Shown in pieces: positions 1-64,000 of a stretch of 64,000 bases of DNA (positions are counted from its first letter, which is position 1; each line of letters starts with the position of its first letter). The stretch spans positions 863-64,862 of the forward strand of contig JAVBMC010000046.1 in the NCBI GenBank assembly GCA_031552845.1, read 5' to 3'. The notes beneath the pieces are model-generated. The model did no database searches. It was not told where the DNA came from and saw only the letters and a list, made by a program, of their open reading frames with translations. Position numbers and translations under genes: made by a program. This stretch comes from Kiritimatiellia bacterium. Lineage in GTDB: Bacteria > Verrucomicrobiota > Kiritimatiellia > RFP12 > DVOR01.

Positions 1-1090
1 GGGCTATAAATCCAAAGGGTTGACGCGTACGGTGCCGGAGCAGGTGGTTTGGACAGCACCAGAGTCGCTGGAGAGGTTGCAGCAGATTGATCTTGGATTT
101 GCGTCGTTCTATCTGCCCAAGCGGGAGTGGTATACGGTTCACGCACGGCCAACGACAAACTCTCATACGTTTGCGGTGGGGATTTATGGTGATGGAGTTG
201 AAGTATGGTGTCACACTGTTGGCATGGCGGACTCGACTACGACTGAGTTTGCGGGGCAGCTTGGAGTAGAGAAGGCTGGCTTTGTGGATATTGAACTATT
301 TCTCGCGCAAACGCCGCCGGTATCGTGGCGCGAAGTCTTCAGTTTATCAAAAGAAGAGTTCACGATGCGGCTTGTCTATTTGACGATGAAGACCACAATG
401 TGTAGTTATCATCAATATATCGCTGAAGGTCCTCATTGCCGAGGACTTGGGGGTGGCGGGACATCTAACAGTAGCGCATTGGAGTTGACGGGAAAGCTGG
501 GATCCACATCAATTGTTTTGTATCTAGGCTCTCCAGATAATAAAGTCGAGGCATTAGCCAATATCATTGGCGGCACATTTACTTTCAAGGAGGATGTGCC
601 AGCAGAAGAGACCCCACTACGGCAGGCGGCATTCGTGGAACGGGTGCGGAAAGGCGAGGGCGATGATGCGCGGTTTATTGTTTTGAATCTAAAAGCGATG
701 CCGACGTTTCCGCTGGCGGATGCTTTAAAAGCTGCGGAGAGGCTGTTGGCGGCAGAAGGAATAGAGCGGCAATGCGCTTGGGCAGATTCGATGTTGTCCC
801 GCGATGGCGATGGATGGCTCTTGCGCTATGGGCCGAACAAAGAGGAGGGGTTTGGAGTGATTGTCACACCGGATTCGGCGCGGTTGATCAAAGACAGGCA
901 TTTGGCTGTTGAGTACGTGCCGTCACAGCCGATTGAGGATGTGCTGCCATTGATTGAACAAACTCCGGAACGGTTCACCGTCAGCGTCTATTCATCATAC
1001 GGAGAAAAGTGGGAGGCGCAGGTTTATGAAAGAGGCAACGGACATCCCAACACGGTATCATTGATTTCACCGCAGGATAAAACGGAGTAG
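1..1090 (+). CDS. Membrane-anchored paralog family member (5'-partial at window edge)
   Basis: Reading frame stays open to position 2 (GYKSKG precedes TRTVPEQ); the ORF-track start at 20 is a TTG. Shares motifs with 1094..2311 and 2844..4052: PESLE.LQRIDLGFASFYLPKREWY, AAFVERVRKGEGDDARFIV, MPTFPLADALKA, DGWLLRYGP. Confidence 0.7.
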   Translation, partial: GYKSKGLTRTVPEQVVWTAPESLERLQQIDLGFASFYLPKREWYTVHARPTTNSHTFAVGIYGDGVEVWCHTVGMADSTTTEFAGQLGVEKAGFVDIELFLAQTPPVSWREVFSLSKEEFTMRLVYLTMKTTMCSYHQYIAEGPHCRGLGGGGTSNSSALELTGKLGSTSIVLYLGSPDNKVEALANIIGGTFTFKEDVPAEETPLRQAAFVERVRKGEGDDARFIVLNLKAMPTFPLADALKAAERLLAAEGIERQCAWADSMLSRDGDGWLLRYGPNKEEGFGVIVTPDSARLIKDRHLAVEYVPSQPIEDVLPLIEQTPERFTVSVYSSYGEKWEAQVYERGNGHPNTVSLISPQDKTE

Positions 1091-1093
1091 AGA

Positions 1094-2311
1094 ATGCGTA
1101 TGTGTAAATTATGGCGTGGCATTGTTTATACGGCAATTGGGATAGTCCTGCTGGTGGTGTACGCGTATTACGGGTGGCGGATTTATGCGGTGGGGAAATT
1201 GGAGCGGGCATCGCGGGGTATCACGAAGTCTGTACCGGAGCATATGATGTGGAACGCACCGGAATCGTTGGAGAATCTGCAACGGATTGATCTTGGGTTC
1301 GCGTCGTTCTATTTGCCTCAGCGGGAGTGGTATATTATCCGAGCACTACCTGCGACATATAATCCGTCTACATCTTTTCTTGTGAGTATTTATGGGGAAG
1401 GGTTTTGGGTGCAACTGCTGAACGCAAGGGTCCCAAAGGAGGTGTATGTCCCGACGTTGGGCAAGACGTTGTCTGGCGGGGCAGAGGATTCTATATGGCT
1501 CTACTCGTTGCCACCGATCTCGTTAAGGGAGTTATTCTTTTTGCCGCATGATCAGTTTGTGAGCAGGGTGGCGTGCCTAAGTGAAAAAGATAGGGCATTT
1601 GGTGAAGGTGATCAGTATATTTTTGAGGGTCCTCATTCGCGAGGATATGGAAGAGTGGAAAAAGAAAGCTGGGGGCGTGGTGCCTTGGATGTGTGTGGCA
1701 ATCAGAATCCGCTGTCGGTATTCCTTATGTTTCGCGTGCTGAAAGAAAGCGGGCTGGCTCCGGAGTCTTTGCCGACGTTGATAGGCGGTACATTTGTCGT
1801 GGCTCCTGAGGCAAACATTGAAGAGGCACAGGTAGCTCAAGCAACATTTGTAGAGCGGGTGCGCAAGGGTGAAGGGGATGATGCGAGATTTATTGTTATG
1901 AATGAACGAACGATGCCGACGTTTCCGTTGGCGGATGCGTTAAAGGCTGGGAGAAAAGCCTTGCCGCCAGAATTGGCGGGGTTGCCATGTGTGAGCGCGC
2001 GTTCGGTGTTGTGCCGCGAGGATGACGGATGGTTCTTGGAGTATGGGAGTACTGTAGAGGGGAGGCAGGCGGTATTGGTGTCCTCAGAGGTGACGAAACT
2101 GATTAAGATAGTTTATTCCACGACGGAAGGTGTGCCGATTTGCCCAATGGAACAAATTGAATCGTTGCTTCAGCAGCAGCCCGATCGTTTTAAAACACGC
2201 GTGGAATGGCGTAATAACGAATGGAGGGCGTTGGGGTATTATACTGCCGATGGTGGGTTTAGCAGCATCAAGGAAGTTTTAGTGCCGACGCCATCTTCCC
2301 CCAGCCCTTAA
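1094..2311 (+). CDS. Membrane-anchored paralog family member B (unknown function)
   Basis: 405 aa with an N-terminal TM helix (IVYTAIGIVLLVVYAYYGW); alignable along its whole length with the other two copies. Confidence 0.75.
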   Translation: MRMCKLWRGIVYTAIGIVLLVVYAYYGWRIYAVGKLERASRGITKSVPEHMMWNAPESLENLQRIDLGFASFYLPQREWYIIRALPATYNPSTSFLVSIYGEGFWVQLLNARVPKEVYVPTLGKTLSGGAEDSIWLYSLPPISLRELFFLPHDQFVSRVACLSEKDRAFGEGDQYIFEGPHSRGYGRVEKESWGRGALDVCGNQNPLSVFLMFRVLKESGLAPESLPTLIGGTFVVAPEANIEEAQVAQATFVERVRKGEGDDARFIVMNERTMPTFPLADALKAGRKALPPELAGLPCVSARSVLCREDDGWFLEYGSTVEGRQAVLVSSEVTKLIKIVYSTTEGVPICPMEQIESLLQQQPDRFKTRVEWRNNEWRALGYYTADGGFSSIKEVLVPTPSSPSP

Positions 2312-2381
2312 GTTGTATAAGTCTGACTCTTGCCGTGATTTTGCTTATTAGACAGCTAACAGTTAGCATAAAAGGATAAGA

Positions 2382-2834
2382 ATGAAGTACCATTTAATTT
2401 CTGTGAGGGATTGTCCTGAATATCTTGAGCGTGCGGCGGAGTATTTTTCAGCGAAGTGGGATGTTGGCTACAGGGTTTATTTTGACAGCATCAAGCACAG
2501 TATCACTACGCCGAGTCCGCTGCCGCGGTGGTATCTGTTGGTGAATGATGGTGATGAGATTGTCGGCTGTTATAGTTTGGTCACAAATGATTTTAACAGC
2601 AGGCAGGATTTGTGGCCGTGGTTTTGTGCGTTGTATGTCGAGGAATCTGCGCGCGGGCAGAAGCTCGGGTCCATGATGCTTGAGCATGGTAAATGTGAGG
2701 CGAAGAAACTCGGCTTTGACACGGTGTATCTGGCGACTGATCTCGTGGGCTACTATGAAAAGTATGGCTTTACTTATCTGGCGCAGTGTTACGGGCTCGA
2801 TAATGAACAGCGTGTGTATGTGGCAACAGTCTGA
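2382..2834 (+). CDS. GNAT family N-acetyltransferase
   Basis: 150 aa. Acetyl-CoA binding-like core (CALYVEESARGQKLGSMMLEHGKCEAKKLGFDTVYLAT..YYEKYGF). RBS AAAGGATAAG precedes the ATG. Confidence 0.75.
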   Translation: MKYHLISVRDCPEYLERAAEYFSAKWDVGYRVYFDSIKHSITTPSPLPRWYLLVNDGDEIVGCYSLVTNDFNSRQDLWPWFCALYVEESARGQKLGSMMLEHGKCEAKKLGFDTVYLATDLVGYYEKYGFTYLAQCYGLDNEQRVYVATV

Positions 2835-2843
2835 GATTTAATT

Positions 2844-4052
2844 ATGCAAAAGAAGTTAGGACGAATCATCTTGTACGTAGTGGTGGGAGTATCACTGTTG
2901 TTGACGTGCGCGTATTATGGGTGGCGGATTTATGCGGTGGAAAAATTAGCGAGGGCATCGCAGGGCATCACGAAGTCTGTGCCGGAGCATGTGGTATGGA
3001 GCGAGCCGGTGTCGAAGGAAGGATTGCAGCGGATTGATGTAGGATTCGCTTCGTTCTGCGTGCCGAAGCGGGAGTGGTATACTGTGTACGCCAAATCGGT
3101 GAAGGAGCCGCCGCATTGGTTTGATGTCAGTATTTTTGGCGCTGATTTTATGGTACACTTGATGAATGTTTGGGTGCCGGAGCAGGGAGCTCTTGAAGTG
3201 CCAGGCGGGGTGATTGGCGATGGAGTGAGAGATTTTATGCAGCTTTATCAGACGCCGCCGTTGTCATGGCGGGAGATATTTTGTTTGTCGAATAGGGAGT
3301 TTCTGACACGGGTGAGTTGGCTAACGTTAAGGACTGAAGCGTGGATGCCCAATGGGACTACTTTTACGGGACCTTATTGCGAGGGAACGTTTGAAGTTTC
3401 CCCCTGGACGTCGGATGGCGGGTTGCTTGAGATTGGCGGGCTTCAGAAACCGACATCAATGACGATGGCATTTTATTGCTTGGAGGAAGGAGCTTTGCGT
3501 CCGGAATCGTTTGCAGAGTTGTTGGGGAGTACGTTTGTTTTTAATGACGAAGTGGACGTTTCTGATAAGCGGGTGCTGCAGGCGGCATTCGTCGAGCGGG
3601 TGCTGAAGGGCGAGGGCGATGATGCACGGTTTATTATGATGAACGTAAAGGCGATGCCGGTATTTCCGCTGGCGGATGCGTTGAAGGCGGCGAAGAAGTT
3701 GTTGGCGGCTGAGGGATTGGAGCGCCCATGCGTTTCGGCGAGTTCGACGTTATGCCGAGAGAGTGATGGTTGGCTGTTGAGATATGGACCAACCAAGGAA
3801 GAGGGATTCGCAGTGCTCGTGACGCCGGATTCGGTGCAGTTAATCAAAGATGCCTTTCTGGCCGACGAGGGCGTTCCTGCCCAGCCGATCGAAGAGGTGC
3901 TGCCATTGACCAAGCAAACCCCAGAACGCTTCGCTGTTGGCGTACGTTGGTATGGGGGGAAGTGGGATGCAAGGGTTTACGAGGCTGGCAATTGTGATCT
4001 GGGTTATGTGTCATTGGAGACTCTGCAGGAGTCGGCGGCGTCAACTCCCTAA
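2844..4052 (+). CDS. Membrane-anchored paralog family member C (unknown function)
   Basis: 402 aa with N-terminal TM (IILYVVVGVSLLLTCAYYGWRIYAV) and the same conserved blocks as copies A and B. The 3' flank CCTAAGTTGTGTAAGTTTGATT is nearly identical to the 3' flank of copy B. Confidence 0.75.
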   Translation: MQKKLGRIILYVVVGVSLLLTCAYYGWRIYAVEKLARASQGITKSVPEHVVWSEPVSKEGLQRIDVGFASFCVPKREWYTVYAKSVKEPPHWFDVSIFGADFMVHLMNVWVPEQGALEVPGGVIGDGVRDFMQLYQTPPLSWREIFCLSNREFLTRVSWLTLRTEAWMPNGTTFTGPYCEGTFEVSPWTSDGGLLEIGGLQKPTSMTMAFYCLEEGALRPESFAELLGSTFVFNDEVDVSDKRVLQAAFVERVLKGEGDDARFIMMNVKAMPVFPLADALKAAKKLLAAEGLERPCVSASSTLCRESDGWLLRYGPTKEEGFAVLVTPDSVQLIKDAFLADEGVPAQPIEEVLPLTKQTPERFAVGVRWYGGKWDARVYEAGNCDLGYVSLETLQESAASTP

Positions 4053-4183
4053 GTTGTGTAAGTTTGATTTTGGTGAAGGGGTTTTGGCTTGCGGTGGTCG
4101 GTAGGTTATGTTATAACTATATAACTGTTGCGGGCGTCCCTGCGGAAGTAGGGCGTGGATAACATCTGTCAGAAGGAGCCGGT

Positions 4184-7100
4184 ATGAAGCGGGTCATTGT
4201 TTTGGCGTGGGTGTGTGCGTGGTCAATGTTGGGGTTTGCGGAGGCGTTGAATGTCAGCGGCTTTACGCGGAAAATGAATATTACATTCAGCGGCTGTGCG
4301 AATGAGTCAGTGCCGTTGACTAATTTTCCGGCACTCGTTGAGTTTCCTGTGGGGTTTGATTACAGCGGGTTTATGTCGGCAAATGGCGACGATTTACGGT
4401 TTGCAGATGTAGCGGGCAATGAGCTGAGTTATGAGATCGATACGTGGGACACGAGCGGCCGGTCGTTGGTCTGGGTGCGGGTGCCGGAGTTGGTGAAGGA
4501 TACGGTGATTACGGTGTATTGGGGTAAGCCTTTGCCTGCACCGGTGTATGAAGATGATGCCAATGTCTGGTCGAGTGGTTATTTGGCGGTGTATCATTTC
4601 TCGGCAGGGCGGGAGATGAAGGATTCGTCGCGCTATGGAAATGATTTGACGACGAAGGTGGGCGTCACGCAGGGTGCCGGAGGTTTGTTGGGCGCGGCAC
4701 CGCAGTTTGCAACGGCACCGACGGGAGCCAAGGGGCATTATTATTCGGCACCGCATTCGGATTCTCTGGGGGCAGCTTCGAAGGAGTTGACGCTGGAGGG
4801 GTGGACGTTTGACACGAATGCAACATCGCAGAATGATTGGCACCGGACAATGGTGACAAAGCGTAAAGATGCAAATACAGCGGTCGAATATGGGTTTGGG
4901 CTATTTAAGCTGGGGTCAACTACGGCGTCTGCGAATCTGAAGTGGAATCACAACAGCGGATCAACTCGAACGGGTTTTGCGGAGGGGTCGGCTGTGAATC
5001 AGTGGGTGCATATCGCCAGTACGTTTAATGCTGAGGCGGCGGAGCCGCGCGCGAGTCTGTATGTTAATGGTGCGTTGCTGAAGACGGGGAACAATGCCGC
5101 GACGACCATTCCTCAGACCACGATGTCGCCGTTGTATATCGGTGTGCTGGATCCGGCTGCAGCGGGGTGCTGGGTGGGCCAGCTGGATGAGATTAGGATT
5201 TCGAACGTCGCGCGTTCGGCGGAGTGGATGGCAGCAACAGCGCAGACGGCGAAGTCTCCTGCAGCGTTTGCGGTTAACTCGACTGTGGAGATAGTTGTCA
5301 CGGAGGAGCCTGTCGCGGAGATTATGTTGATTGATGTCCTGCCGGAAGGGGTTTCGCTGAATGGCGTGTTGGGAGCAGATGGTGGTGCGGCGACTTCGTT
5401 GAAGCTGTGCTATGGGCGAATCAATGGCGGCGAAACGCTTGCCGAGTGGGAGGGGGTTGAGGACTTGGGCGTACAGCCGATTGGTGTATTCTCAACTATG
5501 ATTGAGCAGTCCGAGTTGCGGTATGACAAACAGTATTACTGCCGTTTGTATGCGGAGAATGCGAATAGTGTTGCGGTGTGGAGTCCTGTAAAGACGTTTG
5601 TGACATGGGGTGTGCCGGTTCTGTCCGATATGTTCGCCTATGGCACGCAAACGGCGATCGAGACGGGCATCACGCTGACGGACTTGGGTGCAGCCCCGTC
5701 GGTGACGGTAAAGTTATATTGGGGCACTGCGTCTGATGATCTTGAGTTGATTCAGAGCTGGCCGGACTTGACGGCTGCTCAGGAACTGACGTTTTCCCCC
5801 CCGGATGTTGTTCAGGATGTCGCTTACTATTGTCAGTTTACGGTAGAGGGTTTGTTGCCGGGCGATGATGAGGTGACGGTTGTGGCGTCAGAAGTGTTGG
5901 AGGCTTCAGTCCTGCAGGGCAAGCATGGCGTGTGGACTTCGGCGCTGGATGGTAATTGGATCGATGTGGCGAATTGGCAGGATGGAATCATCGCGACAGG
6001 GGCAACGTATACGGCGACGATTTCTGCGGATCTCACTGCGAATCGTGTTATCACGTTGGGCGGAGGCGGGTGGACGGTTGGACATCTCGCGGCGAGCAAT
6101 ACGTCGGCAACGGTCGTCAATCGTTCGTGGACATTGGCCGCGCCAACTCAAGAATTCATAACGTATGATGCGGGCGGCCAGCCGAGTATTGTTGATGTGG
6201 GCAGCAATACGGTTCTTATTTCGGGCATCTTTACCGCCAAGAATGACATCATCAAACGCGGCCCCGGTATTTTCCGTTTGGTCAGCCGCAATAATGGTAT
6301 AGTGGCGCGGTTCCTAAACACAATTTGGGTGGAGGAAGGAACCTTTGGAATTAACGAACCTTTCTGTTTGGAGGGGATGACTGTAGCACTAGGCGGGGCG
6401 GATGAATCTGTGACGGTCAATTCAACCGAGAATTCGTTGACGGGAACGCTTGGGCAAGAAGCGAACACTACCGGGTTACGTAATGGCGGGAAAATCAAAG
6501 TGCTTGCGGGAGGCTCCGGCAAGATTGAGTTCCGATACTACTCATCTCCAAATGACGTGCTCTATTGGCCGCCTATTGAACTGGGCAAGACCGTGCATGT
6601 GCATACGGAATCAGCTAACACCTTCTCATTGGGCGGGCGCATCAGCGGCGCAGGTGGGTTTTATAAGACGGGGGCGGGGAAGTTTTTTCTCTACAACAAT
6701 CAGAACAGTTTCAGCGGCCCGATTACGGTGTCACAAGGTTCGTTGTTGGTCTGGATTTACGGTAGTGCAATTCCTGCCGGCAAGCGGATAGTTCTCGGTG
6801 ATGAAAGCACGGGTAACTCTGCGGTTTATTTCCAAGTGTCCGGCGATACATCGGTTGGCAGTGATCGTACGTTTGTATTTACGGATACTGGGAGCACCGG
6901 CGGGGCGGGCTTTGCTAAATGCTGGGGGCATACGGGAGATTCCGCTATTCAAGGTGCTGTTCAGATTGATAGGAATATTACGATTGCGAATGCGACCGAC
7001 ACCAGTAGACATACGTATGCATTTGCCGGCGTGATTTCGGGCGTTGGTAGAGTAGCTTATACATCGGATGTCGCAAAGGCGGCTACGATTACGCTGTCCG

Positions 7101-7513
7101 GACGCAATACGTACGAGGGCGGTTCGATCATCAACAGCGGCACGGTGATTGTCTCAAACAATGGTTGTCTGGGCACGGGCGATGTGACGTTGACACACAC
7201 CAATTCAACTTTGAAGCTGAGTACCAGTGCCGAGAGCAACAATGCTGACTTCAATGGCATTTCTGATACTGCAACTCTAAGCATGATAGCCGGCAGCAAG
7301 ATTGATTTCTCCGGCATTGCAGGCGAAGATAAGAAACTGGTTGCTGAGAACGTCGGCAAGTTCTATCTTGATGGTAAGTTGATGTTCCGCGGCACGTATG
7401 GTGCGACAGGGAGCGGCGCACGTTATATCAATGATGATTTGTTTGTTGGTGCGGCGGGGGTTCTGCAGGTAACTGATGGTCCTGCTCCGGAAACAATCTT
7501 GTTTGTGCAATAA
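4184..7513 (+). CDS. Large secreted protein: DUF2341-like N-terminal domain, LamG/concanavalin-like domain and beta-helix/autotransporter-associated repeat region
   Basis: Signal peptide MKRVIVLAWVCAWSMLGFAEA. DUF2341-like block FPALVEFPVGFDYSGFMSANGDDLRFADVAGNEL..SLVWVRVPEL. LamG-like block LDEIRISNVARSAEWM. The C-terminal half is Gly/Thr/Asn-rich beta-strand repeats. Strong RBS GAAGGAG. The last ~50 aa are paralogous to the C-terminus of 8916..10613. Confidence 0.8.
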   Translation: MKRVIVLAWVCAWSMLGFAEALNVSGFTRKMNITFSGCANESVPLTNFPALVEFPVGFDYSGFMSANGDDLRFADVAGNELSYEIDTWDTSGRSLVWVRVPELVKDTVITVYWGKPLPAPVYEDDANVWSSGYLAVYHFSAGREMKDSSRYGNDLTTKVGVTQGAGGLLGAAPQFATAPTGAKGHYYSAPHSDSLGAASKELTLEGWTFDTNATSQNDWHRTMVTKRKDANTAVEYGFGLFKLGSTTASANLKWNHNSGSTRTGFAEGSAVNQWVHIASTFNAEAAEPRASLYVNGALLKTGNNAATTIPQTTMSPLYIGVLDPAAAGCWVGQLDEIRISNVARSAEWMAATAQTAKSPAAFAVNSTVEIVVTEEPVAEIMLIDVLPEGVSLNGVLGADGGAATSLKLCYGRINGGETLAEWEGVEDLGVQPIGVFSTMIEQSELRYDKQYYCRLYAENANSVAVWSPVKTFVTWGVPVLSDMFAYGTQTAIETGITLTDLGAAPSVTVKLYWGTASDDLELIQSWPDLTAAQELTFSPPDVVQDVAYYCQFTVEGLLPGDDEVTVVASEVLEASVLQGKHGVWTSALDGNWIDVANWQDGIIATGATYTATISADLTANRVITLGGGGWTVGHLAASNTSATVVNRSWTLAAPTQEFITYDAGGQPSIVDVGSNTVLISGIFTAKNDIIKRGPGIFRLVSRNNGIVARFLNTIWVEEGTFGINEPFCLEGMTVALGGADESVTVNSTENSLTGTLGQEANTTGLRNGGKIKVLAGGSGKIEFRYYSSPNDVLYWPPIELGKTVHVHTESANTFSLGGRISGAGGFYKTGAGKFFLYNNQNSFSGPITVSQGSLLVWIYGSAIPAGKRIVLGDESTGNSAVYFQVSGDTSVGSDRTFVFTDTGSTGGAGFAKCWGHTGDSAIQGAVQIDRNITIANATDTSRHTYAFAGVISGVGRVAYTSDVAKAATITLSGRNTYEGGSIINSGTVIVSNNGCLGTGDVTLTHTNSTLKLSTSAESNNADFNGISDTATLSMIAGSKIDFSGIAGEDKKLVAENVGKFYLDGKLMFRGTYGATGSGARYINDDLFVGAAGVLQVTDGPAPETILFVQ

Positions 7514-7613
7514 TAACAGAATGGATGTAAGGGAGGGATGAGGCAAATCAGCAACGGGCCTTCGCCCGAAACCGTGCTGATGGTGAATTAAGCAAGAAGG
7601 GTTGGGGGCAGTT

Positions 7614-7650
7614 GCCGTCATGGTGCCTGCCCCTTTTTATTTCCACTCGA
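7614..7650 (+). terminator. Rho-independent terminator candidate
   Basis: GGGGCAG..(loop)..CTGCCCC followed by TTTTTATTT, downstream of the 4184..7513 gene. Confidence 0.5.
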
Positions 7651-7807
7651 TTCGTGCGGAAACTCTGAGCCTCATCGCAGAACGCCAATAGAAAATCGCA
7701 GGTAACAAGCGGGAAAGAGGAGGCAGTGTTTGAACTTTTCCAACTTGAGGCTTTCTTTTTGCTTTACAAGTGGACTAAAATGGTCTACATTGGACTTGTT
7801 TTAGTTT

Positions 7808-8902
7808 ATGAGGGGTAAGGTTGTGCGTTTTTCCAGCAGGCAGTTAGAGCATGAGTTTAGGAGGCGGATTGTGACCGGCGTCTATTTGCCGGGTGAGCGG
7901 ATTCCGGCGGAGCGCAATGTTGCAGAGGAGTTTGCGTGCAGCCGGGGGACTGTGTCGAAGGTGATGGCGGCGTTGGTGGCTGATGGGTTGTTGGAACAGG
8001 TGCAGGGGGCGGGAGCTTTTGTGACGGAGGCTGCGGGGCGGCCGCAGAGGTGTGAGCCGGTGGTTGCGCAGGGAGAGGGAAAGGTGATTCATTATTTGAG
8101 TCCTGCGGTGGATGGGCGGGTGGTGAATTCTCGGAACTGCGTACTGGAGGGGTTGCATGAGGTGTTAGTGCCTCAAGGGTATACGGTGGCGGTCAGTTTT
8201 TATGGGAGCGGGAAGGAGTATGCGGCGGCGATGGGGCGGCTGCAGAGTGCGGGGGCGGCGGGGGCGGTGATTTGGGCGCAGCCGGATCAGCAGGGGGTGG
8301 CGGTGTTGAAGCGGCTATTGAGTAGCGGGTTGCCTGTGGTTTTGATTGATACGTATCTGCCGGAGGTGGCGTGTGATTGGGTGGTGTCGGATAATGCAAG
8401 GGGTGCCGAGGCGATGGTGGGGCATTTGGCGGCGCGGGGGCATCGGGAGATTTGTTATTTGACGGCGGCACCGGATCGATCGTCGGTGAGTGACCGTTTG
8501 GCGGGTTTTTTGCGCGGGATGGTGGCGAATCGATTGCCTGTCGAGGCGGCTTCGGTGGTGGAGGTTGCGGGGGGCGAACTGGCGACTAGGCTGGCGGCTG
8601 TTTTGCAGCGGCGGAAACGCCCGACGGCGTTGATGGCGTCGCATGATGTATTGGCAATTGAGGTGTTGGAGTTTCTGAAGCGCAAGGGGATCTGCGTGCC
8701 GCAGGAGATGGCTGTAGCGGGGTTTGATGGGATTGAGTCGGGTACGTTGACGTCGCCGGCATTGACGACGTTGAAGCAGGATTTTAGGGCGATGGCTGTG
8801 CATGCCGCGAATATTTTGCCGGAGCGTTTGAATGGATTGCCGCCGCAGATTGTTGTGCAGCGGATGATTCAACCGCGCTTGGTGATACGTCGATCTACAT
8901 GA
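7808..8902 (+). CDS. GntR-family transcriptional regulator with LacI/PBP-type sugar-binding C-terminal domain
   Basis: N-terminal wHTH (RIPAERNVAEEFACSRGTVSKVMAALVADGLLEQVQGAGAFV). C-terminal periplasmic-binding-protein fold motifs (LPVVLIDTY, GHREICYL, VAGFDGIE..LTTLKQD). Confidence 0.8.
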   Translation: MRGKVVRFSSRQLEHEFRRRIVTGVYLPGERIPAERNVAEEFACSRGTVSKVMAALVADGLLEQVQGAGAFVTEAAGRPQRCEPVVAQGEGKVIHYLSPAVDGRVVNSRNCVLEGLHEVLVPQGYTVAVSFYGSGKEYAAAMGRLQSAGAAGAVIWAQPDQQGVAVLKRLLSSGLPVVLIDTYLPEVACDWVVSDNARGAEAMVGHLAARGHREICYLTAAPDRSSVSDRLAGFLRGMVANRLPVEAASVVEVAGGELATRLAAVLQRRKRPTALMASHDVLAIEVLEFLKRKGICVPQEMAVAGFDGIESGTLTSPALTTLKQDFRAMAVHAANILPERLNGLPPQIVVQRMIQPRLVIRRST

Positions 8903-8915
8903 AGGAGTAGTGAGT

Positions 8916-10613
8916 ATGAAAGCAAGAATATGGTTGGAAGTAGTGGTGTGCGGGCTCATCGCGGCAAGCATTGGCTTTGCGGCAGATGTTGAGGAGCGGA
9001 ACGGCACGTGGATTGCCACGGGGAATGGCAATTGGATGGATGGAGGCAATTGGATGGATGGGTTGGTTGCGACCGGGGCGACTTATACGGCTGCGTTGTT
9101 GGCGCCGATTACAGCGGAGCGTACGATTACGCTTGGCGGAGCGGGGTATGTGATCGGACATTTGGCCGTCACGAATACCAGCACGGCTTCAGCGCGCTGG
9201 GTTTTGTCGAGCAACGGCGGTAAGGAGTTCATGTTTTATGACAATGGTGAGGAGGCGGCAGAGATCGAGATTGGTTCTAATTCAACGCTGCGGACGGGGT
9301 TCTTTACGGCGGCGGGAAATGTTGTCAAGAGCGGCGTGGGTCAGTTGCAGCTGGCTAATGCTAATACCAATGCGCTGGCACAATTTAATAACACGCTGTT
9401 TGTACAGGAGGGGTGGCTGCAATTGGATAATGGTTCGGCAGTTGCACGGATGTCTCAGGTTGTGTTGGGAGGGGGCGACCGTGATGTCACGATTTCATGT
9501 GGTAATTTCGGCGGCAGCGATTCGGCCTCCGATGGCGTGCTGGGGTCGTCATTCCGTGTGCCGGCGGAAGGCTCCGGGCAGGTTACGTTGTTTTGGAATA
9601 CCGCGAATAATATCAACTATCGACAGAGTTGGACGGTTGATAAGAAGCTGGTCTTGGATGTCCGTACTATGGGCGTGTTGTTTCGTAACAACGTCTCAGG
9701 GAGCGGGATGCTTTATAAAACAGGCGCGGGGAGTGTCCGTTTGATGAACAGTAGTCCTTTCAGCGGGGCGGTAGTCGTTGCGCAGGGCAGCTTCTTATTT
9801 GAGAATGGATTCACGTTTTTGAACGCAGCAGAACAGCGCCTGACTGTTGGCGATGAATCCAGCAGTGCGGCGAGTGCGTCTATCGGAGTTGGAAAGGGTG
9901 CGACCCTTGCGGCGGGCGCGTTCATTCATTTTACAGACTGGGTCGGGAATAACGCGCAGATTACGACGTATAATTCCGGCAACAACGATACGATGTCAAC
10001 GATTGCTTCGTCCATACAGATTGACCGTAATGTTTCTGTTTGCAACAACCAAATCAATCCCGGGTCGAGTCAGCCCAATAAGGTTGGCATTTTATTGTCA
10101 GGCATTATCAGCGGTACGGGCGGCTTAGTGTTTAACAACGGAGCCGCGCACATCACCAAGAACTTGCAGCTGAATGCGCAAAACACTTACAGCGGAGGCA
10201 CGGTTATTTCGAATTGCATCCTGCGCGTGCGCGACAATGACGGCAACGCAAATCTGTCGGCAGGTGGCAAACTGGGTACGGGGGATGTGACGATTGGAGA
10301 AAACGGTATTTTGCGGTTGTATGTCCCTAGCGTTGCCGTGCGTGAGATGAATGCGATTGATGATGATGCGTCGCTGATCATTGAGGAGGGGGGGTGCCTT
10401 GATGCAATGACGTGGGATAATTATAGTTTGACCGGTGGCTCGCCGGTTGAGAAGGTGAAGAATCTGAAGTTGGACGGAGTGTGGCAATATCGCGGCACTT
10501 ACGGCGGAACCGGCAGTGGTGCGCAAAAGGAGCTGCCTGATTATTTTGGAGCGAAGGTTGTGGTTCGCGTCACAGAGGGTTTTCAAGGACCTTCGGTGTT
10601 GGTGCTGCAGTAG
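8916..10613 (+). CDS. Secreted beta-helix / autotransporter-associated beta-strand repeat protein (paralog of the C-terminal half of 4184..7513)
   Basis: ATG at 8916 with RBS GAAGGAG 8 nt upstream; the ORF-track start at 8910 is a GTG. Signal peptide. Shared blocks with the 1109-aa protein: ATGATYTA, ITLGG.G..GHLA..NTS, and the C-terminal RGTYG.TGSGA...Q-stop. Confidence 0.75.
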   Translation: MKARIWLEVVVCGLIAASIGFAADVEERNGTWIATGNGNWMDGGNWMDGLVATGATYTAALLAPITAERTITLGGAGYVIGHLAVTNTSTASARWVLSSNGGKEFMFYDNGEEAAEIEIGSNSTLRTGFFTAAGNVVKSGVGQLQLANANTNALAQFNNTLFVQEGWLQLDNGSAVARMSQVVLGGGDRDVTISCGNFGGSDSASDGVLGSSFRVPAEGSGQVTLFWNTANNINYRQSWTVDKKLVLDVRTMGVLFRNNVSGSGMLYKTGAGSVRLMNSSPFSGAVVVAQGSFLFENGFTFLNAAEQRLTVGDESSSAASASIGVGKGATLAAGAFIHFTDWVGNNAQITTYNSGNNDTMSTIASSIQIDRNVSVCNNQINPGSSQPNKVGILLSGIISGTGGLVFNNGAAHITKNLQLNAQNTYSGGTVISNCILRVRDNDGNANLSAGGKLGTGDVTIGENGILRLYVPSVAVREMNAIDDDASLIIEEGGCLDAMTWDNYSLTGGSPVEKVKNLKLDGVWQYRGTYGGTGSGAQKELPDYFGAKVVVRVTEGFQGPSVLVLQ

Positions 10614-10649
10614 GGGTTGAGCGGGGAAAAGCTTCTAAAGGGGATAAGG

Positions 10650-13600
10650 ATGAAAAATGTAGTGTTGTGGGTTGGAATGTTGTGCGCGGTCTCCCTTTTT
10701 GCTCAGGTGCGGAATGGCGATTTCGCTAAAGGCAAAGAGGCATGGTGGGGTGAAGGCAAATGGCAGGCAGCCGACAGTGCATTGCAAGTGCAGAGCGGCT
10801 ACGTGTGCCAAGATAAGATCAGTGTCGAGGGCGGCAAGCGGTATAAGATCAGTTTTCGCGGTAAGGGGCAGGGCGCTTATGCACAACTGAGCTGGCGTGG
10901 CGGGGGCGTTGATGGCGGGTGGTATGGTCCGGCATCAGTCAAGATGGATTGGGGGAACGAAAAAGCACTGGCTCTCTGTGTCGATGGCGATGTTTGGAAG
11001 ACCTACTCTGCCGTAGTGAAAGCGCCCGCAGGGGTTAATCAGGCGTTGATTTATTTGCGCAAGATGCCGAAGTCCGAGGGCGTGGCTTACTATGATGATG
11101 TCACGCTAGTTGAAACGCAAGAGCAGGTTGTGCGTCCGGTGGGAACAGTGTTCGGCGTGATTAAGAATGGTGACTTTGCTAAAGGTAAGGAGACTTGGTG
11201 GGGCGAGGGCACATGGAATGTTGTGAATCAAGCCTTGTGCGTGCAGAGTGGATTTGCCTGTCAGGATAATATCAACGTCGAGGGCGGCAAGCGCTATAAG
11301 CTGTCGCTGCGGATGAAGTGCGAGGGATTGCCGGAAGATGGCGCGTATGTGCAGGTGAGCTATCGCGGAGATGGCGTTGATGGCGGTTGGCGTGGTCCGC
11401 GCACGGTCAAGCTGCCGTGGGGCGGTGAGCGTGCTGTCGCAGTCGATGGGGGGACGAAGGATTGGACAACATATAGCTGCGTACTGGCGCCGCCGGATGG
11501 TGCAGAACAGATGCTGGTTTATCTGCGCAAACGTCCGAAGGTCGAGGGGACGGTATGGTATGACGATGTGACGCTGAGTGAAACGCAGGAGGCGGAGACA
11601 ACCGCGGCGGCGCTTCGGCGTGAAGTGTTGGCAAAGCAGGTCTTTGGCGGTGCGCCGGGTAACGGCGAGTATCGCATTGTGGTCTCTGAGAATTGTGATT
11701 TGATTGAGCTGAATGCCGCGAAGGAGCTGGCAGAGTATTTGGGGCAAATCACGGGCAAACATTATCTGCCGTTGCTCAAGGATACGGATAAAATCCAGCC
11801 GCCGTATATCGCAGTCGGGCGCGGCAACAAACTGCTGTCGACGAAGCCCGCGTGGGAGAAGTTAGGTGCAGATGGATTTGTCGTGCAGTCGGATGGAAAT
11901 GTTTATTTAGCCGGGGGTACGCCGGGGGCGACGATGTATGCGGTGAATTGGTTCCTCGATCATCAATTAGGCGTGAAGTGGCTGGCGCCGGATTATACGT
12001 TTGTGCCTAAGCGCAGCCAGTTGAGCATTTCAAAGTCCTCGACGGTGCAGGTGCCGCGCTTCAATTTTCGTCAGATTCTCGGGCATGAAGGACAGGATAA
12101 GGCGTTTGCCGCGCACAACCTGCTCAATGGCAGTTCGCATGGTGCTTACAGCATTATTCCTCCGGCCGAAATTGACCACTTTGATTATTCCTGGCAGCGT
12201 CCCGGCATGACGGCTTCGTTCTATCAGCTGCTGCCGCCCAAGGATCATCAGGCCAAGAATCCACAGTGGTATGCGGGCGGACAGCTGGCGATGATGAATG
12301 ACGGCATGCGCGCCGCACTGGCGGATGCGATTGGCCGCCGTCTCGCTAAAGAACCCAACTATGGCGACTATTGGTTTGGATTGATGGATAACGATTGGGG
12401 CTGGGATATGGACGGCGAGAGCCGCGCCTTCGCACAGAAGCACGGTTGTGTTCCATCGGCACCGCTCTTTGATATGGTGAAGGATGTCGCACGGCGCGTG
12501 CAGCAGAAATATCCGAAAGCTAAGTTTGCATCCAACGCTTATCATTGGGGATTCAATCCGCCTAGAAACTTGGAGATTCCTGACAGCATCCGTGTGTTTC
12601 CGATGACCATTCATCTTGACTACAGCACACCGCTCAATGTTGGACGCAACGTCCATCTTGGCCGCGACTTGGAGCAGTGGAATGCGACTGCCAAGAATAT
12701 CCTCTTGTGGGATCACGTTGTCAACTTCCATGGGTTCATCCAACCGACGCCTAATCTTTATCCTATTGCGGAAACGATCAAATGGCTGGATGGGTTGAAG
12801 AACATTCAAGGCTACTTTGCAGAGGCCAGCTGGAATACGAAGGGGTCGGAGTTCGCCTCTTTGCGCACGTGGCTGATGGCGCGGCTGTTGTGGGACCCGA
12901 AGGCCGATTACAAGAAAGCGGTTGAAGAATATTGTGATGCCTACTTCGGTGCCGCCGGAAAGATCATGAGGGATTACATTGACTATATGCATGTGTATTC
13001 CGTGCAGACGCGCTCGCCCATCTGGGAGAAGGTCAATGTTGATGCGCCGATGCTGACGCTTGACTTCATCGTCAAGGCCGATGCGATGATGGCGCAGGCG
13101 GCGCAGTTGGTGAAGGATGACCCCGTCCGCTTGAAGCACGTAAACCAAGTCCGCGTGACGATTGACTATGTGGCGCTGTTGCGCCGACAGGAGTTTGAAC
13201 GTGAAGCTGCGAAGCGTGGCATCAAATGGAACTCCGATCGTGCCAACCGTACGGCTCGCGCCAAGGCGATTGCCGAAGCTGAAGGCATCAAGCAATACCG
13301 CCAGAGCGGTCCCATGAGTGAGTTCTTTGAGATTATCGAGATGGACAGAAAGCCCTCTGCTCTGCCCGTCGAGTTTGCTAACGTCAAGCCGGAGAATATC
13401 CGCGAAGTGCAAGACCTTGGGTTCAACCGTTATTACAATACGACTGTGCTTGTGACTGACCCAAAGGCATCTGACGGAATCACCGCGCGGCTCGAAGGTA
13501 AGAACGGCGCCCCGCTCATTCAAGCCAAACACCACCTCCTGCCCGAAGAGGGTGAGTGGGATGTTTACGCGCAAGTCCGCGTTGAAGCAGACGGTGCAGC

Positions 13601-13826
13601 GGATGATGATAAAGTCGGCGGCGTCGGTTCCATGCCGCCGATGGGCGTCTTCACTGAGATGAAGTGGAAGGATTTCAAAGATGGCGAGTATCACCTCGTC
13701 AAAGCCAAGGGAGGCCCCTTCAGCTACTCCGGCGACGAAGGCGCCATCTGTTACGTCTGTGGTTCCGGCAATGCTAAAACCAAGTACATCTACGTTGATC
13801 GTTTTATCTTTGTGCGCGTGAAGTAA
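10650..13826 (+). CDS. Secreted DUF4838-like (glycoside-hydrolase-like) protein with two tandem N-terminal CBM-like modules
   Basis: ATG at 10650 after AAAGGGGATAAGGA; the track start at 10617 is TTG. Signal peptide MKNVVLWVGMLCAVSLFAQ. Two ~140-aa internal repeats (approx. 10707..11121 and 11163..11585; NGDFAKGKE.WWGEG...YYDDVTL.E). Then a DUF4838-like core (YLAGGTPGATMYAVNWFLDHQLGVKWLAPDY). Confidence 0.7.
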   Translation: MKNVVLWVGMLCAVSLFAQVRNGDFAKGKEAWWGEGKWQAADSALQVQSGYVCQDKISVEGGKRYKISFRGKGQGAYAQLSWRGGGVDGGWYGPASVKMDWGNEKALALCVDGDVWKTYSAVVKAPAGVNQALIYLRKMPKSEGVAYYDDVTLVETQEQVVRPVGTVFGVIKNGDFAKGKETWWGEGTWNVVNQALCVQSGFACQDNINVEGGKRYKLSLRMKCEGLPEDGAYVQVSYRGDGVDGGWRGPRTVKLPWGGERAVAVDGGTKDWTTYSCVLAPPDGAEQMLVYLRKRPKVEGTVWYDDVTLSETQEAETTAAALRREVLAKQVFGGAPGNGEYRIVVSENCDLIELNAAKELAEYLGQITGKHYLPLLKDTDKIQPPYIAVGRGNKLLSTKPAWEKLGADGFVVQSDGNVYLAGGTPGATMYAVNWFLDHQLGVKWLAPDYTFVPKRSQLSISKSSTVQVPRFNFRQILGHEGQDKAFAAHNLLNGSSHGAYSIIPPAEIDHFDYSWQRPGMTASFYQLLPPKDHQAKNPQWYAGGQLAMMNDGMRAALADAIGRRLAKEPNYGDYWFGLMDNDWGWDMDGESRAFAQKHGCVPSAPLFDMVKDVARRVQQKYPKAKFASNAYHWGFNPPRNLEIPDSIRVFPMTIHLDYSTPLNVGRNVHLGRDLEQWNATAKNILLWDHVVNFHGFIQPTPNLYPIAETIKWLDGLKNIQGYFAEASWNTKGSEFASLRTWLMARLLWDPKADYKKAVEEYCDAYFGAAGKIMRDYIDYMHVYSVQTRSPIWEKVNVDAPMLTLDFIVKADAMMAQAAQLVKDDPVRLKHVNQVRVTIDYVALLRRQEFEREAAKRGIKWNSDRANRTARAKAIAEAEGIKQYRQSGPMSEFFEIIEMDRKPSALPVEFANVKPENIREVQDLGFNRYYNTTVLVTDPKASDGITARLEGKNGAPLIQAKHHLLPEEGEWDVYAQVRVEADGAADDDKVGGVGSMPPMGVFTEMKWKDFKDGEYHLVKAKGGPFSYSGDEGAICYVCGSGNAKTKYIYVDRFIFVRVK

Positions 13827-13834
13827 GGTGCTGA

Positions 13835-16243
13835 CTACTTAACAATGACGCGGGCGCCGTGTGTGTGTTGTAGCCGGTGTTGGGCTTGCAGGCGTTCATC
13901 AGGCGTCCAGGCGGTGCCGGTTTGGATGCAGGTGGGGCGTTCGGGGTCGGTGGAGTAAAGGACGTCTTCTGTCTCGATGCGCACAGGGTCGGTGCGTAGT
14001 GGCGAGTTGAACCGTTGGGTTGTATCAAGATAATAGTGTAAACGATATTGGCCTTGTGCCCCTTCGGTTTGAATTAGGCCGGTAAGCGGAAGAAAGATTT
14101 GCTGTAGGTCGCTGAGAGGTGAGCCGGGGGTAATGGGTTTGTCAGAGCGCAATTCGGCATCAAGCGTTCTGCCAAATATTTGAATGACAGTTACAAGATT
14201 ATTGCGGATGTCTGCAAGGAGTGTTTCTTCTTGAGCGGTAGCCTTGTTGAGAGCCAGCACGCGCAGGAGGTCGAGTTGTTGTAGCTTGAAGGATGGTGTT
14301 GACGTCTCTGTGTTTTCAAGATATTTATCCATCCAAGGTTTGCAGTTCAGCTCTAGTGCGAAGGGCGGGGCAAGTTCACGTAGCTGTGTGCCAATGGCGG
14401 CACCGTGTTCATTGTCAGAAGAATTGAGCGCGTCTTCTGCTTGGGTGTAGAGATTGAGCGTGAAGAGGCTCTTGCCGGGATAGCAGGATGCACGGCGCGG
14501 TGTCAGTGCGGCGAAGAGTCCTTGAGAAAATTGTTGGCCCTCACTCAAATAATTTAGAAGCGCATTGCCTGACTCGGCTGCAGACGGTGGTGTAAGGCTG
14601 AGTGACTTGTTCGAGAGAGCACCAGTCTCGGCATAGTGGTAGAGGTAGTCGGTGGGGGTGAGGTGCGAGACGTGCAGGTGTGTGTAAAGCGCTTCGACGG
14701 CGGCGGTGAGGTTGTGGAGCGCGTGCTTTTCAAGATCGTGATAGCGCAGGGCGATATCGGTTTGCAGGCGAGTGAAGTAACTTGCTGCGGGAGCAGGGTG
14801 ATCTCCGAATTGTGTAGTGAGGTTGAAATAGCGCGCGGCATTCTTCCATTGGCCAAGTTTGGCATAGGCCATGGCGAGGCGGTTGAGCGTCCAATTGATC
14901 GCTTGCGGATCGTCGTAGGTTGTGGCGCAGCCATCTTTCAGCCATTTGTGAAACGCAACGTGGTAGTCGGCGGCGGCTTGCTCGTAATTGCCGAGAGCAT
15001 GGTGAGCTTGAGCACGGGTGAAGTAAAGATCGGACTCTGCATGCTCGTCGGCGTCAACGGCGTATGAGCAGTCGGCAATGGCTTGTTGATAATCACCGTT
15101 GACGTAAGAGATGGTAGCTCGGTCGCTGTAATATTTGTTAAGATAGAAGGGCGGATTATTCTCTGGGCGAGTTAACGTGGTCAGCGCTTGCACATAGTCG
15201 CCTCGGGCATAATGGACGTAAGCAAGGTCGTCGCAGTCGGTTTTGGATCTTAGCGCAGCTTCTTGTGTGAAGTGTGCGAGAGCTAGTGCGAATTGCTTTT
15301 GCTCGATGTAGATGCATGCAAGGTCTTGGTGGGCATTTGCGCTGTGATCCCAGTGATCTTCATTTTCGGTGTCTTCCTCTGTTGCTAACTCGAGATAGGC
15401 GGTGAGGTCGGCAATGGCTTTTGAAAACTTCCGACAGATCATCAGGAGGTTGCCGCGGAGGTAGTATGCGGCGATTGTTTTTTCTTTGCTGGCCGCGCCG
15501 AGTATTTCGTTATACTGTTCAAGCGCCGGAGCGTATTGCTGAAGGAATCTGTAACACTCTGCGAGACGTAGGCGCGTCTTTGACGAAGCACCCTCCTCAA
15601 ACCACCATACGACTTTGCTGATCTCAATGGCTTTGAGATAGTCGAGAATTGCGCCTTCGTAGTCTTCGTCGAATTTTTCTGTGAGGGCATTGGCGTGGGC
15701 GAGGTAGGCGGAGCCGTGTTGCGGGTTGATGGCAATCGCACGGGAGAAGTCTTCAATGGAGCGGTCATCGTTGTCGCTCCATGTCGGGGGAGCGAATGTG
15801 ACTAAAGCGAGCCCACGATGGTAATAGGCTTCGGCATTGTTGGTGTCGAGTTCGATGGCTTTGTCGAGGTCGGCGAAAGCTTTTGCTTCATCGCCCAATT
15901 CGCGGTAAGCCCAGCCGCGGTTGGTATAGGCTTCGGAGTTGTTGGAGTTGAGTTGGATTGCTTGAGTGGCATCGGCAACGGCATGACGATAGTCTTTGAG
16001 TTCGTTGAACGGACGGGCGCGCCGACCATAAGCGGTTGAACGCTCGAGATCATTGGCGCCAGTTCGGACTGCAAAGGTATATTCGTTGATGGCGGATTTT
16101 TCCAAATGGTCTTCAAATGCAAAGTGATCGCCAAAGCCGATGTAGTCTGCGTGGGAGGAGTTCGGGTGAATGTTCTCCAGCTCCATGGCGTCCGTCTCGC
16201 GCACGAGCTTCTCAATCGGTATATCGTTCTTCTCCATAACCAT
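13835..16243 (-). CDS. TPR-repeat protein
   Basis: Many TPR units (AYTNRGWAYRELGDEAKAFADLDKAIELDTNNAEAYYHRGLAL). The preferred start is ATG at 16243 (MVMEKNDIPIEK) with SD AGGAGAGG. The track's extension to 16567 runs across a repeat-rich intergenic region and is probably not translated. Confidence 0.8.
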   Translation of the reverse strand: MVMEKNDIPIEKLVRETDAMELENIHPNSSHADYIGFGDHFAFEDHLEKSAINEYTFAVRTGANDLERSTAYGRRARPFNELKDYRHAVADATQAIQLNSNNSEAYTNRGWAYRELGDEAKAFADLDKAIELDTNNAEAYYHRGLALVTFAPPTWSDNDDRSIEDFSRAIAINPQHGSAYLAHANALTEKFDEDYEGAILDYLKAIEISKVVWWFEEGASSKTRLRLAECYRFLQQYAPALEQYNEILGAASKEKTIAAYYLRGNLLMICRKFSKAIADLTAYLELATEEDTENEDHWDHSANAHQDLACIYIEQKQFALALAHFTQEAALRSKTDCDDLAYVHYARGDYVQALTTLTRPENNPPFYLNKYYSDRATISYVNGDYQQAIADCSYAVDADEHAESDLYFTRAQAHHALGNYEQAAADYHVAFHKWLKDGCATTYDDPQAINWTLNRLAMAYAKLGQWKNAARYFNLTTQFGDHPAPAASYFTRLQTDIALRYHDLEKHALHNLTAAVEALYTHLHVSHLTPTDYLYHYAETGALSNKSLSLTPPSAAESGNALLNYLSEGQQFSQGLFAALTPRRASCYPGKSLFTLNLYTQAEDALNSSDNEHGAAIGTQLRELAPPFALELNCKPWMDKYLENTETSTPSFKLQQLDLLRVLALNKATAQEETLLADIRNNLVTVIQIFGRTLDAELRSDKPITPGSPLSDLQQIFLPLTGLIQTEGAQGQYRLHYYLDTTQRFNSPLRTDPVRIETEDVLYSTDPERPTCIQTGTAWTPDERLQAQHRLQHTHGARVIVK

Positions 16244-16335
16244 CCTCTCCTGCCGTGAAAGCAAACAGAGGTAGTGTAGCAGGATTCGCGGATTTTGCAA
16301 GTATGAAGGAGCTTTCGGCAACAAGTCCAAATAAG

Positions 16336-16535
16336 GCTCACGCGGAGACGCGGAGGCGCGGAAAGAAACTGACACGGTTGTTGGGCAGGGCGTGTTTCGC
16401 CGAAACCGCTGTGTGTGTTCGATGGAGTCGGTGAAATCGACGAAATCGCGTACTGTTTCTGGGAGCGCCGGCGTCCTCGCCGGCATTTGTGTGTGTCTCT
16501 CCTCTCTTTCCGCGCTTCCGCGTCTCCGCGTGAGC
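16336..16535. repeat. 30-bp inverted repeat pair (1 mismatch) enclosing ~140 bp; MITE-like or long hairpin
   Basis: GCTCACGCGGAGACGCGGAGGCGCGGAAAG at 16336..16365 and its reverse complement (one A/G difference) at 16506..16535. The enclosed segment contains the GTTTCGCCGAAAC palindrome. Confidence 0.6.
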
Positions 16536-16587
16536 TTCTTCTTCCCCTTGTCTTTATTGAGGTTCATTCTTCCGCAAACTTTCCCTC

Positions 16588-16615
16588 TTGACTTACTCCT
16601 TAATTCTGCTAAACT
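16588..16615 (+). promoter_or_regulatory. Sigma70-type promoter (TTGACT-N16-TAAACT) for HU-like gene copy 1
   Basis: TTGACT 16588..16593 and TAAACT 16610..16615. The same element and flanks are found at 41921..41948 upstream of copy 2. Confidence 0.55.
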
Positions 16616-16897
16616 GCATCCCCGTTGACCCCATTGAGTGACTCGTCACTGATTCGGATCTTGAGGCTCGGAGTTCCAAGCGAATCTCCGCCCCCCGACA
16701 TACGAGAGCTTAAGCTCCAAGGAGCCATCAACTATAAAGACTGCCCGTTTGGCCGGCGTGCAGTCCAGATGCCAGGGGGATATCCACCAATCGCACGAGT
16801 GTGCTGTATGGTTTATTCGGAATCGCTTTGGCGTCGGGTTGACAGACGCCGCCGACTGCCAGCATCAACTATAGGCGGCAAGAAAGAACAAGACATC

Positions 16898-17638
16898 ATG
16901 TCAACAACAACAAACGAGCCCACCAGCTCGATTCAGGTACAAATCGTCAAGCCCGTCTCCGGCGAGCTTGTTAAGGACGGACTGCAGACGGTGAAAGCCA
17001 TCTCCCGCAGCACCGTCTCCAACGCCCAGCTCCTCGACTTCATGGTCGGCGACGGCGGCGGCATCAGCAAACCTCAAGCCAAGGCTTTTTACGAAGCCTA
17101 TGCAGACACCGTCAGCCGGTTGCTCCTCGCGGGACACAACATCCCCGTGGGCGACCTCGGTTACCTGCACGTCACGGCCAAAGGCGTGTTTGATGCGGAA
17201 GGTAAACCCGTGGAAGGTAAAGAGCTGATCTTCAAGATCAAGTTCCTGCCCAAGAAGGTCGTCAAAAACCTTCTGGCGAACCTGCCCTATGAAACCGTCG
17301 AAGCTCACGACCGCCAGCCCCGTCTGAATACGGTGACCGACAGCATTACGCTGAACGTCAACTCCGTCGTCACACGCGGGATGTCGGCCAAGCTCAACGG
17401 CAAGAACCTCAAATTCCACCCCCTCGTGGCTGACGAAGGCCTCTTCTTCGTTCCCGTCGAGGGTGGAGCTGCGGTCAAGGTCACCCAATTCCTCGACAAC
17501 CGCGACGTACGTCTCACGTTCAACGTGCCGGGTGAACTCACGGAAGGCACCAACTACCGCCTCGAAGTGCGCAAACGCTTCAGCGGGTGCAAGGCCTTAC
17601 GTATCGGAACCCTTGAGAACACGCTCAGCGTGAACTAA
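16898..17638 (+). CDS. HU-like DNA-binding protein (Bacteroidetes-type HU_2 N-terminus) with DUF4469-like Ig-fold C-terminal domain, copy 1
   Basis: 246 aa starting MSTTTNEP. Overall architecture and the C-terminal block HPLVADEGLFFVPVEGG match the DUF4469-type family. The ORF-track upstream extension (16625) runs through a leader that is conserved at the nucleotide level but not in reading frame. Confidence 0.55.
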   Translation: MSTTTNEPTSSIQVQIVKPVSGELVKDGLQTVKAISRSTVSNAQLLDFMVGDGGGISKPQAKAFYEAYADTVSRLLLAGHNIPVGDLGYLHVTAKGVFDAEGKPVEGKELIFKIKFLPKKVVKNLLANLPYETVEAHDRQPRLNTVTDSITLNVNSVVTRGMSAKLNGKNLKFHPLVADEGLFFVPVEGGAAVKVTQFLDNRDVRLTFNVPGELTEGTNYRLEVRKRFSGCKALRIGTLENTLSVN

Positions 17639-17671
17639 CCTCGCGGCACTCACAGAGTAATAACCCAACCC

Positions 17672-17710
17672 AGGGGCAGGCGCCACATCGGCGTCTGCCC
17701 CTTTTTTATT
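17672..17710 (+). terminator. Rho-independent terminator
   Basis: GGGGCAGGCGCC-ACATC-GGCGTCTGCCCC followed by TTTTTTATT. Confidence 0.7.
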
Positions 17711-17777
17711 CCCAAGACGTATCATAAAAACACGCATGTTGAAAATGTGCGAGGCACGTGGTACAAAAGTTTGACGA

Positions 17778-17865
17778 GGCTCACACAAATTATCCATACG
17801 GCTCGCGCATTTTATCCATTGGGCTCAGTCAAAATACCCGCCCGGCTCACGTAAATATCCGAGCT
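17778..17865. repeat. Four tandem 22-bp direct repeats (iteron-like array) downstream of HU-like copy 1
   Basis: Units start at 17778, 17800, 17822 and 17844: GGCTCACACAAATTATCCATAC / GGCTCGCGCATTTTATCCATTG / GGCTCAGTCAAAATACCCGCCC / GGCTCACGTAAATATCCGAGCT. Confidence 0.75.
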
Positions 17866-18074
17866 ACGTCGCGGGACGCCAACATGAGACATCAGGTAAT
17901 GAGTGAGAAGTAATAGGTAATAAGTGTGAGAGGTATAGTGAAAATACTGAAAGAAGATGGAATAAAAGTTCATGTAGAGAAAATTGTCCTAAGACGGCAC
18001 AGATCCAAACAGATAATGGGAAAAGCAGTCAGTAAAGGTGATAGATAATACGTGGGGGAGACTAAACGCGGTAC

Positions 18075-18153
18075 GGCGGTTTCGGCGAAACCTACCCTAC
18101 CTTTGAGAGTAGGGCTGACGCGGTTGTTGGGTAGGGCGATGTTCGCCGAGCGC
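18075..18153. repeat. Palindrome-plus-hairpin repeat element (GGCGGTTTCGGCGAAAC ... CCCTACC-TTTGAGA-GTAGGG ... GTTCGCCGAGCGC)
   Basis: 13-bp perfect palindrome GTTTCGGCGAAAC at 18079..18091, followed by hairpin CCCTACCTTTGAGAGTAGGG. Related copies at 16393..16408 (reverse complement), 41841..41856 and 43207..43248. Confidence 0.7.
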
Positions 18154-18382
18154 GCCGTGTGGGGTAATGGTGTGTGGGTAAAGTTCACACGGAGATACGG
18201 AAGCGTGGAGAGAGCTGTAGAGAGTAGATTTGATGCGCACACACTCTCCATCTGCGTTCATCTGCGAAATCAGCGGATAAAGTTATCCACAGACGACACA
18301 GGTTTGCACAGAAAATTAACGGTGGCTTCGATGTACACGCTATTTATTTTCAATTCTCACTCTCTTTTCCTTTTTTTAGACT

Positions 18383-18410
18383 TGATTGAGAGTCAAAACA
18401 GGCGTATAAT
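18383..18410 (+). promoter_or_regulatory. Sigma70-type promoter TTGATT-N16-TATAAT
   Basis: TTGATT 18383..18388 and TATAAT 18405..18410, about 90 nt upstream of the 18503 start. Confidence 0.5.
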
Positions 18411-18502
18411 GCGACTGTACGCTGGTTAAATAATTCTGCTTGTACGGAGCAGCCACCCAATTTATCCGGCATAGGTCGCTAATGCCTTTTAAAGGAGGCC
18501 CC

Positions 18503-19429
18503 ATGATTAGACGAAGTCTAGGTCGTTTTGTGCCGATATTTTATTTATTATGCGTATTTGGATTACCGGTCTTTCCAGATCAGGCCATCGTTGACAAATC
18601 GCTGCTGGCGGATGATTCGTTGTTGATCCGCTCGCCATCAGACTTACAGCTGTTGTTGTATCAATGGCAGCAGCTGTCGGTGCCGTCGGTAGAACCGTCG
18701 GTTAAAGATGCAGGCATGTTTATATTTTCGCCGGATGGCATGGAATCGGAGTCGTTCTTTAACGCGCTATTGCCTGATCCGAGTCATGCGAATGCTTCGG
18801 TTGTTTTCGTAGAGGATGATGATTTGTCGGGGTATACGTTTTTTTATGATTTGCTGGGTGATCCGATTTATGCGCTTCCATTGCTAGATACCGTAACCGA
18901 TGGCGACGATGGCATCACTTTACGGGTATCGCTGTGGACATTCTTCAATCGAAACCGTAGTGAAACAGAGTTTGAAACTTTGCTGAGTAATTTACAACGT
19001 AGCCGCGGTATCTCAGGGAACAGCCGTAAGCTGGAACGGTTGGCACGCCTGATGTTGGAGCGCAATGCAATTCTGAGCCGTCCGGCGGCGGCCTTTGCGG
19101 AGACCAATGATTTCACGGAACGCCAGCGAGCGCTCGAGCCGAATGATGAACCGAGTTTATCAAAGGTCGTTTATGTGGATGCCAAGCAAGGGAATGATTC
19201 GCTCTCCGGCCGGGCGGCATCTGTAAAGAGCGGGCATGAAGGCCCTAAGCGAAGCGTGCGCAGCGGTGTTGCCGAGTTGGTTGAGGAAGATGTACTAGTC
19301 ATTCGTGAAGGACATTATGCCGAAGATCTGAACCTGCGTGATAAAGATGTGCGGGTGCGGATTGAAGGGACGGTTGTGTTAAGAGATGTCATTGATAGCG
19401 ATACAGCGAAAGAGCAGGTGACCCCATGA
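18503..19429 (+). CDS. Secreted hypothetical protein ending in the first turns of a right-handed beta-helix (DUF1565-like) motif
   Basis: ATG at 18503 with strong RBS AAAGGAGG. Signal peptide MIRRSLGRFVPIFYLLCVFGLPVFP. C-terminal VVYVDAKQGNDSLSGRA...GVAELVEEDVLVIREGHYAEDL resembles the start of pectate-lyase-like beta-helix proteins, but the ORF stops after ~60 aa of that domain. Confidence 0.6.
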   Translation: MIRRSLGRFVPIFYLLCVFGLPVFPDQAIVDKSLLADDSLLIRSPSDLQLLLYQWQQLSVPSVEPSVKDAGMFIFSPDGMESESFFNALLPDPSHANASVVFVEDDDLSGYTFFYDLLGDPIYALPLLDTVTDGDDGITLRVSLWTFFNRNRSETEFETLLSNLQRSRGISGNSRKLERLARLMLERNAILSRPAAAFAETNDFTERQRALEPNDEPSLSKVVYVDAKQGNDSLSGRAASVKSGHEGPKRSVRSGVAELVEEDVLVIREGHYAEDLNLRDKDVRVRIEGTVVLRDVIDSDTAKEQVTP

Positions 19430-20412
19430 GTATGCGATGGAATAAATGCATGTTACCCGGCGTGCTGGGATGCTGCTTGAGATTGAGTGTGCATGGAGAC
19501 ACGTTGGAGACTGACGCGGTGAAGGCAGATGAAGTTATTTTGCAGACGCTGTCATTTCGGCCGACGGTAACAACCGATGCATTCGCGCATTATCGTTTTG
19601 TAACGTCTGCTACTGTGACCAACGATACAACAGCCAATAAAAATATTTTGATCAGATCTAGTGCTGTTTGGTCCGCTACCGGTTATGCGGGCGGTGTTGG
19701 CGGTGGACTATCATTTGATGGAACGGCAGACTATGTGTATACCCCCACTGCCAGAGCTGTAACGCCAATGCCGACGTGGAACGCCTATTCCGTCAGCATG
19801 TGGTTTTTTCACAATGGCGGCGGTAAATTTGATGCGACACATTATCACCCTTTGTTGGACAAGAGCACCACAAAAATCGGCACCTTTCTAGCCTTAGACC
19901 CCACCGGTATTTCCGGTCCGGTTGGCTCGTTGACATTTCAAACTTTTGGAGTAACGCCTATTTGTTCCATGCGGGATGCTACTAAAAACTATATGGATAA
20001 CACTTGGCATCACGTGGTATTGATTAAAAATGATTCTAACGGGCAGTTATGGGTTGACGGTGAGCTGAAGGATCAAACTTCGGATTTGGCCTGTGTGACG
20101 AATACTTCCGGTCTTTTCTTCGGGAGACGCTCCACATCTTTTGAGAGTGGTTCAACTGCTCCCAGCTGGAGTGGGCTGATGGATGAGATTCAAATATTCA
20201 AACGTGCGTTGGAGCCTTCAGAGGTGACGAATCTCTTTGTGCATAATGGACCGTTTCCACTGAAGACGGCGCTTGAGGTAACCACTAATCTAACGGTGAA
20301 TGGTGATGTCCACGTAGGAGGCCGTTTGTCTTTCACAGGTGAGAAGATGCAGTTGCGGGCTTCAGGTGATGTGGAGTGCGGGATTTTCAGCAACGGTGTG
20401 ACTGTTCCCTAA
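19426..20412 (+). CDS. Secreted LamG/concanavalin A-like lectin domain protein 1
   Basis: Start overlaps the upstream stop (ATGA). LamG_3-like motifs: LSFDGTADYVYTP, WHHVVLIKNDSNGQLWVDGEL, SGLMDEIQIFKRALEPSEVTNLF. C-terminal module L.V.G.V..G...........GDVECGIFSN. Confidence 0.75.
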   Translation: MSMRWNKCMLPGVLGCCLRLSVHGDTLETDAVKADEVILQTLSFRPTVTTDAFAHYRFVTSATVTNDTTANKNILIRSSAVWSATGYAGGVGGGLSFDGTADYVYTPTARAVTPMPTWNAYSVSMWFFHNGGGKFDATHYHPLLDKSTTKIGTFLALDPTGISGPVGSLTFQTFGVTPICSMRDATKNYMDNTWHHVVLIKNDSNGQLWVDGELKDQTSDLACVTNTSGLFFGRRSTSFESGSTAPSWSGLMDEIQIFKRALEPSEVTNLFVHNGPFPLKTALEVTTNLTVNGDVHVGGRLSFTGEKMQLRASGDVECGIFSNGVTVP

Positions 20413-20423
20413 TGGAGTCTATC

Positions 20424-21479
20424 ATGAAGCGATTAATTTTAAGTGTTTGGATTTGCTGTTTAGGGCTTGGCCTTACAGCAGCTGTGCTGGTGACAGATAT
20501 TGTAAAAACGGATGAGGTGCTGACAAAGGCTTTAGTATTGCAGCCTTTATTTCCGACGGATGCGTATGCCAACTATCAGTTTTTGACTTCGGCATCTTCG
20601 GCCTCCGACTCGAGCACCAATGGATTCACAGTAGTGAAAACCGGCGTCACGTGGAGAAACGCGACCTATGCCTATGCAAATGGCGGGTGCATGTATTTCG
20701 ATGGCAAAGGGGCTTTTCTGACGGTGACCAATAAATTGGAGTTGGCGGCATTTCCGGCATGGGAACAGTACTCCGTCAGCATCTGGTTCAAGCATGATGG
20801 CAAGGGTACCATTGGCCAGCATCATATGTTATTCGATAAAAGCGCCAGCGATACTGTTTGCATGTTAAGCTTGGATAACGGCACTTGTTTTCCCGGCGCG
20901 CCCGACTACGCACCTTTGGTGTTTTGGCTATACGATGAAGGCATAGATCAAATGATTTTCCTTTCGACGGATGCTATCTGGAATTTTGGCGTCTATCCGG
21001 AAGGCACGGATGAAGCGGACTATGAACCGTTCGACTACAGAGATAACCAATGGCATCATGTGGTTGTCGTGCGCAATGGTCCCGTCGGGGAGCTTTGGGT
21101 GGATGGTCGGTTGAACGATTCAACCGCGAACGGTTGGTGGGACGATATGTTTAACGTAACGAATGCCTCTAATTTGTATTTCGGGCGATGCTCGCCTTGG
21201 TATGAAGCTGCCTCATCTTCTACGGTTGTCAGCTGGAGCGGGATGATGGACGAGATCCAAATCTTTGACCGTGCGTTGAGTGCCCGTGATATCGTCAATC
21301 TATTTCAACGCGGTACGCCGATTGAACCGCTGACAGCAGTCGCTGTCCCTGCAAGTTTGGCTATTCAAGGTGAACTGACGGTGACGGGTCAAGTCTCCTG
21401 TGTCGGCACGACTTATCTGCGTCCGATGGGGGACCTCTCTTGCGGCGATTTTACGAACAGCCCTGCACTTCAGCCTTGA
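20424..21479 (+). CDS. Secreted LamG/concanavalin A-like lectin domain protein 2 (paralog)
   Basis: ATG at 20424 after GGAG. Signal peptide MKRLILSVWICCLGLGLTAAV. LamG-like motifs: MYFDGKGAFLTV, WHHVVVVRNGPVGELWVDGRLND, SGMMDEIQIFDRALSARDIVNLF. C-terminal GDLSCGDFTN. Confidence 0.75.
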   Translation: MKRLILSVWICCLGLGLTAAVLVTDIVKTDEVLTKALVLQPLFPTDAYANYQFLTSASSASDSSTNGFTVVKTGVTWRNATYAYANGGCMYFDGKGAFLTVTNKLELAAFPAWEQYSVSIWFKHDGKGTIGQHHMLFDKSASDTVCMLSLDNGTCFPGAPDYAPLVFWLYDEGIDQMIFLSTDAIWNFGVYPEGTDEADYEPFDYRDNQWHHVVVVRNGPVGELWVDGRLNDSTANGWWDDMFNVTNASNLYFGRCSPWYEAASSSTVVSWSGMMDEIQIFDRALSARDIVNLFQRGTPIEPLTAVAVPASLAIQGELTVTGQVSCVGTTYLRPMGDLSCGDFTNSPALQP

Positions 21480-21509
21480 TCTGATGACTCTTAATATTGG
21501 TGTGATTTT

Positions 21510-24500
21510 ATGAAATATTCGGTTCTATTACGCTTCAATTTTTTTGCTTGCGCCAGTTTGGTTATGGCCGCTTGGGTACACAGCGCGGTGACTACGGTTA
21601 CTACCCTCGATTCGACCGAAGTACAAACTGAGGCCATTCACCCGCTCCTCGCGACGCAAAAGATCGTACGGGTACAAGGCGGCCTAGATATTGCACACGA
21701 CTTGACCGTCCAAGGCAACACCCATTTGGCAACAGGTATGCTTCTGGTTCCGCCGCTGGGCGATGTGTCTATGGGGAGTTTTACAAACGATCTAACTGAG
21801 GCTCCGGCTTGGTGGTCCGACTATGGCGTAATCAACCCCGAGAGCCAGCCGAATGACTATGCGGCGGTTATACAAGGGCAAGTCAAGTGGATGGCTCTTT
21901 GTGCGGCTGAAATGCTGAATGACGTGTTGCGTTATGTTGGCGGTGCCGGTGAAGCGGTTAATGATTTGGTTGACTCATTGACGTTGGGCAATAACACATT
22001 GCCAACCAGCTTAGGACAGCTTAAAAATACGGCATTGCCGTTCTGGGAGCGGATGATTCAGGTTGGATTAGTGGAGGAACTGCCATGGCAGGGCGAGAGC
22101 AGCGATTACAGCATTGCTAGTATTGGACAAGCTAAATATTTGTTCAATTTGCCCCTAGATGCCACGGACTCGGATGGCGATGGCTTGCCTGATTTTCTTG
22201 AACGGCTTTTAGGCACTGATCCTCTTGTCGCCGATAGCGATAATGACGGATTGTCCGATGGTTGGGAGGTTGAGCACGGCTTTGATCCGCTGGATGCAAC
22301 GGATGCTCTACGCGATAGTGACAATGACGGGATGCCCGATGCGTGGGAAATACAGCATAATCTAAACCTAAATGACGCAAGTGATGCCCTTCTTGATCCT
22401 GATTGTGACGGGCTGACTAACTTGGAAGAATACCGAAACGGCACCCACCCGTTCAACTCCGATACAGACGGAGACGGCTTTACGGATGGTTGGGAAGTGA
22501 TGGTTGGCCTCAAGCCTCTTGACCCGATGGATGGGGCAAGCATGATGGCCAATCTTCCGCCACAGGCGAATATTCCGATGGCGTGCTTTACCAACCATCT
22601 AGACACAAACTATCCGGTCGATCTTTCTCCTAGTCCGCTCAACCCTTGGTATGTTGCGTGTGATTATACAAAACTTTGGTGGATGAATGATGGTTTGCTT
22701 GCTACGGTGATTGGCAATAATGATTTTGCTGCCGTCACACAAGGGCAAGCGAAACTGCTATTCGCGAAAGCCGCTGAGCGCGTTGACCATGTATTTCGTT
22801 TTGCTGGAGGAGCAGGCGATGAAATTCGTGGGTTTATTGAATCCTTGCCTGCGGCTAATGATGACCTGCCGGTTACGGTCGGCATACTTCAAACAGGGAT
22901 CAATTGTTTTCAGAACCGATTCAAACAAATTTCGGCGATGCCATCTTCTCTGAATTCGCCATGGCTGAATGACATCCAGCTGATCGATTATTTTTTAGAG
23001 GAGACTTGGAGCCATTATCCGGCTAATGTCGGACAACTCAAATCATTGGTTCTATTTTCGGGACTCTTAGAAGATACTGATGATGACGGATTTCCAGACG
23101 TACTTGAGCTTTGCTGGTACGCAACTAGGCCTGAAAATCCTGATTGTGATGATGATGGCTTGTTGGATGGCGAAGAAATATTTACTTATGGTACAGAGCC
23201 ATGGGCATGGGATACAGACGGTGATTATTTTTCAGACGGATGGGAGGTTGAACATGGCTTTGATCCATGGGGGCCAAACGATGCACAATCAATCGACAGT
23301 GATAATGATGGAATACCGGATGCGTATGAACTCTATTGGTTTGGTGATTTAGAGACGGTTAGCGGAAATTATTGTACCGAGTCAGGGTTTATGTTGAGCG
23401 CCTTACTTGCACATAAAGCAGGAGCCTCGCATCACATGTACGAGTACGGGCCAACTCCGTGGGACAATCCGCTCTATGATTTCTATGAATCTGACGAGAA
23501 TGTGAGAGGCATTCAACTTGTTAATTACTTTGGTCTATGGCCATTGCAATACATGACAGATGTGGTTTATGAGCGAACTTTTTCCATTGACCCAAGGCCG
23601 GGACAACACGTTTTTATTGCGGACTCTGCAAGGAATGGGAGCGTTTTCGGATTGTGTGCCTTGCTGTTGGAATGGGAAGATTCAAACGGTAAGCGAGGTG
23701 AGATATGGGGCGGATGGTACGACGGCTTCATTCGACTTCCCGTCTCGCTTTACAATTTGACCTCTATTACGATTCGCTTGAGAGCAACCGGTGGATTTGG
23801 TTCACAGTGTACTTGTACTCCAATCGATCTTTTATTCATCACCGATGAAGCTTGGGCGATAGATAGTGATGGCGATGGATTGACAGATGTGTTGGAAGAG
23901 GAGTATGGAACCGACCCGCTCGTGTATGACACTGACGGGGATGGGTTGTCAGATGGATTGGAAATTACCTTCGGAACCAATCCGCTCCTAGCAGATAGTG
24001 ACGGGGATGGACAGTTAGATGGTTGGGAGGTCGCTCACTTGACCGATCCGCTGAATGCGAAGGGCGGTGTGCTACTCGACACGGATGGCGATGGCATGCC
24101 CGATCTCTGGGAACAGTTTTACGGATTGGATCCATTTGATCCCACGGATGCGGATTTAGACCCGGATGGAGATGGCTTGACGAATTGGCAGGAACTCCAA
24201 GCCGGAACCTATCCCTTCGTTTGGGATACGGATGGTGATGGCATGCCGGATGGCTGGGAAGTCGAACATGGGTTGAATCCCTTGAATCCTGATGACGCGT
24301 TACTGGATGCGGACAATGACGGGCTTACGAATCTTGAGGAGTTTCAGAAAGGGAGCAATCCGAATCGGGTCGATAGCGATGGTGACGGATTTGCTGACAA
24401 ATGGGAACTGGACAATGGCTTTAATCCCGCTGCTCCGGGCGATGTGACGGTTGACAGCAATAATAATGGTTTCGATGATGATGAAGAAAACCGTTGGGGC

Positions 24501-24668
24501 GCAGACCGCCCCGCGCCAACAGATGATCCCTCTAGGACAATCCGTTATTATTACGACGACGATGATCGCTTGATAGGCAGCTATTTCGGCGCTTCCCAAA
24601 GCGCGACCACGACAATTTATTCCCCTGCCGGTAACCCAATCATGAGACACACAAGAGGTTCAAAATGA
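21510..24668 (+). CDS. Large secreted protein with multiple thrombospondin type-3-like Ca-binding repeat blocks (D.D.DG..D..E) and an internally duplicated ~120-aa module
   Basis: Signal peptide. More than 25 D.D.DG..D motifs (for example TDSDGDGLPDFLE, DSDNDGLSDGWEVEHGFDPLD, DPDCDGLTNLEEY). Repeated module DYAAVIQGQVK...GGAGE...GQLK. An N-terminal GDVSMGSFTN motif is shared with the LamG proteins. The 3' end overlaps the RHS gene start. Confidence 0.75.
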   Translation: MKYSVLLRFNFFACASLVMAAWVHSAVTTVTTLDSTEVQTEAIHPLLATQKIVRVQGGLDIAHDLTVQGNTHLATGMLLVPPLGDVSMGSFTNDLTEAPAWWSDYGVINPESQPNDYAAVIQGQVKWMALCAAEMLNDVLRYVGGAGEAVNDLVDSLTLGNNTLPTSLGQLKNTALPFWERMIQVGLVEELPWQGESSDYSIASIGQAKYLFNLPLDATDSDGDGLPDFLERLLGTDPLVADSDNDGLSDGWEVEHGFDPLDATDALRDSDNDGMPDAWEIQHNLNLNDASDALLDPDCDGLTNLEEYRNGTHPFNSDTDGDGFTDGWEVMVGLKPLDPMDGASMMANLPPQANIPMACFTNHLDTNYPVDLSPSPLNPWYVACDYTKLWWMNDGLLATVIGNNDFAAVTQGQAKLLFAKAAERVDHVFRFAGGAGDEIRGFIESLPAANDDLPVTVGILQTGINCFQNRFKQISAMPSSLNSPWLNDIQLIDYFLEETWSHYPANVGQLKSLVLFSGLLEDTDDDGFPDVLELCWYATRPENPDCDDDGLLDGEEIFTYGTEPWAWDTDGDYFSDGWEVEHGFDPWGPNDAQSIDSDNDGIPDAYELYWFGDLETVSGNYCTESGFMLSALLAHKAGASHHMYEYGPTPWDNPLYDFYESDENVRGIQLVNYFGLWPLQYMTDVVYERTFSIDPRPGQHVFIADSARNGSVFGLCALLLEWEDSNGKRGEIWGGWYDGFIRLPVSLYNLTSITIRLRATGGFGSQCTCTPIDLLFITDEAWAIDSDGDGLTDVLEEEYGTDPLVYDTDGDGLSDGLEITFGTNPLLADSDGDGQLDGWEVAHLTDPLNAKGGVLLDTDGDGMPDLWEQFYGLDPFDPTDADLDPDGDGLTNWQELQAGTYPFVWDTDGDGMPDGWEVEHGLNPLNPDDALLDADNDGLTNLEEFQKGSNPNRVDSDGDGFADKWELDNGFNPAAPGDVTVDSNNNGFDDDEENRWGADRPAPTDDPSRTIRYYYDDDDRLIGSYFGASQSATTTIYSPAGNPIMRHTRGSK

Positions 24669-27600
24669 AGTTTTTTTGGAAACTATTAATCGTTTGCTGT
24701 TACTTCGCTGTCACACTACAAGCTCAAGAAAGTGAGTCGCCGTCCGGTTGGTTAATTAGTGTGGCAGATAGCGAAATACCTCCTCTTAGTGATTGGCCTC
24801 AGGTATCGGTGCCTTCAAAACCTCCGCTATCCGTACGGAGCAAGGCAACGGCTGCTGCAAATCGTTTGATGGCTACGTCCCAACAGGCACCTGAGCGCGT
24901 TTTGCCGACTGTGCTTGATCTTGGCTTGCAGCAAACTTTGCCTGCATCGGATATGGCCTTAATTAAGGAATTGGCGCGTGGACTGGATTATGATTGGGAG
25001 AAGTGTTATTACTTTGTCCGTAATCATATTAATTATGTGCCGTGTGGTGGCATTATGCGAGGCCCGGAACGAACCCTTTTGGATAGAGAGGGTAATGATG
25101 CTGATCAAGCATTCTTATTACTGGCATTGTTGAGAGCTTCCGGTTATACGGCAACAATTCTACACGTGCCATTGACTCAGGTAAGCGGTCAACCGACCCA
25201 AGGATTCTGCGTGCCGATAGCCAATCAAAACGGGGAATTGGTTTATAATGCTGCCGATTGGTTGGGAGGAAAGAGCTTCAACTCATTGCAGGAGGCTGGT
25301 GACGGAGTGGCACAGTGTCTGCAGATCGCTAAACGATCGTTAAGAGGAATTACGGATACCGCCACTGGAATCAGAATGATTGTTACTGATCACTTTTGGG
25401 TTTCGTTGACTCTGGATGGCGAAACAAAATGGCTTGATCCATCCTTTAAACCCGTTCGTCGAACATCTGTCCGCTCAATTTTGGACGATATGGGATATCA
25501 GCGTAACTCGCTTCTACAATCAGCCAATGGCGTTGTGAATCCCAATTCCGTCAGTAACCTGACGTTCAATGGTATAAAAACTCAATTGGGTTTATGCGTC
25601 GATAATCTAAGAACGCTCTGGGCCGACACGAATATTAATGCTTCGGCCTATGTTGGTAAGGTTGAAATCGTCGAGCAAACTGACTCCGAGTACTTTCATG
25701 GTTCTGTTTTCGGCACCCCGTCCGATTTTCTGGCAAAATCCCAGACAGATAAAAATGGTTTTAGAGTACCGATGAAATTGAATGTCTCAATATCTGGGCC
25801 ATCGGCTAATTTATATTTGGACGAGGTCGGCCCCCGTCGTCTCTGGGTGAGTTATGTAAGTGGAAGCGGTTCTACAGGGTATAAGACGGCTCTCAAGTTA
25901 GACACCATCACATTGGCGGAGGCATCAGCCGCATCTACCGCAATCGACGAGACAATGACCCTTGAAGTTAATTATTTTTCGACCAAGCACTCTGCCAATT
26001 ATTCTTTTAAGCGTGCTTTGACGAGTGCTTATGCGATTGTTGTCGGATTTGGTGGAGATCATCGGGATGGTATGCGTGTGTGGACCGCCGAGCAATTGGC
26101 CAATCTACGCGTGACCGCGCCTGCGAGTGATATACAGTTGGTTGCGGCCTCTCTGCAAGTGGCAGGGCACCAATGGCTTGCGCAAACGGCAATGATGCGC
26201 TCTTTTCGAAATAAAGTTTTTAACTATAATCGGCAACAGTTTTACAATATAGGGGTTGCCGGACAAGCTAGTTCTCCTTATGTTGATGTGAGAAACTCTT
26301 ATAGTTACACACCGGATGATGTTCAAGATTTGGACGGTGGCATGCTGTTTTCGAGCGCATTGGAACATGCGGTGCTTGATCAACTCAATGGAACGAACCG
26401 TCCGGCCGTTTCAACCATCAAAGTGTTGGAGCTTGCAAATACTGCAGGAGTTCCGGTATATTTTGCGACGAGTGCAAACTATGCTACAATCAGGGGAAGT
26501 CTGCTGAATTATACCACAGATCAGCTTGCTTCCTTTGCGACAGCAGTTGGAGCTGGACGTAAACTATTAGTGCCAAGAGATGCACGCATCCGTTTGAAGG
26601 ATTGGACGGGGTATGGGTATATTGAGCAAGGCCCAGCATCGATCGGTAACCAAACTTATACTACCAGTATGGCAATTGGCGGTGGGTTTGCTGGCGGCTA
26701 TGCTGCTGTTGACAACTTTGTATTAGATCCTCCGCCTGCCGTACTTGATCATTCTATTTTACCGAATGCTGCAACGCCAGAAATGACCCAGGCCGATCCC
26801 GTCACCATGCCGGCAGGTGCCTACATTGATTCGAGTACAGATATTGCTGATATTGGAGCTGTTCCGGTAATATGGACGCGCCAGTATGATTCACGCAAAC
26901 GTTATGCGAATGGTCCGCTGGGACGAGGATGGATTCACAATTATGAGGCCTCTGTCACCCTCTCCAGCGACCCTGATGCGATTTTTGGCCATGCTTCTCT
27001 CGAGGCCGTCCTTCCGACGGTAGTGGCGATGGCGGCAGTGGAGGACATGCTTGCTAAGCAAAAGACTGCGTTGACATCTGGAGAGCAGGCCAAGTGCTGG
27101 ATGGTTGCGGCATTGACGGTGCAATGGTGGGTTAGCCGATTTGTCGATGCAACGGCTGTCGTTAATTTGGGCAATAAAACATTGTCTTTTCAAGCTAGGA
27201 CAACCGGCAAGCCGCAGGGCGAAGAAGCGGTTGTTTACGTGCCCTATCCCGGAGTGACAGCAACGCTGGTGAAAAAACCTCTGGAAAAGAGGCTTCACTT
27301 AATAGAACGTCTTGGGGCAACTTTTTGCTTTGACGAAACCAAGAGCAACAGATTGGCCGAAATTGTTCACTCCGCGGGGAGTCATACAGAGTTGAAGTAT
27401 GATACTTCTGGCAAACTTTCTATTATCACCAATAGTTCCTCTCGTACGGCGTTATCAGTAAAATGGAATACTGCTAATCGGATTGTCGGCGTGACGAATT
27501 GTTTTAAAGCGGGTGTTGGATATACGTATGATAGCAAGGGATGTTTGACACAGGCAAAAGACGCGCTCGGGCAGTCTTGGATATCGACTTACGATCCCGT

Positions 27601-36898: not shown

Positions 36899-38572
36899 AT
36901 GAATAGCGACGCAATCAAAAAAGGTTTTCAACGGGCGCCGCACCGAGCGCTCTTGCAGGCGACGGGTGTAGTCAAGCGTAAGGATTTCGACAAGCCGTTC
37001 ATCGCGGTTTGCAACTCCTATATTGACATCATCCCCGGCCACAGCCACTTGCACCAAGTCGGCGCGCTCATCAAGGAAGCTATCCGCGAAGCGGGCGGCA
37101 TTCCGTTTGAGTTCAACACAATTGGCGTGTGCGACGGCATCGCGATGGGTCACGAAGGCATGAAGATGTCCCTGCCGAGCCGCGAGTTGATTGCCGACTC
37201 GGTCGAGACCATGCTGCAGGCGCACCGCTTTGATGCGATGATCTGCATCCCGAACTGCGACAAGATTGTCCCCGGCATGATTCTCGGCGCGCTGCGTGTG
37301 AACATCCCGACAATCTTCGCCAGCGGCGGACCGATGATGGCCGGCAAGCTGAAAGACGGCCGTGCGGCTGACTTGATTACCGTGTTTGAAGGCGTCGCTA
37401 AGTACAACAACAAGCAGATTGACGATGCGCAGCTGTTGGAGCTGGAAGACGAATCCTGCCCCGGCTGCGGTTCCTGCTCGGGCATGTTCACCGCGAACTC
37501 GATGAACTGCCTGTGCGAAGCAATCGGTTTGGCGTTGCCGGGCAACGGAACGATTCCTGCGATTGATCCGCGCCGCAAAGAGCTGTGGAAGGCCGCCGCC
37601 AAGCGCGTGGTCGAAATGGCCAAGGCCGAAGCGCCGCGTCCCCGTGACATCGTGACGCTCGAAGCGATCGACAACGCGTTTGCGTTGGATATGGCGATGG
37701 GCGGCAGCAGCAACACCGTGCTGCACACGCTGGCAATTGCGCGCGAAGCCGGGATCGATTACGACCTGCACCGCATCAACGCGATCTCCAAGAAGTGTCC
37801 GCACGTTTGCAAAGTCTCGCCCTCGTGCTCCTATCATATTGAGGATGTCGATGCGGCCGGCGGCATCTCCGCAATCATGAAGCGCATCGCGCCGATTCCG
37901 GGTCTGCTCGACTTGTCCCGCAAGACGGTCTCCGGCAAGACGCTCAAAGAGATCACCGACGCGGCAGAAATCAAAGACGAACAAGTCATCCACACAATCG
38001 AGAACGCCTACTCGCAGGACGGCGGCTTGACCATTCTTCATGGCAATCTGGCTGAGGCCGGCGCTGTTGTGAAGAAGGCCGGCGTGGCGGCTTCGATGCT
38101 TCAGTTCCAAGGCACCGCAGTGTGCTTTGATTCGGAAGTCGAAGCGGGCGAGGGCATCTTGGCCGGCAAAGTAAAGGCGGGCAATGTAGTCGTCATCCGC
38201 TACGAAGGACCGCGCGGCGGTCCCGGCATGCAAGAGATGCTCGCGCCGACATCCTACATCATGGGCGCGGGACTTGGCGAGTCGGTGGCGTTGATTACCG
38301 ATGGACGTTTCTCGGGCGGAACGCGCGGGGCGTGCATCGGGCATGTATCGCCGGAAGCAGCCGAGGGTGGTTTGATCGCATTCCTGCGTGATGGCGACGT
38401 GATCAAGATTGACATCGTTAACCGCACGCTCGAGGCTGTGCTGTCCGATGAAGAGATCGCCAAACGCCGTGCCGAGGCCGCGCCGTATAAGCCGCGTCCT
38501 TTGACGGGCTGGCTCAAGCGGTATGCCGCCGTGGTCGGCAATGCATCGACCGGCGCATCGCTTAAAGATTAA
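36899..38572 (+). CDS. ilvD: Dihydroxy-acid dehydratase
   Basis: ILVD/EDD signatures ([32 protein letters not shown]). Confidence 0.95.
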
Positions 38573-38615
38573 CAATCGTTAACAGGTTGAAGGCGGCCCG
38601 GCGATTGCGGAATGT

Positions 38616-39557
38616 ATGTTCCACGGCGCCGGGCCGGTTTATTTCATGCGCTATGCTTTGATACGGTCGCTGTGTTTGATGGGCGGGTTTATTGTCGGCG
38701 GATGCTTGCCGGAGCTGGCGGCCTATAAAGATTTAATCAAGCTCGGCCTCGTCGTCATGCTGTTCGCGGTGTATCTGCGGCTCGAGCCTTCGCGCAACAT
38801 GTTTCATGTCAGCCAATTCGCAGCGGCTGTCTTTGGCATTGCGCTCGCGGTGCTGAGTTGGGCGGGACTCACGGCGGCGGATTATCCGGTGCTGGGACAG
38901 GTGGCGTTCTTTATCGCCATCACGCCGACCGCGACGGCGGCGCCGGTAATTGTTGGGCTGTTAGGCGGTAATGTGACCTATACGACGGCGATGTTCATGG
39001 TGTCGAATATTTGCGTGTCGCTCTCTCTGCCGGTACTCATTCCGGTTATCATGGGTACTCCGGCGGTGGGCGTGGTGCATGATGTAGTCGTGCGAATCGG
39101 GACGGTGATTGTACTGCCGCTTGTGGCGGCGGGAACAGTGCGGTTATTCTTTGGCGAGAAGGGTAAAGCGTTGGGACGCGGGCTTGCCCCTGTAACCTTT
39201 TACTTGTGGATCAGCGTGGTCGTACTCATTGCCGCACAGGCGCGGGCATTTTTGGACGCGCAGGAACACATTCCATGGACGCTGCTGGGATTGGTCGGCG
39301 GAATCTCGCTGCTGCTGTGCATCATCAATTTTGTGGCGGGATATCTTTTCGGCCTGCCCAAATATCCGCGCGAGTGCAGCCAAGCGCTGGGACAGAAAAA
39401 CAACTCCTACACCGTTTACCTCGCGCTCACCTATGCCACACCAATCATCGCCCTCGGCCCGACCATCTACGTGCTGTGGCATAATATTTGGAACGCGGTC
39501 CAACTTTACCTCTGCGACTGCAAATCCCCGGTCCCCCGCGTGCCGGAAGAGGGGTAA
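38616..39557 (+). CDS. Polytopic membrane protein, putative transporter/permease (family not assigned)
   Basis: About 310 aa and ~8-10 hydrophobic helices. The start could be ATG 38646. A hairpin (GGCGGCCCGGCG...CGCCGGGCCG) lies just upstream. Confidence 0.5.
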   Translation: MFHGAGPVYFMRYALIRSLCLMGGFIVGGCLPELAAYKDLIKLGLVVMLFAVYLRLEPSRNMFHVSQFAAAVFGIALAVLSWAGLTAADYPVLGQVAFFIAITPTATAAPVIVGLLGGNVTYTTAMFMVSNICVSLSLPVLIPVIMGTPAVGVVHDVVVRIGTVIVLPLVAAGTVRLFFGEKGKALGRGLAPVTFYLWISVVVLIAAQARAFLDAQEHIPWTLLGLVGGISLLLCIINFVAGYLFGLPKYPRECSQALGQKNNSYTVYLALTYATPIIALGPTIYVLWHNIWNAVQLYLCDCKSPVPRVPEEG

Positions 39558-39558
39558 G

Positions 39559-40605
39559 ATGATAAGAGTGCTCTTATTGATTACTTGCCTTTGCCTTTCA
39601 TCCGCGGCAGTGACTCCGTCACCTAATGCCATGGCAGAAGAAATCCGCGCCATTACGCATGATTCATCCTTTGATAGCAACAACAGTAATGATGTTCAGC
39701 GCGTGCTTGATGTATTGTCGACTATTCCCCGCTTCTCGGATATCGAGGTGCACTGGGATCCGAAGTTTGGTGGCTATCGCTTGAACTGGATAGAAATACT
39801 TCACGAGAATCCTTATCTCTTGTGGAACGGAGAGACTAATCATCCTCCGAGAGACGTATTCCAAACAACACACCGCGTGGCATCATTCGCTGAGTTCAGC
39901 AAAAAACTTACTGCGGTGTATGTGTATCGCGGCACGGTCAAGGAGATGATTGAGGTTTGGCATGAGAACCAATGGCAAGAGGTGAAGTGGACGCGTGCCG
40001 TGATGAGTGATTGCATCCGCTGCTTTCCGGAGTTTCTTGCTAGACGCCGCTCGCTGCTGGCGCCTTCGATGCACGCGGATGAATATATTTATCGTTCAAG
40101 TTGGCCGTGGATTGAGGATACGCGTCCGATTAAGCTTGCGCGTTTGGAGCAGGACCTTCAGAGAGAACTTTTGCGTCTGGAGCAGGCGGCTTCCAATCTG
40201 CTTGCTGCTGCGGCGTCCAATCAGTTCCGTTATGTTGAAGATGATGGTGTTAAGGTGACTCGTTATAAGAACTTCCCGCTGAGCGAAGAGATTCCTCTCG
40301 ATGGTAAGCCGCCTAAATGGATTGCGCGTGATCTTCGCTATCTGCGTGATGAACAACCGGCACAATATCGCGAACAAGTGCATATTGTTGTTCCTGCAGG
40401 AGCCGAGGAGCGCGATCCCAACTACTGGCAGCAGCGGTATGAAAGATTATTGTTGGAGAAGCAGCAAAAGGCTGCGACAAATTCATCTCAGGCAAAGCTG
40501 AAAAATGTGAATTTGCAACAGCAACGTGTGCGTCTGGCACCGGCACCTTCCAAAACAGATAGGGCCTTTCAAAAGAGTTCATCAACGCCAACGCCGTTTG
40601 ATTGA
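39559..40605 (+). CDS. Hypothetical secreted protein
   Basis: ATG at 39559 (MIRVLLLITCLCLSSAAVTP signal peptide) directly after the upstream stop. The track's 39229 extension overlaps the transporter in another frame and is rejected. Confidence 0.55.
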   Translation: MIRVLLLITCLCLSSAAVTPSPNAMAEEIRAITHDSSFDSNNSNDVQRVLDVLSTIPRFSDIEVHWDPKFGGYRLNWIEILHENPYLLWNGETNHPPRDVFQTTHRVASFAEFSKKLTAVYVYRGTVKEMIEVWHENQWQEVKWTRAVMSDCIRCFPEFLARRRSLLAPSMHADEYIYRSSWPWIEDTRPIKLARLEQDLQRELLRLEQAASNLLAAAASNQFRYVEDDGVKVTRYKNFPLSEEIPLDGKPPKWIARDLRYLRDEQPAQYREQVHIVVPAGAEERDPNYWQQRYERLLLEKQQKAATNSSQAKLKNVNLQQQRVRLAPAPSKTDRAFQKSSSTPTPFD

Positions 40606-40940
40606 ATTGCCGACTATTATTTTGTCTTTTTGTAGGAGGCACGACAGTCATATTTTTAGTTTTGTGCGCTCGTCGGTTAAATTCGGATGCCATTAGAAAT
40701 TAGGCTTGGTCATTACGTGGTGTCGGCCGCGGGGACTTCAAAGGTCTTAGTCTTACACTTTGTGGTATCAGGAACGATGGTTCTGCGTGCCGTTTCCTGC
40801 TTGACGCAAGGGGCAAGAAATGTTAGACTGAACCAACGGTTTACGGGAGACTGGGTTCCACTGCAGTTTGCTTTTTGGCGTAAAGATGGTTGCGGGCAAA
40901 TGTTCCTAGTGCTAGGCGGAACAATTGGGAGTAGATATAC

Positions 40941-41744
40941 ATGAAGAAGACTCTAATGTGGCGGTATCTGATAATAGGCGGATTTTGTTTGTTGGCTGTG
41001 GCCGCGAGTGGAGTGTGGCTCTGGTTGCAGCATTCAAAGTCTTTGCGCAATCCGCCAACGCCGTCGGTGCAGGGCGTAAATGGCGAACCTGCGGCCCCAA
41101 CACCTGGGGCGCGCAAATCACTCGCTGACCGCCGCAAGGGGAATAAACCGTCTGTCCAGCAGCAGCCAGCCGTCGGGACAGAAAAGAAGAAGCCTCAGCG
41201 GTTCATTATTGATGAGGTGACCTTAACACCGCAGGAGAAAATCATTCAAAGCCGTTTGCAGGACGCGCTGGATAATGAGGATTTTGCAGCAATTGCGGCG
41301 TTGGCGAAAGATCCGGTATTCGCAAAAAATGCGGAGTTGCGCCGTGAATTAATCGCGGCATTGAGCTGGTTTGGCGTACAGTCCATTCAGGAGTTGACCG
41401 CATTGCTGTTTGACGAAAATCAAGAGTTAGCCGGAGAAGCTTTCGATGCTTGGGTATCGGCTCTTGAAGAACTTGAGAATCCAGCTACCAAAATACAAAT
41501 GTTGGAAGCCGGCCTTAGGGCCCTTGTGGATCAAGACAGCATAGATTATGCGATGAGTTTGTACAATGGTTTAGATGATGTGCCAGTAGTGCAGTCATTG
41601 CTTAGGATTATTAATGGCGATAATGCAGAAGCCGCCGCCGCCGCGCGCGAGCAATATAGGCTTATCACAGGCGACGACTATGAGTCGGAGAAGGCAACCG
41701 CCCAATGGATTGCCGACAATACCGAGCCCGCAGAGGAAAAGTGA
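40941..41744 (+). CDS. Hypothetical membrane-anchored protein
   Basis: N-terminal TM (YLIIGGFCLLAVAASGVWLWL). Pro/Lys-rich linker and an alpha-helical C-terminal region. Confidence 0.5.
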   Translation: MKKTLMWRYLIIGGFCLLAVAASGVWLWLQHSKSLRNPPTPSVQGVNGEPAAPTPGARKSLADRRKGNKPSVQQQPAVGTEKKKPQRFIIDEVTLTPQEKIIQSRLQDALDNEDFAAIAALAKDPVFAKNAELRRELIAALSWFGVQSIQELTALLFDENQELAGEAFDAWVSALEELENPATKIQMLEAGLRALVDQDSIDYAMSLYNGLDDVPVVQSLLRIINGDNAEAAAAAREQYRLITGDDYESEKATAQWIADNTEPAEEK

Positions 41745-41840
41745 TTGTGTGAATCACGGCGCGGCGCGTTCAGTCACTCTTCCCCTTGGGAGCGCGGGCA
41801 TTCCTGCTCGCATGATGTTTGTGTGTGCGTCAGCGGGTGC

Positions 41841-41856
41841 GGCGGTTTCGGCGAAG
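41841..41856. repeat. GGCGGTTTCGGCGAAG palindrome-family repeat (5' flank of HU-like copy 2)
   Basis: Same motif as 18075 and 16393. Preceded by GGGTGC as in the 43202 copy. Confidence 0.6.
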
Positions 41857-41920
41857 TCGATGAAGTCGAGTTTGTGTCTCCCCTGAGCGTACCAGCGTCC
41901 CCGCCGGCATTCTTTCCCTC

Positions 41921-41948
41921 TTGACTTATCCCCTTAATCTGCTAAACT
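41921..41948 (+). promoter_or_regulatory. Sigma70-type promoter (TTGACT-N16-TAAACT) for HU-like gene copy 2
   Basis: Nucleotide-identical core to 16588..16615. Followed by a ~250-nt leader about 85-90% identical to the copy 1 leader. Confidence 0.55.
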
Positions 41949-42197
41949 GCAACCCCGTTGACCCCATTGGGTGACTCGTCACTGACGCATGGCGCATACG
42001 AGAATCCAAGCTCCAAGGAGCCATCAACTATAAAGGACAGCCCGTTTGGCCGGCGTGCAGTCCAGATGCCAGGGGGATATCCACCATCGACGCGAGTGCG
42101 TCAATCGGTCTACTTCGGAATCGCCATGGCATCGGGCTGACAGACGCCGCCGGCTGTCAGCTTAACACTTCAAGGCGGCAGTTAGGAAATTAAAACC

Positions 42198-42908
42198 ATG
42201 GCTATTCGATATCACTTAGGGCCCGCGCTGCGGGCGGATCGGGCGGCGGCGGGCGAGATGATTGTGCATTCATCCACCGCACTGCGCATTCAGCAAGAGG
42301 AACTCGCCGACGAACTCGTCCGCCAAGGGACAACCGTGCGCCGCGCCGATGTGCTGGCCGTACTCGATAATCTCGGACTCGCGGTGGGGCACCTGTGCGC
42401 CCGCGGCATTGCGGTTTCAATTCCGAATCTCGGCACCATGACCCCGCGCGCTCGGGGCGTGGTCGATCGCAACGGCGCGTGGGTCCGCCCGCTGGAGGGG
42501 TACTTGACGCTACAAGCCGACCGCGGGCTGGAGGCTGTTTTCAATCAACACGCAAAGTTCCAAGAAGTCCCCCGCAAACCGGTACGCGCCATCATTCGGC
42601 GGATTTTCAACGTAACTGCCGCTCCGGGAGATGTCCGGCTCGTGCCGGGTGATGTGTTCGAAGTACAAGGCCGGCATTTACGGTTCAATGCCGCCGCGGC
42701 CGATGAAGGGATTTTTCTGAAACGCGCCGAGGGTTCAACTACGGAGGAGGTCAAGGTGATCGAGGTTTGGCCCCAGACCCCCTCGCGGGTACTCTTCCGC
42801 GTGCCGACCACAATCATGCCCGGGGACTGGTTATTAGAGGTGCGGGTCCGCCAAAAGGACTGTTCACGCGTAACCGTGTCCGAACCGCAAATTATTTTGA
42901 CCTGTTGA
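42198..42908 (+). CDS. HU-like DNA-binding protein with DUF4469-like C-terminal domain, copy 2
   Basis: MAIRYHL N-terminus typical of Bacteroidetes-type HU_2 family proteins. C-terminal NAAAADEGIFLKRAEG block parallels copy 1. RBS-like AGGAAATTAAAACC precedes the ATG. Confidence 0.55.
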   Translation: MAIRYHLGPALRADRAAAGEMIVHSSTALRIQQEELADELVRQGTTVRRADVLAVLDNLGLAVGHLCARGIAVSIPNLGTMTPRARGVVDRNGAWVRPLEGYLTLQADRGLEAVFNQHAKFQEVPRKPVRAIIRRIFNVTAAPGDVRLVPGDVFEVQGRHLRFNAAAADEGIFLKRAEGSTTEEVKVIEVWPQTPSRVLFRVPTTIMPGDWLLEVRVRQKDCSRVTVSEPQIILTC

Positions 42909-42935
42909 CCGCTCCGTTTATATGTGCGTACGCTT

Positions 42936-43045
42936 CACGGGCTTGCAACCCCGTCATCACGGGCTTCGAACCCCGCGCCCGCGGGCTTGCAAGCCCCACC
43001 CGATGGGCTTATAAGCCCGTGGACGCAGGCTTATAACCCCGCACG
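42936..43045. repeat. Five tandem 22-bp repeats, each a small palindrome (GGGCTTGCAAGCCC / GGGCTTATAAGCCC type), downstream of HU-like copy 2
   Basis: Unit starts at 42936, 42958, 42980, 43002 and 43024, exact period 22. Unit shape nnnGGGCTTnnAAnCCCnnnnn. Confidence 0.8.
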
Positions 43046-43206
43046 CAGATAGTGCGTGTTGCGGTGTTGTTCAACCAGTGCTGCGGCACTTGCGCACGGT
43101 TGGTGCAGTGCGGAATCAATCGCATTAGCCCTGCTGGCTCCATCTCATGACTTCTCCGATTTTCACCGACTTCTTCGATAATGTTGTGGGTGCGGCGGTC
43201 TCGGCG

Positions 43207-43248
43207 AAACGCGCCCTACCTTTTGGAAGTAGGGCTGGCGCGGGCATG
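43207..43248. repeat. Palindrome-plus-hairpin repeat element (GGCGGTCTCGGCGAAAC..GCCCTACC-TTTTGGAA-GTAGGGC)
   Basis: Homologous to 18075..18113. Flanked by ~32-bp direct repeats (approx. 43132..43166 and 43268..43302: C.GGCTCCA.CTC..GACTTC.CCG). Confidence 0.65.
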
Positions 43249-43541
43249 TGTCTGGGAGCGCACGCAGCTTGCCCTACCGGCTCCACTCCACGACTTCGCC
43301 GCTTCTCTCAATCGGGAGTGCGGGCTGAACGTGTGTTAAATTTGGCTTTAGTGCAGAGTTGTATTGTTGTAACGGAGGATGGCTCCCTTGCAGATTCGTC
43401 ATGCCCGCGTGTCGGCCAAAACTTTTCGCACGATACGAAGAAAGGCTTGAATGCAAGCAAAATGCGGCATTTTAAAAGGGATTCAGACGATTTGCGAGCG
43501 TGAGCACACGTGAAAAAAAAAGAAAAAAAAGGATTTTGAAG

Positions 43542-43570
43542 TTGACCCTCTCCTAAGAAAATGCTAAACT
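43542..43570 (+). promoter_or_regulatory. Sigma70-type promoter TTGACC-N17-TAAACT with A-rich UP-like tract; long leader
   Basis: The A-tract at 43511..43530 precedes the -35. The -10 context TGCTAAACT is the same as in the HU-like promoters. About 220-nt leader before ATG 43800. Confidence 0.5.
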
Positions 43571-43799
43571 TACGGCGTTTTCGAAGCACAGGATGATTCC
43601 GGACATGGTGTCCGAGCCTAGGTCAAAGGGTACCGATGGATGTTATCTGAATGTGAATCGAAGGTTACAGTAACTGCCCGACGGCGTCACGTAGCGAGTG
43701 CTGCGAGAGGTGCCGGGAGGCGAAACAACCCTGAGGGGATATCTGCTGTGAGTGAGTTTCAGCAAGCAAGACCTCGGGAAACTCAGGAGTAATTACTCA

Positions 43800-44600
43800 A
43801 TGAAGAAATTAATGGGATTCGCTGCGGCGATGGCACTCGTTGGCGGTGCGTTTGCAGATTGCACTCTGCCGACAGAGACGACCGATGTGGAGGCGCTTGT
43901 TTATGACTTTGCGGTCACGTTGAAGACCACGAAGGCAAAGCTCGTCACGTTGAAGGATACGCAGGTTCCTTGCGATTTGCCGATCGCGGGTGGAGCAATT
44001 GTTTATCGGGACAACGGGGCAACTCTGAAGTATCAGGGTTTCTATTGGACTTGTGATCCGTCTTGTGTTGATTCGCCTCAGTTTGATGTGCCGCCTTATA
44101 CTTTCGAGTATTGGAACACGACAGAGAAGGTGGTCTTGGCTAATGCGGTTAACGCTGACGTCAGCGCGACTGCTCCTACTTGGAGTGTTCTCAACATCAT
44201 TGGTTCGCCCAGCAAGATGAGCAAGGTCGAGGCTGCGTTTGATACTCTGACTTGGACGGATCTCGAACGTACGAGTGCTTCAGTAGCCAATGGTGCTGGT
44301 TTTGGCACATACGATAGCAAGTACAATCGTGTGAAGACAATCAGCGGTTACGTGGTTGCCACTATGGCACCTCCGTACTATCCGCACACTGTTGGCGATC
44401 TTGTTTGCCCGCCTGCAGTTGCGTTTACTCCTTGTTCCTATGACGAGAACGACAATCCGACGGTTGGTTATGGAACTTGGTCGCTTAAGTACAATGCGTC
44501 TGCTTCAAAGAAGCTCGCGAAGATGGGGCAAGTGGCTGGCGTTCCTGCGCTGATGCCGAGCTGGGCACGTGTACAACGTGTGCCGGTCGAACTTGACTAA
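43800..44600 (+). CDS. Secreted Cys-containing hypothetical protein
   Basis: ATG 43800, signal peptide MKKLMGFAAAMALVGGAFA. 266 aa with no recognisable domain. Confidence 0.55.
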   Translation: MKKLMGFAAAMALVGGAFADCTLPTETTDVEALVYDFAVTLKTTKAKLVTLKDTQVPCDLPIAGGAIVYRDNGATLKYQGFYWTCDPSCVDSPQFDVPPYTFEYWNTTEKVVLANAVNADVSATAPTWSVLNIIGSPSKMSKVEAAFDTLTWTDLERTSASVANGAGFGTYDSKYNRVKTISGYVVATMAPPYYPHTVGDLVCPPAVAFTPCSYDENDNPTVGYGTWSLKYNASASKKLAKMGQVAGVPALMPSWARVQRVPVELD

Positions 44601-44630
44601 TTATGTCAAGGCGTGTCATATAGACATGAA

Positions 44631-44668
44631 AGAGGAGTGGATAACTTCCGCTCCTCTTTTTATTTTAA
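44631..44668 (+). terminator. Rho-independent terminator
   Basis: AGAGGAGTGG-ATAACTT-CCGCTCCTCT followed by TTTTATTTTAAT. Confidence 0.8.
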
Positions 44669-44696
44669 TAACTAGGGCTTATCCATAAAACATAAA

Positions 44697-45836
44697 ATGA
44701 GTATTTCACGGGTCATTCAGAAACCGCTAAAGCAGCTGGGAGTGTTTTTATGTTTTTGGGTGGCAGTCATTATCCACATTGGTTGCCGCGAAAAAGTTAC
44801 ATTGCCCGCGATTAATGATGAGGCGGTGACAGCCAGTGTTAAGCGTCAGTTGAATGATTTAACAGCGGATGACATAGTTGTTTCCGTCAATAATGTTCCA
44901 TTAACCAAGCATGTTTTTGACGAAAATATAGCGTTGTACAGGCGTTGCCTCCAGCTACAAAAACCAACAATAGCGGCGACTAAATTGGATCAGGCTGAGG
45001 CACGAAAAAAAACAACGTTGATATCGGAGTTCGTTGTGCGGCAACTATTTTTGCAAGAGGCAAAGAAGCTTAATCTTGTACCGGAACAAGCAGAGCGAGA
45101 GGCATTAGAGATGCAGCAGGTCTCTAAATTTCGAGGCAAGGTTAAAACATTTTCTGATTTGCTTGCTCAATTAGGTTCCCTAGGGGAAATTTTTAAACGT
45201 GAATTTGAGATTGATTTGCTGATGCAAGAACTTTATCAAAGCCAGTCCAATCAAGTGATAGTGACTGATGCAGAAATCGATCAATCGTTGTCTGCTTTGG
45301 CGGAGTATAATCAAATGGCGCAGGCAACGAATAAACAGGTAGTCGCTTTTGGGGCGCAGTTGTATGCACGGTTGCAGGCGGGGGCTGACTTTGCCGAGTT
45401 GGCGGATGAGTTCACAGAGGATGAAACTAAAGAAAGTGGGTATTGGGGGGAGTTCATCCGTGGGCAATTTGATGATGAACAAGTGGAGGCTGCGGCATTC
45501 ACGCTTCCAATAGGTGCCTATTCAAAGCCACTGGATACTGTCAATGGCCTTGTTATTGTAAAGGTGTTGGATCGTGTGGGGGGAGGGGCTGAAGAAACTC
45601 CTCCGGGGGCAATGTTGGGAGAGCAGGTAACTTTGGCGCGAATCTTGAGAAAAATGGCGGTTGTTTGGCCGCAACTTTCGCGGGATGAAATTCAAGATCA
45701 GTTAGTTGCCACAAAGCGAACGAAAATGCAGCACTCCTTGTATCAAAAATTACTAGGGCAGGCACGTATTGAGTACCCAAACGGCACGAATTTGTTTGAT
45801 TCTGCCAGTATTCTTCCTGTTCAGCCAAGGCACTAG
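44697..45836 (+). CDS. Peptidyl-prolyl cis-trans isomerase, PpiC/parvulin-type (SurA/PrsA-like periplasmic chaperone)
   Basis: N-terminal signal/anchor. SurA-N-like helical region. Parvulin domain ADFAELADEFTEDETKESGYWGEF..GAYSKPLDTVNGLVIVKV. Confidence 0.7.
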   Translation: MSISRVIQKPLKQLGVFLCFWVAVIIHIGCREKVTLPAINDEAVTASVKRQLNDLTADDIVVSVNNVPLTKHVFDENIALYRRCLQLQKPTIAATKLDQAEARKKTTLISEFVVRQLFLQEAKKLNLVPEQAEREALEMQQVSKFRGKVKTFSDLLAQLGSLGEIFKREFEIDLLMQELYQSQSNQVIVTDAEIDQSLSALAEYNQMAQATNKQVVAFGAQLYARLQAGADFAELADEFTEDETKESGYWGEFIRGQFDDEQVEAAAFTLPIGAYSKPLDTVNGLVIVKVLDRVGGGAEETPPGAMLGEQVTLARILRKMAVVWPQLSRDEIQDQLVATKRTKMQHSLYQKLLGQARIEYPNGTNLFDSASILPVQPRH

Positions 45837-45916
45837 TTTGTTCAGTCTTCAGCTTTCTAAAAGTTTTGTACGGCATTGCGCGGACAATTTTTGTTTGAGC
45901 GATGCGTTTAATTGAT

Positions 45917-45925
45917 TGTTATAAT
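45917..45925 (+). promoter_or_regulatory. Extended -10 promoter element TGTTATAAT
   Basis: TGnTATAAT about 50 nt upstream of ATG 45975; no clear -35. Confidence 0.35.
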
Positions 45926-45974
45926 GCGTATGCAGAGCATGCGCCGATTGTTGGTGCGGAAGGAGTGGTATAGT

Positions 45975-48900
45975 ATGAGCCGTTTATCAAAGAAAGTAGC
46001 CTTTGGGTGTCTTGTTGCCGTTTGCATGATTTTGAACGCGAGGGCAGCCTACGAAAATCATGTAGTTACCTCTGACGGGGAAATTGAGCTGGGGGTCTGG
46101 AACACAAATTTGACAAAAGCCCGAACTTATGCGGAATCGCAGAATCTGCCGTTGGTTGCGGTATGGAGTGATACAAATTGCGGAATGTGTTCACATTTCG
46201 CCTCCAATTGTTTAGAGAGAGTTACTTTTAAATCGTGGCAGGCTACGAATGGATTAGTCATGGTTTATATTCATGAGCCGTTTAGGAGAATGACGCCCGA
46301 AATTACATGGATATTGGGATCCAACTCCAGCAGATCCCTCCCCCTAATTCGTTTTTATTGGAAAAAAGCGGACGGCACGACTTACAACCAATATACGAAT
46401 GGTCGGGCTTCGCGGTTTTTGAAATTTGTGCCCAAAGGCACAGCTAGGGATGATGAGTTTGCTGTAAGTTTTATTGGTGCAATTAACGCCGCATTTGCAG
46501 GCTATGAGCCGATGTTAACCGGTCCTGCAACAGATGCGTGGGATCCGGCGGATGATAGTGCCAGTGGTGCGACTAATGTGACGGTGTCGCTTGATTCACC
46601 GGTATGGACGTCAACGAAGCATTATTTGAATCAAGATGATACCAGCGATTGGTATAAGTTTGATGTCGATGCAGGTTCAACAAATTTATTGTGGGTGACG
46701 GGGTTGCAGACGAATAATGCTGTCACGAATCTAAACGTGTCGTTGTACCTAGAGGGCGCAACGGCTGGTGAGCCTTCAGGAACAGCCACGCACACAACGA
46801 ATTTGGTCAAGTTGCTTAATGTCGAAAATGCTTACAAGTACGAAAACACGAGTGGGTCGGCCTTGTGGGCCTGTGTGTCGCGCAAGGCAGGGACAAATGC
46901 AACGGTTTCGTATACGCTCAACATGAAGCAATATATGCCGTGCGCCTTTTCATTGAACACGAATGTGGTGAATGTAAAAGAAGGCAGCACATTTAAAGTA
47001 GTGGTCTCGCGTGAGGGTGACGATAAAGCCTTTGTGACAACCAATATGGTTAAGTTTGTGTTAGATGACGGCACTCCTGCTAGAGACTATGTCACGACCC
47101 CAGATACCACCGTAGTTTGGCAGCCTGCCGATAATGCCAAAACTGTGACAGTTGCTACGATCAGAAGCGATGGCAAATGGAATCCGGACCGCAATTTTAA
47201 TGTGGTCTTAACGTCTGATGAGGTTAGGCATGCGCCAATTACTCCGCATATGACGCAGACCGTGACGGTTGCAGAAATTACCGCCGCCAAGCGTGGTACA
47301 TTTGCGATAACTCAGGTGACAATGCCTGACAGAGTGCCTCTATATCAAGTACCTTATAGTGCCACATTAAAGCCTGTCGTATGGGAAGGTGAGCGCGTGC
47401 ACTTGAGTGTTGCACGTTCAGGAGGTGTTGATGATGATGCCATCGTTCGACTTTATTGGGCTGGAACCACGAATGAAATTGGTATAATTCAAGAAACGTG
47501 GACAAATAAGGAGAGCGTAGTCGAGAAGGTCTTGGAATTTACGGTGCCAACCGTGACTGGTGTGCAACCGCCAACGCAGGTGTCTGTTGACATTCGTGCT
47601 TGGAGCCCTGGCTTGGAGTCAACAAGTTTGGCAAATGCAAAGGCCTCGAATTTGTCATTGACCGTGAATGATGCCGGATATGTGAAGTCATTGGCAGATT
47701 TCATTAAAACGGATGCGATTAAGTGGACCACCGTTGCAACAACACCATGGTTTGTTTCGGTGGGCGGACTTACGGCTGCGGGTTCCAATGCGACGTTGAC
47801 GGCGTCGTTGACAGGACCGGGATTGCTATCGTTTGTTCCGTCCGGCGATGTTGATGCGCTATCAGTGCAAGTTGGCAAGGACACAGTAAACGCTTTGACG
47901 GTTGCAGACCATGCAAGTTCAAATGTAACAGTGGCTATCCCTTCAGGCAGGCAGGCGGTTACCTTACGCTATGGAGGGGCAGGAAACACAAACGTTTTCC
48001 TTAATGCAGTCGAGTTCACGCCGGCCAAGGCCGGGGTGACGGTGATTTCGCCGCGTAGTGGCGCGGTCGTGGCGGCGACGAATGATTTGCCGTTGGTGTG
48101 GGAAGCTTTGTCCGGGGCAGCGGTCACTTACACGGTAGCTGGTGGAACTTCGACGAGAGACATTGAGGAGGTTCAGGCTAATGCGGTTTCGCCGTATTCG
48201 ACAGATCTGTTCGCAGTCAAGGGAACACGTTATTGGCGGGTGGACTCGGTGGTAACCGATACGTTTGGCGGGGAGCTTTCGTTTGTCGGCACCGCGCAGA
48301 AGGTGACAGTTGTTGATGCGGATGGGCCGCAATTTGACCGCGAGGCGTTGGCGGTGGCGTATCCTAGTAATCCGAATGCGGACGGCTGGGATAATACCGG
48401 CATGATGCTCTCACAGGAGGATTTGTATGTCGGGTTGCTCACGAATATCCGTTTGCCGTTAGTTGATTCTGCCGACACAGTGAGGAGGCTCTCTGGGACG
48501 TTGCCCGCAGGATTGACACTCAAGAAGGTTGAGGATGAGTGGTATGTGACGGGGTATCCAACACGGGGGGGCGATTATACTGCGGTGTTGCAGGCGATGG
48601 CCGGTCGGACGGCGGGCGTGACGCTTTCACTGCAGATGCACGTGGAGGCTTTGCCCGCAGAGGTGGTGGGAACGTTTAATGGTTATCAGTCATTTGCGGA
48701 TGTTACGACGGATGAGCCGTTTGCCGTGCCACTGAAGGTGACAGTGTCGTCAGTCGGCAAAATTTCAGCTACGCTCACGGCGCAAGGGAAGAGGTATACG
48801 CTTAAGGCTAATGGGTTTGATTCCCGTCTTGAGGATGACCCGATCGCGGGCGTGAGGTTTGCGGTGTCCAATGGCTTGGCATTGACTACAGGCTCTGGCA

Positions 48901-50072
48901 GGACGCTTGTGAGCTATCCGATTATTCTGGAAACAGGTGCCGAAGTGGCGCCTGCCGGTGACTATGAGGGGGCGTGGAGCGGAACCTTGCATATTACAAA
49001 TGCAAACACGGTTGTCGATGCGCCATTTATTGTTGAAGCGGGATATGCGTTGCGTGATGGGTCAAAAGATAAAACCGCGACGATGCAAGTATTCCGTACG
49101 GATGGTTTTAATCTTTATAAGGGATATTACACCGCCGGGGTGCTGGGCGACGGCGTGACCTACGGTAATGGCTATTTAACGTTCACCGTCGGCACCAAGG
49201 GCTCAACGAAGATTGCCGGTAAGTTGGCAGATGGACAAGCAGTCTCCGCGAGCACGGTCCTGATGCCTTATGTGGGCGAGGATGGAGAAATTTATGGTTA
49301 CCTTCCGTTCGGTGTTGCTCCCAGCATTTATAAGGGAGGTGAATTCTTTGCCGAATCCTTATTCGCGTCTGATGGCACAGTTACTAATGGCGTGACCTCG
49401 TGGCGGAATCTAACCCCTGCAAACGGGAATTCAAACAATCTGCCTGTTGTTCTGATTGGTGCGCGTTATGCGCAGTTGACGAACCTTCGTCAAATTCTCG
49501 TGACAAATTCCGTACAAGTTTCGGAGTGGGTGAAGGTTTCCGATAATGATGGCCGTTTCAATGTGTTTCAAATCAACAGCAAGGGAACAGGTGTGCAGAC
49601 GCTGAATGCTGAAGAGGTTTATGTTGAAGGTGCTGATGAGTCTGTGAAATTAGTGCTTACACCCAAAACTGGAATTTATTCGGGTACATTTACTTCCGAT
49701 CGGACTAGAATATCGTTCTACGGTATTTTGGTGCCCAGTTTGTGGAGCGGTGCTGAACCGTTCTTTGGCGTTGGGTTTTATACATGGTTGCCTGTTGGCG
49801 CGAACCGAAAATCATCTGCTGCATTTGACTTATCATCATTTGATGATAGTGGGCTATCGTTCGTGGATACCAGTATTCAAAGCGGTTCTTCTAGTGCCAT
49901 CAGCAGTTTTGGCAGTGGTAGCATAATCCGTAGTGGCGGCGCGGTGCTTTCCGACCCTTCGCCTATTGGTGGTGCTGATCAGCAAGGTGAAGTTGGAGTG
50001 CCGCCATTTGACTTTTTGCCTCCTCCTTCTCCGCCTCCCGCGCCCCAGGTGCCACCACCGTTGACGTTTTGA
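45975..50072 (+). CDS. Giant secreted protein: N-terminal thioredoxin-like CxxC domain, PPC-like and Calx-beta/Ig-like repeats, Pro-rich C-terminus
   Basis: ATG 45975 after AGGAG, with a signal peptide. Thioredoxin-like block NLPLVAVWSDTNCGMCSHFASN..GLVMVYIHE. PPC-like DWYKFDVDAG. Calx-beta-like FKVVVSREGDDKAFVTT. Ends PPPSPPPAPQVPPPLTF. Confidence 0.7.
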   Translation: MSRLSKKVAFGCLVAVCMILNARAAYENHVVTSDGEIELGVWNTNLTKARTYAESQNLPLVAVWSDTNCGMCSHFASNCLERVTFKSWQATNGLVMVYIHEPFRRMTPEITWILGSNSSRSLPLIRFYWKKADGTTYNQYTNGRASRFLKFVPKGTARDDEFAVSFIGAINAAFAGYEPMLTGPATDAWDPADDSASGATNVTVSLDSPVWTSTKHYLNQDDTSDWYKFDVDAGSTNLLWVTGLQTNNAVTNLNVSLYLEGATAGEPSGTATHTTNLVKLLNVENAYKYENTSGSALWACVSRKAGTNATVSYTLNMKQYMPCAFSLNTNVVNVKEGSTFKVVVSREGDDKAFVTTNMVKFVLDDGTPARDYVTTPDTTVVWQPADNAKTVTVATIRSDGKWNPDRNFNVVLTSDEVRHAPITPHMTQTVTVAEITAAKRGTFAITQVTMPDRVPLYQVPYSATLKPVVWEGERVHLSVARSGGVDDDAIVRLYWAGTTNEIGIIQETWTNKESVVEKVLEFTVPTVTGVQPPTQVSVDIRAWSPGLESTSLANAKASNLSLTVNDAGYVKSLADFIKTDAIKWTTVATTPWFVSVGGLTAAGSNATLTASLTGPGLLSFVPSGDVDALSVQVGKDTVNALTVADHASSNVTVAIPSGRQAVTLRYGGAGNTNVFLNAVEFTPAKAGVTVISPRSGAVVAATNDLPLVWEALSGAAVTYTVAGGTSTRDIEEVQANAVSPYSTDLFAVKGTRYWRVDSVVTDTFGGELSFVGTAQKVTVVDADGPQFDREALAVAYPSNPNADGWDNTGMMLSQEDLYVGLLTNIRLPLVDSADTVRRLSGTLPAGLTLKKVEDEWYVTGYPTRGGDYTAVLQAMAGRTAGVTLSLQMHVEALPAEVVGTFNGYQSFADVTTDEPFAVPLKVTVSSVGKISATLTAQGKRYTLKANGFDSRLEDDPIAGVRFAVSNGLALTTGSGRTLVSYPIILETGAEVAPAGDYEGAWSGTLHITNANTVVDAPFIVEAGYALRDGSKDKTATMQVFRTDGFNLYKGYYTAGVLGDGVTYGNGYLTFTVGTKGSTKIAGKLADGQAVSASTVLMPYVGEDGEIYGYLPFGVAPSIYKGGEFFAESLFASDGTVTNGVTSWRNLTPANGNSNNLPVVLIGARYAQLTNLRQILVTNSVQVSEWVKVSDNDGRFNVFQINSKGTGVQTLNAEEVYVEGADESVKLVLTPKTGIYSGTFTSDRTRISFYGILVPSLWSGAEPFFGVGFYTWLPVGANRKSSAAFDLSSFDDSGLSFVDTSIQSGSSSAISSFGSGSIIRSGGAVLSDPSPIGGADQQGEVGVPPFDFLPPPSPPPAPQVPPPLTF

Positions 50073-50175
50073 AGACGAGTGCAGAGAACGGATTGCCGGG
50101 CAAATCGATGTCTTCCATAGAAGGGTCGATTTGTTTGGTCTAACGAGTAAAGATTTTGAGAAACGGAGTAAGTCC

Positions 50176-53100
50176 ATGATGAAAAATATGAGTCGCGTAG
50201 TTAAGGTAGCGGCCTTGGTAGTAATCAGCCAGTTGGGCGTCTGGCGTGCGTCGGCAGATGACGTAGCGTTGCCAGTGGTAATATCGGGTGAACCGGTCAT
50301 GGGGCAGTGGTATGGCTATTCAACACCAAGTAATGGCGTCGTAGGCTCTTTCTCAAACGTACTTCAACTGGCAAAGATGAGCCATGTGCCGGTTTTGGTG
50401 CTATGGAGCAATACCGGTTGCAATATCTGTCGGAATTTTGAGCAAGATACATTGAATACTTCTGCCATCCAAGATTGGATGGCAACACGCAATGTTGCTT
50501 TTTTGTATTATAAAGGCAACCTTGTTAAAAACACTGACACTGCGGCTCCTGATTGTCAAATGGCATTTGAGTTTACTCGAAAAGCTGGTGCATCCTTCCC
50601 GATGTATAGATTTATTTGGTATAAATCTGATGGGACGGTTGTTGATAGTGGTGCCGGGGGGACGTTTGCAGAGTATACGCCTGCACAATTTACCAACCGT
50701 ATGGAAAAGCTACTGGCAGGATATGATAACCAAGGCTCTTTGAACCCTTACCGTGGCGGTGCGTTTGAGTGTGGTGATGATACAAATCCACTGGCGCGTC
50801 TGGAGGCGGAGCCGTCTACCGAGTGGGTGGAGGTGCCGTTGCTTCGCAAAATTGTAACGATGGCGTATACGAACGAGTTGGTGGCGACTTTTCCGAATGG
50901 AGCGGCGGTGACGAATCGGGTGGAGTGGGAGGTTGGTCAGACGAATGCTCATGTGAAGTTCACCGGTATTGATGCACAGTATCAAGAGGGTGCAAAGGTT
51001 GAGCTCGTCTTGCGGGGTGTCGAAGAGGATGAAGTTTGGACGAATGCAATTACCTATGTGGCAGCACCTGATAATTCAACGCAGAATCCGTGGTGGATTG
51101 GTGAGAAGACTGTTGATGATTTGCCTTTCGGGCAGTGGACGATGGATTTGGATGTAGCGACGAATAAAGTGGCTGCAACTGAGGATTCTGCCTATACGTT
51201 GGTGTTGTTCACCGGTGCGTTGTGGTGTCCGTGGTGCAATGGTTTCGACAAGGGCGTTTGGGAGAAGGATGAATTTAAGGATTTCGTGCGAACGAATAAC
51301 ATTGCCTTGGTGGAGATTGAGGCGACCCGCCGTGTGGAATCAAATGCTGTGACTGCACCGACGTTGATGCGGCATGAGATTGACGCAGCCCGCACCGGCA
51401 AGAGCGGCAGCAGTTATCTGTCGCGCAAAATGATCACCATTCCTCAAGCCGAGGATGTGTTGGAGCGTACGCGCGTTTTGGGATATCAAACATGGAAGAC
51501 CCCGTCATCAGTGCGTACTGGATATCCGACTGTGTTGCTGCTGCGCAAGGATGGAACAATTGCCGGGCGCATGTCGTATTCGGCGACAAGTGATTATGAG
51601 TTTGATCTTGAGGCGAACTTGCAGCGTCTGCGTGAGATGTTGACGCTGGTGGATGATCCGGAGGAAGAGGCGAACAATGACTTGGCGACAACCCGTGCTG
51701 AGTTGAGTGTTGGTGCGGTCACGAACGGCACCTTGCAGGCATCCGACACTACGGATATCTTTAAGCTGACCGGCGTGCGCGGCGGTTCTTGTGCCGTGAG
51801 CGTCAGCGGGCCTGAGTCGGCGAATGTGACGCTGTCGATTCAGAAGGTGACGGCGGCAGGAACGCAGATCTTGAGTCGGGTGTCCGGCGACTGGTCGACG
51901 AATGTGTTGACTGTCGCGGCTGATGGCGTGGATGGTGAGAATTGCTTTGTCGTATTGCAGGGTGCCTCGTCATCGTTTGTTTCGCTGGGCAATACCGCTT
52001 GGACGGTGAAGAGTTATACGCTGACGGTGGATCCGGTTCTCGTGCCGCAGGAAACCGATTCCTTTGCGACCTTCCCGGCAGGAACATCTGTTGGCCTGCA
52101 GATTGTTGAGAATCAAATCTATCGTTTGGAGCCGAGTGCAGGTTTGACGGCTAATATCGCCGAGCTGGAACAGGATGCGGACGATACGAGTTTGTTCCAT
52201 GCATTGACCACCGGAACGACTACGCTGGGTTTGGCCGCGGGCGGGCGTTTGGAATGGCGTGTTTGGAAACCCGGCACGCTCGGTTTTAATTTAGCATCGC
52301 TAACAGTCTCCGAAACAACTGGAACGGTTCATATAGCGGTCAGCCGTACGAATGGTACGTCGGGAGCATGTTCGGTTCAAGTTTCTGTTGATCCGTTGCA
52401 GACGACGGCTGTTGCGGGTGAACGTTTCACCTCGCCTGCCGGCACGGTGTTGACGTGGAACGATGGCGAAACCGGAGTGAAGACGTTCGACTTTATCGTG
52501 CTGGATGATTTGATCTATACAGGCACCGAGATGGTTGGGCTGATGCTGAGCGTGACAGCAGGACACGCCGCGCTTGATGCGGCAAAGACCAACCTGTTGA
52601 TTTCCATCACCGAGAATGATAAGGCGATTCCCGGGCGCTTGGCGTTTACAGGTTCAACACCTGCGCTGGCGAAGATTACCGCGCCGTCTGTCGTCGCACG
52701 TGAGTCCACCACGGTGGAGCTGGAAGTCTCCCGTGTCGAAGGCGCTTATGGCGTGGCCGCTGCGGCATTGACAACGACAGCCGGCGTGTTGAACACTAAC
52801 CGCTTGGAGTGGAGCAGCAACGACCGCCAGCCGACCAAGAGGTTTTCTATTACGCTGCCTGCCTTGGCAGATTTGACGAAGAACACTGTGATAGTCAAGC
52901 TGGTGCCGGAGGGCATTAGGGCTGTCACAGGCAAGGGCGATGTGGATATCGTGGTTGTGGCGGCTGATGCCCCGGCGTTTGCTGTGGACACCATCACCGA
53001 AGCCATTCCGCAGTATGTCAACTTCTCGCGCGAAATAACCGTCAGCGCATCTCCTGACGCGTCTGTCACGATTACGAAGCTGAGCGGTGCGTTGCCTTCC

Positions 53101-54549
53101 GGTATCACTGCCAAATATGACAAGACGCTTGGAGCGGTGGTGTTGGCCGGCGTGCCGAGCAAGGCGGGACAATATGAGGCCGTCTACCAAGTCAAGCAGG
53201 TGCTGAACCGCGTCACAACGGTTGGCTATACGCTGCACATCAATCTGAACGTGCTGACGCTAGATACCCTGAACGCCAACACAGCCATCAAGCGGATTAT
53301 TCAAACTTCGCCGGTGTTGGAAGATGTGATGACGGTCGATGCGAACGATGTTACCAACTTCACCCAGCGTGTCCGGGGCGTGCTGACCATGACGCTGTCG
53401 CCCAAGGGCAAACTCTCGGCCAAGTATATCAATGCGCAGCAGACGGTTTCGTTCTCCGGTTCGGCATGGTCGGCCTTTGAGGAAGCCTCAAGCAACGTCA
53501 CGGCCGAGGTTCTGTCGAAGAATGGTTATTCGCTGGCCGTCCGCTTACAAGAGAGCGGTGTGGTCGATGCCATGATTGCCGATCCGAACGTGACAGATGA
53601 AAATGGCCACCCCAAGCAATTGTCGGTTGTCGTCTCTGACGCGGTTTGGAGCAAGACCAATCTTGCCTCCCGTTATGCAGGGTATTACACCATCAGCCTT
53701 GGCCAGAACGGTCAGCTGGAGGATGGCAATCCCGATACGGTTGATTGCCCGGTTTCCGGGTCGGGTTATTTGACGCTGACATTGTCATCTACAGGCGAGA
53801 AGACCGGTAAGATGTCGTACGCAGGCTGCTTGCCGGATGGTAAGAAAATCAGCGGCTCGTCGGTGCTGATGCCGGGCGCATCTGATGAAGACGATGCTTG
53901 GCTGCCGATCTTTGTCAAGTCAAGCGGACACGTTGTCTCGGCACTTTTGCGTGTGCGTGCCGACGGTGCGGAAACCTACAGCATTGATCCCTGGGTAGTT
54001 CACGCCGTTGAGGATGTACACACCTTGTGGGCGTATGCTGACACCCGCAATGCGCGTGCCTTCACGCTCAGCTTTGATGTCTTCGGCGGCTACTACAGCT
54101 CGGCAATCGATTTGCTCGAAGCCTATGAAGTCTACGAAAGCGCAGGCCCTCTGCAAGTCCGCGTATTGGGTGATTCACTCGCAGGCAGTGCGGTTTACGG
54201 TCCCGTGCAACCCTTGCCGGCTCCGTTGAACTTGTCGGTCACAAACACAGCCATTAAACTTGTTTCGGGCCAGGACAACCCCCTGCGGTTGAGCTTCTCA
54301 TTGACCCGTAAGACAGGCCTCTTCAAGGGTTCCTTCCGAGTGGCATTTGCGGACAAGACCTTGTCCGCCAGCTATGCGGGCGTCCTCTTGCCCGGTTGGA
54401 CGGATTGCGGCTGCGGTGACGGCGTTGATGTCCCGGAGAAGCCGATGGGGCTGGGTGCCTTCTGGTTCACCGACAAGGCGCTCAATGCGGCAGACAAACA
54501 AATCTCTGTTCTCCGTGGTGCTGCGGTTGACCTTGAGAAGGTGCAATAA
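50176..54549 (+). CDS. Giant secreted paralog with two thioredoxin-like CxxC domains followed by Ig/Calx-like repeats
   Basis: ATG 50176 after GGAG, with a signal peptide. Trx-like 1: HVPVLVLWSNTGCNICRNFEQD..NVAFLYYKG. Trx-like 2: YTLVLFTGALWCPWCNGFDKGVWEKDEFKDFVRTNNIALVEIEA. Shares an ...YRFIWYKSDGT... block with the upstream gene. Confidence 0.7.
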   Translation: MMKNMSRVVKVAALVVISQLGVWRASADDVALPVVISGEPVMGQWYGYSTPSNGVVGSFSNVLQLAKMSHVPVLVLWSNTGCNICRNFEQDTLNTSAIQDWMATRNVAFLYYKGNLVKNTDTAAPDCQMAFEFTRKAGASFPMYRFIWYKSDGTVVDSGAGGTFAEYTPAQFTNRMEKLLAGYDNQGSLNPYRGGAFECGDDTNPLARLEAEPSTEWVEVPLLRKIVTMAYTNELVATFPNGAAVTNRVEWEVGQTNAHVKFTGIDAQYQEGAKVELVLRGVEEDEVWTNAITYVAAPDNSTQNPWWIGEKTVDDLPFGQWTMDLDVATNKVAATEDSAYTLVLFTGALWCPWCNGFDKGVWEKDEFKDFVRTNNIALVEIEATRRVESNAVTAPTLMRHEIDAARTGKSGSSYLSRKMITIPQAEDVLERTRVLGYQTWKTPSSVRTGYPTVLLLRKDGTIAGRMSYSATSDYEFDLEANLQRLREMLTLVDDPEEEANNDLATTRAELSVGAVTNGTLQASDTTDIFKLTGVRGGSCAVSVSGPESANVTLSIQKVTAAGTQILSRVSGDWSTNVLTVAADGVDGENCFVVLQGASSSFVSLGNTAWTVKSYTLTVDPVLVPQETDSFATFPAGTSVGLQIVENQIYRLEPSAGLTANIAELEQDADDTSLFHALTTGTTTLGLAAGGRLEWRVWKPGTLGFNLASLTVSETTGTVHIAVSRTNGTSGACSVQVSVDPLQTTAVAGERFTSPAGTVLTWNDGETGVKTFDFIVLDDLIYTGTEMVGLMLSVTAGHAALDAAKTNLLISITENDKAIPGRLAFTGSTPALAKITAPSVVARESTTVELEVSRVEGAYGVAAAALTTTAGVLNTNRLEWSSNDRQPTKRFSITLPALADLTKNTVIVKLVPEGIRAVTGKGDVDIVVVAADAPAFAVDTITEAIPQYVNFSREITVSASPDASVTITKLSGALPSGITAKYDKTLGAVVLAGVPSKAGQYEAVYQVKQVLNRVTTVGYTLHINLNVLTLDTLNANTAIKRIIQTSPVLEDVMTVDANDVTNFTQRVRGVLTMTLSPKGKLSAKYINAQQTVSFSGSAWSAFEEASSNVTAEVLSKNGYSLAVRLQESGVVDAMIADPNVTDENGHPKQLSVVVSDAVWSKTNLASRYAGYYTISLGQNGQLEDGNPDTVDCPVSGSGYLTLTLSSTGEKTGKMSYAGCLPDGKKISGSSVLMPGASDEDDAWLPIFVKSSGHVVSALLRVRADGAETYSIDPWVVHAVEDVHTLWAYADTRNARAFTLSFDVFGGYYSSAIDLLEAYEVYESAGPLQVRVLGDSLAGSAVYGPVQPLPAPLNLSVTNTAIKLVSGQDNPLRLSFSLTRKTGLFKGSFRVAFADKTLSASYAGVLLPGWTDCGCGDGVDVPEKPMGLGAFWFTDKALNAADKQISVLRGAAVDLEKVQ

Positions 54550-54569
54550 GAGTTTGAATAGCTTAAACA

Positions 54570-54605
54570 AAAAGCCCCGCGGTAAATGCGGGGCTTTTTG
54601 TTTTC
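54570..54605. terminator. Bidirectional rho-independent terminator between convergent genes
   Basis: AGCCCCGC-GGTAAAT-GCGGGGCT with an A-run 5' and a T-run 3'. Confidence 0.85.
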
Positions 54606-54628
54606 TGCTCTCTGATGTTGAAAGATGA

Positions 54629-55408
54629 TTAACGGTTACCGCCGCGCCCACCCGGGGGCGGACCACCGCGCCCGCCGCCCATCACGGAGCGTAAGTCGGT
54701 GTTGTCGTAAATGGTCTTGATGGTTTCTGCAAAATCCCCTTTATTCTGGCCGATTGCTGATGCATAGTCCGCCAGCAGGTATTGGCGTTCATTGCGGTAG
54801 ACCTCTTCGGCTTCACGCACGGTTTGACGGACAGCCTCGCGATCCACTTCTTCACCGGCGTCGCGTGCAGCCTGGAAAGCTTTGAACTGATCGTTGACAG
54901 CCAGCAATTTCTCGTAGTTCACCTTATGCTCCGGCGTCATCTTAGCTACATCAAATGAATCGTAGAATTCGACAACCGCTTCAGCGCGGGCTTTTTGACG
55001 TTCGACCCATTCGTTACGCCGTTTCTCCATCTCAGCGTAACGCTCGGGGTCTTCACGCTTGATGCGTTCTAACTCTTCGCGCCAGCCTTCTGGTCCACGG
55101 GGACGCCGATCCTGCGGTTGTTCTGTCTCGGCGACTTCCACTGTATCGGTGATGGTTGTGGCGGCTTCGGCGATTTCGCCAGCAAAGGTTTTGAGCTGCT
55201 GCTCCAGTCCGATAATCTTTGCCTTGAGCGCTAGGATATCATCGCTGGGCAGGCGTGTCGGTGTCGCAGACACTGACGGGGCTGCTTGCGCCGCTTGTTT
55301 TCGCAGGGCGCGGCACTCACGCAGATTATTCATACTGCTGAGCGAGGTGAATACTAGTGCAACAGCCAGCCCACCAACAGCAATCTGGTATTTTCGTTCA
55401 GTCGTCAT
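54629..55408 (-). CDS. Hypothetical membrane-anchored coiled-coil protein with Gly/Arg/Pro-rich C-terminus
   Basis: Start at ATG 55408 (MTTERKYQIAVGGLAVALVF), 2 nt after the purL stop; the track start at 55462 would overlap purL. C-terminus GGGRGGPPPGGRGGNR. Confidence 0.55.
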   Translation of the reverse strand: MTTERKYQIAVGGLAVALVFTSLSSMNNLRECRALRKQAAQAAPSVSATPTRLPSDDILALKAKIIGLEQQLKTFAGEIAEAATTITDTVEVAETEQPQDRRPRGPEGWREELERIKREDPERYAEMEKRRNEWVERQKARAEAVVEFYDSFDVAKMTPEHKVNYEKLLAVNDQFKAFQAARDAGEEVDREAVRQTVREAEEVYRNERQYLLADYASAIGQNKGDFAETIKTIYDNTDLRSVMGGGRGGPPPGGRGGNR

Positions 55409-55410
55409 AA

Positions 55411-64000: not shown

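Follow-up and report, generated by a model that had tools for sequence, protein, structure and literature searches.

Giant exported proteins with thioredoxin-type heads encoded in a conserved Kiritimatiellia operon

What function thioredoxin-type active sites may serve in giant exported proteins that also carry a long Ig-like stalk is the question raised by two intact tandem open reading frames of an uncultured gut-type Kiritimatiellia bacterium. They lie in a stretch of 64,000 nucleotides (the window), on whose forward (+) strand all of the features described here are found. The first, protA (45975-50072; ATG at 45975, stop ending at 50072), encodes a predicted secreted protein of 1365 aa of the single-thioredoxin (single-Trx) type, and the second, protB (50176-54549; ATG at 50176, stop ending at 54549), one of 1457 aa that belongs to a two-Trx family; an earlier note on this DNA had given the same length for the first and 1458 aa for the second. 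A Shine-Dalgarno-like AGGAG/GGAG stands ~10 nt 5' of both start codons. Signal peptides, read by eye from the sequence, are MSRLSKKVAFGCLVAVCMILNARA in protA, with cleavage before A, and MMKNMSRVVKVAALVVISQLGVWRASA in protB, with cleavage before D, and by these both proteins are predicted to be exported. The operon that contains them is conserved and previously undescribed.

The three N-terminal CxxC motifs that the earlier note had placed in thioredoxin folds are all present: CGMC in protA (aa 69-72; 46179-46190), at the active-site position of a Trx1-type domain, and CNIC (aa 82-85; 50419-50430) and CPWC (aa 351-354; 51226-51237) in the Trx1 and Trx2 domains of protB. Given their Cys content, protA would be expected to contain 0.04 and protB 0.12 CxxC motifs by chance. 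In a family alignment of 86 sequences, comprising protB and 85 homologues of 25-38% identity, 83-85 sequences have Cys in the motif columns (83-84 for CNIC, 85 for CPWC); little or no variation is found at C82/C85, C351/C354, a further pair C1411/C1413, and the cis-Pro residues P142 and P451. The motifs are thus kept in orthologues, a point on which the note had made its claim depend. Members of the protB family are giants of ~1300-1900 aa confined to Kiritimatiellia-type genomes, mostly rumen/gut metagenome-assembled genomes (MAGs).

The fold around these motifs is best seen in protB, for which structure prediction of the N-terminal region, as the note had proposed, returned a thioredoxin fold with a match to DsbH. 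The AlphaFold2 model of aa 1-520 (pLDDT 88.4, pTM 0.77) contains Trx1 (aa 43-182; 50302-50721), a Calx-beta-like beta-sandwich (aa 205-296; 50788-51063), and Trx2 (aa 318-495; 51127-51660), the last DsbH-like and carrying a ~65-aa insertion (aa 383-450). In protB each CxxC comes after a beta strand and caps the N-terminus of helix alpha1, and beta3 is preceded by a conserved Pro (P142 at 50599-50601 in Trx1; P451 at 51526-51528 in Trx2), and the topology of Trx1 runs E73-79 / H83-93 / E108-114 / H125-135 / E143-149 / E155-159 / H169-179. Pfam Thioredoxin_7 scores 49.2 bits against the whole protein, with its best stretch at aa 331-388 in Trx2, and 27.5 bits against Trx1 by itself. Foldseek matches the head model to DsbH (2ju5) and Thermus thioredoxin (2lst), and the beta-sandwich, whose strands span aa 209-294, to the CBD1/CBD2 Calx-beta domains; R224 and W251 in the sandwich region are invariant in the family. 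In PDB profile searches Trx2 matches DsbH 2ju5 at E 3.6e-8, and Trx1 matches AGR3, DsbA, and PDI.

In protA the corresponding domain (aa 38-178; 46086-46508) scores 16 bits against Thioredoxin_7, under the cutoff. It matches the protB N-terminus at E 3e-12 (BLASTP), has the invariant G/W/P/C/C/P/W columns of the family, with a putative cis-Pro in SLP (P123; 46341-46343), and likewise finds AGR3, DsbA, and PDI by profile; the Trx1 and Trx2 profiles match each other at 97.7% probability (hhalign). The domain is by homology a predicted thioredoxin fold, so that the earlier assignment holds at all three motifs, in protB by Pfam, AlphaFold2, and Foldseek and in protA through this relationship. As a whole, protA is a divergent paralogue of protB that has kept Trx1 and lacks both Trx2 and the C-terminal Cys pair. 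A word-indexed search gave only three weak matches to it, and a true orthologue is present in one further locus (L062; 31% identity over 1190 aa, E 4e-102). The single-Trx giants are protA, an 887-aa protein of L002, P0089, and L062_g1, all without Trx2 and the C-terminal pair; across the giants these two features co-occur. The single-Trx nature of protA had escaped the earlier note.

A conserved CxxC in a thioredoxin-like domain need not be catalytic, as metal- or cluster-binding domains of this kind exist (Sco and Trx-like ferredoxins). The giants might accordingly be purely structural or adhesive envelope proteins with degenerate Trx-like modules, in which the Cys pairs bind metal (Zn, Fe-S, or Cu) or form permanent disulfides of structural function, a reading that we consider improbable. 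Consistent with it, CxC and CxxC are common metal ligands, and the dipeptides inside the Trx1 motif are very variable across the family. Nevertheless, the full catalytic layout is kept, with CxxC capping alpha1 and the cis-Pro in place, no conserved His or extra Cys ligands occur near the motifs among the invariant columns, the nearest relatives such as DsbH, DsbA, and PDI are active oxidoreductases (AGR3, another of the profile matches, is without CxxC at the aligned positions), and three separate vicinal pairs over ~1400 aa are better explained by a relay.

Among solved structures, Trx2 is nearest in sequence profile to DsbH of Chlamydia pneumoniae (PDB 2ju5; NCBIfam NF043050), which also gives the top-ranking Trx-type match in Foldseek (TMt 0.61); both are Thioredoxin_7-type, envelope-exported, and have their motif in a WCxxC context. 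DsbH is, however, a single domain of ~150 aa with the motif CMWC, whereas Trx2 has its ~65-aa insertion, the family motif CPxC in the form CP[DHYW]C, and a second Trx domain beside it within a protein of 1457 aa. Orthology to DsbH was considered and rejected (27 bits vs the 190-bit equivalog cutoff). With PDI, protB shares a pair of catalytic Trx domains that flank a non-catalytic spacer in a single exported chain; the Trx1 motif is CxHC (PDI/DsbA-like) in about half of the family, CGHC being the commonest form (18 of 86), the PDB profile matches to PDI are weak, and the operon pairs the giant with a PPIase, both activities being used in oxidative folding. The PDI spacer, by contrast, consists of Trx-like b/b' domains rather than a Calx-beta-like beta-sandwich, and protB is bacterial and extended by ~950 aa of Ig-like and beta-module sequence, with CNIC/CPWC as its motifs and CGMC in protA. 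The spread of three separate Cys pairs over three domains of one protein, among them one of Thioredoxin_7 type and one that is Ig-like, also recalls the DsbD/ScsB relays, and DsbH has been described as similar to DsbD-gamma (PMC5193440). In protB, unlike these relays, the beta-sandwich is without conserved Cys and there is no DsbD_TM match (Pfam) or other membrane-embedded domain, and thus no evident link to cytoplasmic reducing power.

Beyond the head, a Calx-beta domain (PF03160) is above the Pfam threshold in protB only (aa 699-806; 52270-52593; 35.2 bits vs a cutoff of 27), so that the Calx-beta/Ig-like repeats proposed in the note hold in part; of its PPC-like repeats, protA gives a sub-threshold match (13.9 bits vs 25.9, E 0.11) and protB no PPC match. 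The Pro-rich tail proposed for protA is present (aa 1338-1365; 49986-50069), its C-terminus reading ...PPFDFLPPPSPPPAPQVPPPLTF. Relatives of the giants contain He_PIG, Flg_new, and PKD domains. Both proteins share a C-terminal all-beta module of ~450 aa, in protB at aa 1023-1457 (53242-54546), where the model of aa 951-1457 has pLDDT 90.9 and pTM 0.88, and in protA at 48612-49844; the module has no significant Foldseek match in PDB or BFVD and is found in 507 representative proteins at E <= 1e-3. The protA copy matches protB aa 925-1406 (E 5e-10, BLASTP) and the second giants of other loci, and in the alignment its Cys-pair loop is deleted. In protB this loop carries the third conserved pair, CGC (aa 1411-1413; 54406-54414; Cys in 85 of 86 sequences), which alternates between CxC and CxxC in the family, is usually CGC, and is vicinal in every case, and therefore fits a redox or metal dithiol rather than a structural long-range disulfide. 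Neither the third pair nor the shared module had been remarked on before. In Erv2p and QSOX, the latter a multi-domain extracellular Trx-containing disulfide catalyst, a flexible near-C-terminal Cys-Gly-Cys or CxxC shuttles electrons between the substrate-facing site and the catalytic CxxC; by this likeness a shuttle role for the CGC may be conjectured, although the giants are without an Erv/FAD domain or other terminal oxidase module.

The genes upstream of protA suggest where a substrate might be found. A gene at 43800-44600 encodes a small secreted Cys-rich protein of 266 aa with a conserved signal peptide (MKKLM...GAFA), six conserved Cys, and no Pfam or PDB match. Directly 3' of it lies a GC-rich hairpin of 14 bp with a T run after it (44628-44660), a candidate terminator/attenuator or 3' mRNA stabiliser. 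Of 77 loci, 72 have a hairpin at this position, with medians of 14 bp for the stem and -5.4 for z, as against 22/68 and 24/59 at control positions. A strong hairpin in this place is characteristic of genes for highly expressed major subunits, as in pilin and S-layer operons, and the small protein is apparently abundant, a candidate structural protein and candidate substrate. Next comes a PrsA/SurA-like parvulin PPIase of 379 aa (44697-45836; Pfam Rotamase 47 bits; SurA_N_2 20.6 bits, under the 28.5-bit cutoff), syntenic in related loci and probably a lipoprotein, judging from the lipobox HIGC at aa 27-30, whose Cys is kept in 61 of 64 homologues.

In many loci a homologue of the small protein lies directly 5' of the genes for the PPIase and the Trx giant. 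The usual order of small Cys-rich protein, lipoprotein PPIase, Trx giant, and second giant is found in 26 of the 45 loci having enough upstream sequence, and in the reverse test, seeded independently on the small protein, a Trx-head gene lies downstream in 24 of 26 loci, which show the order too. The second giants share the ~450-aa C-terminal beta module with the Trx giants; they have no conserved Cys pair, and so are unlikely substrates. Farther upstream, a membrane-anchored helical (HEAT-like) protein of 267 aa (40941-41744) recurs as a neighbour in some of the loci; it matches L002 and L003 at E 1e-21 (tblastn), and its counterpart genes in L001 and L002 have weak HEAT_2 matches.

The reading we prefer, with about even confidence, is that the giants are scaffold-mounted PDI/DsbH-like thiol-disulfide oxidoreductases or isomerases that serve the operon's own Cys-rich protein. 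The protB family would be Sec-exported envelope proteins with a rigid Trx1/beta-sandwich/Trx2 head bearing two redox-active CxxC, and protA would present Trx1 alone on a similar Ig-like stalk and C-terminal module. Together with the co-encoded PPIase, the giants would fold, isomerise, or control the disulfides of the six-Cys small protein, or possibly of an assembly formed by that protein with the giants, with the C-terminal CGC serving Trx2 as a partner dithiol or internal shuttle. The ORFs, motifs, Trx folds, six conserved Cys, co-occurrence of Trx2 with the C-terminal pair, operon synteny, hairpin after the small gene, and PPIase lipobox are established by the analysis; what we infer is redox activity, the substrate, whether electrons flow as in an oxidase/isomerase or as in a DsbH-like reductase, and the cellular location. 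Dedicated folding factors are familiar from MdbA of Actinomyces/Corynebacterium pilins, the foldase lipoprotein PrsA, and the surface Trx lipoproteins Etrx1/2, where secreted structural proteins that contain Cys are likewise folded by oxidoreductases of the Trx fold and/or a parvulin lipoprotein. These are small (about 15-30 kDa), membrane-anchored, and separately encoded, whereas here the Trx domains are joined to a giant stalk, in a protein whose gene shares an operon with that of the putative substrate.

Several observations count against this reading. Of the loci with enough flanking sequence, about 40% did not show the small-protein and PPIase genes directly upstream at BLAST sensitivity, and in L067 and L068 small genes stand in tandem without a Trx giant in the vicinity. 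Neither CGMC of protA nor CNIC of protB has the His that is usual at oxidising active sites. In the six loci whose neighbouring genes have Pfam annotation, none within +/-10 kb is annotated as a donor or acceptor of electrons (DsbD/CcdA/ScsB, DsbB/VKOR), nor was one found among the scanned window ORFs. Finally, a folding catalyst gives no reason for ~1000 aa of Ig-like stalk plus a 450-aa module.

As an alternative, the giants might be surface-exposed, adhesin-like oxidoreductases exchanging disulfides with host mucins or with dietary or other microbes' proteins, for example to open disulfide-cross-linked glycoproteins for degradation or to tether cells covalently via mixed disulfides. The extracellular-type domains (Calx-beta in protB; He_PIG, Flg_new, and PKD in relatives), a long Ig-like stalk that would hold the head away from the cell, the host-associated habitat, and, in several loci, adjoining surface-polysaccharide genes (Wzy_C, glycosyltransferases, Bac_transf) are consistent with this alternative. 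It is nonetheless rather unlikely. No anchor or outer-membrane translocation signal was found, the C-terminal aromatic residue is absent, and the C-terminal module has no outer-membrane barrel match (Foldseek); a surface reductase would, moreover, need a supply of reductant, and none is encoded nearby. Nor does an external substrate predict tight linkage to a Cys-rich protein and a lipoprotein PPIase, and the operon-encoded six-Cys protein suggests itself as a more economical substrate than host or dietary proteins.

Habitat poses a further complication for the preferred reading, as rumen and gut are strongly reducing and stable extracytoplasmic disulfides are unusual there. Chlamydiae, members of the same PVC superphylum, offer a comparison in its favour. 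DsbH is described as a reducing periplasmic oxidoreductase in Chlamydia (PMC5193440), and the Chlamydia envelope is disulfide-cross-linked under redox control (PMC4217174, PMC6752827). This precedent, the three dithiol pairs in one polypeptide, and the relevance of oxygen exposure as a signal to presumed strict anaerobes also fit a role in redox sensing or regulated assembly, in which the Trx domains would respond to oxygen or to the ambient redox state by changing the conformation or cross-linking of a surface layer, for example protectively upon oxygen exposure, rather than catalyze folding. Such a role overlaps the preferred explanation, from which sequence cannot separate it; the giants are without a regulatory or signalling domain and the operon without a regulator, and we regard it as very improbable. 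On the preferred explanation, that the giants act on the disulfides of the co-encoded Cys-rich protein, the operon would equip the cell envelope with disulfide-handling machinery of its own.

Outside the cytoplasm, thioredoxin-fold (Trx) oxidoreductases are as a rule small enzymes that stand alone. In the present case, a scaffold of about 1500 residues includes two such domains together with a third dithiol, and this scaffold is encoded together with a lipoprotein PPIase and a Cys-rich, apparently highly expressed protein. The two giant open reading frames reported for the region, protA (45975-50072) and protB (50176-54549), are both present and intact on the forward strand. The reported length of 1365 aa is correct for protA, whereas protB read from its ATG encodes 1457 aa, one fewer than the 1458 given. 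Each gene has a Shine-Dalgarno-like sequence on its 5' side, and a Sec signal peptide is plausible at the N terminus of both products. An AFGC sequence near the start of protA (aa 9-12) was rejected as a lipoprotein signal, as charged residues stand just before it and the hydrophobic core runs past the Cys. PEP-CTERM-type sorting was likewise rejected, neither C terminus having a PEP motif with a hydrophobic helix and a basic tail. The C terminus of protA is indeed Pro-rich, as described, and that of protB reads DLEKVQ. The other domains proposed for the scaffolds fared less uniformly. Calx-beta (Pfam PF03160) is matched by aa 699-806 of protB, at 35.2 bits against a 27-bit threshold, but finds no match in protA. 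The PPC-like repeats could not be upheld: PPC (PF04151) reaches 13.9 bits in protA (E 0.11), under its threshold of 25.9 bits, and is absent from protB both in a whole-protein scan at E <= 1 and in a scan of aa 499-698 alone.

The CxxC motifs are where they were said to be, with CGMC at aa 69-72 of protA, and CNIC (Trx1, aa 82-85) and CPWC (Trx2, aa 351-354) in protB; from Cys content alone, the number expected by chance is 0.04 in protA and 0.12 in protB. For protB, Pfam, an AlphaFold2 model, and Foldseek agree on the thioredoxin fold claimed around them. The whole protein scores 49.2 bits against Thioredoxin_7 (PF13899, gathering threshold 27 bits), with two matching stretches, and Trx1 taken alone is borderline at 27.5 bits. 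The model, which covers aa 1-520 with 79 homologues as input (pLDDT 88.4, pTM 0.77), contains two canonical cores of β-α-β-α-β-β-α order, each with its CxxC at the N terminus of α1. In Trx1, strand 73-79 leads to C82/C85 at the N-terminal end of helix 83-93, and strand 143-149 comes after P142; the equivalent elements of Trx2 are strand 340-346, helix 352-362 with C351/C354 at its beginning, and P451 before strand 452-456. A β-sandwich (aa 209-294) lies between the two cores, and Trx2 has a partly helical insertion of about 65 aa between β2 and the cis-Pro strand β3. For the Trx parts, Foldseek searches of the PDB give DsbH (2ju5, with a TMt of 0.61) and a thioredoxin from Thermus (2lst, with 0.64), and for the sandwich they give Calx-beta CBD domains. 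In profile searches of the PDB, Trx2 finds DsbH at E 3.6e-8, while a Trx1 profile that includes protA finds AGR3 (E 1.2e-4) and, more weakly, DsbA, PDI, DsbH, and TXNDC12. When the profile of Trx1 is aligned to that of Trx2, the probability is 97.7% (hhalign), so both are duplicates of one Thioredoxin_7/DsbH-like module.

Conservation across the family adds to this picture. There are 85 homologues of protB, at 25-38% identity, and the alignment of 86 sequences shows little or no variation at C82/C85, C351/C354, P142, and P451. The earlier note had staked its reading on conservation of the CxxC motifs in orthologues, and both motifs of protB are kept. The prolines P142 and P451 are invariant at the cis-Pro position before β3, and protA P123 aligns with the invariant Pro column; by position, these residues mark the conserved cis-Pro loop. 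The dipeptides within the motifs are more variable. About half of the Trx1 motifs are CxHC, the commonest form being CGHC (18 of 86), and Trx2 is represented mainly by CPDC (46), CPHC (11), CPYC (10), and CPWC (9). A third pair, C1411/C1413, was missed in the earlier note. It is Cys in 85 of the 86 sequences, where CGC accounts for 44, other CxC forms for about 13, and CxxC for about 26; as the two residues are vicinal in every case, it points to a redox or metal dithiol. No covariation pattern links the dipeptide of Trx2 to the spacing within this C-terminal pair. Searched exhaustively by HMMER with the last 457 aa of protB, 1.84 billion proteins gave 507 cluster representatives at E <= 1e-3, of which 352 are at E <= 1e-10. 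The match is C-terminal in nearly all of the full-length proteins listed, and 102 of 110 new full-length matches combine at least two CxxC motifs in the first 700 aa with the C-terminal Cys pair. A non-catalytic role for these cysteines, in metal binding or structure, is disfavored by the complete catalytic layout and by the active relatives.

For protA, the claimed thioredoxin fold has homology on its side, but the Pfam score does not reach the threshold (Thioredoxin_7: whole protein, 12 bits; domain alone, 16 bits, E 0.013). Its N terminus matches that of protB by BLASTP (E 3e-12), and none of the columns that are invariant in Trx1 (G, W, P, C, C, P, W) is lost. Further support for homology comes from the Trx1 profile that includes protA, with its AGR3 match (E 1.2e-4) and its 97.7% probability against Trx2. 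At the Trx2 columns protA has M/A and at the columns of the C-terminal pair V/V, with the Cys-pair loop deleted. Trx2 and the C-terminal pair are also both missing from an 887-aa protein of the related locus L002, from the single-Trx homologue P0089, and from the protA orthologue of L062; the two features therefore come together or not at all. The L062 orthologue (31% identity over 1190 aa, E 4e-102) rules out the status of orphan that a word-indexed search had suggested for protA. L062 is a freshwater-hypolimnion contig on which this orthologue, with a single CGYC, lies at 8095-11973. The next giant of that contig (13500-15686) has just a Trx2-type domain (CPHC) at its start; Trx1 and Trx2 are thus on separate polypeptides there. 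The 90% identity cluster that contains protA is represented by a 38-aa Gossypium "hypothetical protein," evidently a clustering artefact. GC content around protA is 0.45-0.50, somewhat below that around protB, a dip too weak to argue for recent transfer of the region.

The ~450-aa all-β C-terminal module is not confined to giants with Trx domains. It is found under heads that consist of two Trx domains, one Trx domain, Peptidase_C14, or PPC-like domains, and thus appears to be a common platform. Its recurrence under such different heads suggests a docking or assembly role rather than catalysis. One giant with an N-terminal Peptidase_C14 (caspase-like) domain and the C-terminal β module lies at 15066-19085 of L002. 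The best PDB match of the module in Foldseek has E 1.8e-3, with TM <= 0.3, and no outer-membrane barrel is among the matches. An outer-membrane β-barrel anchor of autotransporter or usher type was rejected, there being no barrel match and no terminal aromatic residue. In the AlphaFold2 model, the Cys-pair loop sits, with moderate confidence, between the last strands.

The protB heads can be compared with several known disulfide systems. DsbH is a single domain of about 150-170 aa; protB scores 27.1 bits against the DsbH equivalog NF043050, where 190 are required, and its domain lies within a 1457-aa protein, which makes it DsbH-like rather than DsbH. In PDI, the catalytic a domains flank Trx-like b/b' domains, whereas the spacer of protB is a Calx-beta-like β-sandwich. 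DsbA has a helical insertion, CPHC, and a DsbB/VKOR partner; Trx2 has the partly helical insertion of about 65 aa, its motif is CPHC in 11 of 86 sequences, it resembles DsbA in sequence at a marginal level (E 0.09), and neither DsbD/CcdA nor DsbB/VKOR is annotated within 10 kb on either side in six annotated loci. DsbD/ScsB proteins have a central transmembrane domain with a Cys pair, while protB has no Pfam match to DsbD_TM and its modeled parts are soluble α/β and all-β, unlike that membrane domain. The CxHC motifs of Trx1 resemble those of PDI and DsbA, both oxidizing, and Trx2 resembles DsbH, which is described as a reducing periplasmic oxidoreductase not reported up to then outside chlamydiae (PMC5193440).

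The genomic setting of the giants is an ordinary chromosome, with nusA-infB, ilvD, and purL close by. A scan of 185,579 species-representative genomes yielded 53 loci, nearly all in MAGs labeled Kiritimatiellia/Kiritimatiellae, "Verrucomicrobia UBA," or "Lentisphaerae" and mostly from rumen or gut; Kiritimatiellae is also the named source of one protB homologue. The neighborhood is conserved, usually in the order of a secreted protein of ~230-270 aa, a PrsA/SurA-like parvulin, the two-Trx giant, and a second giant, after which genes for a Wzy_C protein and for polysaccharides often come next. The window has the small Cys-rich protein (43800-44600), the PPIase (44697-45836), protA, and protB, in this order. 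Where the sequence extends more than 3.5 kb upstream (45 loci), the small gene and the PPIase are directly upstream in 26. In the reverse test, a metagenome scan seeded with the small protein and counting loci with at least 3.5 kb downstream, a Trx-head gene and a PPIase follow on the same strand within 6 kb in 24 of 26. The sole exceptions are L067 (10001-13276) and L068 (8910-12185), each with two tandem copies of the small gene, where neither a Trx giant nor a PPIase was detected within 10 kb. Second giants (1200-2200 aa) have the C-terminal module and lack a Trx domain and a conserved Cys pair; the absence of the pair led to their rejection as substrates.

Six Cys are conserved in the small protein, as is, to a striking degree, its signal peptide (MKKLMIAAA..GAFA); Pfam and the PDB contain no relative of it. 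A lipobox was rejected as a general feature, as many members have D or E at -1. Directly 3' of its stop codon, at 44628-44660, stands a GC-rich, 14-bp hairpin with a T run. Such a hairpin, usually followed by a T run, is found after the small gene in 72 of 77 distinct loci (median uninterrupted stem 14 bp, median z -5.4), against 22 of 68 and 24 of 59 behind the PPIase or the giants, positions that served as controls and have z near 0. Its position is kept while its sequence varies among loci. An attenuator or 3' stabilizer after the gene is the arrangement expected for a highly expressed major subunit, as in pilin and S-layer operons, and the hairpin would fit such a role. Among PPIase homologues, 61 of 64 have the lipobox L[AG]GC and are therefore lipoprotein foldases; the orthologues of L006 and L007 have SurA_N domains only, with no Rotamase match.

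Just downstream of protB and convergent with it, the reverse-strand gene at 54629-55462 weakly matches the LTXXQ motif (22.6 bits, cutoff 24.3) of the Spy/CpxP-type periplasmic chaperone family; no such protein is among the Pfam-annotated neighbors of the loci looked up by protein. Paralogues of HU-HIG/DUF4469 type (HU-like DNA-binding plus Ig-like) lie at 16625-17638 and 42198-42908, and one of the two is some 1 kb 5' of the small gene. The lower-GC stretch (~0.48) at 21510-30754 is a polymorphic-toxin-like locus. Its 1052-aa protein combines 10 bacterial TSP3 repeats with a Binary_toxB domain (anthrax PA Ca-binding); next comes an RHS-repeat protein of 2029 aa (DUF6531, RHS_repeat), and upstream (19426-21479) are genes for two proteins with LamG domains. 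The genes at 4184-7513 and 8910-10613 specify large proteins whose PATR (passenger-associated transport repeat), LamG, and DUF2341 domains are characteristic of surface proteins in the PVC group, and a DUF4838/CBM_4_9 protein is encoded at 10617-13826.

The observation in the earlier note thus stands, and its interpretation has support in part. The most economical reading is that the giants would be stalk-mounted thiol-disulfide oxidoreductases or isomerases, whose activity, substrate, electron direction, and location we infer. Together with the lipoprotein PPIase, they would handle the Cys-rich and probably abundant protein encoded in their own operon, and the CGC would be a partner or shuttle dithiol for Trx2. 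Action of surface-located giants on external substrates, host or dietary, as first proposed, would be a less probable alternative and leaves the operon unexplained. Redox sensing by the Trx domains is inseparable by sequence from the oxidoreductase or isomerase role.

Chlamydiae belong to the same PVC superphylum as these bacteria. Their envelope is described as disulfide-cross-linked in two reports (PMC4217174, PMC6752827). A more far-reaching proposal, which we consider rather unlikely, is that the operon of these host-associated Kiritimatiellia builds a new disulfide-dependent envelope structure. It would correspond, in free-living PVC bacteria, to the cysteine-rich outer-membrane complex of chlamydiae with its DsbH system; in it, the abundant six-Cys protein would be cross-linked or uncross-linked by stalk-mounted DsbH/PDI-like heads with a CGC shuttle of their own, and the ~450-aa module would be a new fold docking two-Trx, one-Trx, caspase-like peptidase, or PPC-like heads.

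The fold and its chemistry are already known. Neither the architecture, in which a ~1500-aa scaffold carries two DsbH/PDI-like domains plus one more dithiol, nor the operon, nor the C-terminal module is described in the searchable literature, where queries on Kiritimatiellae thioredoxin, RFP12, or a thioredoxin-like domain with Calx-beta returned no account of the protB family. If the proposed role is correct, it would show envelope disulfide handling in strictly anaerobic, uncultured gut and rumen Kiritimatiellia, extend the reach of DsbH-like domains beyond chlamydiae, and add a new C-terminal β module without a fold match in the PDB or BFVD, while offering a concrete and testable candidate for a major envelope component in a clade known from metagenomes only.
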